A DNA stretch of 50,767 nucleotides. It comes from an uncultured Planctomycetales bacterium. GTDB lineage: Bacteria; Planctomycetota; Phycisphaerae; UBA1845; CAIVHJ01. The notes under the pieces were generated by a model. The model worked only from the letters and a program-made list of their open reading frames with translations. It was not told the DNA's origin and did not search any database. Below are positions 1 to 50,767 of this stretch, piece by piece. The position numbers and the translations under genes were made by a program. The stretch spans positions 1 to 50,767 of the forward strand of contig CAZUGO010000081.1 in the NCBI GenBank assembly GCA_964619935.1, in the 5' to 3' direction. Position 1 is the stretch's first letter; each line of letters opens with the position of its first letter.

Positions 1-1
1 G

Positions 2-577
2 GTGCTCGTCCGTGAGCAGGTGACCACCGCTTTCGGCGAGGTGGTGTTCAGTGCGGGATCGACGGACACGCGCTATCAGTTCGCTGGCGCTTATGGTTAC
101 GAAAACCTCGGGATCGCAGCGCTGCATGTCGGCCATCGGTATTATGAGCCGGCGCTGGGTAGATTCCTTCAAAGAGATCCAGTGGGTATTGTTGGTGGTT
201 GGAACTCTTATGCATACGTGATGAACAACCCAACCGCTTCCGTCGACCCACTAGGTCTTTGGCCAGGTAATCCAGGGTGGTCGGGATGGGGCAATGAACT
301 TGTCTTGATCGGGACAACTCCGATCGAGTGGCTACCTGGAAATACTATGGAAGAGCGTGTTCGAAACGGGCAAATAATAGGTGTGAGTGTTGCTGCCGTA
401 TGCCTTGCCGGAGCGGCGGGAGTATCCTACACTGGCGTCAACTACGGTTTCAAAGTCGGAATACACGGGGCCCATCACTTTTTTCCGAAGATTGGGAAAT
501 ATGCTCGACACATTCAGATTAACTGGTGGCGTGCTGGTGTAAAGGGAAGCGGTGGCGTATGGCGCAGACCATTTTGA
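2..577 (+). CDS. Rhs/YD-repeat polymorphic toxin, C-terminal fragment (5' partial): RHS core end plus ~110-aa C-terminal toxin tip
   Basis: Translation contains the RHS-core signature YYEPALGRFLQRDPVG...GGWNSYAYVMNNPTASVDPLGL, which is the hallmark PxxxxDPxGL demarcation. A unique ~110-aa tail (GIHGAHHFFPKIG...) follows. The ORF runs off the left edge. Confidence 0.75.
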   Translation: MLVREQVTTAFGEVVFSAGSTDTRYQFAGAYGYENLGIAALHVGHRYYEPALGRFLQRDPVGIVGGWNSYAYVMNNPTASVDPLGLWPGNPGWSGWGNELVLIGTTPIEWLPGNTMEERVRNGQIIGVSVAAVCLAGAAGVSYTGVNYGFKVGIHGAHHFFPKIGKYARHIQINWWRAGVKGSGGVWRRPF

Positions 578-584
578 GTGAATC

Positions 585-974
585 ATGGAACCCCATAGGC
601 TTCCAATCACCGTAGACGTTCCTGGTGAGATTATCCGTGTGGACCACCTGATTCACGATCGTTGGTTTTCAGTCAACGACGTCGAGTTTCAGGCCGGGAG
701 TGGTGAATTCTCCATTGTGTACTCACATGATGAGACCATTGACCGACGTGTTCTGGATTCAGTAAAGGGCCAGCCGAACCTGTGGCGCCTGATTATCCGT
801 CACGTCATTTCATATCATTTCAAAGACCGTGAGAAGATTGTGTGGTATGATTTCAATCGAATCAGGTTTGAAAGGCGCACGGGGCATCTGCAGATCCTGA
901 CAAATACTCCGCTGCTGCTTCGCTTCAAGGTGACGACGCTGGACCTTATAGTCGAACCAGCCGCTTGGCCTTGA
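585..974 (+). CDS. putative cognate immunity protein for the Rhs C-terminal toxin
   Basis: 129-aa ORF 8 bp downstream of the toxin tip on the same strand. Markedly lower GC (~48%) than the surrounding DNA. No recognisable family. Confidence 0.45.
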   Translation: MEPHRLPITVDVPGEIIRVDHLIHDRWFSVNDVEFQAGSGEFSIVYSHDETIDRRVLDSVKGQPNLWRLIIRHVISYHFKDREKIVWYDFNRIRFERRTGHLQILTNTPLLLRFKVTTLDLIVEPAAWP

Positions 975-1192
975 TGGATTCAATACAACCCCGGAGCACG
1001 ATGTCGACCTGGGGATTGGTGGTATCTGTTGCGGTCAACAACCTTCGTAGGCCGTCGTATGTGGTCAACGCTGCAGATCTGGCCCAGCTGCTCGGTTGCT
1101 GGAGATATAACCGAATGTTGTGGATTTGGGTAATGAAAAAGGCGGCGTACCCTGGGTGAACGATGAGTTTCGCCCGTTCCTAACACAGGAGG

Positions 1193-1621
1193 ATGCGCCC
1201 CGTGAACCACGATACGACAACCGCACTCGAGATTCCAGAGGTTACAGCGCAAGATGTGTTGAGCGAGTTCCTTCGGGAGGGGGCTCGCGAGATGCTGGGC
1301 AAGGCAATTGAAAGCGAAGTCGCCAATTACATTGCGGCCCATGCCCATGAGCGTGACGCCGCCGGCCGCCGGCTGGTGGTCCGGAACGGCCATCTGCCGG
1401 CGCGAGATCTTCAAACCGGTCTGGGAGCCATCCCGGTCAAGCAACCCCGTGTGCACGACCAGCGGGTGGATTCGGCCGGCACCCGCCTTCGTTTCAGCAG
1501 CAGCATCCTGCCGCCCTATCTGCGCAAGACGAAGAGCGTCGCCAACGCCAAGATCGGCGAAGCTCGTGGCCGACTCGTGGCTGGCCCGTCTGGACGGGCG
1601 GGATCGCAACCGCACCGTTGA
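1193..1621 (+). pseudogene. IS256-family (mutator-type) transposase, N-terminal fragment only
   Basis: Motifs LREGAREMLGKAIESEVANYIAAH, RNGHLPARDLQTGLGAIPVKQPRVHD and FSSSILPPYLRKTKSV match the IS256 transposase N-terminus. The frame terminates before the DDE catalytic region. Confidence 0.7.
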
Positions 1622-1891
1622 GCGCTACGTGAAGCGTGCGAGAGGCCGACTTTTTCGCGACGACTCTGACGACCATCCCGTGTCACCGATCGACGCCTTC
1701 AGGCTGGCCGCCGACATCCGCCCCCAAGCGGCATCCGCGTGGGTAGAGCGGTTGAGGGCTGTCTCGAGCGAGGAGATCGAAGAAGTCGTTCGTCGGGTAC
1801 CGTCCATCCGAATGTCAGAAACAGCAAGACGATTTGCCCTGAGGATGTTACAATTCAACCGGAGCACCCTTGAGGGTGAGGTGGAGCAAGT

Positions 1892-2716
1892 ATGAAGGAC
1901 CAGCCTTTGAGCCTCAACGCAGTCTTTGTCGCCTGGCGCGATCCCGTTCATCATCGCTGCTACCCGGTAGGACGTCTTGCGCGCCTTGCTGGACCCGGGA
2001 GTGGCCGAGCATACGAGTTCGTCTACGTGCAAGGCGTGTCGAGCGCCAAGGAAGCGGGCTTTTCACATATCGTACCATTTGAGGATCTCCACAGCATCTA
2101 TCGCAGCGCCGCGCTATTCCCGTTCTTTATGAACCGCATCATGTCCGAGTCGCGATCCGACCGAGATGCGTTCTTACAAAGGATGATGCTCACCCAACCG
2201 GATCCACTCGAGATCCTCTCTCGTACCGGCGGGATTCGAGCCACGGACTCGTTCGAAGTGTTCCCTCTGCCACGGCTTGATCCATCCATGCCGGGGTTTC
2301 GAACTCTGTTCTTTGTCCATGCTTTACGGCACTTTCCTGCTAGTGCCCACCAACGTATTGCCCTTCTGCAGCCGGGCGAGGTGCTGTACATGGTCATGGA
2401 TTGCCAGAACGAATTCGATCCCCTCGCCATTGCCCTCCGAACGGCAGATCGGGTTCTCGTCGGACACGTCCCCGGCTATCTGCTGATGGGAATGTACGAG
2501 CTGCGCGATAAGTGCGCAGACATCTGCCTCAGTGTCGCTCAGGTCAACCTGGAGCCGGCGCCTCTCGATCAGCGGCTTCTCTGCGAAATGGAGACCTGCT
2601 GGCCCCCCGACTACCGGCCTTTTGTGGATGATCGATTTCAGCCGATTGCGCAAGGCGCCATTCGGACCGAGTCGTTGATCGATGAGTACGACGGTGGTGT
2701 GCCCGTCGAAGCTTGA
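1892..2716 (+). CDS. hypothetical protein (274 aa), accessory-island gene
   Basis: Long ORF with ~57% GC, lower than core genes. Its ATG overlaps the stop of the upstream reading frame (ATGA at 1892-1895). No recognisable motifs. Confidence 0.5.
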   Translation: MKDQPLSLNAVFVAWRDPVHHRCYPVGRLARLAGPGSGRAYEFVYVQGVSSAKEAGFSHIVPFEDLHSIYRSAALFPFFMNRIMSESRSDRDAFLQRMMLTQPDPLEILSRTGGIRATDSFEVFPLPRLDPSMPGFRTLFFVHALRHFPASAHQRIALLQPGEVLYMVMDCQNEFDPLAIALRTADRVLVGHVPGYLLMGMYELRDKCADICLSVAQVNLEPAPLDQRLLCEMETCWPPDYRPFVDDRFQPIAQGAIRTESLIDEYDGGVPVEA

Positions 2717-2874
2717 TATGGTCCTGATAGCCGGTCGTTCGCTCCACGACGGCAAGGCGATTTCCCGGCATCCCTCGTGCAGGACGGTCAGTCATGCATG
2801 AAGAACTCCTCGCTTCTATTGGCCCACCGCAGCTCCGTGGGGGGGCCCCGTAGCCGGCCGGACGGGCCAGCGGG

Positions 2875-3224
2875 ATGCCCTGCGCCGAGACCACGTCTTC
2901 TGCCGTGCCCCCCCGACCGCGGTATCGCGTGAGCGCACTCGAGAACCATTCTCGGTGGCGTCGTTCTACAACTGGCGCAAGAAGCTTGGGGCACCGGATG
3001 TCGGGCGGCGCCCCTCTCGTGATCGCCGTGCCTTCCAGCCGGTCACGATCCTGCCGCCGGCGCCGGGGGTCTCGATCCATTTGACCTGCGGCACCCGCAT
3101 CGAGATTGGTGTCGAGAATCTCGACGCCGTCCGCGAAGGGTTAAAGGGGACAGCCAGGTCAGGATGGTCAGGATCGTTTAATCGTTTTTATCGAGGCCGA
3201 CGTGGCCGGGCGAAACGGGTATAA
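2875..3224 (+). mobile_element. IS66-family accessory protein TnpA (orf1) remnant, frameshifted
   Basis: Frame-3 translation SFYNWRKKLG...RAFQPVTILPPAPGVSIHLTCGTRIEIGVENLDAVREGLKG matches the IS66 orf1 C-terminal pattern (F-x-PV...IEI...G-x-R...D...L). The upstream part is in another frame. No tnpB or tnpC follows. Confidence 0.5.
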
Positions 3225-3280
3225 CCATCGAGCGCATTATTGCGGCTGACATCGGCTCTATAGGGAGCGTTGCCGAACCC

Positions 3281-4378
3281 CTAGCGTCCCATGCAGGTTC
3301 CGAGGGCGGTGACCGCCTGGATCAGTGGGTCATCGGCGGGCACCAGGCGTTGGCGGTTGGCGACGGCCAGGATCGGCACCGAGCGGATGGTGCCCTGCTG
3401 GTGGACCACGAGCTGATTGAGGGCGCCCCCGACCAGCAGCTCGATGGCCCCGTGGCCGAAACGGGTGGCCAACACCCGGTCAAAGGCGATGGGGCTGCCG
3501 CCGCGCTGCACGTGCCCCAGAATGGTCGCCCGGGTTTCCAGGCCGGTGCGCTGGGCAATCCGTTCGGCCAGCACCTCGCTGACGCCCCCCAGCCGGATGG
3601 GATCCGGCGAGTCGTGAACCACGCGATCGACCACCACCTGACCCCCGATGGGCTTGGCTCCTTCGCTGACCGCAATAATGGTGAAGGACTTGCCACGACC
3701 GCGACGGTCTAGACACCAGTTGCAGACCACCGCGAGGTCATAGGGCAGCTCCGGGATCAGGATGACGTCGGCCCCGCTGGCCGATCCCGCGTACAGCGCC
3801 AGCCACCCGGCGTTGCGGCCCATGGTTTCCAACAGCATGACCCGATGGTGGCTGGAGGCCGTGCTGTGAATGCGGTCCAGGGCCTCGCAGGCGGTCTGGA
3901 CCGCGGTGTGGAATCCGAAGGTCAAATCGGTGTGCATCAGGTCGTTGTCGATGGTCTTGGGCACACCGACGCAGGGCACGCCGCGTTCGATCAGGGCGGC
4001 GACGCCCGACATGGTGCCGTCGCCGCCGATGCACACAATGGCGTCCAGCTTGCGCTCCGCGATGTGGGCAACGGCCCGGTCGGTGACGTCCTCGTAGATG
4101 GGCTGCCCGCCGGCGTCCACCCCGGTCTTGAAGCGACGGAAGTCGGCCCGGTTGCTGGTGCCCAGAATGGTGCCGCCGATGGTCAGGATGTTGCTGGCCG
4201 CCTGAACGGTCAGCGGGTGCATGCGGTTCTCGATCAAGCCCAGAAACCCGTCCTCGATGCCGTACACTTCCAGGCCGTGTTGCAGAATCGCAGTCTTGGT
4301 GACGGCGCGAATGACGGCATTGATCCCGGGGCAATCGCCGCCGCCGGTCAGCACGCCGATCCTGCGAAGTCTGCTCAC
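3281..4378 (-). CDS. pfkA: 6-phosphofructokinase
   Basis: Motifs GGGDCPGINAVIR, IGGDGTMSG, MGR...G and PKTIDND. Likely GTG start at 4378 with GGAGG 7 nt upstream; the six-frame ORF is over-extended to 4483. Confidence 0.9.
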   Translation of the reverse strand: MSRLRRIGVLTGGGDCPGINAVIRAVTKTAILQHGLEVYGIEDGFLGLIENRMHPLTVQAASNILTIGGTILGTSNRADFRRFKTGVDAGGQPIYEDVTDRAVAHIAERKLDAIVCIGGDGTMSGVAALIERGVPCVGVPKTIDNDLMHTDLTFGFHTAVQTACEALDRIHSTASSHHRVMLLETMGRNAGWLALYAGSASGADVILIPELPYDLAVVCNWCLDRRGRGKSFTIIAVSEGAKPIGGQVVVDRVVHDSPDPIRLGGVSEVLAERIAQRTGLETRATILGHVQRGGSPIAFDRVLATRFGHGAIELLVGGALNQLVVHQQGTIRSVPILAVANRQRLVPADDPLIQAVTALGTCMGR

Positions 4379-4509
4379 TGTCTGTCCTCCGGGGTCGCGG
4401 CTATTATGGAGTCGGCTGGGGTTCGGAGCAAGCGGCCGCCGGCGGACGGAATGGCCGCCCGCGGCAGCCGACGGTCCGGGCACCCGCCGTCTTCAGCGGG
4501 AGGTGTGAC

Positions 4510-6228
4510 GTGTCGAACAGCGAACTGGCCCGATCGTTCGAGCTGCTCGCCGACCTGTTGGAGATTCAGGGCGCCAACCGCTTTCGAATCAACTCCTTCC
4601 GGCGCAGCGCCCGGATCCTCAAAGACCTGGTGGAAGACGCCGCTGAACTGGACCGCGACGATCGTCTGGCCGAGGTCGAGGGCATCGGCAAGGGCACCCT
4701 GGAGAAGATCCGCGAGCACCTGCGAACCGGCTCGATGGTCGAGCTTGCCGAACTGACGGCGCACATGCCCGAAGGGCTGCCGGCGCTGCTGGAGGTGCCC
4801 GGCATGGGTCCCAAGAAAGTTGCGGCGGTCTGGAAACAGCTCGATGTCGGGAGCCTCGCGGATCTCAAACAGGCCATCGAGGCCGGCCGACTCCAAGCGC
4901 TGCCCGGCTTCGGCGTCCAGAGCGCCAAGAAGATCGCCCAGGGCATCCAATTCCTGGAACGCTCCGGTGGGCGGGTACCCTATGGGCAGGCCTTAACGCT
5001 GGGCGAGGCCTTGGCCGAGCGGGTGGCGGCCATTCCCGGGGTGGAACGAGTGGCGATTGCCGGATCGCTCCGCCGCGGCTGCGAGACCATCGGCGACATC
5101 GATCTGCTGTGTACGGCCCGCGACGGCGGCGCCGTGGTCCAGGCCTTCAGCGCGCTGGCGGAGGACGGCGCCGTGCTGGCCGCGGGCGAGACCAAGGGCA
5201 GCATCACCATCCCGCTGGAACAGCGGCGGCCGGTGCAGGTCGATCTCCGCGTGGTCCCCGAGGAATCTTTCGGGGCGGCGTTGCAATACTTCTCGGGCTC
5301 CAAAGCGCACAACGTGCGGCTGCGCGAGCTGGCCATCCGCCAGGGTTACAAGCTCAACGAATGGGGCCTGTTTGACGGCGCGCAGCAACTGGCCGGAGCC
5401 GAGGAGGCCGACATCTACCAGCGGCTGAGCCTGCCCCTGATCCCCGTCGAACTGCGCGAAGATCGCGGAGAGTTTGACGCCGATCCGGCGGGGTTCGCCG
5501 CGCTGGTGACCCTCCCGGACATTCGCGGCGACCTGCACCTGCACACCGTGGCCAGCGACGGCAAGTGCACCGTGGAGGACCTGGCCCAGGCGGCCCGCGC
5601 CCGCGGCTACGCCTACATCAACATCACCGATCATTCGCGCAGTTCGGCGATTGCCGGCGGCTTGTCCATCGAGCGGATGGTCGCCCACATCGAGACCGTG
5701 CGGCGGTTCGACCAGTCATTCGACGGGCTGAAGATTCTGGTGGGTTGCGAGTGCGACATCCTGGCCGACGGGACGCTGGACTATCCGGACGATCTTCTGG
5801 CCGCCTGCGACATCGTGGTGGCGAGCATTCACAGCGCCACCGGTCAGCCGGCCGAGGTCATCACCCGCCGGACCCTGGCGGCGATCGAGAATCCGCATGT
5901 CGACATCATCGGGCACCCCACCAGTCGGTTGCTCGATCAGCGGCCGGCCAACGCGGTGGACATTGGCGAGATTGCCCGGGCGGCGGCGGCCACCGGCACG
6001 GCCCTGGAGGTCAACGCCTCCTGGAGGCGCCTGGATCTCAAGGATCTGCACATCCGCCAGGCCCTGGATGCCGGCGCCCTGATCTGCATCAACACCGATG
6101 CTCACCGGGTCGAGCAGTTGGACGCCATGCGGTATGGCATTGTCACGGCCCGCCGCGGGGCGGCGCCGCGCGATCGGGTGCTGAACACTTTTGGGTTGGA
6201 GCGCCTGCTGGCGGCCGTGAAGCACTGA
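4510..6228 (+). CDS. polX: DNA polymerase X family protein with C-terminal PHP phosphoesterase domain
   Basis: N-terminal Pol beta-like helix-hairpin-helix and nucleotidyltransferase region (GSLRRGCETIGDIDLL). C-terminal PHP motifs (HLHTVASDG, ITDHS). GTG start at 4510 with GGGAGG upstream. Confidence 0.9.
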   Translation: MSNSELARSFELLADLLEIQGANRFRINSFRRSARILKDLVEDAAELDRDDRLAEVEGIGKGTLEKIREHLRTGSMVELAELTAHMPEGLPALLEVPGMGPKKVAAVWKQLDVGSLADLKQAIEAGRLQALPGFGVQSAKKIAQGIQFLERSGGRVPYGQALTLGEALAERVAAIPGVERVAIAGSLRRGCETIGDIDLLCTARDGGAVVQAFSALAEDGAVLAAGETKGSITIPLEQRRPVQVDLRVVPEESFGAALQYFSGSKAHNVRLRELAIRQGYKLNEWGLFDGAQQLAGAEEADIYQRLSLPLIPVELREDRGEFDADPAGFAALVTLPDIRGDLHLHTVASDGKCTVEDLAQAARARGYAYINITDHSRSSAIAGGLSIERMVAHIETVRRFDQSFDGLKILVGCECDILADGTLDYPDDLLAACDIVVASIHSATGQPAEVITRRTLAAIENPHVDIIGHPTSRLLDQRPANAVDIGEIARAAAATGTALEVNASWRRLDLKDLHIRQALDAGALICINTDAHRVEQLDAMRYGIVTARRGAAPRDRVLNTFGLERLLAAVKH

Positions 6229-6246
6229 TCCGAACGCTCGAACAAG

Positions 6247-6279
6247 AACCGCCCGAGGAGGGTTGCTCCCCGGGCGGTT
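6247..6279. terminator. bidirectional intrinsic terminator hairpin between convergent polX and fliC
   Basis: AACCGCCCG (6247-6255) pairs perfectly with CGGGCGGTT (6271-6279) around a 15-nt loop. Short T-runs follow on both strands. It sits in the 86-bp gap between the two convergent stop codons. Confidence 0.5.
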
Positions 6280-6314
6280 TCGGATCGTTCGCGCTGGATC
6301 AGCCCAGCCGGCGG

Positions 6315-7742
6315 CTATCCGCCCAGCAGGGCCAGGATCTGGGCGGCCTGCTGGTTGGCCAACCCGAGCAACGAGATGCCGGAGTTCAACAGCACCGACT
6401 GCTTGTTGAGTTCGGCGGTCGCCAGGGCATAATCGGTGTCGCCGATGACGCTGGCCGCGTCGCTCAGCCCGACCTTCTGGGCGGTCAAGTTGCTGATGGC
6501 CGGCTGCACCTGGAATTTCTGGAGCCCACCGATTCGGCCTTGGGCCACCGCCAGGTCGCCGATGGCCTTGTCCACGATGCCCAGGGCTGAGGCCCGGTTG
6601 GCCGCGCTCGACAGGTCGGCGTCGCCGCCGCTCCTCAACTCGCTGAGGAAGCCGCCGCTGTCGCCGCCACCGAGGTTGTGGCTGAACAGGGCATCGATTC
6701 CGATGGTCACCCGGGTGACCGCTTCGGACCCCAGTTGGAAGGTGAATCCGCCGGTGGTGTGCACCGTGAATTCCTCGGTCCCCGCAGTGAATGCTGCGCC
6801 CAGTGTAAAGCTGCCGCTGACCCCGCCGACGTTGAAGTTCACGTCGACGCCGTCGGCGGTGAAGCTCTGACCGTTGATGGTTCCGGCGGCGTCGGTGCCG
6901 GTGGCCCGGGTGACCTCGGTCACGTTGTTGGTGTTGGTCAGGCCGCCGCCGCTGAGGGTGTCGACGCTGACGAAGGCTTCCGACCCGGTGGTGGTGGAGT
7001 TCAGCACCACGAAATTGCCCGATGTCGTGGCACTGACGCCCGTCACATCCACGGCGTTGTTGATGGCGGCGACGGCTGACGCCTGGGTGGCACCGACGTT
7101 CAGCTCGATGGTGGCGGTGCCCAATGAGCCGGTGACGGCCAGCTCGGTGGCGGCGCTGACGGTGGCGCCGCCACTGAAGTTGGCGACCCCGTGCGACGCT
7201 TCGGCCGCCGCGGTGGTGACCTGCACCGAGAAGGTCAGATCACTGCTCAGATTGCCGCGATTGAAGACCCGCAGGTCGCCGATCATGTCAGAATCGTTGA
7301 CGGTGGCGTCGATGGCGCCGGTGCCGTCGATCAGGCGGCGGCCATTGAACACCGTGGTGCGCACGATGCGGTCGATGGAGTCGATGGCCAGATCGATCTG
7401 CGATTGATTGGCCGCGATTTCGGCTTGCGACAGGTTGCCGTCGCTGACCGACGACAACACCAGCCGATCGATTTCCCCCAGCAGACTGTGGATTTCCCCC
7501 AAGGCGTTGTCGGCCACACCCAGAACCGCGTCTGTGCGCTGATTGTTGGCGATCGAGGCGTCGACCGCGCTGATCTCGGACTGCAGGCTCTTCAGGGCGA
7601 TGAGGCCGGCGGGATCGTCGGCGCCGCGGTTGATCTTGAGTCCGGTGGAGAGCTGGGTGATGACGTTGCTTTGTGCTTTCGAGGTTCGATTGAGGATGCT
7701 CAGGAGTGTGAATGTGTTTGTGTTTGTGACTGTCAGACCCAT
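6315..7742 (-). CDS. fliC: flagellin
   Basis: N-terminus MGLTVTNTNT...LSTGLKINRGADDPAGLIALKSLQSEI and C-terminus ...LGLANQQAAQILALLGG are the canonical flagellin D0/D1 helices. The ATG at 7742 is preceded by AGGGAG. Confidence 0.9.
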   Translation of the reverse strand: MGLTVTNTNTFTLLSILNRTSKAQSNVITQLSTGLKINRGADDPAGLIALKSLQSEISAVDASIANNQRTDAVLGVADNALGEIHSLLGEIDRLVLSSVSDGNLSQAEIAANQSQIDLAIDSIDRIVRTTVFNGRRLIDGTGAIDATVNDSDMIGDLRVFNRGNLSSDLTFSVQVTTAAAEASHGVANFSGGATVSAATELAVTGSLGTATIELNVGATQASAVAAINNAVDVTGVSATTSGNFVVLNSTTTGSEAFVSVDTLSGGGLTNTNNVTEVTRATGTDAAGTINGQSFTADGVDVNFNVGGVSGSFTLGAAFTAGTEEFTVHTTGGFTFQLGSEAVTRVTIGIDALFSHNLGGGDSGGFLSELRSGGDADLSSAANRASALGIVDKAIGDLAVAQGRIGGLQKFQVQPAISNLTAQKVGLSDAASVIGDTDYALATAELNKQSVLLNSGISLLGLANQQAAQILALLGG

Positions 7743-8009
7743 CGAGTGCTCCCTGTGTAATGCCGAAGATCCCAGGCCAACGTTCCGTGACTGCAACGTA
7801 AGATACGCCCCGAATGCAAGGCAAACCGGCGGGCCGATAAGCAACCCGGCCTGGCGGGACGGTCCACACGCCGGACCGCGCGGCAGGGAAACGAAAGCAG
7901 AAAGGAAGCCAGGAAATCGGGAGCACCCGACCCGGAAGGGGGGCAAAGGGGCCGGCGTGCGCTTTCGGACCCTGCGGTCCCGGCAGCCGTCAGCGGCGGT
8001 GTCCGCGGG

Positions 8010-8573
8010 TCAGGACTTGGCTCGCTCCAGGTACGCGCCGCTGCGGGTGTCGACCCGGACTCGTTCGCCAGGCTCGATGAACGCCGGCACGCGGATGCGG
8101 GCCCCGGTCTCCAGGATGGCGTCCTTGGGCTGGTTGGTGGCGGTGGCGCCCTTGACCACCGGCGGGGTGTCCTTGATTTGCAGCTCCACGACCTGGGGCA
8201 GTTCGACGCCGATCAGGACGCCGTTGTAGAGTTGGCCGCTGACCGGCGTGTTTTCCTTGAGGTAGTTCACGGCGTCGCCGAGCAGTTCCTTGTCGATGGT
8301 CACATGGTCGTAGGTCTCGTTGTCCATCAACACGTAGCCGTTGCTCTCCTGGTAGAGGTACTCGTACTCCTTGGTCTCGACAAACGGGATCTCGATGGTG
8401 TCGTCGACCTTGAAGCGGACATCGATCACTTGTCCGGTGGTGTACTTCTTGAGCTTGACCTGCATGTAGCTGCGCTTGTTGCCCTTGGCGACGTGTTGGG
8501 CGTCGTGGCAAGTGTACAGTTCGCCGTCATAGATGCAATATCGTCCCTTGCGCAGTTCGGTGGCTTTGATCAT
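8010..8573 (-). CDS. efp: elongation factor P
   Basis: Full-length EF-P: MIKATELRKGRYCIYDGELY...KGNKRSYMQVKLK..., 187 aa. Confidence 0.95.
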   Translation of the reverse strand: MIKATELRKGRYCIYDGELYTCHDAQHVAKGNKRSYMQVKLKKYTTGQVIDVRFKVDDTIEIPFVETKEYEYLYQESNGYVLMDNETYDHVTIDKELLGDAVNYLKENTPVSGQLYNGVLIGVELPQVVELQIKDTPPVVKGATATNQPKDAILETGARIRVPAFIEPGERVRVDTRSGAYLERAKS

Positions 8574-8671
8574 CGGTGGCTCCTGTCCCCGTTGCGTCGC
8601 TGCATTCCGGCCGATTATGAGCCAAGGTCACAGGTTCGTCAACGACCGCGGCGGTCGGGCGCGGCGGCGGG

Positions 8672-10435
8672 TCAGGTGAAGTCGGGGATCAGGGTGACGT
8701 CCTGGATGGTGTGTCCGGTCAGGTGGCTGACCGCCACGACCCGGGGCGGGTCGTGCGGCAGGGCGGTGGGCCAGAGAAACAGTCGATCGCGCAGCTCATT
8801 GGTGCCCACGATCCAGTCGGCGGCGACTTCCGCCCGCCGGATGGTCTGGCCGCCGGCCTGGTAGCGGCAACTGAAGGCGTCGCCAATGACCTGGGCGTGG
8901 ACTGCGGTTGAGGTGTCGCTGAAGAACAGCCGCCGCACGCCGTGGGCGCTCAACTGGGCCACCGATTCGATGCTGCGCGGCTGGCCGCGGTAGAGCGTCT
9001 CGGCGTGCTCAGGTTGCTCAACGGGCCAGCAATGGATGGTCCCCCCGGCCGTACCCGCCAGCGGGCCGGACGGCGTCGCCAGCAAGGCGGTGATCGCCGC
9101 GCCGGCCCCGTGGTACACCCGGCAGGGCGGGGCGTCAGGCTGATCGTGGTCCAGGGTCAAGGACAGCACCTGCTGGTCAACTGCCAGCCAGATCCGGTCC
9201 TGGGCAAACTGGACTTGTCGAACGGTGGCCGCGGCAGCGGTGCGACGGGGCAACAGCGGTTCGGCAGCGCCGCCGCGGGTGGTGTCCCAGCGCAACAGTC
9301 CCAGCTCCGAATGCGTGGCGTACAGATGAGTGCCGGCGAGGGCCACGGCGTTGAACCCGCCGCGCGGAGGTCGGTCTGCCTCAGCCAGGTAGGTGGCCGG
9401 CGGGGCCTCGGAATTCGCCGGCACCAGCACCGCCCCCCGGGCGGCCCCCACCAGCAACAGGGTGGTGCCGTCGGCGCTGCGCTCGCAAGTCAAAGAGCGC
9501 AAAGGGCCGGCGGCAGTCGACAACCGCTGGCGGTGCGCGGGCTGCTGGAGTTCTCGCGGGTCAAAGAACAACAACTCCGCTCCGCTGGCCACCACCACCC
9601 AGGCGGTGGGGGCGGGCCGGTCCGAGGTCCGCCACAGGGCGCCATACAAAAACGCGCGGTGACCGGGGCTGAAAGATTGGATCAACTCCTGCAGGCTCGC
9701 CTGCGGGGTCGCCGCCGCCAGATCGTGCAGGCGGGTCAAAGTCTGCTCCAGTTGGGTCAGGTGGGCATCGCGGGCCTCGGCAATGGCCTGCTGAATTTGT
9801 TGCTCGGCGCGGACCTGCTGTTGTTGTCGTTGCAGGCGCCGGCGCTGCTGTTCGGACTGGCGGTAGGCGCTGGAGTCGATCGTGGCACGGCACACCGCTT
9901 CGATCCGCAGCCCGCCGCGGAACAGTACCTCCTGGAGGGCCTCCCGTATGGACTCCAGCAGCGCCCGGCGATCGACATCGTCGCGCAGGGCCGCAGCAGT
10001 GGCCTGGCGCACCACCCGCCGGGTGGCCTGGAGCACGCCGGGCCGCAGGATGTCGCTGAGTTGTTGCCGGGTGACCCGCGGCTGGGTGCCGGCAATGGTT
10101 TCCCGAAACGCCTGGACGTCGTCTGGTTCGGGGTTCACCTGCACCTGCAACCCGATGTCGGCCGTGCAGTCGAAGTGATCGGCACTGGCCAGGTCGGTCA
10201 AGGCGAACTCCAGGATCACCGGTTGGGTGCGCAGCACGATGAGTTGCTCGGCGTCGCCGCGCTGGATGGCGGTTCCCGGCGGGCACCACACCCGGCCGCC
10301 ATGACTGCCGGCGACCAGGGCACACCAGTAAGGCGGCAGATCCACCGAGCGGTTCAACAAGCCAAAGAGTTGATCGCCGGGGATGATCGCGGCAACCACT
10401 TCGGGATTCTCTGTGATGGCTGACAGTTCGGTCAT
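8672..10435 (-). CDS. hypothetical multi-domain protein: SPFH/band-7-like N-terminal region, Gln/Arg-rich coiled coil, C-terminal beta-propeller-like region
   Basis: Start chosen at MTELSAITE (ATG 10435); the six-frame ORF is over-extended. The N-terminal ~170 aa resemble SPFH. The central segment QSEQQRRRLQRQQQQVRAEQQIQQAIAEAR is coiled coil. The C-terminal half is rich in repeated beta-strand/WD-like segments. It is the last gene of the ESCRT-like operon. Confidence 0.6.
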   Translation of the reverse strand: MTELSAITENPEVVAAIIPGDQLFGLLNRSVDLPPYWCALVAGSHGGRVWCPPGTAIQRGDAEQLIVLRTQPVILEFALTDLASADHFDCTADIGLQVQVNPEPDDVQAFRETIAGTQPRVTRQQLSDILRPGVLQATRRVVRQATAAALRDDVDRRALLESIREALQEVLFRGGLRIEAVCRATIDSSAYRQSEQQRRRLQRQQQQVRAEQQIQQAIAEARDAHLTQLEQTLTRLHDLAAATPQASLQELIQSFSPGHRAFLYGALWRTSDRPAPTAWVVVASGAELLFFDPRELQQPAHRQRLSTAAGPLRSLTCERSADGTTLLLVGAARGAVLVPANSEAPPATYLAEADRPPRGGFNAVALAGTHLYATHSELGLLRWDTTRGGAAEPLLPRRTAAAATVRQVQFAQDRIWLAVDQQVLSLTLDHDQPDAPPCRVYHGAGAAITALLATPSGPLAGTAGGTIHCWPVEQPEHAETLYRGQPRSIESVAQLSAHGVRRLFFSDTSTAVHAQVIGDAFSCRYQAGGQTIRRAEVAADWIVGTNELRDRLFLWPTALPHDPPRVVAVSHLTGHTIQDVTLIPDFT

Positions 10436-10484
10436 GTATCGATGCCCATGCCGCCGGAGGCCGTCGCGCTGGCGGGCGGCCCGG

Positions 10485-11588
10485 TTAGTCCTGGTTGAAC
10501 CGTTCGAACCTGGCCAGGTCGGCCGGGCGCACCGACGGTCGGGTGCTGCCGAGCACCTGGAGCACGTCGGCCATGCTAATGGCCCGGGCCTTCTGGCCCG
10601 CGATCGACTCCAGGAAGGCGTTGCGGGCGGCCTGTTCGGCAATGCTGGCGATGTCCGCTCCGCTGTAGCCTTCCAGGCGGTCGCAGAGCGCCCCGAAGTC
10701 GACGTCATCGGCCAGCGGGCGCTTCGACAGGTAGATCTCCAGCAGCTTGAAGCGGGCCGGGGCGTCCGGCAACGGGACGTAGATCCGGGCGTCCAGCCGC
10801 CCGGGCCGCATCATGGCATCGTCGAGCATCCAGGGTTTGTTGGTGGCGCCGACGAACAGCAGCGGGCGCGGGTGTTCCTCGAACCCTTCCAGCTCCTGCA
10901 GTATCTGCGGCACCACCCGTTGCATCACCGATGAGCCGCCGGAGGCCCGCTTGGGCACCAGGGCCTCGATTTCATCCATGAAGATGACCGACATGTCTTC
11001 GGCCTTGGCGGCGGCGAACAGCCGATTGAGGTTCTGCTCGGCCTCGCCGACCCACTTGCTCAAGATCTGGGCCGGGCTGATGACGAAGAAGGTGGCGCTC
11101 AACTCATGGGCGATCGCCCGGGCCATCATGGTCTTGCCGGTTCCGGGAGGCCCGTAGAGCAGCACCCCGCCGCCCGCCGAAATGCCGTAGGTCCGGGCCA
11201 GCTCGGGGTGGCTGAGCGGGTAGATCATCTTCAGGCGGATTTCGTCCTTGACGTCCTCCAGGCCGGCGATGTCAGCGAACCCGATGGCCGGCTTTTCCTT
11301 GACGATCCAATCGGAAACGTCGGCCCCGCGGTCGTCGGTGTCGGTGGTTCGCTGGCGGTTCGGCGGTCGCTGCGGTCGGGTTTCGCAATCGCGGGCCAGG
11401 TCGATCAACTCGCCGGCGTAGGTCTCGTGCTGGCGGCGCATCTCCGGCGAAGCGGTCCGGTCCGCCAGCGCGACCATCTGCTCGGCGGCCTGGATGAGGT
11501 AGGTCCGGGCGGTGTTGAACTCGCCGCGGCGGTAGGCGGCCACGCCCTTATCCTTGAGCCGCTCGAATGTTGAAAAAGGAGTCCCCAT
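10485..11588 (-). CDS. Vps4/spastin/katanin-clade AAA+ ATPase with N-terminal MIT-like three-helix domain
   Basis: MIT-like N-terminus (FERLKDKGVAAYRRGEFNTARTYLIQAAEQMVALAD). Meiotic-clade AAA core: Walker A GPPGTGKT, Walker B FMDEIE, SKWVGEAEQ, ATNKPWMLD. C-terminal RFERF is comparable to the Vps4 C-terminal helix. Start at ATG 11588, 25 nt after the upstream stop. Confidence 0.85.
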   Translation of the reverse strand: MGTPFSTFERLKDKGVAAYRRGEFNTARTYLIQAAEQMVALADRTASPEMRRQHETYAGELIDLARDCETRPQRPPNRQRTTDTDDRGADVSDWIVKEKPAIGFADIAGLEDVKDEIRLKMIYPLSHPELARTYGISAGGGVLLYGPPGTGKTMMARAIAHELSATFFVISPAQILSKWVGEAEQNLNRLFAAAKAEDMSVIFMDEIEALVPKRASGGSSVMQRVVPQILQELEGFEEHPRPLLFVGATNKPWMLDDAMMRPGRLDARIYVPLPDAPARFKLLEIYLSKRPLADDVDFGALCDRLEGYSGADIASIAEQAARNAFLESIAGQKARAISMADVLQVLGSTRPSVRPADLARFERFNQD

Positions 11589-11613
11589 TACCGTCGCCGA
11601 TCGTGGTGGTGAA

Positions 11614-12222
11614 CTACTGTTGCTTTTCGCCCTGGCGTTTGAGCGCGTCCAACTCCGCCCGCAGGCCGGCCAGTCGGTCCATTTCCTTGTGGTGTTCGGC
11701 TTCGGTCTCAGCGTCAATCAGGCGGTCGATGTCCTCGTCGGAGACGGCCAGCTCGCCGGTGCTGAGTTCTGCGTCCTGGGCGGCAATGTCCTCGATGGAA
11801 TCCAGAAACATGTTCATGCGCTCTTCCATGGATTGCGACTGTACCATGGCTTTCTCCCAGTCGGCCTGGGTCTTGACCAGGTCGGTCTCACCGAAGAGCT
11901 TGCCGATCTCGGCGGCCATGGTGCCCATGGCTCCGGCGAAGTCCGCAGATGCTTCGGCTTGCCGCTTGATGACCATGGCGTTCTTGACCGAGAGCAGTTG
12001 CCGTTCCAGCAGCCGCTGCATCATGGCGGTCTTCTTCAGCGAGTTGCGGATGAACCCGTATTGCCTGGTGTCGCCGATGGTCTTGGCCCGTTGGGCATTG
12101 CGAATGAACTCGTCCTGAAACTTCTGCTGTTCGCGGATGGCCTTCTCGATCCTGCGGATGCCCTGGCGAACCTTGATGTCGCGTTCGATCCGCCGCTCTT
12201 CAGCCGACTTGAACAAGCCCAT
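11614..12222 (-). CDS. ESCRT-III family protein, CHMP2/Vps2-like, with C-terminal MIM1-like helix
   Basis: N-terminus MGLFKSAEERRIERDIKVRQ. The core AMGTMAAEIGKLF...WEKAMVQSQSMEERMNMFLDSIED aligns by eye with CHMP2A AMGTMNRQL...MMEFERQAEIMDMKEEMMNDAID. The C-terminal EMDRLAGLRAELDALKRQ resembles a MIM1 (D/E-x-x-L-x-x-R-L-x-x-L-K/R). ATG at 12222 with GGAGGA 8 nt upstream. Confidence 0.8.
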   Translation of the reverse strand: MGLFKSAEERRIERDIKVRQGIRRIEKAIREQQKFQDEFIRNAQRAKTIGDTRQYGFIRNSLKKTAMMQRLLERQLLSVKNAMVIKRQAEASADFAGAMGTMAAEIGKLFGETDLVKTQADWEKAMVQSQSMEERMNMFLDSIEDIAAQDAELSTGELAVSDEDIDRLIDAETEAEHHKEMDRLAGLRAELDALKRQGEKQQ

Positions 12223-12265
12223 GGTTGCGATCCTCCGCGCGTCTGCGGCTCCTGCCCGGCGGCGC

Positions 12266-12877
12266 TCAGGCCTCCGGTTCAGCGGTCTGTTGCTCGCGGA
12301 CCCGCCGGTCGGCTTCGTCGAAGGCCTGGTGTGTATCCTGGAACACGCCGTTGTCGAGCTGCTCCCAGATGTCCAGGACCTGCCGCCCGGCAGAGGACAG
12401 CCCGGCGGCACCCGCGTCGACCTCGGCACCCAGTTCGAGCATGCGGTCCAGCCGCTCTTGATAGATTTCGGTGCTGACGGCGTCGTTCTCGATGAGCCGG
12501 CCCAGGTGCATGATGTCCTTTTCGCTGATCAAGCCGAAGCGGCTGCCGGCGGCCCGGGACCGCTCGTGGTTCTCGCGGACCAGTCGCAACCGCGAAACGG
12601 TCAGCAGCTCCTTGCTGCGGATGTTGAGCTGCCGGGCGAGCATCAGTTGTTCGGTGGTCTTAAGTTCGAATTGCTGGGCCAGCACGGTGCGGACTTCGGG
12701 GGTCTTCTCACCGGCGCCTTTCGCGAACATGTCCTGCTTGTCTGCGGCGATCTTCTTGACCCGGTTGAGCAACTGCGTGCGATCCTTTTCGAGCAGCAGC
12801 TCCTGGCGGCGCAGCTCCTGGCGGGTCATCTGCGACAGGGGTTTCTTTCGCTTGATCAACCAGTCAATGAACGACAT
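12266..12877 (-). CDS. ESCRT-III/Snf7-family protein (CHMP4/6-like)
   Basis: 203 aa: MSFIDWLIKRKKPLSQMTRQELRRQELLLEKDRTQLLNRVKKIAADKQ... Charged helical-hairpin pattern and acidic C-terminus typical of Snf7-domain proteins. ATG at 12877 with AGGGGAA upstream. Confidence 0.7.
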   Translation of the reverse strand: MSFIDWLIKRKKPLSQMTRQELRRQELLLEKDRTQLLNRVKKIAADKQDMFAKGAGEKTPEVRTVLAQQFELKTTEQLMLARQLNIRSKELLTVSRLRLVRENHERSRAAGSRFGLISEKDIMHLGRLIENDAVSTEIYQERLDRMLELGAEVDAGAAGLSSAGRQVLDIWEQLDNGVFQDTHQAFDEADRRVREQQTAEPEA

Positions 12878-12910
12878 TGGGTTCCCCTGGGCCGGGCGGC
12901 ACGGTCTGCC

Positions 12911-14356
12911 TCAGGATGGTTCAGGTTCGCGGGGCTGCCGCCGCCGTTCGGGCGAATCGTCGGCGGGGTCGGCGGTTCGGGCCGGCGGTTCCGCCGCGGC
13001 CGCGGGGCCCTCCGCTGCGGTCGTTGCCGACGCCTCGGCCGGTGGCTGGTCAAACTCCTGGAGGATGGCCAGCTCTTCGTCGGAGGTCAGCATGTCGCTG
13101 ATGCCGGTCTCCAGGGACCCGACCAGATCGGCATCGGCCTTGAGGGTTTCGAGCATTTCCTCGGCCTTGACCGCGTTTTCAGTGAGCGCCTCGGTGGCCG
13201 GCAGATCGGCCAGCTCGCCCTGTTGGATGAGCGTCAGGTTGTGGATGTCGGTGCTCAGGATGTTGATCTGCTTGTTGAGCATGTTGGCGGTGGCATTCTG
13301 GCGGGCCAGATCCTTCCGCAACTGGGCCACCTGGGCCGCCAGTCGCTGGCGGACCACCTGGGACGTGCTCTGCTTGCCTTGGTCGATGAGGCTGGCCTCG
13401 CGGGTCTCCAACTGGGCGATGTCGTCGTACATGCGATCGCGCCGCTGCGACAGCGCCGCCCGGCGGCGGGAGAGCTCGTTGATCTTGCGGGCCTCGTCGC
13501 CGGCGCTGCTGAACAGTTGCCGGATCTTGTCAACCATCGACATCGAAAAGCTCTCCTGTGTGTCGGATGCGGCCCCGCGATAAATCAGGAACGCGCCCTC
13601 ATGCCGCCCGGTGTGCAGCTCGGGATCGCGGCGGGCGGCCTGTTCGAACGCCCGGCGGGCGTATTCCTCGCCGACGCCCACCTCCCGGGCCACCGATTCG
13701 GCCGACAGGCCTCCGGTCAGGAGCACGGCGCGGTTGGCCTGCAGGAACTCGTCGACCCGCTGGACCTTGTCGTCCTCGTCTTCCGGGTCGAACAGGGCCG
13801 CCAGCCGGGGGTCGAGATCGTCGGTATCGCCGACCCGCTCCCAGCCCCCGTGGGCGCCGGGCTGGATCAGGACCAGCGTGACATTGCCCAGGCTCGAACG
13901 GGCCCGCAGTGCCTCCGGCGCGAAGCCCGTGGGGCTGCAAATGCCGATGATGTGCGGGACGTGCGGATCGACCTGCAATGATCTTACATGATCGAGCAAC
14001 TCACTGGAACCGATCGGCGGCCCGCCGCTGCCGGGCTGGCCGTCGAGCACGTGCCATTCCAGCGGCGAGAGCACCGAAGCGATGGCCACGCCGACCCGCC
14101 GCTTGCCGAACCACCACCACGGGCGGACGTAGCCGTGCAGGACCACGCGGCGGTTCTTGGGCGTGTCGGCCAGCACCCGGCGATCGAATTTGCGATTCCG
14201 GGCCATCAGCGAGCGCACGCGGTCAGCTTCATCCTGATGCACCAGATCCCAGTGGCTGCCCCGCAGCAAGGTGCCCTTGGCCCGCTCGAAGTTGTGCTCC
14301 ATGCCGGCCAGGAAGCGCGCCTCCAGTTCCACGATGGGGTCGGTGCTGCGGGTCAT
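12911..14356 (-). CDS. fusion protein: ~320-aa unknown N-terminal domain plus C-terminal ESCRT-III/Snf7-like domain
   Basis: The C-terminal ~200 aa (MVDKIRQLFSS...KINELSRRRAALSQRRDRMYDDIAQLETREASLIDQGKQ...MLNKQINILSTDIHNLT...TENAVKAEEMLETL...) have Snf7-like heptad/charge patterning. The N-terminal domain (RVVLHGYVRPWWWFGKRRVG...) is unassigned. The ATG at 14356 overlaps the kinase stop (ATGA). Confidence 0.65.
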   Translation of the reverse strand: MTRSTDPIVELEARFLAGMEHNFERAKGTLLRGSHWDLVHQDEADRVRSLMARNRKFDRRVLADTPKNRRVVLHGYVRPWWWFGKRRVGVAIASVLSPLEWHVLDGQPGSGGPPIGSSELLDHVRSLQVDPHVPHIIGICSPTGFAPEALRARSSLGNVTLVLIQPGAHGGWERVGDTDDLDPRLAALFDPEDEDDKVQRVDEFLQANRAVLLTGGLSAESVAREVGVGEEYARRAFEQAARRDPELHTGRHEGAFLIYRGAASDTQESFSMSMVDKIRQLFSSAGDEARKINELSRRRAALSQRRDRMYDDIAQLETREASLIDQGKQSTSQVVRQRLAAQVAQLRKDLARQNATANMLNKQINILSTDIHNLTLIQQGELADLPATEALTENAVKAEEMLETLKADADLVGSLETGISDMLTSDEELAILQEFDQPPAEASATTAAEGPAAAAEPPARTADPADDSPERRRQPREPEPS

Positions 14357-15405
14357 GATCGGGTTCCCGCCGGAAGGGTGCTCCCGCAGGTGATGCAGTA
14401 GTTGTCGTCCGGGTCGACGGTCGCCTGGCAGGACGGGCAGCACAGGACGGTGTCGACCAGTTGATTGCCGCATTGGATGCAGAACTGATCGTCGTCGGCG
14501 ACGCGGTTGCCGCAGTTCTTGCACAGCGGTGCCGTGGCCGAACGGCCGAGGTGCGGCGGCCGCCGCGGTCCGCCGCACCCGGTCGCGGCCGGGTCCAGCC
14601 GCAGGGCGGCCGCGACATCGGCTGCCCGGGTGAAGCGCTTCTCCAGGCGGGTGTAGCAGCGGCGGAAGACGTCGTCCAGCGCCGCGGGGATGTCGGGCCG
14701 GAGGGCGGACGGCAGGTCATGGCCCTGCGGTCGGACGCCGGTGAGCAGCTCGAACAGCACCACGCCGCAGGCGTACAGGTCGCTGCGGGCGTCGACTTCC
14801 TGACCGTCACGCTGCTCCGGCGACATGTAGGCCAGGGTTCCGGTGATGCCGCGGCCCTCCGCGCTCGGGAGGCTGCCGGACTGCATCAGCGACGCGGTGG
14901 TCAGGCCGCCCACGGTGCCCAGTCCGAAGTCGGCCACCTTGACGTCGTCGCGGACCACGGTGCCGACGTCGCGGTCGCCGAGGTGCAACAGAATATTGGC
15001 CGGCTTGATGTCGCGATGGATGATGCCGCCTTGGTGGGCGACGCCCAGGGCCGCGAGCACGCCCCGCAGAATCTCCACGGCCGCCGCGGTCGGCAGGCCG
15101 CCCGGGTGGGCATCGATGACCGCCCGCAGCGATGGGCCGTCGACATACTCCATGATCAGGTACGGCGGCGTGGCGAACGGGTCCAGGTCCAGGGCTCGCA
15201 CGATGTTGCCATGCCGCAGCCCATGAATGACCACTCCCTCGCGACGCAGGCATTGGACGTAGGCCGCAGCGGTCGGAATCTTGATGGCAACGACTTCGTC
15301 AAAGACGTGATGCCGGGCCTTCCAGACCACCCCGAAGCTGCCGGTGCCGATGTGCTCCTGCAACAGGTAGTTGTTGATGCGGTCGCCGGCCTGGCAGGTG
15401 CTCAT
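14353..15405 (-). CDS. Hanks-type Ser/Thr protein kinase with two C-terminal zinc-ribbon motifs
   Basis: Kinase motifs GTGSFGVV, AIK, HRDIKPANILL, DFG, SPEQ. C-terminus CKNCGNRVADDDQFCIQCG and CPSCQATVDPDDNYCITCG. ATG at 15405 with GGAAGGA 9 nt upstream. Confidence 0.9.
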   Translation of the reverse strand: MSTCQAGDRINNYLLQEHIGTGSFGVVWKARHHVFDEVVAIKIPTAAAYVQCLRREGVVIHGLRHGNIVRALDLDPFATPPYLIMEYVDGPSLRAVIDAHPGGLPTAAAVEILRGVLAALGVAHQGGIIHRDIKPANILLHLGDRDVGTVVRDDVKVADFGLGTVGGLTTASLMQSGSLPSAEGRGITGTLAYMSPEQRDGQEVDARSDLYACGVVLFELLTGVRPQGHDLPSALRPDIPAALDDVFRRCYTRLEKRFTRAADVAAALRLDPAATGCGGPRRPPHLGRSATAPLCKNCGNRVADDDQFCIQCGNQLVDTVLCCPSCQATVDPDDNYCITCGSTLPAGTRS

Positions 15406-15432
15406 GGGTGCAGTCCTTCCCGTCGTCCACGG

Positions 15433-15861
15433 TCACAGTTCCGCTTCCGCATGTTCTGCGAGAAAGTCACAAACCAGAAAATTATAGACCGCGGCCGCCA
15501 TGAAACCAAGCACCACCACCGCCCAAGTCAGCGTGCCGCTGATGTGCCAGTTGGCCAGCCACAGCGCCACGATGACATCGATGACCAGGTAGCCCAGCAG
15601 CATCACCCCCGCGGCGGCATTTGAATCGGCGCGGCCGACCCACGCCGGCACGAAGAACAATGCCCAAGGCAGCGCCGCGGCGATCCCGATCCACACCAGA
15701 GCCACCTTGGTGGTGCGCCACAGATCCTCGAGGGTCTCGGGGTTCCGGTAGAAGTAGTAGCCGACCAAGCCGGCGGCCACCACCAGGATTGCGGTCAGGA
15801 CCTTCCCGCCGACATACTTGGCGATTGCAGCGAACACCGTTTGGTCACCCGCTTCCGTCAT
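15433..15861 (-). CDS. small integral membrane protein (4 predicted TM helices)
   Basis: Start MTEAGDQTVF at ATG 15861. Hydrophobic segments LTAILVVAAGLVGYYF, ALVWIGIAAALPWALFFVPAWV, VMLLGYLVIDVIVALWLANW and WAVVVLGFMAAAVYNFLV. Confidence 0.6.
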   Translation of the reverse strand: MTEAGDQTVFAAIAKYVGGKVLTAILVVAAGLVGYYFYRNPETLEDLWRTTKVALVWIGIAAALPWALFFVPAWVGRADSNAAAGVMLLGYLVIDVIVALWLANWHISGTLTWAVVVLGFMAAAVYNFLVCDFLAEHAEAEL

Positions 15862-15992
15862 GAAGCGTATTCGGATGGGGCATGCGATTATTGAGCCGCG
15901 GGCCCGCCGCCGCAACTGCCGGACCACGGCAACGGCGTTCCCATGATATCGCCGGGGCCTGCCGAGGCGAAGCGTCGTCGCGGCCGACGGTC

Positions 15993-18281
15993 TCAACCCT
16001 CGACCGGCGGGCTGGCCGGCGTGTTCGCCGGCTGGCCGGAGGACTGCTGTCGGATCCGGCGAACGGTCTCGGAGAGCGATTCAATCTTGGCGGTAAGCGG
16101 TTCGGGAACCCGCTGCACGGCGACGGCGGGCAAGGCCTCGCCGCGGGTCGGGACCGGCATCGATCGGCGGCTGTCGGCGACCCGTCGGGTGGCGTTGATC
16201 AAGGCCTCGATCGACAGGCGGGCCTTGTCCGCCTTCTCAATCATGGCCCGCAGTTCGGTCAGCCGCACCTGCCCGTCTTGCAGATTGCGTTCCGCGACGC
16301 TGCCGATGGAGCGCAGTTCCTTCATCAGCCGCGTGGGGTGCACGGTATTCTCGCGAAGCTGCTCGAGCTGTTTGGGCAGCTTGGCCACCGCTTTCTCGGC
16401 TTCCTGGACCAAGCCCTTGAGGTCGCCGACCTGTCCCTGGGATTGCGTGTAAATCTCGCGGAGCACGTCGCGGAGCTTGTGGGTCTTGGTGCAGCGATCT
16501 TCGAGTTCCTCGATGGTCCCGACTGCGTCGCTCTCGATCTCTTCCAGCCGCGCGCACAGGGCCTTGCCTTCCTTGGACAGTTGCCGGGAACTGTCCAGCG
16601 ACTCGGTTACCGTTTTCTGCAGGACGTCGGACGCGTTCTGCACGATCTTGGTCATGCGCTCGACCTGCTCCATCTGCCGCGAGGCCCGGGCCATGATCTC
16701 CTGCGGCTGATTCAGGAGGATGCCGGCCTGGCTGATGAGCTGCTGGAGGTGCTCGGTGGCCTGTTCCACGCTTTGGAGTGACTGGGTGACCGTGTCCAGC
16801 TTGACCTCGCGCTGCGACAGCTCCGCGGCGATTTTCTCGAAACGCTGCAGTTGCTGGTCGAGCGTGGCCAGGCGCTTGCTGCGGCTGGCTTCCTTGGTCT
16901 CGTGCTTGACCACCAGGTTCTTGATTTCCTGCCATTTGCGATTGATGGCCCGCTTGCACTCGTTGAGTTCGCGGTCGAAAGACACCTGCCGGCTGGTGAG
17001 TTTCTTCTCGATGAAGCCGGCCCGTTCGTTGAGGTTGTGATCCTGTTCCCCGAGCTGCTGCGAGATCCGCTCCAGGTCGCGCATCTGCTGGGCGATGCGG
17101 GCTTCGCGTTCGACCAGTTTGCGGTCCTGGGTGTCGAGCTGGGTGGACAGCGCCCGCATCTCTTCGACCCGTCCGGCCAGGGCCTTGTCGCGCTGGTCCA
17201 GACTGCGTTCCTGTTCCTGCAGGGTCACGGTCAGCCGGTGGAGCTCCCGGATCTTGGTGTCCAGCGTCGACTGGTGCTCGTGGAACTTGAGTTCCTGGGC
17301 CTGCAACTTGCTGGACATGCGGTGCAGTTCGTGGATCCGCTGATCGGTGTCGGCGGCGGTGGATTCCAACTCCTGGATCTGCGACTCCAGCGACTGCACG
17401 TATTGGCTGGTGATCTCCGAGATGGCCGCTTCGACCTCATCGTGCCGCGAGGAGCCGCCGGGTTCGCCATCGGGCATCGTCATCATCTCGTCGATGACGG
17501 CGCTGACCCGGGCGCCGTCCACGGCGTAGACGGCTTCGGAGTAGGCACTCAGCAGCACGTTGTCGCACAGGTTGTTGATCAGTCGCGGGACGCCGTTGGA
17601 ATACTGGAAGATCAGATCCAGGGCTTCATCGTCGAAAATGCGGGCGTCAGGGCGGCCGGCGGTGCGCAGGCGGTGCTGGATGTAGCGCTCGGTGAGATCG
17701 CGGGACAGACAGGTAATGTGGAAATTGCGGAAGACCCGCTGCTTGAGCTGCTTGGAGCCCGATTTCTGCAACATCTGGTTAAGGTCGCGCTGCCCCAGCA
17801 ACACGATCTGGAGCAGCTTGCCGTCGGCGACTTCCAGGTTGCTGACCAGGCGGAGGTGTTCGAGGTTCTTCTCCGACACGGTCTGGGCGTCATCCACCAC
17901 CAGCACGGCGGCCCGCTCCTTGGAATACAGCGTCAGCAGGTATTCCTCGAGGACCGTCAGGATCTCCATGGTGTTGTAGCTGGTCTCGATCGGGATCTGG
18001 AACTCGTTGCAGATGCCCTGGAGCAGGTCCGCGCCGGCCAGGTAGCTGTGGTTGAGCACCGCCGTTTCGGCGTTCTTGCCCAGACGACTGACCAGCATGT
18101 GTCCCGCAAAGGACTTGCCCGTGCCGACGTCGCCGGTCACCACCACCAGGCCTTTGCGCTCCTGGACCCCGTAGACCAGCGAGGCCAGGGCTTCCTCGTG
18201 CTGCGGGCTGCGGAAGAAGAAGCGGGGGTCCAGCGTGCTGTTGAACGGTGTCTCTCGGAGACCGAAGAATTCGGTATACAT
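15993..18281 (-). CDS. ExeA/GspA-like AAA ATPase fused to a ~500-aa coiled-coil region
   Basis: N-terminus MYTEFFGLRETPFNSTLDPRFFF...VVVTGDVGTGKS is the ExeA-type signature. The rest is a long heptad-rich Gln/Glu/Arg/Leu coiled coil. ATG at 18281 with GGCGGAG upstream. Confidence 0.75.
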   Translation of the reverse strand: MYTEFFGLRETPFNSTLDPRFFFRSPQHEEALASLVYGVQERKGLVVVTGDVGTGKSFAGHMLVSRLGKNAETAVLNHSYLAGADLLQGICNEFQIPIETSYNTMEILTVLEEYLLTLYSKERAAVLVVDDAQTVSEKNLEHLRLVSNLEVADGKLLQIVLLGQRDLNQMLQKSGSKQLKQRVFRNFHITCLSRDLTERYIQHRLRTAGRPDARIFDDEALDLIFQYSNGVPRLINNLCDNVLLSAYSEAVYAVDGARVSAVIDEMMTMPDGEPGGSSRHDEVEAAISEITSQYVQSLESQIQELESTAADTDQRIHELHRMSSKLQAQELKFHEHQSTLDTKIRELHRLTVTLQEQERSLDQRDKALAGRVEEMRALSTQLDTQDRKLVEREARIAQQMRDLERISQQLGEQDHNLNERAGFIEKKLTSRQVSFDRELNECKRAINRKWQEIKNLVVKHETKEASRSKRLATLDQQLQRFEKIAAELSQREVKLDTVTQSLQSVEQATEHLQQLISQAGILLNQPQEIMARASRQMEQVERMTKIVQNASDVLQKTVTESLDSSRQLSKEGKALCARLEEIESDAVGTIEELEDRCTKTHKLRDVLREIYTQSQGQVGDLKGLVQEAEKAVAKLPKQLEQLRENTVHPTRLMKELRSIGSVAERNLQDGQVRLTELRAMIEKADKARLSIEALINATRRVADSRRSMPVPTRGEALPAVAVQRVPEPLTAKIESLSETVRRIRQQSSGQPANTPASPPVEG

Positions 18282-18584
18282 GCGTGATTCACTCCGCCAG
18301 ATCGAGGTTATCGGTATCCGAGCAGGATATCGGTCTACGGCTCCGGGTGCTTGACCATTCTTTGGGGGAATCCTGGGTTTCCGCGGCGGTGGCCGCCACT
18401 CGGGTTGGTCGATATCGGGCCATCCAATCGCCGAGCGCACCTTCAGGCGGTTGCCCAACCGATTCCGCAATCAAAGTTCGTTGCGGAAGCTGCCGATTGC
18501 TCTTGAGGATGCCGGTACTGCGCATCGAACGGAGTCGAGCCAGGGTGACACACCAGGAAGGGCCCTATTCCAGGTATGTGAACA

Positions 18585-19061
18585 ATGATCCACGTTCGAG
18601 CCCAGGAAATGAGCACCTCCAGCGTATCGTACGGTCCCGCGGTGGCCGCTTCCGAGGTTCCGCGGGTGACCAAGGCGGCCGCTGCCAACAGCCGGGTGCA
18701 ATGCGGCCGTTGCTTGAATAACATGGAAATCACGCCGGCGCTGGTCCGCCCGCACCTCAAGTGCACGCGTTGCCACCGGCACCTGGGGCTGCCCAAACTC
18801 ATCCGCCATGTCTGTTCCTACTGCGGCTGTCACGGAGAGTACGGCCTGGACAGTTCCGGGCGGCGGATTCCGTGCCGCCACTGCGGCATGCGCATCCCCG
18901 TGCCGGTGCAAGTGGCCATGCCGCAGCATCGCCGCCGCCGGGCAGCGCATCGTGCACCCAAGCACACCCCCAAAGGCAGCAGCATGGTGCCACTGCTGGT
19001 GTCCCTGGGTGTATCGGTTCTGGGGCTGTTGCTGTGCATCAAGCTGATCACCAACCTGTGA
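18585..19061 (+). CDS. zinc-ribbon-containing small membrane protein
   Basis: CxxC pairs CGRC...CTRC...CSYCGC...CRHC, then a C-terminal TM helix LLVSLGVSVLGLLLCIKLI. The start may be the internal MSTSS (18609). Confidence 0.5.
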   Translation: MIHVRAQEMSTSSVSYGPAVAASEVPRVTKAAAANSRVQCGRCLNNMEITPALVRPHLKCTRCHRHLGLPKLIRHVCSYCGCHGEYGLDSSGRRIPCRHCGMRIPVPVQVAMPQHRRRRAAHRAPKHTPKGSSMVPLLVSLGVSVLGLLLCIKLITNL

Positions 19062-19156
19062 GCCTCGTCCGCCATTCCGGCGTCGAAGTCCGCTTCCCAA
19101 CCGCGACTGCCGGCCCTTGTTGTTGCCCAACCCGACCGCTACGCTAGTCGGGTAGG

Positions 19157-19501
19157 GTGCCCCCCGTTTCGCAGCGGCGTTTCCAGCGAACGCGCGCGAC
19201 GAAGCCCATGGTACCAGCGCGCCGGGATGACGGGGGTTCCGGCGGGCGCGGAGCACGGCCCGTGGGCCTCGATTCCGAATGTGATGGTGCCCACGAACCC
19301 GACCCGGAGGACTGCACCGCCGCCGAGGACTCAGTGGACGTGGAGCCCTGTGCGTCGTGCGGTGCCGCCATCTACGAAGCCGCCGGGCGCTGTCCGGAGT
19401 GCGGCGCCTGGGTGGTGCGCCCGGGCCGCAGCGGTCGGCTCACTTGGCTGATCCTGGTGATCGGGGTGCTGCTGGCCTTTGCCGCCCGGGCGCTGCGCTA
19501 A
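19157..19501 (+). CDS. zinc-ribbon-containing small membrane protein
   Basis: CASCGAAIYEAAGRCPECG zinc ribbon followed by TM helix LTWLILVIGVLLAFAA. The true start may be MVPARR (19208). Confidence 0.45.
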   Translation: MPPVSQRRFQRTRATKPMVPARRDDGGSGGRGARPVGLDSECDGAHEPDPEDCTAAEDSVDVEPCASCGAAIYEAAGRCPECGAWVVRPGRSGRLTWLILVIGVLLAFAARALR

Positions 19502-19591
19502 CTTCAGGATCGGGTTTTGGCTGGACGCCGCGACCGCGGCCTGCCGATATAGTCGCATCCTGAACCAATTGTCCTACAACAGGTTCGCCGT

Positions 19592-21943
19592 ATGAGTGCA
19601 GCAAGACGACGCAACCCAGCCGACCCGCCAGACCCGGCACCCTACGGCGTTCTGGTGCTGCTGCTCGGCGCGGTGTTCGTGGCCACGGCGGTGCTGACCT
19701 TCAGCCCCGCGGATGATCCCAATCCCCATGTCTATCCGCACGCGGATCCGGCGCATAACGCCTGCGGTCGGGTCGGTGCCTGGGGGGCGTATCACCTCAT
19801 TCGATTGCTCGGCGGCGGGTTGTACCCCATGCTGATCCTGATCATCCTGGGCTGCTTCGTGAGGATCACGAACGGTCCGCTGGAGCACGTCTGGCAGCGG
19901 GTAGCCGGTGGTGCCGTCCTCGGGGTAGTCACCTCGGTGTGCGCTTACCTGATCTGGCCACAGGGCCTGCCCGACCTGCCCGGCGGGTACGCCGGCGCCT
20001 TGGGCGTGTTCCTGGGGCGGTTGATGACCGCCAACCTGTCCATCGCCGGCACGCTGCTTATTCTGGGCTATTTCGCCTTCGCGGCTTTGTTGTTCATCTC
20101 GGACGGATTCTGGAGTCGCGTCCTGCGGACGGCGTCGGGCTGCTCGCAAGCCACCCGGTTGGCCATCGTCTCGGCGGGCAGCGCCGGGATGGCGGTGGTC
20201 AACCGGACCGCCGAGGCCATCAAGCGACCGGATCCCGTGGTTGGGCCGCCGTCTGCCGCCCCGCGGAAGCCAGCGGCCGTCCGCGAAGGGCCGCCACCTG
20301 AGCCTGCCCCCGTGGATCCGCCGGCTGCGATCCGCGAGCGCCCCGCCGACCAGGCGCTTAAGAAGGTCAAAGAGCTGACGTTCCGCAGCAACAAGCCCAA
20401 GCCGGATGACACCACCGGGTGTTATCCAGCGACTCTGGACGATTGGGTCCTGCCGCCGGTCTCGCTCCTGGAATCGATCGAGTACGCACCCAGCGCCGAG
20501 CAGGAGCGAATGGCCCGGGAGAAGGCCCAGACGCTCCAGAATACGCTGCGGGATTACCGCATCGAAGCCCCCGTGGTGGCCATCGAGACCGGACCGGTGA
20601 TCACCATGTACGAGCTGCAACTGGCCCCGGGCGTGAAGGTCAGCCAGATCAGTGCGTTGTCCAACGACATCGCCCGGGCCTTGAAGGCTCCGGCGATCCG
20701 GGTGGTCGCGACCATGGCCGGCAAGAGCACGGTCGGCGTCGAGGTCCCGCGGACCGATCGCGAGAAGGTTCGACTCAAGGAGCTGATGACCCTGAGCGGC
20801 AAGGCCGCCCAGAACATGAAGCTGCCGCTGTTTCTGGGCAAGGATGCCAGCGGCACCCCCATGGTCTTCGATTTGACACGCATGCCGCACATGCTGATTG
20901 CCGGCACCACCGGATCCGGTAAGAGTGTCTGCATTAACTCCATCATCATGAGCTTGCTGATGACCCAGCGTCCGGATCGGGTCAAGCTGATCCTGGTCGA
21001 TCCCAAGATGGTGGAACTGAACACCTTCAAGGAAGTGCCGCACCTGATGTGCCCCATCGTGACCGACATGCACAGGGCCGAGAAGATCCTGGAGTGGGCC
21101 TGCATGAAGATGGATGAGCGCTACGCTCTGCTCGCCGAGGCCGCAGTGCGCAACGTCTCGGAGTACAACCGCCTCGGACACCAGGAAATCCACCGGCGGC
21201 TGCGCCCATCCAACGAACAGGAGGCGGCCCAGATTCCGGCCAATATTCCATATGTGGTGATTGTCATCGACGAACTGGCCGACCTGATGATGACCTCGGC
21301 CAAGGAAGTGGAGTACCACCTCTCGCGCCTGGCCCAGAAGAGCCGGGCGGTTGGAATTCACATCGTGGTTGCCACGCAGCGTCCGGAGGCCAGGGTGGTG
21401 ACCGGGCTGATCAAGTCCAACATGCCCTGCCGCTGCGCGTTTCGAGTAGCCGCCCGCATGGATTCGCGGATTGTTCTGGATCAAAACGGCGCCGAGGTTT
21501 TGTTGGGCCAGGGGGATATGCTATTCCTGCCGCCGGGGTCATCGATGCTGGTGCGAGCCCAGGGCACGTTCATCGAAGACGGCGAGATCGCCGGCGCCAT
21601 CGCCGATCTGCGCAGCAAGGGACGGTGCGATTTTCATCCCGAGTTGATGCGTATCCGGCCGGCCAGCGCCACCGGCGAAGCGGAGCGCGACGAGTTGTTC
21701 GACTCCGCCGTTCAGATCATCCTGGAGACCCAGCGCGGCAGCGTCAGCCTGCTGCAGCGGCGACTGACCATTGGGTACTCCCGGGCGTCGCGGCTGGTGG
21801 ACCAGATGGCCGAGGCCGGCATTGTGGGCGAATACAAAGGCTCCCAGGCCCGTGAAGTGCTGATGACGCCCGAGGATTGGGAGGCCTTCCAGGCCCAGGG
21901 CGAGCCCGGCGACGAGGCCTTCGCCGATGATGATCCCGAGTAA
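19592..21943 (+). CDS. ftsK: DNA translocase FtsK/SpoIIIE
   Basis: N-terminal TM helices, Pro-rich linker, motor domain with Walker A GTTGSGKS and Walker B VVIDELAD. Motif ATQRP. C-terminal gamma (winged-helix) domain. Confidence 0.95.
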   Translation: MSAARRRNPADPPDPAPYGVLVLLLGAVFVATAVLTFSPADDPNPHVYPHADPAHNACGRVGAWGAYHLIRLLGGGLYPMLILIILGCFVRITNGPLEHVWQRVAGGAVLGVVTSVCAYLIWPQGLPDLPGGYAGALGVFLGRLMTANLSIAGTLLILGYFAFAALLFISDGFWSRVLRTASGCSQATRLAIVSAGSAGMAVVNRTAEAIKRPDPVVGPPSAAPRKPAAVREGPPPEPAPVDPPAAIRERPADQALKKVKELTFRSNKPKPDDTTGCYPATLDDWVLPPVSLLESIEYAPSAEQERMAREKAQTLQNTLRDYRIEAPVVAIETGPVITMYELQLAPGVKVSQISALSNDIARALKAPAIRVVATMAGKSTVGVEVPRTDREKVRLKELMTLSGKAAQNMKLPLFLGKDASGTPMVFDLTRMPHMLIAGTTGSGKSVCINSIIMSLLMTQRPDRVKLILVDPKMVELNTFKEVPHLMCPIVTDMHRAEKILEWACMKMDERYALLAEAAVRNVSEYNRLGHQEIHRRLRPSNEQEAAQIPANIPYVVIVIDELADLMMTSAKEVEYHLSRLAQKSRAVGIHIVVATQRPEARVVTGLIKSNMPCRCAFRVAARMDSRIVLDQNGAEVLLGQGDMLFLPPGSSMLVRAQGTFIEDGEIAGAIADLRSKGRCDFHPELMRIRPASATGEAERDELFDSAVQIILETQRGSVSLLQRRLTIGYSRASRLVDQMAEAGIVGEYKGSQAREVLMTPEDWEAFQAQGEPGDEAFADDDPE

Positions 21944-21951
21944 CCGGGTGG

Positions 21952-22290
21952 TCAGCCGCGGAGCGTCTCATCAATCTTGGCCGCGAGGATGAAGTCACTC
22001 TCGGTCAAGCCGTTGATCTTGTGCGTCCAGATCTCCACGCCGACTTTGCCCCAGGACAAGTGCAGGTCCGGGTGGTGTCCCTGGTTCTCGGCGAGCGCCC
22101 CGATGGCGTTGACCGCGGCCAGCGCCTGGCCGAAATCCTCAAACTTGAACTGCTTGCTGAGGTGGTGTTCGTCGACCACCGACCAGCCGTCCAGTTGCCC
22201 GGCGAGGGCGCTGAGCGCCTGACCCTGCAGCGGCGGCACACCGCCCTTGCAGGGCACACAGTCTCTGGCTGCCAGTCTCGGTGTACTCAT
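21952..22290 (-). CDS. phhB: pterin-4-alpha-carbinolamine dehydratase
   Basis: 112 aa with PCD motifs (W..........F..F..A..F...VA..AE...HHPD). Convergent with ftsK, 8-bp gap. Confidence 0.9.
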   Translation of the reverse strand: MSTPRLAARDCVPCKGGVPPLQGQALSALAGQLDGWSVVDEHHLSKQFKFEDFGQALAAVNAIGALAENQGHHPDLHLSWGKVGVEIWTHKINGLTESDFILAAKIDETLRG

Positions 22291-22336
22291 GAGCTATTCT
22301 CCCGTGGTGTTCCGGATCGCTTGAGCAAGCGCTGGC

Positions 22337-23161
22337 CTACTCGGATGCGGGCGAGGCGCCGGCTTCCGGGGCCGCAATCAGCGCTTCGTCGGAGCGCGCG
22401 CCCTGCATCAGCTTCCTGGCGATCTCGTATTGTACAAAAGATCGGCCCACGCAGTCGGTGTGGCCGCCTCGCCACCCCAAGCGGTCCCATTTGCGATTCC
22501 AGCCGATATTAACGACCTTGTGACTGTCGGACCCCTTGCCCTGCAGGCCAACCAGCCCGGCGACCGGAACGTACAGCCGCTTGTCCACGGTGCCGATGGT
22601 CTTGACGAACTGCAGCATGGCGTCGTTCTCGGAATGGTACACGTAGACATGACCCTTCACGCTCGCCAGCGCCGGGCGGATGTCATAACTGCTGGACAGC
22701 GAAGAGCCCAGCAGAAACAGGTTGTTGACCTTGAAACGGCCTTTGAGCTTCTCCAGGGCCCAGACGGCCACCCCGGTCCCAGCCGACAAGGCCACAATGT
22801 TCACTTCCTGCCGCGGAAAGCGCTTCTTGTATTCGGCGATGCGCTTGGCCAGCGCGGTGGCCGACAACTTGTTGACCCCCAGCGGGTCCACCTGGTCCAA
22901 TAACGGGATCCGGGTCGCGCTCCAGTCGAAGACCTCACAGTCGCCGGTGTACCCCCCACGACGCAGTCCCTCGGGCACCTCTTGGACCCCGTAGCCCCAC
23001 CCGCCGGCACCGTCCAGGTAAAAGACCTTGCCGTGAGGTTCGAACATGGGGTTCGACGTCTGGCATCCGCTGGCCGTCGCCAGCAACAGCGCCAGGGCGG
23101 GCAACCCGCGGCGGGCGACTTTGCTCCATGATGTGGCAGCCGTGTCCATGAACTCAACCAT
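22337..23161 (-). CDS. putative lipoprotein, possible alpha/beta-hydrolase-like fold
   Basis: Start MVEFMDTAA at 23161 (or 23149). Signal peptide with lipobox LLATASGC. No family-specific motif; the fold guess is weak. Confidence 0.55.
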   Translation of the reverse strand: MVEFMDTAATSWSKVARRGLPALALLLATASGCQTSNPMFEPHGKVFYLDGAGGWGYGVQEVPEGLRRGGYTGDCEVFDWSATRIPLLDQVDPLGVNKLSATALAKRIAEYKKRFPRQEVNIVALSAGTGVAVWALEKLKGRFKVNNLFLLGSSLSSSYDIRPALASVKGHVYVYHSENDAMLQFVKTIGTVDKRLYVPVAGLVGLQGKGSDSHKVVNIGWNRKWDRLGWRGGHTDCVGRSFVQYEIARKLMQGARSDEALIAAPEAGASPASE

Positions 23162-23611
23162 TCGTGCCCAGCGGTGCTCCGGCGCGCCGACGTCATCGGA
23201 ATCGTGTCGCGGTCCTCCCCCGGGAGCAGTCGCCGCGGCGCCACGGCCGGTGCCAACAATTCTAGCAGCCGGTTGCCCCGGCGCCTTGGTATTCGTCGGC
23301 AAATGCCCATACCATCCACCGCTCGCCGGAGCCACGGCTGCGGCAGCGGTCCGATAAGCAAAGGCCGCCGTGCAGGGACGGATTCGTGTGGGAGATGGTG
23401 TTGCCCTCGGTGAGAACGCCGCTAGAGTCGGCGGAGTCAGCGCGGGAGCATCGCCGGCGCCCGGCGTCCGGAGGCCGACCGCACGGTGCCGGGACCCGGC
23501 CGGCGCGCCTTTCTGCTCAGCGCCGAGGGATTTGGCGTGTTGCGGCTTGGGGCCTTTTGTGCTAGTTTCTGCGAGTCGCCAATTCACTCGGGAGGACGTT
23601 CACGGCTGCCC

Positions 23612-24556
23612 ATGATCGTCGATGCTTACACCCACGTCTGGGAGTCGCCAGAGCAACTTGGCAAGTCTTGCGAACACTTGCTGTCGCGCCTGGATCGGCG
23701 ACGCAAAGCCGCCACCGGCCCCGACGAGAAACCACCCTTGAAATTACCCTCTGCGGCCACGCCGCACCATCTGGCGGCATGTGCCCCGGCGGATCGCGCC
23801 ATCGTTGTGGCCTTCAAGAGCCGGTTTCTCGAAGCCAACATCCCCAACAGCTACGTCGCCGAATACGCCAAGGAACATCCCGAGAAAATGGTGGCCTTCG
23901 CCAGTCTTGATCCCAGCGACCCCGCGGAGGCGCTGGAGGACCTGGATGAAGCCCATCGTGTGCTGGGCATGAAGGGCGTGGCCATCGCCCCGGCGGCCCA
24001 GGACTTCCATCCGGCCAGCAGCAACGCCTACGTCGTGTACGAACGGGTCTGCGCCCTGGGGCTCCCGGTGCTGATCCATCCGGGCATTTACGTGGCGCCA
24101 CAGCACAAGCTTGAGTATGCCAAGCCCATTCTGCTCGACGAGGTCGCCAGGGACTTCCCGGACCTCAGGCTGGTGATCACGCACTTTGGGTTCCCGTGGG
24201 TTGGTGAGACCATCGTCCTGCTGGAGAAGCATCCGAATCTCTATGCAGAACTCAGCAGCCTGCTGGTCCAGTCCTGGCAGGCCTACACCGCCCTGCTGAC
24301 CGCCCACCAGTACGGTGTGATGGACAAGCTGCTGTTCGGCAGCGGCTTTCCATTCAGCACCGCGGCCAAGGGCATCGAGGCGTTGTACAGCATCAACCAG
24401 ATCTGTCGGGGCACTGCGTTGCCGACCTTGCCGCGGGAGCAACTGCGGGGGATCGTCGAGCGGCCCACGCTCAGCACTCTCGGTATTGCCGATGTGGGTC
24501 CGGTGACCCAGGACCTCTCAAGAGAGGTGCTGCTCACCGAAGATGAGCCGGCGTGA
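23612..24556 (+). CDS. amidohydrolase-2 family metal-dependent TIM-barrel hydrolase
   Basis: Start MIVDAYTHVW (HxH metal-binding motif at the N-terminus). Internal VLIHPG and ITHFG motifs typical of amidohydrolase 2. Confidence 0.75.
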   Translation: MIVDAYTHVWESPEQLGKSCEHLLSRLDRRRKAATGPDEKPPLKLPSAATPHHLAACAPADRAIVVAFKSRFLEANIPNSYVAEYAKEHPEKMVAFASLDPSDPAEALEDLDEAHRVLGMKGVAIAPAAQDFHPASSNAYVVYERVCALGLPVLIHPGIYVAPQHKLEYAKPILLDEVARDFPDLRLVITHFGFPWVGETIVLLEKHPNLYAELSSLLVQSWQAYTALLTAHQYGVMDKLLFGSGFPFSTAAKGIEALYSINQICRGTALPTLPREQLRGIVERPTLSTLGIADVGPVTQDLSREVLLTEDEPA

Positions 24557-24780
24557 CCGCTTCTGCCGCCGGCGCTTCCCTCCAGAACTGGTCGGGCAGG
24601 GTCAGTGCCCTGAAAATGGATTGCGTGGTCCGGGATCGCCTCATGCCATTTTGGCGGTGTCCGGGTCCCTGGGGCGGGCTTGCCAAACGCACCGCCCGCA
24701 GGGCCGCTAATTTGTATAACTATCTATAAGATATGAAGTTATATTTTCTACTATTCCCGCTAAGTGCCCCACGGACCGAG

Positions 24781-24809
24781 TTGACAGCGGTGGTCAGCTC
24801 TGCTAGAGT
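24781..24809 (+). promoter_or_regulatory. sigma-70-type promoter with upstream A/T-rich UP-like element
   Basis: TTGACA (24781-24786), 17-nt spacer, TAGAGT (24804-24809). Immediately upstream, 24716-24770 is a conspicuously AT-rich block in an otherwise ~68% GC genome. Confidence 0.55.
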
Positions 24810-24883
24810 TTGGATGTCGACAGCGCTTGAAACGGTGGGTCAATCGACCCGCCTCAATATTCGGCTGTTTTTGGCCGTGGCGG

Positions 24884-24926
24884 ACTTCCGGAGTTCGGTT
24901 TACCCCTGACTCCGGAAGTTTTTTTT
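24884..24926 (+). terminator. intrinsic terminator/attenuator hairpin that sequesters the RBS of the downstream gene
   Basis: Perfect 11-bp stem ACTTCCGGAGT (24884-24894) / ACTCCGGAAGT (24909-24919), 14-nt loop, then T8 (24919-24926). The ATG of the next gene is at 24930. The only RBS-like GGAAG (24914-24918) lies in the 3' arm. Confidence 0.65.
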
Positions 24927-24929
24927 ATC

Positions 24930-25988
24930 ATGCCAGATTCACAACCCGCTGTCATTCAACGAGCTAAGGTCTTGCATGACTCGCCTCTGTGCCGGGACCA
25001 CCACCGCATGACCTTGCAGGTGGCGCGCTTCCCGGAATGCTTCCCCGGTCAATTCATCCACCTCATTCCCGAGATCGCGCTGCGCGAGCCGCGCGTGCTG
25101 ACCTGGGCGGCCGTGTGCGCGGGTCAGGCGGGCGGCGAAGTGCAGGATGAGATCATCATTCGACGGGCCTACAGCATCGCCGAGGTCCATCGTACAAACC
25201 GCGTCGTGGAATTGGACGTCATTTACCGCGTCACCGGCAAAGTCACAACGGCGCTGTCGCGACTTGGACCCGGCGGCATCATCAATGTGCTGGGACCGCT
25301 TGGCAATCATTACGCGGTGCACTCGGGTAAGCGGTGCGCGCTGCTGGTGGCCGGCGGAGTGGGCGTACCGGCGTTGCTGTGGTGGGCCAGATCGCTGGCT
25401 GCCGGCGGGCTGCGGGTGCTGTTTTTTGTGGGCGCCCGCAGCGCGGACCTGGTGCCATTGCGTCTGGATCAATCACAACGCAGTCAGACCACCGGTGATT
25501 CGCAGCCGATCGCGGCCGAGTTGACGGCACATGGAATCGAATTGGTGGTGGCCACGGATGATGGTTCCTTAGGCCACGCCGGGCTGGTCACGGAGCCGTT
25601 CGAACGGTTCGTCGAGGCCCATGCCGGGCAAATCGCGACGCTGACCGCATACACCTGCGGTCCGGAGCCGATGATGGCGCAAGTGGCAACGATCTGTGCC
25701 CGCTGGGACCTCGATGGCGCTGCTTGTCTCGAACGATCCATGGCTTGCGGAATGGGCACCTGCCAGTCTTGTGTCGTTCCGGTTCGCGACACCACCGCCC
25801 CCGACGGATGGCGTTACCGATTGTGCTGCACCGACGGGCCGATTTTTGACTGTCGCGAGGTGTGTTGGTCCCATGGGTCAGCGCAGCCCGCGGGCTCCCA
25901 GCAGACCGATTGCACGCTTGCACAAGGAGACCCCCATGCAGGAGTTGACCCTGGAACAGGCCAACGCGGCAATTCAGGCTGCTCATGA
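24930..25988 (+). CDS. PyrK-like FAD/NAD(P)-binding oxidoreductase with C-terminal 2Fe-2S cluster motif
   Basis: N-terminus ...MTLQV...PGQFIHL, as in the dihydroorotate dehydrogenase electron-transfer subunit. C-terminus [11 protein letters not shown]...C. No pyrD adjacent, so pathway assignment is open. Confidence 0.75.
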
Positions 25989-26340
25989 GAAATCTCGTCA
26001 GATCGGCGTGGCCATGAACATCGCAGTTGTGGATGCCGGTGCCAACCTGAAGGCTTTCTCGAGAATGGATGGCGCCTGGTTGGGATCGATCGACATCGCC
26101 GTCAAGAAAGCCCGTACCGCCCGGTTCTTCAACATGAACACCGGCGATCTCGGCAAGCTGTCGCAGCCGGGTGGGTCGCTGTTCAACATCGAACATTCCA
26201 ACGACGGGCTGATCACGTTTCCCGGAGGCGTGCTGCTGCGCCGGTCCGACGGCACGATCGTCGGGGCCATCGGCGTGTCCGGCAGCATCGTTGAACACGA
26301 TCACGCCGTCGCCCAAGCCGGTGCTGCCGCCGTGGGCTGA
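25936..26340 (+). CDS. GlcG/DUF336 (HbpS-like) family protein
   Basis: Start MQELTLEQ with AAGGAGA RBS. The pattern [19 protein letters not shown]...GAIGVSG matches DUF336. Confidence 0.8.
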
Positions 26341-26581
26341 GCCGACGAGGGCATGCGACGCCACCGGCACACGCGTTTTTCAGCGGCAGTTGGGGGTCCG
26401 ATCATCCGGACCGACGTGCGGACCGGACGGTGGGTAACTCATTTTTGGATAGAGTATTAGCGTTGTCCCGGCGCCGCGTTGGAGGGCGGTAGCGCGGATT
26501 GATCCGGGCACCCCCACTGCCGGAGCGGTATCATGGCAGCAGTGTCAGCGAGGGCAGGGGTTCCTGGGGGAGCGTCGGGCG

Positions 26582-29500
26582 ATGCGCTGGTTGAGACCGC
26601 ACTTGTTGGGCTGGGTGATCCTGAGCGGCGCGGCTCTGCCGCCGCTTGCAGCCCGGGATGTGGCCATGCCACCGGAGGCGGTTACCGATGCCACGCCTCG
26701 GCACCTGATCATCAATCAGATCTTGGGCCTGCGGGCCAGCCACCTGGTGTCGGTGGTGCTGTCCAATGATCCGGCCGGGGACGGCGTCCTTGCGACCTTG
26801 TCCCTGGATGGCCTCCCGGCGACGCTCCACTTGCGTTCGCACTCAGTGCGCTCCGACGCCTACCAGCTTCAGCTTGGACTTCCTGATGGCTCACGCCTCA
26901 CGGCGCCTTCGGGCCCGCTTCGGACCCTGCGCGGTATCGTCGAGGGTCATCCAGGCGCGGTGGTCGCGGGCTCACTGGGCACCGCCGGGTTAACGGCGCG
27001 CCTGCTGATGGCGGACGGACGGCGGCTGTGGCTGGAGCCCCTGGCGCCGCTGCTGGCGACGGCCGACCCAGGGGAGTACGTCGTGTACCAGGACGATGAC
27101 GTCACCGGCAGCGCCGGCGCATGCCGCGCCGTTCAAGACCGAGCGGCACAAGCCGCGTTGCTCAATCGCCGCGCCTTCGGTGCACCCTTCTGCACGGACG
27201 GTTTGTGTGTCGCCGAACTGGCTTGCGACGCGGACGTGGAGTACTTTGAGCACTGGGGCAGCATCGAGGCCGTCGAGGAGCGGATCAACAGCGTGATCAA
27301 TGCCGTGAACCTGCAGTTCGAGCGCGATGTTCAGATCAGCCACCTGATCACGACCCTCGTGATTCGCATGAGTGAGCCCGACCCATATGACGCATCCGAC
27401 GCCGATGCGCTGCTCAGCCAGTTCCGCCTCCATTGGCTTGTCAATCACACCGAGGTGCCGCGCGACCTCGCCCAATTGTTCACCGGGCGGAACCTCGACG
27501 GGACCACCGTGGGCGTGGCTTGGGTCGGTTCGGTGTGTGACAATCGGGCGTACTCGGTGGTGCAATCGGATTGGAGCAGCCAGTTCGGCTGTTCCACTGA
27601 CCTCAGCGCCCACGAGTTTGGACACAACTGGGGTGCAATCCACTGTGCGTGCCCGCAGCACACCATGAATCCATGGATTATTTGCGCCAACCAGTTCCAT
27701 CCCCAATTCACCATTCCGGACATCACCGGGTTTCGCGACACCCTGGAGTGCCTGAACGGGGTCGAGCCGGAGTGCGGCAACCAGGCCTGTGAGCCGTCCG
27801 AGAGTCCCTGCTCCTGCCCGACGGACTGCGGCGGCTGCTGCCTCGATGACGACTGCGACGACGGCATCGAGTGTACGGCCAACGGCTGCGATGTGGCGCA
27901 CGGCGAGTGCTTGTCCGTGCCCCTGGACGAAGACTGCGACAACGGCCTGCTTTGCGACGGGTCGGAGCAGTGTGACCCGTCCATCGGCTGCGTCCCGGGC
28001 ATCCCGGTGATCTGTGACGACGGTGTGGACTGCACGATCGATCAATGCAACGAGCAGGCTGGAGGGTGCACCCACCTGCCGGACGCGGCCCGCTGCGACG
28101 ACGATTTGTCGTGCAACGGTGCGGAGATTTGCGCGGCGGACGCCGGGTGTCTGCCGGGTTTGCCGCTGGACTGCGACGATGGGGTCGACTGCACGATCGA
28201 TCAATGCGACGAGCAGGCTGGAGGGTGCACCCACCTGCCGGATGCGGCCCGCTGCGACGACGATTTGTCGTGCAACGGTGCGGAGATTTGCGCGGCGGAC
28301 GCCGGGTGCCTGCCGGGCTTGCCGCTGGACTGCGACGATGGGGTCGACTGCACTGAAGACCGTTGCGACGATGCAGCCGGGTGCATCCATGAGCCCGTTG
28401 ATGCAGATTGTGCGGACGGTGTCTTTTGCAACGGGAGCGAATGGTGCGACGTGCTGGCCGGTTGTCAATCCGCCGCTGGGTCCCCGTGCGACGATGGGGT
28501 GGCCTGCACCGTGGAGACTTGCGATGAGCAAGCCGGTCGTTGCATGGTGCTTGCCGATCACGGGACCTGCGACAACGGCTTGTTCTGCGATGGTCCGGAG
28601 CAGTGTGACCTGCTCGCCGGCTGTCTGACTGGCACACCGCCGTGTGCCGAGGGCCTGTGCGATGAGCAAAGCCAAACCTGCCTGTGTGAGACCGAGGCCG
28701 ATTGTGCCGATCTCCCCGACGATTGCCTGACGGCGGTGTGTGATCCAGAGACGGGCATCTGCCAGACGAAAGCGGCGGCAGCGGAAACAGCGTGCGATGA
28801 CGGCGATCCGTGCTCCAGCGGCGATCGCTGTGCTGACGGCATTTGCCTTGGCGATGCCCTGGATTGCGACGACGACGATCCTTGCACTGCGGATTCCTGC
28901 AGCGACGGCGTGTGTCAGCACGATGCGGTCCTAGGCGATCTCGATGGGGACCAGGAACCGGATTGTTCTGACGGCTGCCCCCAGGATCCCGCGAAGACCG
29001 CGCCCGGGGCATGCGGCTGTGGTGTCCCGGAGGGTACTTGCGGGGTGCCGTTCGGCGGCGGCTCGTCCGGCGGCGGCGGGGGCGACTCTTGCGTGCCGTC
29101 GTCCTGCGACGATGGTGACGACTGTACGGCGGACTCCTGCATTGCAGGGGCCTGCGTGCACACCCCGATCCTCTGCGATGACGACGACGCCTGTACCAGC
29201 GACAGGTGCCGGGAGGGCGCCTGCGACCATGAACCCCTGGATTGTGCCGACCAGGATGCCTGCACCATCGACCAATGCCAGGACGGGTTCTGCAGTCATG
29301 CTCCGATGGACTGTGACGACGGTGACGGCTGCACCCTTGATTCTTGTGTGGATGGTGCCTGCGTGGGGAATCCCCTGGATTGTGATGACGGCGACCCCTG
29401 CACCATCGATGACTGCGGCGCCGGCGCGTGCACGCACGTCGCGGTGGCCTGCGACGATGGTGACGCGTGCACCCAGGATGTCTGCGACCCGGCAGCCGGT

Positions 29501-29836
29501 GGGTGCCTGCATCAGGCCTTCGATTGCGATGCGGACGGCGATGGGGTGGCGGATGTGGACGACCTTTGCCCACAGACGGCACCGGCCGAAGTCGATGCCC
29601 AGGGTTGCTCGGCGGCGCAGCGCGACCCGGCACCGGCCGGGCAGGAGGATCCTTCCCAAATGCCCGGCGCGGATCCGGACGACTTGGGGCAGCCCGGGTG
29701 CGGCGCCTGCCAGCCCCAACCGCTTGCCATGGTCCTGATGCTGCTGGGCTTCCTGGGGCTGCGCCGGCGGTGCGCTCTGAACGGAAACGGCCGGTCGTCC
29801 GCCGCCGACCCACGGCCGCGCCGTCGATCCGGCTAA
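26582..29836 (+). CDS. secreted metzincin zinc-metalloprotease with ~15 Myxococcus-type Cys-rich repeats and a MYXO-CTERM-like C-terminal sorting tail
   Basis: Signal peptide MRWLRPHLLGWVILSGAALPPLAA. Zinc-binding signature HEFGHNWGAIH (HExxHxxGxxH). About 800 aa of CxDGxxCTxDxCxxGxCxH repeats. C-terminal GCGACQPQPLAMVLMLLGFLGLRRR (Cys, TM helix, then Arg cluster). Confidence 0.8.
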   Translation: MRWLRPHLLGWVILSGAALPPLAARDVAMPPEAVTDATPRHLIINQILGLRASHLVSVVLSNDPAGDGVLATLSLDGLPATLHLRSHSVRSDAYQLQLGLPDGSRLTAPSGPLRTLRGIVEGHPGAVVAGSLGTAGLTARLLMADGRRLWLEPLAPLLATADPGEYVVYQDDDVTGSAGACRAVQDRAAQAALLNRRAFGAPFCTDGLCVAELACDADVEYFEHWGSIEAVEERINSVINAVNLQFERDVQISHLITTLVIRMSEPDPYDASDADALLSQFRLHWLVNHTEVPRDLAQLFTGRNLDGTTVGVAWVGSVCDNRAYSVVQSDWSSQFGCSTDLSAHEFGHNWGAIHCACPQHTMNPWIICANQFHPQFTIPDITGFRDTLECLNGVEPECGNQACEPSESPCSCPTDCGGCCLDDDCDDGIECTANGCDVAHGECLSVPLDEDCDNGLLCDGSEQCDPSIGCVPGIPVICDDGVDCTIDQCNEQAGGCTHLPDAARCDDDLSCNGAEICAADAGCLPGLPLDCDDGVDCTIDQCDEQAGGCTHLPDAARCDDDLSCNGAEICAADAGCLPGLPLDCDDGVDCTEDRCDDAAGCIHEPVDADCADGVFCNGSEWCDVLAGCQSAAGSPCDDGVACTVETCDEQAGRCMVLADHGTCDNGLFCDGPEQCDLLAGCLTGTPPCAEGLCDEQSQTCLCETEADCADLPDDCLTAVCDPETGICQTKAAAAETACDDGDPCSSGDRCADGICLGDALDCDDDDPCTADSCSDGVCQHDAVLGDLDGDQEPDCSDGCPQDPAKTAPGACGCGVPEGTCGVPFGGGSSGGGGGDSCVPSSCDDGDDCTADSCIAGACVHTPILCDDDDACTSDRCREGACDHEPLDCADQDACTIDQCQDGFCSHAPMDCDDGDGCTLDSCVDGACVGNPLDCDDGDPCTIDDCGAGACTHVAVACDDGDACTQDVCDPAAGGCLHQAFDCDADGDGVADVDDLCPQTAPAEVDAQGCSAAQRDPAPAGQEDPSQMPGADPDDLGQPGCGACQPQPLAMVLMLLGFLGLRRRCALNGNGRSSAADPRPRRRSG
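28024..28341 (+). repeat. near-perfect 159-bp tandem duplication (two copies, ~97% identical) inside the Cys-rich repeat region
   Basis: tgcacgatcgatcaatgc occurs at 28030 and 28189 (offset 159). The copies differ at ~5 positions. Each encodes 53 aa (CDDGVDCTIDQC[N/D]EQAGGCTHLPDAARCDDDLSCNGAEICAADAGCLPGLPLD). Confidence 0.85.
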
Positions 29837-30339
29837 GTCCCCACGGTTCGTTCCATGACCGCCACGGGACAGCCTTGGTGCTGGGTATGCTGCAGGAGCG
29901 TCCAGCCCAGCCCAGCGTAAAAGCGCTCTTTGTCGGGCGTGTACAGGTAAATGCGGGCGAACCCCTGGGTGCGGGCTTCCTCGACAACCCGCAGGACCAG
30001 GCGGGCGCCGATGCCGCGGCGGCGATGTTCCGGAGCCACGAATACGCTGGCCAGCCAGGGCGTCAACTCAAACTGCCCGTGCATGTCGTCCGTCACCAGG
30101 CTCGCGGAACCCAGCGCCGTCTCGGAACGGCAGGCCACGAAGGTCCTGGGAATGCCGCCGTGGAGCAAATGTCGGCGCATGCGGGTCTCACGCTGTTCCA
30201 GGGTGTCCGCGGGGTTCAGGGCACGCCACTGTTCATGGTGCCAGCGGGCCAGGATCGGCAGGCAATCCGGCCGGTCGGCAAGATCGACGATTACCAGCGG
30301 CAAGGGACCTCCGGGAGCGGTGCAGTCGTTGGGGTTCAT
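29833..30339 (-). CDS. GNAT-family N-acetyltransferase
   Basis: Motif RRRGIGARLV (acetyl-CoA-binding motif A) near the C-terminus. The ATG at 30339 overlaps the pyrC stop (ATGA). Confidence 0.8.
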   Translation of the reverse strand: MNPNDCTAPGGPLPLVIVDLADRPDCLPILARWHHEQWRALNPADTLEQRETRMRRHLLHGGIPRTFVACRSETALGSASLVTDDMHGQFELTPWLASVFVAPEHRRRGIGARLVLRVVEEARTQGFARIYLYTPDKERFYAGLGWTLLQHTQHQGCPVAVMERTVGT

Positions 30340-31634
30340 CCAATTACACCTTGCTGATCGGTGTATCGCAGGACACCTCCGACAATGGTACACACGGCCC
30401 GCCCCAGGACACGAAGCCCGTCGAAGGGGCAATTGCGCCCTTTGGAATGGAAGCGGTCGACATCAATGGTCCAATCCGCCTGCGGATCGATGAGCGTCAC
30501 GTCAGCGGGTATTCCGGGGTGCAGGGTTCCGCCGGGCAATCCAAAGACTCGCGCCGGCGTCGCGCTCATCAGCTCGACCAGGCGCGGCCACCCGATGACC
30601 CCAGGCTCGATGAGCGCCCGGACGAACAGCGGCAGCGCGGTCTCCAGCCCGATGATGCCAGGCGGGGCCTCCCGGAAGCCGCAGGCCTTCTCCGTGGCGG
30701 TGTGCGGGGCGTGGTCGGTGACCAGCATGTCGATGGTGCCGTCACGGATGCCGTCAAGGCAGGCCTGGAGGTCGGCGGCCGTCCGCAGGGGTGGATTCAT
30801 CTTGAAGTTGGCATCCAGCGTACCGCAGGCCGCATCCGTCAGCAGCAGGTGGTGCGGGCAGACCTCGGTGGTGACCGCAACGCCGCGGGCTTTCGCCGTG
30901 GCCACCAGTGCCACGGCCCGGCGCGTGGAGATGTGGGCCACGTGATAGCGGGCGTGGTGGCCTTCCGCCAGGGCTAGGTCGCGGGCGATCATCAACTCTT
31001 CGGCCAGCGGAGACAGCCCCGGTAACCCCAGGCGCTTCGAGACCCGACCCTTGTGCATGATCCCACCGCCGACGCTGCGATCCTCACAGTGTTGAATAGC
31101 CGGCACGCCCAGGCGGGCCAGTCGGAGCAGTGCCTGCGACATCAGCTTGCCATCGTCAACGCCATCCCCGTCGTCGCTGAAGGCAATGGCGCCCGCATCA
31201 CGCAGGGCCTCAAAGTCAGCAAGTTCCGTCCCGCAGCGCCCCCGCGTGAGGCAGGCGATCGGATAGACCCGACAATGTGCGCTGCTGCGGATTGACTCCT
31301 GCAACAGGCCAATCCGTTCAGGCCGATCCAGGGGCGGCTGAGTGTTGGGCATGCACGCCACGGCGCTGAAGCCGCCGGCCACGGCGGCGGCTGTACCGCT
31401 CTCTATGGTCTCCTGGTGCTCGCCGCCTGGCTCACGCAGGTGCACGTGCATGTCAATCAGCCCGGGGGTCACCAGCAGATTGGCAGCGTCGATCGCCAGG
31501 TCAGCCGAAGGACGGCTGTCCGAGCAGCTGCGGACCACGCCATCGGAAATAAAGACATTGCAAATCCGATTCAATCCCGAAGCCGGGTCGATCACTGTGC
31601 CGTCATGAATCAGGATCGAGGGGAGGGGGTTCAT
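30336..31634 (-). CDS. pyrC: dihydroorotase (multimeric type)
   Basis: Motifs DMHVHLREPG, FSDDG, HxH metal ligands and VTDHAPH. 432 aa. Confidence 0.9.
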   Translation of the reverse strand: MNPLPSILIHDGTVIDPASGLNRICNVFISDGVVRSCSDSRPSADLAIDAANLLVTPGLIDMHVHLREPGGEHQETIESGTAAAVAGGFSAVACMPNTQPPLDRPERIGLLQESIRSSAHCRVYPIACLTRGRCGTELADFEALRDAGAIAFSDDGDGVDDGKLMSQALLRLARLGVPAIQHCEDRSVGGGIMHKGRVSKRLGLPGLSPLAEELMIARDLALAEGHHARYHVAHISTRRAVALVATAKARGVAVTTEVCPHHLLLTDAACGTLDANFKMNPPLRTAADLQACLDGIRDGTIDMLVTDHAPHTATEKACGFREAPPGIIGLETALPLFVRALIEPGVIGWPRLVELMSATPARVFGLPGGTLHPGIPADVTLIDPQADWTIDVDRFHSKGRNCPFDGLRVLGRAVCTIVGGVLRYTDQQGVIG

Positions 31635-31957
31635 GGAACACCTGTGGTCATAAGGTCTGCCACGCCCGTCCTCTGTAATTGCTGGCGGGTCGCGCCGTGG
31701 GCGTAGCGAGCCTGTTGTTTACTTTTTGCTGACATTGCAGATCGCTGCGGATCCCAGGTGCCGGGAGGCCCAACCCAATCGGCGGTTCGTACCGCGCCAG
31801 GCGTGGTCATTGTCTCCTAAAAGGGCAAACGCGGTAAAGGGTTACGACAACCTGTGCATTTTGTCAAATATGTCGTGGATCGCGGCATGAGCACCAGTTA
31901 TAATCGCGCCAAGCTGCGAGCCCGTTCCCAAACCGTTTTCGAAGGATATGGCGCCCA

Positions 31958-32539
31958 ATGAGAAACAGACTAGAACTCGGACAGTCTCGGCAAAGCATCG
32001 ATGACTTGCACTTCTTCTTGTACCACAGAGCTTTGCATCCGGAACTGTTCCACATTCACCATGTGCGTCAATTGCGTCAAAAGCGCTACACCGCTGAGGT
32101 GTGGGTCATCGGGCTGTCCCATGTGGTGATGGTCCAGGCCAAGAACCAGGTGATCACCGAGTTGACTGCCAGCGACAGTGACATGTTGCCCAAGATGGGA
32201 CTGGCCGCCCGCTTCCGCTTCCGCGGCGAGAAGGACCACACTCAGGGTTTTGAGAGTGGCATGCACTATATCATGTCCAGCCAGGTGGAGCGCATGACCC
32301 CCAACCTGTTTGCGGCGTCACACCGCGACCTAATGCGTCACGCCAAGGAGCGGGGCATTTTTTGCACCTTCCCGGAATGGAGTTCCGGCGACCTCGAGCC
32401 GTTTACCTTTATCGACTACGAGTGTCGTGACGCCGAGATGCACATTCATGCCTTCCATGCGTTTCCGGATGAACTGACCCTGCTGAAGACCCAGTCGATC
32501 TTCGAGTTGGCGCCGCGGTCACCCGGCATGGGTCGTTGA
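31958..32539 (+). CDS. hypothetical protein (193 aa)
   Basis: Clean ORF with His-rich segments. A strong -10-like TTATAAT lies at 31898-31904 upstream. No assignable family. Confidence 0.5.
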   Translation: MRNRLELGQSRQSIDDLHFFLYHRALHPELFHIHHVRQLRQKRYTAEVWVIGLSHVVMVQAKNQVITELTASDSDMLPKMGLAARFRFRGEKDHTQGFESGMHYIMSSQVERMTPNLFAASHRDLMRHAKERGIFCTFPEWSSGDLEPFTFIDYECRDAEMHIHAFHAFPDELTLLKTQSIFELAPRSPGMGR

Positions 32540-32591
32540 GCGCCCCCGGGCATTTGCGGGAGGCGGCTCCCATTTACTGAAGGCCCGCCGA

Positions 32592-33875
32592 TTGCGGTCA
32601 AGGCCCGGTTGCTGCACGTCCGATATTCTTCCAGACGCCTGCCTCGGGCGGGTTTCCGGAGTTGTTGCCGTGGGTGCAGTCGGCCTATCCTTGTCGCTAT
32701 TGTCACTGGCAGGAATGCCGCCGGTCGCTTCGGACCAGGTGCCAGCGGTGTCGACGCGGGCGGTGGACTTGCATTATGCGGTTCCCGGGTCGGCGCTGCC
32801 TTTGCAGGAAGTCGCGTTGTGGATCAAGCGCGAAGGCAGTCTGGAGTGGCAGCGCTACGGCAGCGATGACGACCTGCAACCGCCGATCCGATTTGTGGTC
32901 CCTGACGAAGGCAGCTACGCGCTGTTCTTCGTGATGACCAACGCCGTGGGGCAATCTTCGGGTCCGCCTCAGCCGGGCGACAAGGGCCACGGTGCGGTGC
33001 TGGCGGATTGGACGGCCCCGCTGGTGCAGATTCAGGGGCTGGCGGTGGATGAATCGACCAAGCCCCCGCGGCTCATGGTTCGGTGGTCGGCATTCGATGC
33101 CAATCTGCCCTCCCGTCCCGTGACGCTTCTCTTTCGGCAATCCGACCAACCGCAGTGGCAGACCTTGTCATCGGACCTGGCGAACTCAGGCCGTCATGAT
33201 TGGGAGATTCCCGCGACGGTGCACGGCGCCCTGGAGATTCGGGTGCTCGTGACCGACTTGGCGGGAAACGCGGCTTCCGATCAGGGCGGTCCGCTGGAGG
33301 TGCTTCAGCCACTGCCCGAGCAGCAGTCGTCGGGTCCAGCGGCGGCACCACCCGCGGCGCGTCGGGCGCGCGCCCTCGACGTGGAGGTTCGATCCGATCA
33401 GGCGCGCGAGCAGGCGCAGCAGTTGTACAAGCTGGGCATCTGGCACAAGGATCGCGGAGACACGCGGTTGGCGATTCAGCGGCTGCTTGAGGCCATGAAT
33501 CACGATCCCGGAACCGTGGCCGCCGCTTATGAACTCGCGGAACTCTATTATCTTGAGGGCAACTACAAGAACGCCGCGAGCATCTACCAGCGGATCCTCA
33601 CCGCGTGTCCGGCGGAGCGCGACGCGTTGCACGGAAACGCCATGGCGTTGGCCGAGCTCAAACGTTATCCTGAGGCCCTGGAGCGTTTGGAGCAAATCCT
33701 GGCGACGCAACCCTCGGATGCCGCGACCTGGTTGAACTCCGGCGACATCTGCCTGATGATGGGGCGCACCGAGGAGGCCCGCCGCCGCTGGCGGGAGGCC
33801 TCGAAGCGGAGCCCGTGGCCCGGCGAAGTGGCACGAAGCTCACGGCAGCGACTGCGGCGATTCGCCGCTGATTGA
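32592..33875 (+). CDS. secreted protein with C-terminal TPR repeats
   Basis: Hydrophobic signal-like N-terminus. C-terminal TPR-like repeats (AAAYELAELYYLEGNYKNAASIYQRIL...GNAMALAELKRYPEALERLEQIL...). The exact start is uncertain. Confidence 0.6.
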   Translation: MRSRPGCCTSDILPDACLGRVSGVVAVGAVGLSLSLLSLAGMPPVASDQVPAVSTRAVDLHYAVPGSALPLQEVALWIKREGSLEWQRYGSDDDLQPPIRFVVPDEGSYALFFVMTNAVGQSSGPPQPGDKGHGAVLADWTAPLVQIQGLAVDESTKPPRLMVRWSAFDANLPSRPVTLLFRQSDQPQWQTLSSDLANSGRHDWEIPATVHGALEIRVLVTDLAGNAASDQGGPLEVLQPLPEQQSSGPAAAPPAARRARALDVEVRSDQAREQAQQLYKLGIWHKDRGDTRLAIQRLLEAMNHDPGTVAAAYELAELYYLEGNYKNAASIYQRILTACPAERDALHGNAMALAELKRYPEALERLEQILATQPSDAATWLNSGDICLMMGRTEEARRRWREASKRSPWPGEVARSSRQRLRRFAAD

Positions 33876-34870
33876 AGGATCCCGTGGCGCAACGGAAACA
33901 GCCATCACCGGCGCAGCCGGCAGTGTGCGTGGTCTTCGGAACCGAGCAGTTCCTGAAGGATCAGGCGGTCGGGCGCATCCGTCAGGCAACCATCGGCGTC
34001 GCGGCCGACTCGCTGGCGTACAGCGAGTTCGACGCCACCGCGGAGCTGTCGGAAGTGCTCGATGAGTTGCGGACCCTGCCCATGCTCGGCGACCGCCGCC
34101 TGGTGGTCGTAGCCGACGCCGACGACTTCGTCAGCCGCCACCGGGAGCCCTTGCAGCGCTATTGCGAATCGCCTTCGGCCAGCGCCTGGCTGTTGCTGGT
34201 GTGCCGCACGTTTGACCGCCGCACGCGGTTGTATCGGACGGTCGCCGCCGAGGGTCAGATCATCGCCTGCGATCCATTGAAGCGCCACCAGGTGGCGGGC
34301 TGGATTCGCAATCACGCCCGCGAGGCCCACGGCTGCACGATGGACGATCGGGCCGCCGCGTTTCTGCAGCAGCTCATCGGTGATGAGCTGTCCGCCCTGG
34401 ATGGCGAGTTGGCGAAACTGGCCACCTACGTGGATGATCGCCGGCGGATCCGGCAGGAGGACATCCGGGCCCTGTGTGGATTCTCTCGCGAAGAGAAGAT
34501 TTTTGGGGTCGGCGATGCCATTACCGGGCGCGACGTCCGGGGGGCGCTGGCGTTCTGGGACCAGGTCTGGAAGACCGACCGGGCCGCGGCCGGGCGGGCC
34601 GTGGGCGGTTTGGCCTGGGCTTTGCGGCGGCATCTGGACGGCAAGTGTCAACTGGAGCGCGGCGAGTCGGTCAGCCGATTGGCCCGGCAGTTGTGGCGTG
34701 ACCCCGGCGAGGTCAAACGCATGATGGACGGCAATTCGCTGTGGCGCATGGAGCAGAATCTGTGCGACCTTGCCCGGGCCGACGTCGATATCAAGACGGG
34801 GCGTGGCCAGCCCCGATCGGTCATCGAACAGTTCATTGTCGCGTGCACGACGGGTGACCCTGCCCGTTAG
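33872..34870 (+). CDS. holA: DNA polymerase III delta subunit
   Basis: Delta-subunit architecture with a conserved N-terminal motif (VCVVFGTEQFLKDQAV). Start is TTG at 33872 overlapping the upstream stop, or GTG at 33884. Confidence 0.75.
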   Translation: MKDPVAQRKQPSPAQPAVCVVFGTEQFLKDQAVGRIRQATIGVAADSLAYSEFDATAELSEVLDELRTLPMLGDRRLVVVADADDFVSRHREPLQRYCESPSASAWLLLVCRTFDRRTRLYRTVAAEGQIIACDPLKRHQVAGWIRNHAREAHGCTMDDRAAAFLQQLIGDELSALDGELAKLATYVDDRRRIRQEDIRALCGFSREEKIFGVGDAITGRDVRGALAFWDQVWKTDRAAAGRAVGGLAWALRRHLDGKCQLERGESVSRLARQLWRDPGEVKRMMDGNSLWRMEQNLCDLARADVDIKTGRGQPRSVIEQFIVACTTGDPAR

Positions 34871-34894
34871 CGCCGCCGACAGTCAGGAGGACTC

Positions 34895-36049
34895 ATGATG
34901 GTGCATGGAGGCACAGGGCGGTGGTGCTGGGTCGGTGTGTTGCTGCTGCTGGCTGGTTGTGCGACCGTCAAGCCGCGTCCGAACGCATCGAAGGCCTCCG
35001 CGGTCCGCAGCGGGTTCGAGCTGGACGCGCTCCAGCCCGAGCAGGTTGAAGAGGATGGCCGGCAGGCGGAGGCCAAGAGCCAGGTGCAGTCCTATATCGA
35101 GGATCTGGCGGCCGCCGCCCCGGGCGGCGATCCTGTCCATCAACCGACCCCAACCGATTCACCATCCAATCCGCGTCAGAACCCAGCGCAGCAGGATGAT
35201 CGCGCTGAGGCGGCCAGCGCATTGTTGGAGCTGCCGGTGGTCCGGGGGCTGTCGGTGGTTGCGGTGACCGACCCGCAGCCGCCGGAACGCCCAGTAACAT
35301 CGGCGAATACACCGGCCGGCGCCGGGCTGGGATCGCAGCCGCACGCCGCCGGGCGCGACATCGAGCACCTGCAGCAGCGGATCGCCGCCAATCCAGGCGA
35401 CATCCGCGCCCGGTTGAAGCTGCGTTACCTGTACCTGTCCGAGGGGCTGACCGACAAAGCGCTGGCCGTGCCCGAGAACCTCGACCCCGAGCGCGCCGAA
35501 GTACTGTTGAAACTGATGAAGTCGGCGGTTGCGGCCGAGCAGGCACTGGCCGACCCGGGCGACCCGTCGGCCGAGGTGCTCAATGATCTGGGCCTGCTGC
35601 AGACCTGGGCGGAATCCAAGGCCGCCCTGGAGATCCCCCGACTGGCGCTCTGTGCGAGCATTCACAGCTATGGGCGCTTCGATCCGGTGCCGGCGGATTT
35701 CTTTACTGCCGGGGCTCTGGAACCCTTCCTGTTGTACTGTGAACTGCAGCACTTCAGCAGCGAACAGACTGCGGACGGACAATACCAGACCCGGATCGGT
35801 CATCGCGTGGAGTTGTTCAGCGCCGGCGGCCAATCGGTGTGGAAGGACGATCAGGACATGCACATTCAGGACACCTGTCTGAACCGCCGCCGCGACTTCT
35901 TTTTCAATCGCCTGATGTCGCTCCCCGAGGATCTGGGACCAGGTCCGTATGTGCTGAAGATCACCGTCGAAGATCGCATCGGCCGCCAGACAACCGAGGC
36001 GTCGCTGCCCCTGGAGATCAAGCCGAGTGGGTTGGCTCGCCGCGGCTGA
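34895..36049 (+). CDS. lipoprotein of unknown function
   Basis: Signal peptide with lipobox LLLAGC. AGGAGGA RBS at 34885-34891. Pro/Ala/Gln-rich linker, then a globular C-terminal domain. Confidence 0.6.
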   Translation: MMVHGGTGRWCWVGVLLLLAGCATVKPRPNASKASAVRSGFELDALQPEQVEEDGRQAEAKSQVQSYIEDLAAAAPGGDPVHQPTPTDSPSNPRQNPAQQDDRAEAASALLELPVVRGLSVVAVTDPQPPERPVTSANTPAGAGLGSQPHAAGRDIEHLQQRIAANPGDIRARLKLRYLYLSEGLTDKALAVPENLDPERAEVLLKLMKSAVAAEQALADPGDPSAEVLNDLGLLQTWAESKAALEIPRLALCASIHSYGRFDPVPADFFTAGALEPFLLYCELQHFSSEQTADGQYQTRIGHRVELFSAGGQSVWKDDQDMHIQDTCLNRRRDFFFNRLMSLPEDLGPGPYVLKITVEDRIGRQTTEASLPLEIKPSGLARRG

Positions 36050-36144
36050 GCCAACGGCATTGACACGGTGCGCTCTGTTTGGTAGGTTTGAAGCGGTGCA
36101 GTCGGATCGTGAGGAACAACCGCCGGTTGCGAGGCGCTGCGATT

Positions 36145-36582
36145 ATGGGACTCAACCCATCCAACACAACAGGGACGCCGGACCGGGTCGACGGTGACGG
36201 CCGCAAATACTTCACCGCGGAGCAAGCCAACGCGGCCTTGCCGCTGGTTCGCCGCATTGTGGGCGACATCGTGTCACAGCACCGCACGGTCATGGACCAT
36301 CATGCCCGCTTGCAGGCCCACGGTCTGAGCGACGCGGTGGTTGAGCGGGTCGATGGGGCGCGTCTGCTCGCCGCCGACCGTCTCAATGAACTGGTCACCG
36401 AACTGCACGACGTGGGCTGCGAACTCAAGGACTGGGAAACCGGCTTGGTCGATTTCCCGGCGCAGATGAACGGCCGCGAGGTATGTCTGTGCTGGAAGCT
36501 GGGGGAGTCGCAGGTCGCCTTCTGGCACGAAGTTCGCGCCGGATTCTCCGGCCGCCAGGCCTTGGCCGCCGCGGAGCAGTAG
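36145..36582 (+). CDS. DUF2203-like protein
   Basis: Start MGLNPSN. FTAEQANAALPLVRRIVGDI resembles the DUF2203 N-terminal motif (FTLEEAN.LLP). Confidence 0.55.
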   Translation: MGLNPSNTTGTPDRVDGDGRKYFTAEQANAALPLVRRIVGDIVSQHRTVMDHHARLQAHGLSDAVVERVDGARLLAADRLNELVTELHDVGCELKDWETGLVDFPAQMNGREVCLCWKLGESQVAFWHEVRAGFSGRQALAAAEQ

Positions 36583-36754
36583 CCGCAGGTTCCCGTTCAT
36601 TCATTTTAAGTAAGCGCCTGCCGGGCCTTCCAGGCGTCGAGTTGGGTTGCGGGCCAGCGCCCGATTTGTCGCGCATCGCTTCCTGTTGCCGGCCTTGCTG
36701 CGGCAGAACCATGACCTCGGCCGGCCGACTCCACCCATTGATCAGCGGGAGCCT

Positions 36755-37906
36755 TCAGTCCAGCCATTCCTTCTGGTTCTTCAACTTGCGCGGCAGATAC
36801 TCGGCGGTCAGGAAGGTCAGGCTCTTGCTGATCAGGGCTTCCACCTCCATCTTGAAGCCATTCTTGATCATCTGCTTGATTTCCTTTTCCCAGGGCTTTT
36901 TGCCCTTGAACCAGGGGTAGGCCAGAATCTGGCGGTTCCGCCTGATGTCGTTGGCGTCCAGGTCCAGCTTGACATCGTCGCTCAAGCCGCAGCGCTCATA
37001 ATCGAAGCTGGACACGCCGATGAACCGGGCCCCCGGGATGGCCATGCGCTGGGACTCGAACGCCAGGTTGATGGAACCCTGTTTGATCACCGAGTAGATG
37101 TAATAGCCCCAGGGGTCGTTATCCAACAGTACGTAGACCGGCAGCTTGAGTTCGTGGTGCAGGCGGTACAGCAGCCGGCGGACCCCGCGGGGCGGCTGAC
37201 CCCCGCCGTGGGTCAAGATGCAATGGTGGCCCTGCCAGAACTTGTCTTCGACAAAGCGCCGCCAGACCGTGCCCTTCTCGACGTGGAGCACGAACTTGGC
37301 CCGGCACTTCTTGAACTGGATGACATGCGGTTCGACGATGCTGGGGATGGCGTAGCCGCCGCTGCCCAACTGTGAAGCGTCGATCAGGTCGCCGGAGTCG
37401 ACGAACTGCAGTTCACCGATCAGGGCGCCCTTGCTGTCGGCGAAGACGTGCAGCTCCTCACGGAGGGCCCCGGTGGTGACCTCCAGATCCTCCAGAATCG
37501 GGTCGGATTCAGACTGGTCGTCGAAGGTCTTCTCGGAGGTGCCTCTGATGGTGTGCTTGGCCATGTAGTAAATCTGCCGGATGCTGGCCGACTTGCCGGC
37601 GTCGATCAGGTCTTTGCACTTGGAGGCCACCAGCAGCGTCTGCATGAAGCGCTTGGCTTGCCCGTAGTTGAAGAAGCTGCGCTGCTGCTTGCCGCCGCCC
37701 ATTTCAATGACCTTGGACTTGGGGTTGAACCGGACGTTGCTCAAGGATCGCAGTGGAATGTCGATGGCCGGGTCGTTGCCGCGGGAGGCCATGGTCACCA
37801 CCCGGCCGGCCAAGTCGTCCAGAAGGGTGCCGGCCTGATCCCTGTTCGCGGCTTTCCGGCCGGCGGCGCTGCTCTGCTTTCGAGACGTGCTTTTCTTCTG
37901 GGCCAA
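36755..37906 (-). CDS. top6A: DNA topoisomerase VI subunit A (Spo11/Top6A homologue)
   Basis: Winged-helix catalytic region (IRQIYYM...), Toprim region LPVYVLLDNDPWGYYIYSVIKQGS. TTG start at 37906 with AGGAG 7 nt upstream. Lys/Arg-rich N-terminal 25 aa. Confidence 0.88.
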   Translation of the reverse strand: MAQKKSTSRKQSSAAGRKAANRDQAGTLLDDLAGRVVTMASRGNDPAIDIPLRSLSNVRFNPKSKVIEMGGGKQQRSFFNYGQAKRFMQTLLVASKCKDLIDAGKSASIRQIYYMAKHTIRGTSEKTFDDQSESDPILEDLEVTTGALREELHVFADSKGALIGELQFVDSGDLIDASQLGSGGYAIPSIVEPHVIQFKKCRAKFVLHVEKGTVWRRFVEDKFWQGHHCILTHGGGQPPRGVRRLLYRLHHELKLPVYVLLDNDPWGYYIYSVIKQGSINLAFESQRMAIPGARFIGVSSFDYERCGLSDDVKLDLDANDIRRNRQILAYPWFKGKKPWEKEIKQMIKNGFKMEVEALISKSLTFLTAEYLPRKLKNQKEWLD

Positions 37907-37915
37907 GGCGGGCTC

Positions 37916-39820
37916 CTATCGGCGGCGGCGCCGGGCGCGGCGCGGTTTTGGGCTGGAGGCGGCCGGCTCGCCCAGCAGATCGTGCTGCGGGCCTGGCGCG
38001 GCGGGGCGCTCGACCACGATGGTGTTGGCCAGTTGCGGCGGGTCGGCCACGGGGCGGTCGATGCGCTTGCCGTGCTCGTCGAATTCCATGTCGGCGGCGG
38101 CGGTGAACCGGCGGGCCAGATCCACCAGGTTCCCGCGAAAACGGGCGGCATCGATGGTCCGGATGGAGCCCACGGCGCTGACCAGTTCGTCGATGTAGCG
38201 CGTGAACACGTCCCGGCGGGTGGCATACGCCTGGCGCTTGCGCTTGCGCTGCAACAGCACGCCGAGCCGCCGCCCGCACTCCTGGACGGCCAGCTTGATT
38301 TCCTTGCGGATTTCATCGTAGTCGGCCACCGCTTCCTTGGATTCGGAGGTAAACGGCACCCAGACGCTGGCGATGTGCAGCAGAATCAGCAGGGGACCGC
38401 TGGGCAAGGACCCGCGGGACTGCGAGACGCCGTAGTGACCCCACTTGGTATCGAGCACGCTCTTGAACATGCAGCAGGCGGACTGCTGGTAGAGCAGCGG
38501 CACGCGGTTGGCGAAGCGGAGCACGCGGGCTTGCCCGGGCTCGGTGCTCTTGCCGTTCTGGCCGTCGTCGTCGTTGCGATCGGGTCCGAGGTTGCCGCCG
38601 TAGGCCAGGCCGACCTCGATCTGGAAGGGATTGCCGCGATAGACCGCCGGCGGGCGGGTGCTGGCGGTGTAAAACTCGGCCTGGATGCCCTGCAGCATTC
38701 CCGACAGAATGTGCTCGGCGCCGATGGGGGCCAGGCAGTTGGTCGGCGGCGCCATCAGGCGCGTTTTCTGAAGTGCCTGGTACACCCGCTCGAGGTCGCT
38801 GCCCTGCAGCCGGCCGACGGTGGTTCTGCTGGTCAAGCCCGCCGCCTTGCAGACCTGGTCGGCCACCCGGGCACTGACCCGCGAGAAGTCCTTCTGCAAG
38901 AAGCCGCTGAGGGACTTGGCGGCGGTGTCGTCCAGCATTTTGATCATGGTGCCCAGTTCCACGCCGTGCGGATGCGGCTTGATCTCGACCGGGTTGTGCG
39001 GCAACGCTTCCACGCTGCGCGGATACTCCACCACCGCGTCGGTCGGCGACTTGTAGATGAAGTGGGCGTGCGGGTTGGCGATGGCGGTCTGGAGCATGTA
39101 TTCGTCGACCGACTGGCGGCCCTTGATGTAGCTGGCCACCAGTTCGATGGTCACCTCGGTGCCGTGGTCCCAATCGACGTCCGCCGGCTCCTCCTTGATG
39201 ATCTCCGGTTTGTTCTTCTTGGTGTCGATCTGAATCTGGTAGTGGTGGGCCTGCTGCTGCCGGGCGATCCGCGAGGTGACGTGGATCGGGCGCCCGGTGG
39301 TCAACAAGCCGTACATGCCGGCCGCCGAGATGCCGATGCCCTGCTGCCCGCGGGACATCTTCAGGCGGTGAAACTTGGAGCCGTACAGCAGCTTGCCGAA
39401 GATGTTGGGAATCTGTTGCTTGACGATCCCGGGTCCATTGTCGCGCACCGTCACACGATAGCGCTCGTCATCGAGTTGGTGCAGCAGCACCTCCAGGCGC
39501 GGCAGGATCAGGGCTTCCTCGCAGGCATCGAGGCTGTTGTCGACGGCCTCCTTGACGGTGGTCAGCAGGGCCTTGCGCTTGTTGTCAAATCCCAGCAGGT
39601 GGCGATTCTTGGCAAAAAACTCGGAGATGGAAATCTCACGCTGGGCCGCCGCCATGCTCTCCGCGGTGGCCCCGCGGGCCGGCCGCGAGGCCGGCCGCGC
39701 CGCAGAGGGCGTGGGCTTGGCGTGTGCACGAGGGGCCGGCCCAGGCCGGCCAGCGGCGCCGAACGACAGGTCCAACTGACGTGATGATTGCTTGGCTTTC
39801 TTCGCAGGGCTGCGCGCCAT
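37916..39820 (-). CDS. top6B: DNA topoisomerase VI subunit B (GHKL ATPase plus transducer)
   Basis: Bergerat-fold motifs EAVDNSLDA (N-box), VRDNGPGI (G1), GQQGIGISAAG (G2), then a transducer domain. ATG at 39820 with GAGGAAG upstream. ~55-aa basic/Pro-Ala-rich N-terminal extension. C-terminal PKPRRARRRRR. Confidence 0.88.
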   Translation of the reverse strand: MARSPAKKAKQSSRQLDLSFGAAGRPGPAPRAHAKPTPSAARPASRPARGATAESMAAAQREISISEFFAKNRHLLGFDNKRKALLTTVKEAVDNSLDACEEALILPRLEVLLHQLDDERYRVTVRDNGPGIVKQQIPNIFGKLLYGSKFHRLKMSRGQQGIGISAAGMYGLLTTGRPIHVTSRIARQQQAHHYQIQIDTKKNKPEIIKEEPADVDWDHGTEVTIELVASYIKGRQSVDEYMLQTAIANPHAHFIYKSPTDAVVEYPRSVEALPHNPVEIKPHPHGVELGTMIKMLDDTAAKSLSGFLQKDFSRVSARVADQVCKAAGLTSRTTVGRLQGSDLERVYQALQKTRLMAPPTNCLAPIGAEHILSGMLQGIQAEFYTASTRPPAVYRGNPFQIEVGLAYGGNLGPDRNDDDGQNGKSTEPGQARVLRFANRVPLLYQQSACCMFKSVLDTKWGHYGVSQSRGSLPSGPLLILLHIASVWVPFTSESKEAVADYDEIRKEIKLAVQECGRRLGVLLQRKRKRQAYATRRDVFTRYIDELVSAVGSIRTIDAARFRGNLVDLARRFTAAADMEFDEHGKRIDRPVADPPQLANTIVVERPAAPGPQHDLLGEPAASSPKPRRARRRRR

Positions 39821-39961
39821 CCTGGCTTCCTCAACTCCGGCACCATCATATGGTTTTTGCCCCCTAGATCAAGGCGATCGCGGCACCGTGCCGCGGCGAC
39901 CCGCACCCGCAGCGCCGCGAATCCGCGGAGGCGAATCGCCGTGACCGGCGCCACCAGGTGA

Positions 39962-41467
39962 CTACTTGACGGTTGCCGTGGGGGGGCGAAGGATGGTTGC
40001 GAACATCGGGCGAATGGCGGCACGATAGAGCGTATGGCTCATGCCCGGCACGACCATGACCTCGGCGTCACTCCCCAGCCGCGCGAGCGTGGTTTGGAGA
40101 TTGCGCACTGCGCCGTCCAGCAGAAACTGATCGTCCTCGCCGGCAAAGATGTGCAGTTTTCCTGCGAGTTGCGGGCCCAGTGTTGGCCAGCGCTGTTCGA
40201 GGATTAATCGGATGTCGAATGGTTTCCAAGCGGTCGCCACTCGCGGATCGACCGCCCCACTGTTGCGGTCGAACAGCGCCTGGGGTTGCCCGTCGAGGCC
40301 TCGCGGGCTGAACGCCGCCTCGAAGGAGTGGATCTGGCCGCCCGGACCCAGGGCGGTTTCCATGTCCACAAACTCCCGGTAGTGCAGCAGCACCTGTTCG
40401 CCGCGGCGGGCCAATGGCCGGGCCAGATCCCGGGCGTCGTGGAACATGTTGACCCCGGGTGCATAGAGGTCGATCCGCTGGAAGTCGCGAAAGTCCACCG
40501 GGTCGGGCACATGGGCCCAGCAGCCGTGGAACGACTGCGGGTAGGTGATCTGCAGCCACAGGCTGCTCCAGCCGCCGGAGGATACCCCGGTCACGTAGCG
40601 CTGCCCGCCGTCTTGGGGGCCGCGAAACCGGTGTTCGATGTCCGGAATGAGTTCGTCGATCAAGGCCCGTCCCCAGGGCCCGTTGTTGGCCGAGTCGACG
40701 AAGACGTGGTGCCCGCGATAACAACTGGGGTCAGGCACCACCACGAGCACGTTGCCGGCCTCCGGAGCGGCCGAATCGAGAATCCGCGCCAGCCGGTCGG
40801 CAAATCGGTGGGTGCTGCCGAAACTCCCGATCCAGTACAGCGCCGGGTAGCGCCGCTGGAGGTGGGCGGCCCAGCCATCCGGCAGGATGACGGCATAGCG
40901 CATCTTCATCGGCCGGCCGTGGAAGGCGCTGAGCAAGGGGCTGGACAGCTCGCCGAAACGCACCCGGCCGTGGTCGACCGGCGGTTCGTCCCGGACCACC
41001 TGATCCAATCGCAGGCGAATCGTGCCGCTGCTTTGGGGATCGAGGGTCAAGGTCTGGACGCTGCTGTACAGGTCGCCAGCGCCCTGGCCGGGCACCGGGC
41101 AGTCGCGGCTGCGGCGGGCCACAGCCTGCACCTGGTAGGCGCCCGCCGGCAAGCTGGCGATCGGTTCGGGAAAGGCGTCGGCTTCCTGGTCGAGTGTGGC
41201 CACCGGATCCGGGCCGGACAGGTCGACATCGCGGGCAATGATCCGCGGCGGCCGAAACCAGTCCTGGACTCGCAGACGCGGTTCACGGCCGGGGCGCTCG
41301 CTCAGCAAGACGTACACCCGTCCCTGGAAGGGGCCCGGCTGCAGGTCGCCGTCGAGCCGCAGCTCAAACCGCAGTGCCGCCGCAGGTGAGGGCTCGGGGC
41401 GCGATTCGCCCGGCAGCAGGGCCAGGCCCACCAACAGCACCGCCCGGCACATTGCGTCCACAATCAT
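39962..41467 (-). CDS. secreted putative esterase (alpha/beta hydrolase, enterochelin-esterase-like)
   Basis: Signal peptide MCRAVLLVGLALLPG. GVSSGG nucleophile-elbow (GxSxG). C-terminal esterase-family region. Confidence 0.7.
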   Translation of the reverse strand: MIVDAMCRAVLLVGLALLPGESRPEPSPAAALRFELRLDGDLQPGPFQGRVYVLLSERPGREPRLRVQDWFRPPRIIARDVDLSGPDPVATLDQEADAFPEPIASLPAGAYQVQAVARRSRDCPVPGQGAGDLYSSVQTLTLDPQSSGTIRLRLDQVVRDEPPVDHGRVRFGELSSPLLSAFHGRPMKMRYAVILPDGWAAHLQRRYPALYWIGSFGSTHRFADRLARILDSAAPEAGNVLVVVPDPSCYRGHHVFVDSANNGPWGRALIDELIPDIEHRFRGPQDGGQRYVTGVSSGGWSSLWLQITYPQSFHGCWAHVPDPVDFRDFQRIDLYAPGVNMFHDARDLARPLARRGEQVLLHYREFVDMETALGPGGQIHSFEAAFSPRGLDGQPQALFDRNSGAVDPRVATAWKPFDIRLILEQRWPTLGPQLAGKLHIFAGEDDQFLLDGAVRNLQTTLARLGSDAEVMVVPGMSHTLYRAAIRPMFATILRPPTATVK

Positions 41468-41518
41468 CGGCGATCTTTACGGGGTGAGTGGGGGGCGTCC
41501 GGCCGGGTTCCGCAAGGG

Positions 41519-41860
41519 TCAGCCATCCGCCTCCAGGGTGGTGGTGATTTTCAGCGACGCGAATTGTCCGACGTAGAGTTCGCCACGTTCCTTGTGCGTG
41601 ACCAGCAGGACCGCCGTCCCGCTGACGTGGGCCTCGCGCATCCTCTGAATCGCGTGCGCTGGATTCAGCGGGGTGATCATCAGAATGGCCCGGACCACGT
41701 CCTCCATGGTGTTGACCTCGTCGTTGTGCAGAATGACCTTGTACGGCGGCAACTGCCGGCTCTTGGGCTTGCTGTGCGCCGGGCGCGGACGCCTCTGAAC
41801 GGCGGTGTCCACCGGTCCATCGGCAGTGTTCGCGCTTGCCGCTTCGTGTGGTTCGGGCAT
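41519..41860 (-). CDS. clpS: ATP-dependent Clp protease adaptor ClpS
   Basis: Core YKVILHNDEVNTMEDVV...VHSGTAVLLVTHKERGE is canonical ClpS. No clpA follows in this window. Confidence 0.9.
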   Translation of the reverse strand: MPEPHEAASANTADGPVDTAVQRRPRPAHSKPKSRQLPPYKVILHNDEVNTMEDVVRAILMITPLNPAHAIQRMREAHVSGTAVLLVTHKERGELYVGQFASLKITTTLEADG

Positions 41861-41964
41861 GACGGGTCATCCTATTTGCCAGCGGGACCGTTCCATTATA
41901 AATTGTATCCTCGTCAGCTTTCAAGGCTTGATCTGGCAACGGCCTTTTTCAAGGGAGGCATCCC

Positions 41965-42423
41965 ATGGTCGACAAGGTGACTCAGTTTTCGGTGTTCATG
42001 ATCAACAAGCCGGGCGTGTTGCAGCAGGTTTGCCAGGAGCTGGCTCACGCCAAGGTCAACATCATCGCCCTGACCATGATGGATTCGATGGAGCACGGCG
42101 TGCTGCGGATCGTGTCGGATCACGCGGCCAAGACGCGGGACGTGCTCAAGCACCTGGGTGTGCCCATTTCGGAGACGGATGTGTTGTCAGTGGGGATGCC
42201 CAACAACCCCGGTGCAATGGCGGACATCTGCACCCGGTTGGCGGAATCCAAGTGCCGGGTGAGCTATGCCTACTGCACTTCGGGAACCAAAGGGGGCAAG
42301 ACCATTGGGATCTTCAAGGTGGCCAACGTCGAGCGGGCCACCAAGATGCTGGCGGTGACTCCGGTCAAGCGCCGCAAGGAGGCCCAGATCCGCCGGCCGG
42401 CAAGCAGCGCCTACCGCCGCTGA
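41965..42423 (+). CDS. ACT-domain (amino-acid-binding) protein
   Basis: Two ACT-like beta-alpha-beta-beta-alpha-beta segments (FSVFMINKPGVLQQVCQELA...). AAGGGAGG RBS at 41951-41958. Confidence 0.7.
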   Translation: MVDKVTQFSVFMINKPGVLQQVCQELAHAKVNIIALTMMDSMEHGVLRIVSDHAAKTRDVLKHLGVPISETDVLSVGMPNNPGAMADICTRLAESKCRVSYAYCTSGTKGGKTIGIFKVANVERATKMLAVTPVKRRKEAQIRRPASSAYRR

Positions 42424-42436
42424 TCGTGGGGTTCGC

Positions 42437-43255
42437 TCAGGCGACCAGCTCCTGGTTGGACAGCGCCGCGAAGCGTTGTCGCAAGCGACTGAGCACGTCC
42501 TTGTGGATCTGGCTGACCCGGGACTCCGAGAGGTCCAGCACCAGCCCGATTTCGGCCATGGTCAGTTCTTCATAGTAGTACAGGATGACCACCAGGCGCT
42601 CTTCGCGGGTCAAGCCGCGGGTGATGTAGTCGGTCAGCAGTTCGCGGGACACTTTGGACGACGGGTCCACCTGGCGGGTGTCGCCGACATCCCAGCCGAC
42701 CGACCGGCCGCGGCCGTCGGTCTCGGGCTCCATGGCGCTGAAGTGAACTTCCTTGCCCAACTGCGACAGCCGCGAGAGGTGTTCGTAACGGGCCACGCTG
42801 ATGTTCATGCGCTTGGCGATTTCAGCACCTGTCGGCGGACGACCGAGTTCCGAGTCCAGCAGTTCCTTGGCGTGCATGCGCTTCTTCTCGAAGGTGCGGA
42901 CCGTGCGCGACTGCGAATCCAGGCTGCGCAGCCAGTCCATGACCGCGCCGGTGATGCGCTGCTGGCAGAAGGTTTCGAACTTGGCTTGCCGCGAGGGATC
43001 GTAGGCCTCGACGGCTTCGATCAAGCCGTCGAACGCGGCGCTGCAGATTTCATCGTAGGTAATCTGCACCGGCAGCTTGCGGGTCAGCCGCGACGCGTGG
43101 GCATAGACCAACGGGCTGTGGAACTCGACGATCTTGTTGCGCGTTCGGACGTCGCGCCGCGACAGGTAGCGCGTCCAGAGACTGGTGATTTCGGGTTGAG
43201 CCTTCAGGGCAGAACGTTTGGCAGGCGAGATTTCTGTGCTGTTCGCCTTTTTCAT
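42437..43255 (-). CDS. fliA: sigma-70 family sigma factor, FliA/sigma-28 group
   Basis: Region 2 (LVYAHASRL), region 3, and region 4 HTH (LTMAEIGLVLDLSESRVSQIH). Start MKKANST at ATG 43255 with AAGGAG 8 nt upstream. Confidence 0.85.
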   Translation of the reverse strand: MKKANSTEISPAKRSALKAQPEITSLWTRYLSRRDVRTRNKIVEFHSPLVYAHASRLTRKLPVQITYDEICSAAFDGLIEAVEAYDPSRQAKFETFCQQRITGAVMDWLRSLDSQSRTVRTFEKKRMHAKELLDSELGRPPTGAEIAKRMNISVARYEHLSRLSQLGKEVHFSAMEPETDGRGRSVGWDVGDTRQVDPSSKVSRELLTDYITRGLTREERLVVILYYYEELTMAEIGLVLDLSESRVSQIHKDVLSRLRQRFAALSNQELVA

Positions 43256-43423
43256 CACAACACTCCTTTGTTGATCCGAAGAAGAGCCGGAGGCGGGGGC
43301 CTTGATCCGCATCAAAACCCCTCAAGCCGGTGGTGAACCGTGCGTACGGCACGACGATTTGAAATGGCGGGTTCGTGAACTGCAATGCTGTCAGACCTCC
43401 TTGTCCAACGGGCGTGGATCAGT

Positions 43424-43452
43424 ATATAGCCAAAATATCCGGAATGTGCAAA
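43424..43452 (-). promoter_or_regulatory. sigma-70-like promoter for fliA with ~160-nt leader
   Basis: On the minus strand: TTGCAC (43452-43447), 17-nt spacer, TATATA (43429-43424). Located in the 310-bp gap upstream of fliA. Confidence 0.4.
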
Positions 43453-43566
43453 GTCGTTTTCGGCGAATTGAACAGATTTTGTGCTTCGGCGGGCGCGCCG
43501 GGCGGCAGCGTGCTGAAAACTTTTCACAGGGCGGATCGCGTTTTCAGTGCTGATATCGGCGATCGA

Positions 43567-44832
43567 TCACGGCTTCTCGATGAGCAGCGCGATGTTGATC
43601 AGGATTGACACCGTCAGCGCGATTCCCAGAATCCAGACCAACACCCAGTTCAGGTTGCCGCCGTTCTTGTCGGCATCGTCGATCATCAGCGCCGGCATGG
43701 AGACGGTCTCGCCACCAATGGCCAGTTCCTGCAGCACGTTGTGATCGTACTTGCTGCGCGCGATCAACGGCGGTTCGCCTTTCTTGATCGCTTCGAGATC
43801 GATCAACAAATCCTTGGTGCTGGTGTAGCGGTCTTCGCGCTTCTTGGCCATCAAGACCTCGATGACTTCACCGACGCCGGCGGTCAATGACGTGTTCAAG
43901 TGATCCGGTGGAACCAACGGCTGCTTGAGATGTTTGTGCATGACCGCCGACGGTGTGTTGCCTTCGAAGGGAACCTTGCCGGTGACCATGTGGTAGAAGG
44001 TGGCGCCCAGTGAATAAATGTCGGCGCGGAAGTCGATGTTCACCTCGCCGCGGATCTGTTCGGGACTGATGTAGTACGGCGTGCCGTAGGCCCGTCCGGC
44101 CTCGGCCATGGCCGCTTCCATGTCACTCATCTCGCGGGCCAGACCCATGTCGGCCAGTTTGACCACGCCCTGCTTGGTGATCATGATGTTCTTCGGCTTG
44201 ACGTCGCGATGGATGAAGCCGCGCTCGTGGGCGTGCTCCAGGGCTCGGGCGGTCTGAATGATGACGTCGATGGCCAGCGCTTCTTCATACACCTTGTTGT
44301 CGCGAAGGTCGTCCCAGACCGTCTTGCCGTCGATGTATTCCATCACGAAGTAGTGGTACCCGCCGGCCTCGCCGACGTCGATGGCCTGGACGATGTTGTT
44401 GTGGCTGAGCTTGGCGGCGGCCCGCCCTTCCTTATAGAAGCGGTTGACGAACTCCTCGTTCTCACTCATCCGCCGGGGCAGCACCTTGATGGCGACGATG
44501 CGGTCCAGGCTGAGCTGCTTGGCCTTGAACACCGTGGCCATCGCCCCCTGGCCCAGGCGGCCCAGCACCTGGAAACCCGGGATCTGCTGGGCCGGACGAT
44601 ACATGGAATCATCGCGGGAATCGTCGCTGAGCCGCTTGATCTGGCTCTCGGTGACGAAGCGGCGATCGACCAGCAGGCGGGGGACCGATACCGCCTTGCC
44701 GTTTTGCTGCAACCGCCGGGCCTCGTCGGAGCAAGCCGCCACCTCCTCGGCGGTGGCCAGCTTGTGGTCGACGATGGCACGCAGTAGCGCGTTGTCTTCC
44801 ATGGATTTACTCTTTAGCTCCGGCATGTTCAT
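43567..44832 (-). CDS. Ser/Thr protein kinase with C-terminal transmembrane anchor
   Basis: Kinase motifs GQGAMATV, AIKVL, HRDVKPKNIMI, DMG and SPEQ. C-terminal TM helix WVLVWILGIALTVSILINIALLI. Start at 44832 or 44826. Confidence 0.85.
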   Translation of the reverse strand: MNMPELKSKSMEDNALLRAIVDHKLATAEEVAACSDEARRLQQNGKAVSVPRLLVDRRFVTESQIKRLSDDSRDDSMYRPAQQIPGFQVLGRLGQGAMATVFKAKQLSLDRIVAIKVLPRRMSENEEFVNRFYKEGRAAAKLSHNNIVQAIDVGEAGGYHYFVMEYIDGKTVWDDLRDNKVYEEALAIDVIIQTARALEHAHERGFIHRDVKPKNIMITKQGVVKLADMGLAREMSDMEAAMAEAGRAYGTPYYISPEQIRGEVNIDFRADIYSLGATFYHMVTGKVPFEGNTPSAVMHKHLKQPLVPPDHLNTSLTAGVGEVIEVLMAKKREDRYTSTKDLLIDLEAIKKGEPPLIARSKYDHNVLQELAIGGETVSMPALMIDDADKNGGNLNWVLVWILGIALTVSILINIALLIEKP

Positions 44833-45079
44833 CTTGGCGGCCTGGCCAGGCCTGAGCGCCTGAAGACCTCTTTGAGCGGGTGAAGCGAGTGGGCAGTGTA
44901 CAAACACGGTTGCCCACAATCAATTGAATTAGGCACTGGCGTCCGCCCGCGGAGCCCCGGCAGGGGTCGCGAGTGCTACCGCCGGGCGACCCGAACGTCC
45001 CGGTCTGACGGGTTCCATCATTTCGCTTCGCCTAATGGAACTATAGGCGGCAAGGGGATTTATTTCCTGCGGGTTCCGG

Positions 45080-46219
45080 TCAAAAAGTGCTTTCGAGCAG
45101 CGCCGCGGCACGGGTCGCGTGGGTGTCGCACAGCCGTCGGACCTCGGCCAGGGTTGCCGCCTGGCGCGGGTCCCAAATCGCCGGAGCGTCGGTTTCGGTG
45201 GCCGCGAACCCCAGCCGGCTCAGCACCGCTCGGCGCAGGAGGTCCAGACCGATCCCGTGGGCCGCGGCCAGTGGCACCGGCACTTGATTAATATTCTCTA
45301 ATGGCGGTGGGTCCGGACGGAGGTCCACCTTGTTGTAGGCCAGCAGCACCTTGGCGGGGTCCAGACCGGCGATGATTCGGACTGCGGGATCGGGGGGGGG
45401 ACACGTGGCATCAAGCAGCACAATCTGCACGTCCGCCTGATCGATCACCGGGCGGGTCCCATCGATGGCGGCCTGCTCCAGCGGGTCCACGGTGTCGCGG
45501 ATGCCGGCGGTGTCGATCAGCGAGATGGGCACTCCGCAGAACGACGTCGGGCGATCGACCCAGTCACGCGTCGTGCCGGGCTGATCGGACTCGATGCTCC
45601 ACGGCTTGTTCAGCAAGCGGTTGGCCAGCGTCGACTTGCCGACATTGGGGGCGCCGACGATCGCCACTCTGGCCCCGTTCAACAGCATCTGGCTGCGCGA
45701 ATAGCCGGCTTCGAGGGCGTCCATGATCGCCAGTGCCGCCGTGGGGTCAGCCGACTGAATGGCCTGACGACAGCGCTCGGCCTGCCGCGGAAGTTCCTCG
45801 AGTTGGCGGAGCAGCCAGCGGACGGCGCGGCCGGTGTCGGCCCGCGGCAAGGCGTCGAGCACACAGGCTTCCAGCGCGCTGCACCCCGGCCAGGCGGCGG
45901 CGGCATTAGCCTCGCGGACGATCACGCCACGCTGCTTCAACCCCAGCAACACGCGCTGGACCACCCGGATGCCACCGTGCGTACTGAGGCAGACCTCCGC
46001 CGCGCCCTGGCGGGTGCTCCCGGCCACCACCACGACGTCGTCGATCCACTGGCCGTCGTCGACCCACCGGGCCACCACCAGCCGATCGGGCGGCAATGAC
46101 ACCGGTCGATCAGTGCTGCGGCTGCGCAGAAAACTCAGGACCAGCGGAACGGCTTGCGGTCCGCTGATGTGAATCAGGGCGATACCGCCCACTCCGGCCG
46201 AACTCACCCGGGCGGCCAC
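45080..46219 (-). CDS. mnmE: MnmE/TrmE-like tRNA-modification GTPase (atypical: no C-terminal CxGK motif)
   Basis: N-terminal GVGGIALIHISG-type domain. G-domain motifs GAPNVGKSTL, GTTRD, DTAG and NKVD. Ends ...AALLESTF. Start is a tentative GTG at ~46219. Confidence 0.7.
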   Translation of the reverse strand: MAARVSSAGVGGIALIHISGPQAVPLVLSFLRSRSTDRPVSLPPDRLVVARWVDDGQWIDDVVVVAGSTRQGAAEVCLSTHGGIRVVQRVLLGLKQRGVIVREANAAAAWPGCSALEACVLDALPRADTGRAVRWLLRQLEELPRQAERCRQAIQSADPTAALAIMDALEAGYSRSQMLLNGARVAIVGAPNVGKSTLANRLLNKPWSIESDQPGTTRDWVDRPTSFCGVPISLIDTAGIRDTVDPLEQAAIDGTRPVIDQADVQIVLLDATCPPPDPAVRIIAGLDPAKVLLAYNKVDLRPDPPPLENINQVPVPLAAAHGIGLDLLRRAVLSRLGFAATETDAPAIWDPRQAATLAEVRRLCDTHATRAAALLESTF

Positions 46220-46271
46220 CGTTCGGGCTTCGGCGGCCGGCTGAACGGCGCAGGATGAGGTCGGGCCGCAA

Positions 46272-47075
46272 TCAGTTCTCAGGGCTGGTGACTCCGAACG
46301 CCCGGCGATAGGCCAGCGCCACTCCGAGCAGGCACAGGTTCGGGACAATCTTGTCGACCACATCGCTGCACGAGCCCAGCAACTCGGCATCGCCGCCGGT
46401 CAAGAACACCGTGGGCCAGCGGCCCAGCCGCTCGGCGAAGCGCTCGACGACGTCGCGTAGGGCTCCGAGCGAGCCATAGAAGATGCCGGCCTGGATGGCG
46501 TGGGGGGTGTCCTGGCCGAACACCGAGATCGGTCGATCGATGATCGGAACTTCGGGCAACGACGCGGTTCCGCTGGCCAGGGCGGCGGCCTGCATGCGTA
46601 GTCCGGGGAGGATGACGCCGCCGATGAAGCGGCCGTCGTCATCGACGCAGTCAATGGTCAGTGCCGTTCCGGCATCGGCCACGGCGCAGGCCCGGCCCTC
46701 GATCATGTAGGCCGTCGCGGCGGCACACAGGCGATCACTGCCCACCGAGTCGGGCTGGGCGACGTCGATCTCGATCGGCACCGGCAGGGTATCGCCGACA
46801 ATCCACAATTCCTCGCCGGTCTGCTGTCGGACCATCTGGCGGACGGTCGGAGTGTGCCGTGGGACCACCGAGCAGGCCACCGCGGCTTTCGGCGCTGGCA
46901 GGGCCTGCCAGTGATCGGCGATCATCGCCGGCAGATCCATGATGTGGTCATGGCGGACGCTGCCGGTGGCCCGGACGTCTTCGTTGGACCACAGCCCCAG
47001 CTTGGTGGCGCTGTTGCCGACGTCGACCACCAGCAAGTGGTCGGCAGCCGTGGGTGCCGGGGCATCGGTGATCAT
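46272..47075 (-). CDS. coaX: type III pantothenate kinase
   Basis: Motifs LVVDVGNSATKLGLW, GTA and GGDAELL. The ATG at 47075 overlaps the obg stop (ATGA). Confidence 0.9.
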   Translation of the reverse strand: MITDAPAPTAADHLLVVDVGNSATKLGLWSNEDVRATGSVRHDHIMDLPAMIADHWQALPAPKAAVACSVVPRHTPTVRQMVRQQTGEELWIVGDTLPVPIEIDVAQPDSVGSDRLCAAATAYMIEGRACAVADAGTALTIDCVDDDGRFIGGVILPGLRMQAAALASGTASLPEVPIIDRPISVFGQDTPHAIQAGIFYGSLGALRDVVERFAERLGRWPTVFLTGGDAELLGSCSDVVDKIVPNLCLLGVALAYRRAFGVTSPEN

Positions 47076-48109
47076 CGGTCGCTCCCGGAAACGGCCCGAG
47101 CCGCCGCCACGCCGTCGGGTGCGGCTTGAAGACAGGCCCAGACCTTCTTGTGGAACCGCTCCAGACCGAACCCGGTGACCGCACTGATGCCAAAGACCGG
47201 GCGGTCCAGGGCGCTTTCCAAATCGCGCAGCGGCTGCGGGTCGGCAACCAAGTCCATCTTGTTGGCAACCACGATCTGCGGCTTGGTCGCAAGCTCGGGG
47301 CTGTACTTGGCAAGCTCCTCGCGAACGATGTGGTAGGCTGCGGCGGCCGTCGGCTCGCCCTCCAGCGGCAGAATGTCCAACAGGTGCACGAGGATGCGGG
47401 TTCGCTCGATGTGCTTCAGGAAGGCGTCACCGAGACCGATCCCCTCGTGGGCACCTTCGATGAGCCCGGGAATGTCGGCCATCACGTAGTGGCGAAAGCC
47501 CTGAAGTTCGACGATGCCGAGCTGCGGCACCAGAGTCGTGAACGGGTAGTCGGCGATCTTGGGTCGAGCCCGGGTGGTGCGGGCCAGCAGGGTGCTCTTG
47601 CCGGCGTTGGGCATGCCGATCAACCCGACGTCGGCAATCAACTTCAGCTCCAACCGCAGCCAGCGCTCGCCGCCCGGGCGGCCGGGGGTTGCAAAACGCG
47701 GTGTCTGCCGGGTGGGCGTGGCATAGTGGCGGTTGCCCAGACCGCCAACCCCGCCCTTGAGGATGATCACTTCCTGGTCGGCGCCGGTGAGGTCTTTCAA
47801 CCGCAGGCCGTTGTCGCGGTCAAACAGCAAGGTCCCGGGCGGCACCCGAATGACCAGGTCGCAGCCGGCCTTCCCGGAACAGTTGCTGCCCCCGCCGGGG
47901 CGGCCGTTTTCGGCGATCCAATGGTGCTTGCCGGAAAACCGCGTCAGCGTGTTGAGCTGCGGATCAACCTTGAAGATCACGCTGCCGCCGTCACCGCCGT
48001 CGCCGCCGTCGGGCCCGCCTTTGGCGACGAACTTCTCGCGGCGAAAGCTGATGCAACCCGGTCCGCCGTTACCCGAACGGACGTAGATTTCCGCTTCATC
48101 AACAAACAT
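47072..48109 (-). CDS. obg: GTPase Obg/CgtA
   Basis: N-terminal Gly-rich Obg fold (MFVDEAEIYVRSGNGGPG...GGDGGDGG). G domain IADVGLIGMPNAGKSTLL. ATG at 48109; the six-frame ORF begins at an upstream TTG. Confidence 0.9.
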   Translation of the reverse strand: MFVDEAEIYVRSGNGGPGCISFRREKFVAKGGPDGGDGGDGGSVIFKVDPQLNTLTRFSGKHHWIAENGRPGGGSNCSGKAGCDLVIRVPPGTLLFDRDNGLRLKDLTGADQEVIILKGGVGGLGNRHYATPTRQTPRFATPGRPGGERWLRLELKLIADVGLIGMPNAGKSTLLARTTRARPKIADYPFTTLVPQLGIVELQGFRHYVMADIPGLIEGAHEGIGLGDAFLKHIERTRILVHLLDILPLEGEPTAAAAYHIVREELAKYSPELATKPQIVVANKMDLVADPQPLRDLESALDRPVFGISAVTGFGLERFHKKVWACLQAAPDGVAAARAVSGSDR

Positions 48110-48223
48110 GATGGCTGCCCGCAACCCACTCAAAAAGAAAGGGTGATCACGTCGATCACCCTTGAACGGTCAATGGGTCCCACGGCAGTGCTCGCCGCCG
48201 GGGCGCTCCCCCGGGACCGCAGG

Positions 48224-48466
48224 CTACGGCGTCGGTTCGACCAGAACCCTGCGGCCCTTGAAGACCACCGTCCCGTCGCGCAGGGCAAAAAGAGTATCGT
48301 CGCGGCCGCGTCCGACGTTCAGCCCCGGCAGGAAGGGGGTGCCGCATTGCCGCACCAGAATGGTCCCGACGGTCACCGTTTGACCTCCGAAGCGTTTCAC
48401 GCCGCGGAACTTGGGATTGGAGTCACGGCCGTTGCGGGTTGATCCTTGTCCTTTTTTGTGTGCCAT
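48224..48466 (-). CDS. rpmA: 50S ribosomal protein L27
   Basis: [29 protein letters not shown]... 80 aa. AGGAG RBS upstream. Confidence 0.95.
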
Positions 48467-48476
48467 TGTCAGGCTC

Positions 48477-49127
48477 CTATCTCATGACCCATTCCCGGCT
48501 CACGCGGATCGGCTCAGCCAGACCGCGGGTGGTGGGGTCGCCGGGCAGCCGATACTTGATCGCCAAGGTCTTTCTCAGGGTGAACAACCGGGGGTTGTCT
48601 TCGGAAACCGCCACCGAACTGTCGAACGCTGGATTCTGAACTTGCCGGATCTCGCCCGACAAGCCGCTGAAGTAGAGAGTAAACTCGTTGTCCTCGAGGT
48701 TGAACTGCCGGAACACCACCATGCTGTGCCGGGCGTTGTCCGGCCCCTGCAGTAGCGTGCCGGTGACCCGCCGCGGCTCCTGAAGAAACGGCTCGGTGGC
48801 CCGGTGTCGGGCGCGAATGGCATCATACACGCTGGGGCTGATGCGGTCCCCGCCCGAGACCACCTCCAGCGAATGGGTCACCAACTCGGCCTGGGGGAAG
48901 AACTGGATGTCGCGCCCGGTGCCATTCTCCACGCGGAACAACAGGTACCAGAACGTGGTGGCGAAATCGTCGCCCGGCAGGGTCAGCCGTATCCGCTGGG
49001 GGTCGTGAAAAGTGAAGTCCAATTCCCAGCGGCCCATGTCGGCGGAGGCCGGGCGCGGGACCACCTGGCCACCCAAGGGGGCGGCAAGGAGACAAACCAC
49101 ACCGGTAATCCACAAACCCCGATTCAT
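48477..49127 (-). CDS. hypothetical secreted protein
   Basis: Start [20 protein letters not shown] (signal peptide). It occupies the position where rplU (L21) would normally precede rpmA. Confidence 0.5.
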
Positions 49128-49346
49128 CAGGTCCTCAAAGCAGCGGGAAGCAGCGGGTTGGGGCACGGAACTCGTCGCGCAGACCCACCTCAAATCTTAA
49201 GAAAATGGGCCGCAAAGTCAAGGCAGGCAGCGTGGGGGTTGTCCTCTAGGCGAAGGTAAGCCGAATCCTCCGGGTCGGGCCAGGAGTCCTCAATGTGTTT
49301 GACAGGCCGCACCCGGACATGAGATGATTCGCCAGCCACCCCGCGA

Positions 49347-49835
49347 GTGAGAACCATGGATCCGCATGGCAATGACATCATGGCGATCGTGCTCGGGAAG
49401 ATTCCCAGCGGTTGCAGCATCCTGACCGCCGCTCACCACGGCCACTCCAGCGGAATGCTGGCCTCGTGGATCCAGCAGGCGGCATTCGAACCCCTGCTGC
49501 TGACCGTGGCCGTCCGCGACGGACGCCCAATCCAGCCGCTGATCGAAGGCTCCCGCCGGCTGGTGCTCAACCTGCTCGGCAGCAACCAGCGCCCGATGTT
49601 CAAACATTTCGGCGGCGGTTTCGGGCCCGGCGACGAGGCCTTTGCCGGCCTCGACATCCAAGAGTCCGCCTACGGTGTCATTCTGCCGGAGTGCCTGGGC
49701 TACCTGGGGTGCGACTTGGTGTCGCAGCTACCTGCCGGCGATCACCATGTTTACCTGGCCCAACCCCGGGTCGCCGGAATGCTCAGCGGTGGCGAGCCCT
49801 ACGTGCACACCCGCAAGTCCGCGGCCGGATACTGA
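49347..49835 (+). CDS. flavin reductase-like (FMN-binding split-barrel) domain protein
   Basis: MAIVLGKIPSGCSILTAAHHG...GMLASW...LLTVAV pattern typical of flavin reductase-like domains. Confidence 0.65.
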   Translation: MRTMDPHGNDIMAIVLGKIPSGCSILTAAHHGHSSGMLASWIQQAAFEPLLLTVAVRDGRPIQPLIEGSRRLVLNLLGSNQRPMFKHFGGGFGPGDEAFAGLDIQESAYGVILPECLGYLGCDLVSQLPAGDHHVYLAQPRVAGMLSGGEPYVHTRKSAAGY

Positions 49836-50535
49836 CTCGTCCAGCACCCCAGCGCCCGCATTGCCGACCTCGATGGACCTGGTCTTGCACTCGTTCCCCG
49901 GAGGTCGCCGCACTGTTAAATTGCGCACCCGACTGCCCGGGGCAGAACCCGATCCGATGATGACTTCGACTTGTGAGTAACGGGAGTAACCGTCGCAGCG
50001 GCACGCAGCTTCAGAGCGCAGATCCGCGCTACATTCAGCCTTCCTGCAACCGACTCTAGAACCAGTACAGCGAAGCCCGGGTGTAGTCGCAACATGTTGC
50101 ACTGCAATATACTTGAGCTTACTTGGTGCCGGTTAACGGTTGGTAAAAAGGCGTGCGGCACCCTGTTTTGTATTGGCGCGGTCAAAAGGGTGCCGCAGCG
50201 AGTGGAAGCAATTAATTTGTTAACAGTCTCGGGTCGCCTGCTCACCTGATTATATGCACCGGCAATCAGGAATAAAAGGGGGAATCGGGCGATCGTGCCA
50301 GATTCGCGTCTCTTTTTTTTCGAGCAGTCGGCTGCTCCTTAGGTCGGCAATGTGACCGAGTGGCGTCAGTCAAATCCGTCCCGATGGGATCGATTTTCAT
50401 TCACCCGCGGTAGTCACCGCCTGCCTGCCAGGCGGGAGAGCGACCAACGGGTTCGGAAGGACCCTGGTCCCGCCGGGCTTGCGGCCACGACCGCTCTGGC
50501 CTGGGTGCGGAACCCCACGGCGGCGGCGGTCCCAA

Positions 50536-50767
50536 CCCATTCGACCCGGTCGCCCCGCCAAGTCGACCTGGTCGTTCTGCCAAGTCGACCTGGTCGTTCT
50601 GCCAAGTCGACCTGGTCGTTTTGCCAAGTCGACCTGGTCGTTCTGCCTAGTCGACCTGGTCGTTCTGCCAAGTCGACCTGGTCGTTCTGCCAGGTCGACC
50701 CGGTCGTTCTGCCAAGTCGACCTGGTCGTTCTGCCAGGTCGACCCGGTCGTTTTGCCAAGTCGACCT
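50536..50767. repeat. tandem array of a 22-bp unit (CCAAGTCGACCTGGTCGTTCTG), at least 9.5 copies, truncated by the window end
   Basis: Unit starts at 50558, 50580, 50602, 50624, 50646, 50668, 50690, 50712, 50734 and 50756, with point variants (ttttg, cctag, ccagg/cccgg). A degenerate copy sits at 50536-50557. There are no spacers, so it is not CRISPR. Confidence 0.85.

Follow-up and report, generated by a model that had tools for sequence, protein, structure and literature searches.

The stretch of DNA analyzed here (the window) comprises 50,767 nt from an uncultured Planctomycetales bacterium, positions 1-50,767 of the forward strand of contig CAZUGO010000081.1 (GCA_964619935.1). It carries a conserved gene cluster on the minus strand, the last gene of which encodes a protein combining an SPFH/band-7-like domain, a long helix and a WD40-like beta-propeller (the SPFH-WD40 protein). 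The features of this gene and of its cluster are:

8614-8642, minus strand: sigma-70-like promoter match (10/12 hexamer matches), between the stop codon of the SPFH-WD40 gene and efp
8672-10435, minus strand: SPFH/long helix/WD40-like propeller gene, 587 aa plus stop codon; last gene of the conserved cluster
8684-9607, minus strand: seven-bladed WD40-like beta-propeller, aa 277-584, with blades of 38-44 aa
9608-9709, minus strand: short helical linker, aa 243-276, with model helices at 248-252 and 257-270
9710-9871, minus strand: single Gln/Arg-rich helix of 54 residues, aa 189-242 (DSSP on the AlphaFold2 model)
9875-10408, minus strand: SPFH/band-7-like alpha/beta domain, aa ~10-187 (Pfam PF01145 and model)
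10485-11588, minus strand: single-domain AAA ATPase of Vps4/CdvC-like architecture; 367 aa in the public call, 361 aa from the ATG at 11570
11614-12222, minus strand: cc1, four-helix protein of 202 aa, candidate ESCRT-III-like subunit (AlphaFold2, Foldseek and hhalign)
12266-12877, minus strand: cc2, helical protein of 203 aa, conserved and syntenic
12911-14356, minus strand: cc3, protein of 481 aa with an N-terminal globular part and a C-terminal coiled-coil region, conserved and syntenic
14353-15405, minus strand: Ser/Thr protein kinase with a C-terminal double zinc ribbon (Pfam Pkinase 7e-36, Zn_Ribbon_1 and DZR)
15433-15861, minus strand: small integral membrane protein (4-TM), first gene of the conserved set

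In the translation, the SPFH-WD40 gene starts with an ATG 49 bp past the stop codon of the upstream AAA gene. The initial annotation was right to treat this reading frame as a gene, but its length of 588 aa is corrected here to 587 aa plus stop codon. The public gene call has the same 587-aa product, identical to the ORF at 8672-10435 of the minus strand. That this ORF is not a product of chance is confirmed by about 440 homologous clusters and by an AlphaFold2 model with a mean pLDDT of 94.8.

The N-terminal region had been likened to an SPFH/band-7 fold, and this assignment holds. The Pfam family Band_7/SPFH (PF01145) matches aa 64-221 with an E-value of 2.2e-9 and 38.1 bits (curated gathering score 23.6), and the match is also present in precomputed Pfam data. 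Among 82 relatives, each scanned singly, 21 match Band_7 at E≤0.01, and divergent members exceed the cut-off as well (P0071 with 28.5 bits over model positions 4-176 of 176, P0003 with 26.7 bits). The YdjI-type model Band_7_1 (PF13421) matches weakly and below threshold (E 0.02; 15 bits, cut-off 24). In the AlphaFold2 model a beta-rich N-terminal subdomain is followed by a beta hairpin (73-100), four helices (104-173), a long strand (176-187) and the helix 189-242. This predicted order of strands and helices fits an SPFH-like domain; stomatin and HflK show a similar order, with the SPFH domain followed by a long helix. No SPFH chain was matched when the PDB was searched with the N-terminal family profile (HMM-to-sequence search).

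The next segment had been described as a Gln/Arg-rich coiled coil. A long helix is indeed present, as one helix of 54 residues (14 Gln, 8 Arg, 9 Ala) that contains the string QRRRLQRQQQQVRAEQQIQQAIAEAR at aa 197-222 (nt 9770-9847); the pLDDT drops to 74-84 over aa 189-242. The heptad hydrophobicity is weak (0.6 in the best register), and the Band_7 match extends into the helix. The CC1 helix of SPFH proteins lies directly after the SPFH domain, and since the Gln/Arg-rich helix occupies this very place, it is probably no module of its own. It is followed by the linker, in which P244, F255, R260 and Y264 are invariant in the family alignment.

The C-terminal half is a WD40-type propeller, in agreement with the propeller-like repeats noted initially. 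Between aa 277 and 584 the AlphaFold2 model shows 28 strands, interpreted as seven four-stranded blades, with a pLDDT mostly above 90. The family profile matches WD40 propellers in the PDB (Tako8 9e-24, Fbw7 4.9e-9, beta-TrCP 1.8e-7, PkwA 6.6e-6). The best 50 Foldseek matches are almost all WD40-type beta-propellers (mLST8, COP1, Fbw7 and the designed WRAP-T among them), led by seven- and eight-bladed WD40 proteins; against single-propeller chains, the TM-scores normalized by target length are mostly ~0.45-0.74. With single sequences the signal is far fainter: Pfam matches the propeller rarely (WD40 in 1 and PQQ_2 in 3 of 82 relatives), and phmmer against the PDB gave just a marginal match to the WD40 domain of KIF21A. 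Since single-sequence WD40 matches are so rare, the propeller repeats are to be regarded as divergent. Nine propeller residues are invariant in the family, namely G330, G360, N362, H375, S376, G379, W383, R406 and G465. A search of NCBIfam with the protein gave nothing relevant, and no additional Pfam domains were found in the longer family members. Pfam, the PDB profile search, AlphaFold2 and Foldseek clearly speak against a protein with neither SPFH nor propeller similarity.

Direct support for the earlier idea of a membrane platform was not obtained. Kyte-Doolittle analysis with 19-residue windows revealed no transmembrane segment in the protein (maximum 1.31) and no conserved hydrophobic site across the family (median 1.37). 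The SPFH domain is net acidic (18 Lys and Arg against 25 Asp and Glu), and neither an N-terminal transmembrane helix nor a hairpin anchor, a lipidation site or a basic surface was found. Because transmembrane segment, hairpin and basic surface are all lacking, membrane association of the SPFH-WD40 protein can only be presumed, and a partner, e.g., the 4-TM protein of the operon, would be required for contact with a membrane. Stomatin, HflK/C, prohibitin and flotillin have membrane anchors of their own. A missing anchor is nevertheless compatible with membership in the SPFH superfamily, since YdjI likewise depends on membrane-protein partners (PMC8581546).

At E≤1e-3 the family of the SPFH-WD40 protein comprises about 440 cluster representatives, of which nearly all have the full length of 580-600 aa. 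A word-index homology search gave 3 relatives; the large family was revealed by an exhaustive search. Clusters with known taxonomy belong to the Phycisphaerae, and the 75 loci from GTDB species representatives are nearly all labelled Phycisphaerae or Planctomycetota. Among the members looked up, none carried a name for the family. Identity across loci is ~36% for the SPFH-WD40 protein, 66% for the ATPase and ~78% for cc1. By these sequence comparisons, the far faster evolution of the SPFH-WD40 protein would fit an adaptor rather than a rigid core scaffold.

In 65 of 66 loci the AAA ATPase gene directly precedes the SPFH-WD40 gene in the same orientation, and the gap between the two has a median of ~113 bp. 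This joint is tight (1 of 68 gaps exceeds 600 bp), and the joint between cc1 and the AAA gene does not hold in 22 of 38 loci. The closest partner of the SPFH-WD40 gene is the ATPase gene, not the ESCRT-III-like genes. The whole set, i.e., 4-TM protein, Ser/Thr kinase, three helical proteins, ATPase and SPFH-WD40 gene, is kept in 29 of 40 loci; the kinase is syntenic in ~30 loci and the 4-TM gene in 29. The 4-TM protein has about four merged hydrophobic regions (Kyte-Doolittle, 19-residue windows above 1.6, maximum 2.34). It is highly improbable that the SPFH-WD40 protein is a chance neighbor, functionally unrelated to the genes upstream of it. Its divergence, far greater than that of its neighbors, would be in line with such an arrangement, but same-strand adjacency with short gaps has been retained in all but one of the 66 loci in spite of the low protein identity.

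The SPFH-WD40 gene is also the last member of the cluster, as had been claimed. On its 3' side the genes vary: no conserved downstream gene was found, an ABC transporter occurs in 16-20 loci, and EF-P occurs in the window and in one other locus. In the window, efp is preceded by the promoter match at 8614-8642, which marks the downstream boundary of the unit. Along the cluster, the minus strand showed no terminator-like site. FtsK, the AAA_22 coiled-coil protein and flagellin were also considered as conserved neighbors and rejected, none of them occurring within 10 kb in other loci.

The ATPase has one AAA domain and a C-terminal Vps4 helix. In Pfam it matches AAA (1.2e-40), AAA_lid_3 and Vps4_C (26.3 bits, gathering score 21.3). 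It shares approximately 35% identity with yeast Vps4 over 320 aa through the C-terminus. The NCBIfam CdvC model aligns collinearly over aa 9-358 with 223.6 bits, short of its cut-off of 650; CDC48 (227.6 bits) and PAN (222) score alike, and the leading PDB matches are Cdc48/p97. To judge from these scores, the core appears about equally near to Cdc48-D2 and PAN as to CdvC. The N-terminal ~85 aa form a helical region, in which only the NCBIfam CdvC alignment reaches as far as aa 9. An MIT domain was not found there by Pfam on aa 1-130, nor an MIT chain in the PDB with the N-terminal family profile, and hhalign against three Vps4 MIT sequences gave a probability of 0.7%.

Of the three helical proteins, cc1 is the candidate for an ESCRT-III-like subunit. 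Its AlphaFold2 helices (7-49, 52-111, 115-155 and 162-201; pLDDT 80) follow the ESCRT-III order, the N-terminus reads MGLF, and the C-terminal helix is Leu/Arg-rich and conserved at L184-K195. The best Foldseek match is CHMP3, sub-significant at E 0.08 (prob 1.0, TM-score 0.70, target-normalized). About 19 of the best 50 matches belong to the ESCRT-III superfamily (CdvB, Vipp1, Snf7, CHMP), all at E≥0.08 and none significant. Against CHMP alignments hhalign gives 54-60% at E ~1e-4, collinear from residue 1 (MGLF). Pfam Snf7 is at E 8.5. The family profiles of cc1, cc2 and cc3 found no ESCRT-III protein in the PDB, those of cc1 and cc2 matching nothing at all. For cc2 there is no signal in Pfam, the PDB or hhalign against CHMP profiles, and for cc3 no ESCRT-III signal in the PDB search or in hhalign against the same profiles. 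That cc1 and cc2 are paralogues could not be demonstrated (hhalign 6%). Judged from profile and predicted structure, cc1 looks moderately ESCRT-III-like. The description of the cluster as an ESCRT-like operon is moderately supported: Vps4_C, the collinearity with CdvC and the sub-significant likeness of cc1 argue for it, whereas the search for MIT, the silent cc2 and cc3, and a core near Cdc48-D2/PAN do not.

A regulator of the HflK/C type, acting on the ATPase alone, may also be considered. The SPFH-WD40 protein would then enclose or restrain the AAA hexamer and control substrate access, and the ESCRT-III-like link would be secondary. A precedent exists in HflK/C-FtsH, where an AAA+ machine has an SPFH scaffold as its partner (PMC12048511); the AAA and SPFH-WD40 genes form a conserved two-gene unit separable from the other cluster genes, and the ATPase core appears equally close to Cdc48, PAN and CdvC. 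This role is nonetheless unlikely. Neither protein has a protease domain or a transmembrane segment, the remaining cluster is syntenic in 29 of 40 loci, and the Vps4_C match together with the ESCRT-III-like features of cc1 points to an ATPase that remodels polymers.

The reading preferred here, to which a probability of about 0.5 is given, is that the SPFH-WD40 protein is peripheral and cytoplasmic and specifically serves the ATPase and ESCRT-III-like system as an SPFH scaffold or adaptor. By analogy with other SPFH proteins, copies of it would assemble by way of the SPFH domain and the helix after it, forming a scaffold in the shape of a ring or an arc. Propellers arrayed on this scaffold would offer docking sites, and the scaffold would position or gate, at a defined patch of membrane, the ATPase together with the ESCRT-III-like polymers presumed to be its substrates. 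SPFH rings and domes abut membranes (PMC12624060). Seven-bladed propellers may be incompatible with the closed dome of canonical SPFH cages.

Such an arrangement would parallel both YdjI-PspA and the organization of the AAA protease FtsH by HflK/C. That SPFH scaffolds partner ESCRT-III-family proteins (YdjI-PspA) and AAA machines (HflK/C-FtsH) is already known. In Bacillus subtilis, PspA requires YdjI of the pspA-ydjGHI operon for its localization at the membrane, and YdjI in turn relies on the integral membrane proteins YdjG/H (PMC8581546). Both the SPFH-WD40 protein and YdjI are SPFH proteins without a transmembrane segment of their own, encoded alongside a small multi-TM protein and a (here candidate) ESCRT-III-like protein. 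YdjI, unlike the protein studied here, lacks a propeller, and neither a Vps4-like ATPase nor a kinase belongs to its system. The sequences also differ, the PF13421 match being below cut-off and cc1 being nearer to Snf7/CHMP than to PspA (hhalign and leading Foldseek match). With HflK/HflC-FtsH and prohibitin-m-AAA the cluster shares the pairing of an SPFH protein with an AAA+ machine, and the long helix after the SPFH domain. HflK/C are TM-anchored and periplasmic with a cap-forming C-terminus, whereas the present protein is cytoplasmic, has no transmembrane segment and carries a propeller of 310 residues instead of a cap; unlike FtsH, the ATPase has no protease domain.

The propeller might instead select substrate or cargo, recognizing clients, possibly ones phosphorylated by the kinase, and delivering these to the AAA unfoldase. 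Oligomerization would then be the sole task of the SPFH part, and the system would serve sorting or extraction, not primarily membrane scaffolding. For archaeal ESCRT loci, cargo binding through PQQ/WD40-like domains and a dependence on phosphorylation have been proposed (PMC10936438), and here the kinase is conserved in the cluster; it is absent within 10 kb in 11 of 40 loci, though, where the AAA-propeller pair persists. The phosphodegron readers Fbw7 and beta-TrCP are the nearest natural WD40 profile matches, but at 10-15% identity these matches reflect WD40 repeats of a generic kind. Among the components, the propeller protein evolves fastest, as would be expected of a specificity factor. 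Its invariant H375, S376 and W383, with the A-B-turn Gly, are read from their strand positions as a structural WD40 tetrad rather than as a ligand pocket. On balance a cargo selector is considered rather unlikely, and a dedicated scaffold or adaptor is retained as the preferred role.

At archaeal ESCRT loci, genes for kinases, SPFH+CC proteins and WD40/PQQ propellers have been described (Makarova et al. 2024, PMC10936438). The cluster resembles the Meth_adaptin and Halo_adaptin loci, in which genes for a Vps4-type ATPase and ESCRT-III occur with SPFH+CC proteins, propellers and Ser/Thr kinases; Meth_adaptin loci encode SPFH + coiled-coil + zinc-ribbon proteins, and Halo_adaptin loci WD40/PQQ-adaptin-like proteins. 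In the archaeal loci SPFH domain and propeller reside on separate proteins, the propellers being fused to Ig/adaptin-like domains, whereas here SPFH and WD40 parts are fused, and the organism is bacterial. The zinc ribbons, too, are placed differently, on the kinase here and on the SPFH+CC protein in Meth_adaptin loci. The likeness is one of genomic logic. No description of a cytoplasmic SPFH-WD40 fusion tied to a Vps4/CdvC-like ATPase was found in the literature, and none of an ESCRT/Vps4 system in Phycisphaerae or Planctomycetes in the literature searched, which lay mostly outside subscription journals.

ESCRT membrane-remodelling systems have, to our knowledge, so far been reported only in archaea and eukaryotes. 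If genuinely of ESCRT type, an operon spanning the class Phycisphaerae would be an exception, equipped with the accessory domain types of archaeal ESCRT (kinase, SPFH, propeller), and it raises the question of horizontal transfer versus convergence. As in the crenarchaeal CdvA-CdvB-CdvC system, an operon of FtsZ-less organisms unites ESCRT-III-like protein(s), a Vps4-type ATPase and one non-ESCRT partner that would recruit to the membrane. It differs from the Cdv system in that there is no similarity to CdvA, the CdvC model stays at 223.6 bits against its cut-off, and no MIT was found. Planctomycetes including Phycisphaerae are reported to have no FtsZ (PMC6952346). A division role for the cluster is pure speculation. 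In its boldest form, which is distinctly unlikely, the cluster would be a bacterial ESCRT-type scission machine that performs or finishes FtsZ-independent binary fission in Phycisphaerae, with the SPFH-WD40 protein in a CdvA-like part, marking the membrane site and recruiting polymer and ATPase. Were this fission reading true, it would address what drives division in planctomycetes without FtsZ (PMC6952346). In such bacteria, the genes of the cluster are candidates for a part in membrane remodelling and possibly in division.

An anti-phage or conflict system, composed of AAA ATPase, kinase and sensor propeller, was considered as well, and is very unlikely. In PADLOC the ATPase matches IetA and the kinase matches PD-T4-6 models, both at the level of domains, and NCBIfam IteA matches the ATPase with 111 bits. 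These reflect generic AAA and kinase domain similarity, and PADLOC has no matches for the SPFH-WD40 protein, cc1 or cc2; the defense reading was rejected on the grounds that PADLOC shows such generic matches only. The same gene order over 75 GTDB species-representative loci, with the high identity of cc1, suggests a core cellular system rather than a patchy defense island.

The gene for the SPFH–propeller protein has its ATG 49 bp past the stop of the gene before it. The gene is real, and the same product is already present, without a name, among public gene calls. The coordinates of the initial annotation were exact, while its length of 588 residues was one too many. An exhaustive HMMER search through 1.84 billion cluster representatives gave 440 relatives at E ≤ 1e-3 and 144 at E ≤ 1e-30, nearly all of them 580-600 residues long and aligned end to end; a faster word-index search gave just three. 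The AlphaFold2 model, built from a 95-sequence alignment, has a mean pLDDT of 94.8 and contains all three parts proposed earlier.

Features of the SPFH–propeller gene and of the AlphaFold2 model of its product
8672-10435, minus strand: open reading frame, 587 residues plus stop
Residues ~10-187: SPFH-like part, a beta-rich subdomain, then a beta hairpin, four helices and a long strand
Residues 189-242: single 54-residue helix
Between long helix and propeller: two short helices
Residues 277-584: propeller of 28 strands

The Pfam family Band_7/SPFH (PF01145) matches residues 64-221 with 38.1 bits (gathering score 23.6, E 2.2e-9). It was also found at E ≤ 0.01 in 21 of 82 relatives, each scanned singly, and above the cut-off in two divergent relatives, in one of which the full model is covered. 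In the predicted structure, the order of strands and helices in the N-terminal part and the adjoining long helix fits that of stomatin and HflK. The formerly tentative SPFH/band-7 assignment is upheld. The Gln/Arg-rich string (residues 197-222), described earlier as a coiled coil, does lie in a long helix, but this is a single helix at the position of SPFH CC1, with weak heptad hydrophobicity. No membrane anchor was found in the protein itself: the top 19-residue hydrophobicity window reaches 1.31, the SPFH domain is net acidic, and no conserved hydrophobic site was found among the relatives.

The 28 strands of the model are read as seven four-stranded blades. The family profile matched the WD40 structures of designed Tako8 (9e-24), Fbw7 (4.9e-9) and beta-TrCP (1.8e-7). 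Propellers filled the Foldseek matches for the full model; the best were WD40 proteins, among them mLST8, COP1, Fbw7 and a 7-bladed designed protein, with TM-scores, normalised to the length of the matched structure, of up to 0.74. The earlier propeller assignment is likewise upheld.

Scanning one genome for each GTDB species yielded at least 75 loci with a homologue, a lower bound given the narrow search pattern; practically all belong to MAGs of Phycisphaerae or Planctomycetota. The sole locus labelled Spirochaetales (L044, MAG contig CAYOHN010000540.1, 1.9 kb) is probably a mis-binned Phycisphaerae fragment. Pairing with the AAA ATPase gene is near-obligate: it lies immediately upstream on the same strand in 65 of the 66 loci having at least 1.3 kb upstream (median gap ~113 bp), and a neighbourhood by chance is very unlikely. 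The wider synteny is frequent, with the seven-gene order complete in 29/40 loci having at least 8.5 kb upstream. A defence system would be an unlikely reading of the cluster, given that this synteny is class-wide and that the PADLOC matches were all generic.

Conserved order of the cluster in the window, with median identity of homologues to the window protein
15433-15861, minus strand: 4-TM protein
14353-15405, minus strand: Ser/Thr kinase with zinc ribbons, 56%
12911-14356, minus strand: helical protein cc3 (481 aa), 54%
12266-12877, minus strand: helical protein cc2 (203 aa), 65%
11614-12222, minus strand: helical protein cc1 (202 aa), 78%
10485-11588, minus strand: AAA ATPase, 66%
8672-10435, minus strand: SPFH–propeller protein, 37%

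The only loose joint of the cluster is that between cc1 and the ATPase (11589-11613 in the window), which is longer than 600 bp in 22 of 38 loci, inserted genes widening it to as much as 4.3 kb. Between the ATPase and the SPFH–propeller gene, 67 of 68 loci have a tight joint, and one exceeds 600 bp. The cluster can thus be regarded as two units, and the ATPase and SPFH–propeller genes form a conserved two-gene unit in their own right. No conserved gene follows at the loci compared; an ABC transporter is found downstream in 16-20 loci, and EF-P in the window and one other locus. The placement of the gene at the end of the operon is supported, since the downstream genes vary, efp is preceded by a sigma-70-like promoter match of its own, and the coding strand of the cluster shows no terminator-like site in the window.

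Two further proteins, absent from the window, are encoded ~7-8 kb upstream at other loci (L005-L079), in many genomes before the 4-TM gene on the same strand: a 467-aa protein in 28 loci, which by eye looks like a HAMP+GGDEF protein, and a 344-aa TM/coiled-coil protein in 19. A distant 831-aa variant (P0003, L002:10001-12496, also at L003 and L004) shares the SPFH ... propeller layout, has a far longer helical part in the middle and scores 26.7 bits with Band_7. At these three loci it has no AAA ATPase neighbour, and the genes upstream of it (584 aa and 370 aa) have no Pfam matches.

The ATPase contains one AAA domain (1e-40), an AAA lid and Vps4_C (26.3 bits, cut-off 21.3) according to Pfam. 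Its residues 9-358 score 223.6 bits against the NCBIfam model CdvC, well short of the 650 required for an equivalog and at the same level as CDC48 (227.6 bits) and PAN (222 bits), and its best PDB matches are Cdc48/p97. Yeast Vps4 is 35% identical over 320 residues, with large gaps at the insertion of the Vps4 small ATPase subdomain. The N-terminal ~85 residues gave no MIT signal in Pfam, a PDB profile search or hhalign. The public call for the ATPase, 367 aa, is six residues longer than the product from the ATG at 11570; from a TTG start the frame would be 410 aa.

The protein cc1 is exceptionally conserved (about 78-80% identity, 202 aa throughout, 208 in a few), falls into over 3,400 clusters at the 90% identity level and belongs to no Pfam family. 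The name 'cysteinyl-tRNA synthetase' given to orthologues in two JGI records is apparently an annotation error. In the predicted structure of cc1 (pLDDT 80), four long helices follow one another in the ESCRT-III order. The best Foldseek match is CHMP3, below significance (E 0.08, prob 1.0, TM 0.70 normalised to the matched structure). By our own count ~19 of the best 50 matches, none significant, belong to the ESCRT-III superfamily; they include CHMP2A/3, Vipp1, Loki CHMP4-7, CdvB, CdvB2, Asgard ESCRT-IIIB, Snf7 and CHMP1B. Alignment by hhalign with alignments of human CHMP sequences, which as queries retrieved PF03357-annotated proteins, gave probabilities of 54-60% (E ~1e-4) and is collinear from a common N-terminal MGLF through the hairpin. 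The Leu/Arg-rich C-terminal helix, with invariant L184, L187, R188, A189, E190, L191, L194 and K195, is, as we read it, reminiscent of the MIM1 motif without matching it. No ESCRT-III signal was found in cc2 or cc3 by PDB profile search or hhalign against CHMP profiles.

The description of the operon as ESCRT-like is moderately supported, and an ESCRT-type system is given a probability of roughly 0.55-0.65. Archaeal ESCRT loci have been described that encode Ser/Thr kinases together with an SPFH+coiled-coil+zinc-ribbon protein and propeller proteins resembling WD40/PQQ (Makarova et al., PMC10936438). According to a 2025 review, a Vps4-like ATPase is apparently absent in bacteria, and Band-7 domains occur among PspA partners in a role not known (PMC7619361); YdjI of B. 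subtilis is an SPFH protein (PMC8581546). No account of the Phycisphaerae cluster was found in the literature, the coverage of which is incomplete. Pairings of SPFH with ESCRT-III and with AAA proteins have precedents, and so do the domain types. No precedent is known for the SPFH-propeller fusion, for its bacterial host or for its pairing with a Vps4/CdvC-like ATPase. A conserved bacterial system of this type would contradict a published generalisation. Phycisphaerae division is binary-fission-like, without FtsZ, and driven by a protein not known (PMC6952346); the genes of the cluster are testable candidates for a role in membrane scission in bacteria lacking FtsZ.

SPFH proteins assemble into rings and domes abutting membranes (PMC12624060). 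We infer that the SPFH–propeller protein may self-assemble via its SPFH domain and helix, and that a partner, most simply the 4-TM protein of the operon, would bring it to the cytoplasmic membrane face. The assembly would offer propellers as docking sites, by which the ATPase and the ESCRT-III-like proteins presumed to be its substrates might be positioned or gated. Such an adaptor role fits the rapid divergence of the protein. It is unlikely that it instead selects clients by reading kinase-dependent marks, and slightly less likely still that it is an HflK/C-style regulator of the ATPase alone.

The gene just upstream of the cluster, at 15993-18278 and likewise on the minus strand, encodes an AAA_22 N-domain resembling the XrtA/PEP-CTERM system-associated ATPase (TIGR03015, 239.5 bits) and, behind it, a coiled coil of ~500 aa; no homologue was found within 10 kb of the cluster at other loci. 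An FtsK-like DNA translocase gene (19592-21943, plus strand; translation read by eye) lies divergently ~3.7 kb from the cluster, a proximity not kept elsewhere. At 2-577 (plus strand), a reading frame already open at the window start encodes a product ending in an RHS/YD-type core-end motif, recognised by eye (…NPTASVDPLGLW), and a short C-terminal tail; this product is possibly the tip of a polymorphic toxin.

Follow-up and report, generated by a model that had tools for sequence, protein, structure and literature searches.

The window analysed here, a stretch of 50,767 nt, belongs to a Phycisphaerae/Planctomycetota MAG. Two genes on its minus strand, which carries all features described below, encode the subunits of a DNA topoisomerase VI (Topo VI). 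The first, top6B (37916..39820), codes for 634 aa between an ATG start and a TAG stop. The second, top6A (36755..37906), codes for 383 aa, starts with TTG and ends with TGA. Both open reading frames lie where the original prediction had placed them, and NCBI records hold exactly these 634-aa and 383-aa products. The genes form an operon in the order top6B, top6A, with top6A starting 9 nt past the top6B stop. The Shine-Dalgarno sequence of top6A, AGGAG (37913..37917), is found 6 nt 5′ of the TTG and overlaps the TAG stop of top6B (37918-37916). The compact B-then-A arrangement with an overlapping ribosome-binding site, as first described, can be read from the sequence itself. Likewise read from the sequence was the Shine-Dalgarno of top6B, GAGGA (39828..39832), 7 nt 5′ of the ATG. 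A consensus scan placed a candidate sigma-70-like promoter upstream of top6B (39845..39872; TTGATC, 16 nt spacer, TATGAT), which is weak evidence, with one site found and 0.5 expected.

The GC content and GC3 of top6B and top6A are those of the neighbouring genes. These are bacterial housekeeping genes (holA, ftsK, obg, a sigma-70 gene and clpS), a chromosomal setting. The presence of holA (33872-34870) in the window shows only that the host has a bacterial clamp-loader system; no dnaN gene was found in the window.

Top6B matched the models NF003218 (660.3 bits, cut-off 274) and TIGR01052 (508.1 bits, cut-off 380.7), the transducer family PF09239 (2.3e-53, residues 358-532) and PF02518 (8e-11). 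Its match to the Methanosarcina mazei Topo VI structure 2q2e_B (1.6e-138) covered residues 52-553. For both subunits, the top PDB matches were the M. mazei and S. shibatae Topo VI enzymes. All Top6B peptides quoted in the original prediction were found, EAVDNSLDA at residues 91-99, DNGPGI at 127-132 and GQQGIGISAAG at 158-168. They make up a complete GHKL/Bergerat set, with the N-box Glu and Asn, the G1 box DxGxG and the G2 box GxxGxG. Residues E91, N95, D127, G129, G131 and G158-G163 were invariant among 70 aligned sequences, including archaeal-type representatives. The transducer switch lysine contacts the ATP gamma-phosphate; in Top6B it is K495, which together with E493 lies in FTSESK and was invariant in the alignment. 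The AF2 model of Top6B (pTM 0.81) was confident throughout the folded core (residues 53-602, 38015..39664), which comprises the GHKL ATPase, H2TH and transducer domains followed by C-terminal helices and a strand. The KGRR loop, which senses DNA, and the stalk/WKxY motif are essential in M. mazei Topo VI (PMC5922973). In the window enzyme, the loop reads KGRQ (233-236) and the second motif WGHY (460-463). W460 and Y463 are invariant, and the Lys of WKxY is lost across the clade, where the consensus is KWNNY.

Top6A matched NF003333 (533.8 bits, cut-off 465), the Toprim family PF21180 (3.4e-57), the 5Y-CAP winged-helix family PF04406 (2.8e-18) and, over residues 19-378, the S. shibatae structure 2zbk_A (3.9e-77). 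The catalytic tyrosines Y113/Y114 lie in IRQIYY (109-114), aligned with tirdlYY of S. shibatae Top6A. The metal-binding E210 lies in HVEKG, aligned with vvEKd of 2zbk_A. The DxD pair D262/D264 lies in LLDNDPWGYY, aligned with ltDaDpyg; this peptide had also been quoted correctly and occupies residues 260-269. That both proteins are Topo VI subunits is practically certain. From the full set of catalytic residues, we infer a catalytically intact type IIB topoisomerase, an A2B2 heterotetramer that would perform strand passage, relaxation and decatenation in an ATP-dependent manner.

Topo VI relatives were detected in more than 586 species-level genomes. Among the best 80 of these relatives, almost all belonged to Phycisphaerae/Planctomycetota. 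The B-then-A adjacency was kept in 45 of 80 related loci. The enzyme is inherited vertically and is a stable component of Phycisphaerae/Planctomycetota genomes. Allen & Maxwell 2024 (PMC11302465) have already published the enzyme from Phycisphaerae (Anaerohalosphaeraceae, Sedimentisphaeraceae) and Pirellulales. The bacterial Topo VI described there, for example from Anaerohalosphaera, Sedimentisphaera and Pirellulales, is the same enzyme from the same phylum and class. Because Topo VI is clade-wide and published for Phycisphaerae, the enzyme as such is not new. The original prediction had called Topo VI sporadic in bacteria; the more than 586 species genomes and PMC11302465 make this an overstatement for the present lineage, but the accompanying contrast between the tails and the canonical enzymes stood.

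The window enzyme has much in common with archaeal Topo VI (2Q2E, 2ZBK): two subunits in a B-then-A pair, the GHKL/H2TH/transducer architecture of B, the 5Y-CAP/Toprim architecture of A, and all catalytic residues. It differs at the termini, where Top6B has a basic, disordered N-tail of 50 aa and a C-tail of 32 aa, and Top6A has a basic N-tail. The Ig-like C-terminal domain of M. mazei Topo VI is missing. Archaeal-type termini are short and near neutral, whereas the tails in the window clade are long and basic. The core is preceded by 13-20 aa in archaeal-type representatives and by ~45-90 aa in this clade, in agreement with the original view that the tails are foreign to the canonical form. 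All three tails were present as originally written.

The Top6B N-terminal tail (residues 1-50, 39671..39820) is Pro/Ala-rich, has a net charge of +10 and is predicted to be disordered; AF2 assigned it no secondary structure (pLDDT 45-62). It was found in 114 of 120 close orthologues. Within it lies QLDLSF (residues 15-20, 39761..39778), a putative beta-clamp-binding hexapeptide. The pattern Q[LM]x[LF]x[FLY] occurred in 85 of the 114 orthologue N-tails, at a fixed place (median position 16), compared with 0.02 expected from shuffles. When sequences were aligned without reference to the motif, the QLDLSF site was the sole majority-consensus island of the N-tail. At the DNA level, the motif was encoded in frame in 25 genome loci. 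Near open reading frame termini, where it is all but confined to Top6B, it was present in 25 Top6B frames versus 4 of ~830 other frames; no positive control was among those four. In more distant orthologues, QLSLF, QLRLF or xSLF takes the place of the hexapeptide. The linker from the motif to the core varies in sequence and in length (28-65 aa) among orthologues. The motif is missing from ~45% of the genome loci, including a whole short-tailed Phycisphaerales sub-clade. Other clades of bacterial Topo VI lack it as well, which means that the enzyme in bacteria cannot generally depend on it. The window falls in a sub-clade of bacterial Topo VI that bears the N-terminal hexapeptide.

The Top6B C-terminal tail (residues 603-634, 37919..38014) is also predicted to be disordered, with no secondary structure in the AF2 model (pLDDT 52-58). 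Its motif is P-[D/E]-P-x-x-L-F-[D/E], represented in the window by DLLGE (residues 614-618, 37967..37981). Of 107 orthologue C-tails, 98 contained an LF dipeptide, as did 65 of 70 genome loci, whereas shuffles gave about 3.5 in either case; the few exceptions, the window among them, read LL or LI at this position. The tail ends in the basic stretch PKPRRARRRRR (residues 624-634, 37919..37951) and has a net charge of +5 in the window. Across orthologues, the last 20 residues of Top6B contain on average 50% K+R. For the last 30 residues, the net charge has a median of +9 in the clade, as opposed to -1 in archaeal-type representatives. The Top6A N-terminal tail (residues 1-27, 37826..37906) carries a net charge of +6. 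Across 96 orthologues, the corresponding tails measure 26.5 aa in the median and contain 41% K+R, and their net charge has a median of +11. The Top6A N-tail has no LF or clamp-type motif; the single hit among 120 was spurious.

Tail conservation among orthologues, which the original prediction had proposed as a check, was evident from these counts for the Top6B N-tail, its motif and the LF of the C-tail. The label "low-complexity" did not survive, as each Top6B tail holds a sharply conserved short linear motif amid variable sequence. The earlier guess, in which the tails serve as appendages for DNA binding or localisation, agrees with these findings. We are highly confident that the tails are translated and under selection.

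The beta-clamp-binding consensus is QL[S/D]LF or QxxLF, with weak sites of the form xxxLF (PMC12309361). Pol III alpha has the clamp motif QVELEF (PMC2705854), and RecB binds the clamp through QVEMEF, for which the terminal F is needed (bioRxiv 10.1101/2025.08.20.671105). Besides the pentapeptides, the hexapeptides QxxLxF and QLxLxL thus count as clamp-binding forms. Such motifs are short and degenerate. They are typically located on flexible termini (PMC3971601). The putative Top6B motif resembles those of known clamp binders, such as Pol III alpha (QVELEF, QADMF), PolC (QLSLF), Hda (QLSLPL), RecB (QVEMEF) and IS transposases, in having Q-x-x-L-(x)-F/L on a flexible terminus. It is N-terminal as in Hda, whereas clamp motifs are more usually C-terminal. 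QLDLSF satisfies each of the three key positions of the consensus (Q1, L4 and the terminal F), and the QLSLF variants of its relatives fit as well. Top6B combines a consensus peptide, a flexible terminal location, and conservation beyond chance and background, as expected of clamp-binding proteins.

Published relatives provide the functional context. According to PMC11302465, Phycisphaerae and Pirellulales with Topo VI possess gyrase but no Topo IV, a pattern that suggests a role in decatenation; the role and partners of bacterial Topo VI are left open there. Topo VI is described as a preferential decatenase (PMC8837201). We propose that in these bacteria Topo VI may be the enzyme dedicated to decatenation and to relaxing positive supercoils. 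The N-terminal motif of Top6B, QLDLSF in the window and QLSLF or xSLF in relatives, would use the hydrophobic cleft of DnaN, the beta sliding clamp, as its docking site, and the C-terminal xLF[D/E] motif might possibly dock there too. A flexible basic linker of ~40 residues would connect the N-terminal motif to the Top6B core, while the K/R-rich ends of the Top6B tails and the basic N-tail of Top6A would add non-specific DNA affinity. Since clamps accumulate on newly replicated DNA, tethering would concentrate Topo VI where precatenanes and crossings arise. The tails would then be an adaptation letting an archaeal-type enzyme plug into the bacterial replisome. Binding of the N-terminal motif to DnaN, which we base on motif resemblance and conservation, is somewhat probable. 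The whole picture, in which a decatenase takes the place of Topo IV and its tails tether it to beta clamps and DNA, is slightly favoured, a grading that reflects its clamp-tethering step.

Alternatively, the enzyme could be a canonical Topo VI with tails that do no more than bind DNA non-specifically or aid solubility through their basic charge, and with LF-type motifs that bind something other than the clamp. Their target could be a planctomycete partner, or else an intramolecular site or one between subunits, such as the GHKL dimer interface or Top6A, where docking would regulate gate closure. All three tails are indeed strongly basic (+10, +5 and +6; orthologue medians +9 to +11), and basic tails without LF motifs occur in other bacterial clades. 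The C-tail motif PxPxxLF[D/E] is devoid of the Q of classic clamp motifs, and its window version has LL instead of LF. N-terminal straps of the GHKL family exchange between protomers. However, the N-terminal motif agrees with the clamp consensus at Q1, L4 and the terminal F, and QLxLxF and QLSLF, both canonical forms, interchange at the same place. A linker so variable in length and sequence is easier to reconcile with a docking peptide on a tether than with a structural element. The AF2 model also leaves the motif unpacked from the core, with pLDDT below 50 in the QLDLSF region. We consider this alternative rather unlikely.

No start codon of the top6B frame lies further upstream than the ATG at 39820. 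Were the real start the internal ATG of M56 (39655-39653), the supposed tail would be an untranslated leader and Top6B would have canonical length. M56 is located where homology to archaeal Top6B begins, a GGAG lies 3 nt 5′ of it, and a few database entries (P0015, P0023, P0055, P0077) begin at the equivalent Met. Nevertheless, the motif upstream of M56 is kept in frame in the 85 of 114 orthologues and the 25 genome loci, its distance from the upstream start being constant, and M56 is ruled out because this conserved motif precedes it. Furthermore, the first 55 codons have a coding-like GC3 of ~78% (counted from the sequence), the Shine-Dalgarno spacing is better at the upstream ATG (GAGGA, 7 nt), and the NCBI call is the 634-aa product. 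An internal start is thus highly improbable, and the tail-including start codons of the original prediction were retained.

Although Topo VIII does occur in some Planctomycetes (PMC7671362) and weak MutL and histidine-kinase matches were obtained, a Topo VIII, Mini-A, MutL-like or other GHKL/Toprim system, or a recently transferred or contaminating archaeal fragment, is refuted with a negligible residual probability by the equivalog, Pfam and PDB matches and the more than 586 genomes, in line with the original assignment to Top6B followed by Top6A. Topo VIII and Mini-A, type IIB enzymes of mobile elements, share the GHKL and Toprim/5Y-CAP chemistry, but in Topo VIII, which is carried by plasmids or integrated elements, the B-like and A-like halves are fused into one polypeptide, whereas the window has two separate chromosomal genes scoring as Topo VI equivalogs. 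The MutL model NF000951 reached only 22.3 bits against a cut-off of 391, while the Topo VI equivalog cut-offs were passed widely. Against a transferred or contaminating fragment stand the neighbour-like GC and GC3, the bacterial housekeeping flanks and the clade of bacterial species genomes.

None of the bacterial clamp partners tabulated in PMC9690074 is a topoisomerase, and no bacterial topoisomerase-clamp link was found in the literature searched. A term search of PMC11302465 returned no mention of terminal tails or partner-binding motifs. In eukaryotes, the C-terminal domain of Topo II-alpha and the plant Topo VI accessory proteins BIN4 and RHL1 are disordered basic appendages or partners that provide a type II topoisomerase with additional DNA/chromatin contacts and targeting, as proposed here for the tails. 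PMC9690074 lists Topo II-alpha among the partners of PCNA, and BIN4 and RHL1 are similar to the C-terminal domain of Topo IIA (PMC2647321). The window appendages, in contrast, have no sequence relationship to these, are fused to the catalytic subunits, and have the bacterial clamp as their candidate partner.

Clamp tethering would bear on why Topo VI has seldom been fixed in bacteria and on what it does there. Forterre & Gadelle attributed its rarity in bacteria to a need for domain-specific partners (PMC2647321), a hypothesis with which tail-mediated clamp docking is a conceptual fit. Should the clamp reading fail, the locus would be an ordinary member of a catalogued bacterial Topo VI clade, with basic tails. 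We regard as evenly balanced the broader suggestion that Planctomycetota Topo VI is a replisome-coupled decatenase. Its Top6B would be recruited to DNA-loaded beta clamps by the N-terminal QLxLxF/QLSLF motif, perhaps with a second, C-terminal xLF, and the tails would explain both the domestication of the enzyme and its standing in for Topo IV across the phylum. If true, Topo VI would become the first type II topoisomerase of bacteria with a demonstrated role as a clamp client, and topoisomerases would join the bacterial clamp "tool-belt", in parallel to the eukaryotic PCNA-Topo II-alpha link. It would have a bearing on the clamp cleft and Topo VI as drug targets, and it would be a clear case of short linear motifs fitting a horizontally acquired machine to a new host.

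The two topoisomerase VI (Topo VI) genes lie on the minus strand, top6B at 37916-39820 (634 aa, ATG start) and top6A at 36755-37906 (383 aa, TTG start). Their junction reads ...CGA TAG GAG CCC GCC TTG. The Shine-Dalgarno sequence of top6A (AGGAG, 6 nt before its start) shares bases with the TAG stop of top6B, which confirms the compact B-then-A operon of the original prediction; all the peptides quoted there were found in the two ORFs. The Shine-Dalgarno sequence of top6B, GAGGA, is 7 nt ahead of its ATG. Scanned for transcription signals, the operon showed a single promoter-like site, which was weak, and no convincing terminator. The GC content (0.64-0.67) and GC3 (0.88) of both genes were the same as in the remaining contig. 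B-then-A operons were found in 45 of 80 related genome loci, and no top6A lay within 6 kb of top6B in several fully flanked ones (L004, L015, L022, L030, L031, L033, L035, L037, L038, L040, L043, L045, L056, L064). The operon is therefore common, not universal, in the clade. A DUF2203 gene (36079-36582, plus strand) is convergent to top6A, a position kept only in the three closest loci (L001-L003).

Top6B matched PF09239 (transducer, 2.3e-53), PF02518 and PF13589, and scored above two equivalog cut-offs (NF003218, 660 bits, cut-off 274; TIGR01052, 508 bits, cut-off 380.7). Top6A matched PF21180 (3.4e-57) and PF04406 (2.8e-18), and was above the NF003333 equivalog cut-off (534 bits, cut-off 465). 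All catalytic residues were kept, both in Top6B (E91 and N95 of the N-box, D127xGxG131 of the G1 box, G158-G163 of the G2 box, switch lysine K495) and in Top6A (Y113/Y114 in IRQIYY, E210, D262xD264). A MutL identity for Top6B was rejected (22 bits, cut-off 391), and Topo VIII was ruled out by the two-gene layout. Since neither Topo VIII nor a MutL/GHKL protein, the alternatives named in the original prediction, fitted the data, the locus almost certainly encodes Topo VI. The nearest solved structure was M. mazei Top6B for the B subunit (1.6e-138, residues 52-553) and S. shibatae Top6A for the A subunit (3.9e-77, residues 19-378). Against PDB chains, M. mazei was by a wide margin the better match for Top6B (466 bits, versus 284 bits for S. 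shibatae), whereas Top6A matched S. shibatae better (263 bits, versus 164 bits for M. mazei). Judged by these scores, the affinities of the two subunits are discordant.

Both exact proteins are on record at NCBI. Their nearest relatives (60-80% identity) formed well over 100 clusters, and those bearing names were Phycisphaerae/Planctomycetota MAGs. When one genome per species was scanned, at least 586 had a relative, and the best 80 of these were nearly all Phycisphaerae/Planctomycetota. Topo VI has already been catalogued in Phycisphaerae (two families) and Pirellulales (three families) by Allen & Maxwell (2024, PMC11302465). Therefore, the enzyme is known in Phycisphaerae, and its supposed merely sporadic occurrence in bacteria does not hold for this lineage. 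Gyrase is present in every bacterium with Topo VI, and outside Pseudomonadota and Terrabacteria such bacteria have no Topo IV; related Planctomycetota are gyrase-positive and Topo IV-negative (PMC11302465). No gyrase, Topo IV or Topo III genes were found within the 50.8-kb window.

The other window genes were ordinary bacterial ones, including holA (DNA polymerase III delta), ftsK, polX, flagellin, a sigma-70 factor, clpS, obg, coaX and Ser/Thr kinases. The two Ser/Thr protein kinases (14353-15405, minus, with a C-terminal double zinc ribbon, and 43567-44919, minus) are typical of Planctomycetota and unrelated to the Topo VI finding. An AAA ATPase with a Vps4_C-like C-terminal domain (10485-11717, minus; PF09336, 26 bits) adjoins a 678-aa SPFH/Band 7 protein (8672-10708, minus), the ORFs overlapping as called; this pairing is unusual for a planctomycete. 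A 1084-aa reprolysin-like (M12B) metalloprotease with Dictyostelium-type CTDC repeats (PF00526, 2.5e-33) is encoded at 26582-29836 (plus).

Homology of Top6B to archaeal Top6B begins at residue 52. An AlphaFold2 model (70-sequence alignment, pTM 0.81) was confident over residues 53-602, while residues 1-50 and 603-634 were without secondary structure (pLDDT 45-62). N-terminal tails of 20 aa or more were present in 114 of the 120 closest database orthologues. Translation from the internal ATG at M56 was rejected, because a conserved in-frame motif sits upstream of the equivalent Met in orthologues. The DNA of 74 genome loci was then analysed in the same way, ignoring gene calls, by extending the reading frame upstream of the conserved core until a stop codon was reached; here the motif was encoded in frame in 25 loci. 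The predicted start, tail included, is thereby supported. In archaeal-type Top6B representatives only 13-20 aa precede the core, and the median net charge of the last 30 residues is -1, compared with +9 in this clade, in agreement with the claim that canonical enzymes lack such tails. The N-terminal tails of Top6A orthologues were also K/R-rich, typically starting 'MAKKK...' (median 26.5 aa, 41% K+R, median net charge +11). The tails are very probably translated and under selection.

The N-terminal motif of the window Top6B is QLDLSF (residues 15-20), as defined by the pattern Q[LM]x[LF]x[FLY]. This pattern was present in 85 of the 114 orthologue tails, whereas 500 shuffles of these tails that kept their composition gave a mean of 0.02. 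Its median start was position 16, and between it and the core lay 28-65 aa of basic linker (median 40). In the MAFFT alignment of Top6B sequences (A1), QLxLxF was the only majority-consensus island of the N-terminal tail, and is thus independent of the regular expression. Among close orthologues lacking the strict form, many had QxEFxF variants. More distant loci had QLSLF (L016, L024), QLRLF (L025), QLLF (L030, L035), QSLLF (L079), and PSLF or TLF[D/E] (L029, L031, L032, L037, L045, L056) at the equivalent place. Among database proteins, QLSLL was seen at residue 11 in P0251/P0391, and QASLF at residue 14 in P0308. Any motif class was present in 41 of the 74 loci, compared with 4.0 expected from shuffles, and none was found in the short-tailed Phycisphaerales loci of this set.

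The motif was absent from ~45% of related loci, and also from other bacterial Topo VI clades, where basic tails were present. It is thus no requirement but an elaboration specific to this lineage. Of ten divergent, long-tailed Top6B representatives two had names, one from Planctomycetes and one from Deltaproteobacteria. The Deltaproteobacteria-type sequence and a K/A-rich-tailed clade had no LF motifs, which leaves generality beyond Planctomycetota unsupported. Two metagenome Top6B proteins (P0250/P0396, ENA/JGI; 52% identical to the window's) had no N-terminal motif and end in ...DGQLDLVK. This ending suggests that a clamp-type motif may have moved to the extreme C-terminus in another sub-lineage.

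The C-terminal tail of Top6B consists of a conserved 'DTIVV' strand, then P-[D/E]-P-x-T-L-F-[D/E], then a K/R-rich end. The 'LF' pair was found in 98 of 107 tails from orthologues and 65 of 70 from genome loci, where 3.5 were expected by chance in each set. The window protein is among the few with an LL form (DLLGE, residues 614-618), a weaker variant. Tail stretches carrying the motifs are SSRQLDLSFGAAG and GPQHDLLGEPA in the window Top6B and PEPETLFDVGE in an orthologue. The original observation and interpretation stand, except that the Top6B tails are more than the low-complexity sequence described there: they contain conserved short linear motifs. These two motifs are the new element, the enzyme itself being already catalogued for the class.

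Specificity was assessed on 907 ORFs (327,686 aa) from the window and related loci, counting near-terminal hexapeptides or pentapeptides. Matches were found in 25 Top6B ORFs versus 4 others. These four, namely a DUF123 protein and what are probably spurious antisense ORFs, provided no true clamp binder as a positive control. The only other QLxLxL-type match among the 40 window proteins was QLQLGL, internal, at residue 95 of the M12B metalloprotease. Clamp-type motifs were not found in Top6A tails, nor recognisably at the termini of the window HolA and PolX; by eye, none was obvious in the HolA sequence either.

The bacterial beta-clamp (DnaN)-binding motif is QL[S/D]LF, more generally QxxLF, with weaker sites keeping only xxxLF; QLSLPL is a tight-binding E. 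coli clamp peptide (PMC12309361). The hexapeptide Q-x-x-[L/M]-x-F has been validated in Pol III alpha (1154-QVELEF-1159, PMC2705854) and in RecB (QVEMEF), where the terminal F is required for clamp binding (bioRxiv 10.1101/2025.08.20.671105). Such motifs are usually on flexible termini (PMC3971601). Judged by sequence, the Top6B N-terminal motif matches this consensus: QLDLSF fits the hexapeptide form, QLSLF of its relatives is the canonical pentapeptide, and both forms swap at one position of orthologous disordered tails. A clamp-binding motif would predict these three features, and also a fourth, its presence in a DNA-replication enzyme. The window also encodes DNA polymerase III delta (holA, 33872-34870, plus; PF06144 and PF21694), ~3 kb from the operon; its presence shows the host to have a clamp loader and beta clamp of the bacterial kind. 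In the literature searched, no paper connects Topo VI, or a bacterial topoisomerase of any kind, with the clamp. In one review table, Topo II-alpha and Topo I appear among PCNA partners, and the bacterial clamp partners include no topoisomerase (PMC9690074). We consider it somewhat probable that the putative N-terminal motif binds DnaN; for the putative C-terminal motif, binding is rather doubtful.

The KGRR and WKxY DNA-sensing motifs, essential in M. mazei Topo VI (PMC5922973), are altered in the window Top6B to KGRQ (residues 233-236; nt 39113-39124, minus) and WGHY (residues 460-463; nt 38432-38443, minus; clade consensus KWNNY). The basic tails might offset the basic contacts lost. An acidic, Gly-rich insertion in the transducer, GPDRNDDDGQNGKSTEPGQ (residues ~411-430; nt ~38531-38590, minus), aligned to a gap in M. 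mazei Top6B and had lower model confidence (pLDDT ~70).

Topo VI is thus intact here, and its conserved tails, predicted to be disordered, combine basic tracts with two short linear motifs. The enzyme is described as a preferential decatenase (PMC8837201), and could act in this lineage as the decatenase and as the relaxase of positive supercoils. The N-terminal Top6B motif, possibly with the C-terminal one, would tether it to the beta clamps of DNA that is being, or has just been, replicated; as an A2B2 enzyme it would bring two to four motifs to a clamp dimer with two pockets. The K/R tracts may give extra non-specific DNA affinity, as do the Topo II C-terminal domain or plant BIN4/RHL1 (PMC2647321).
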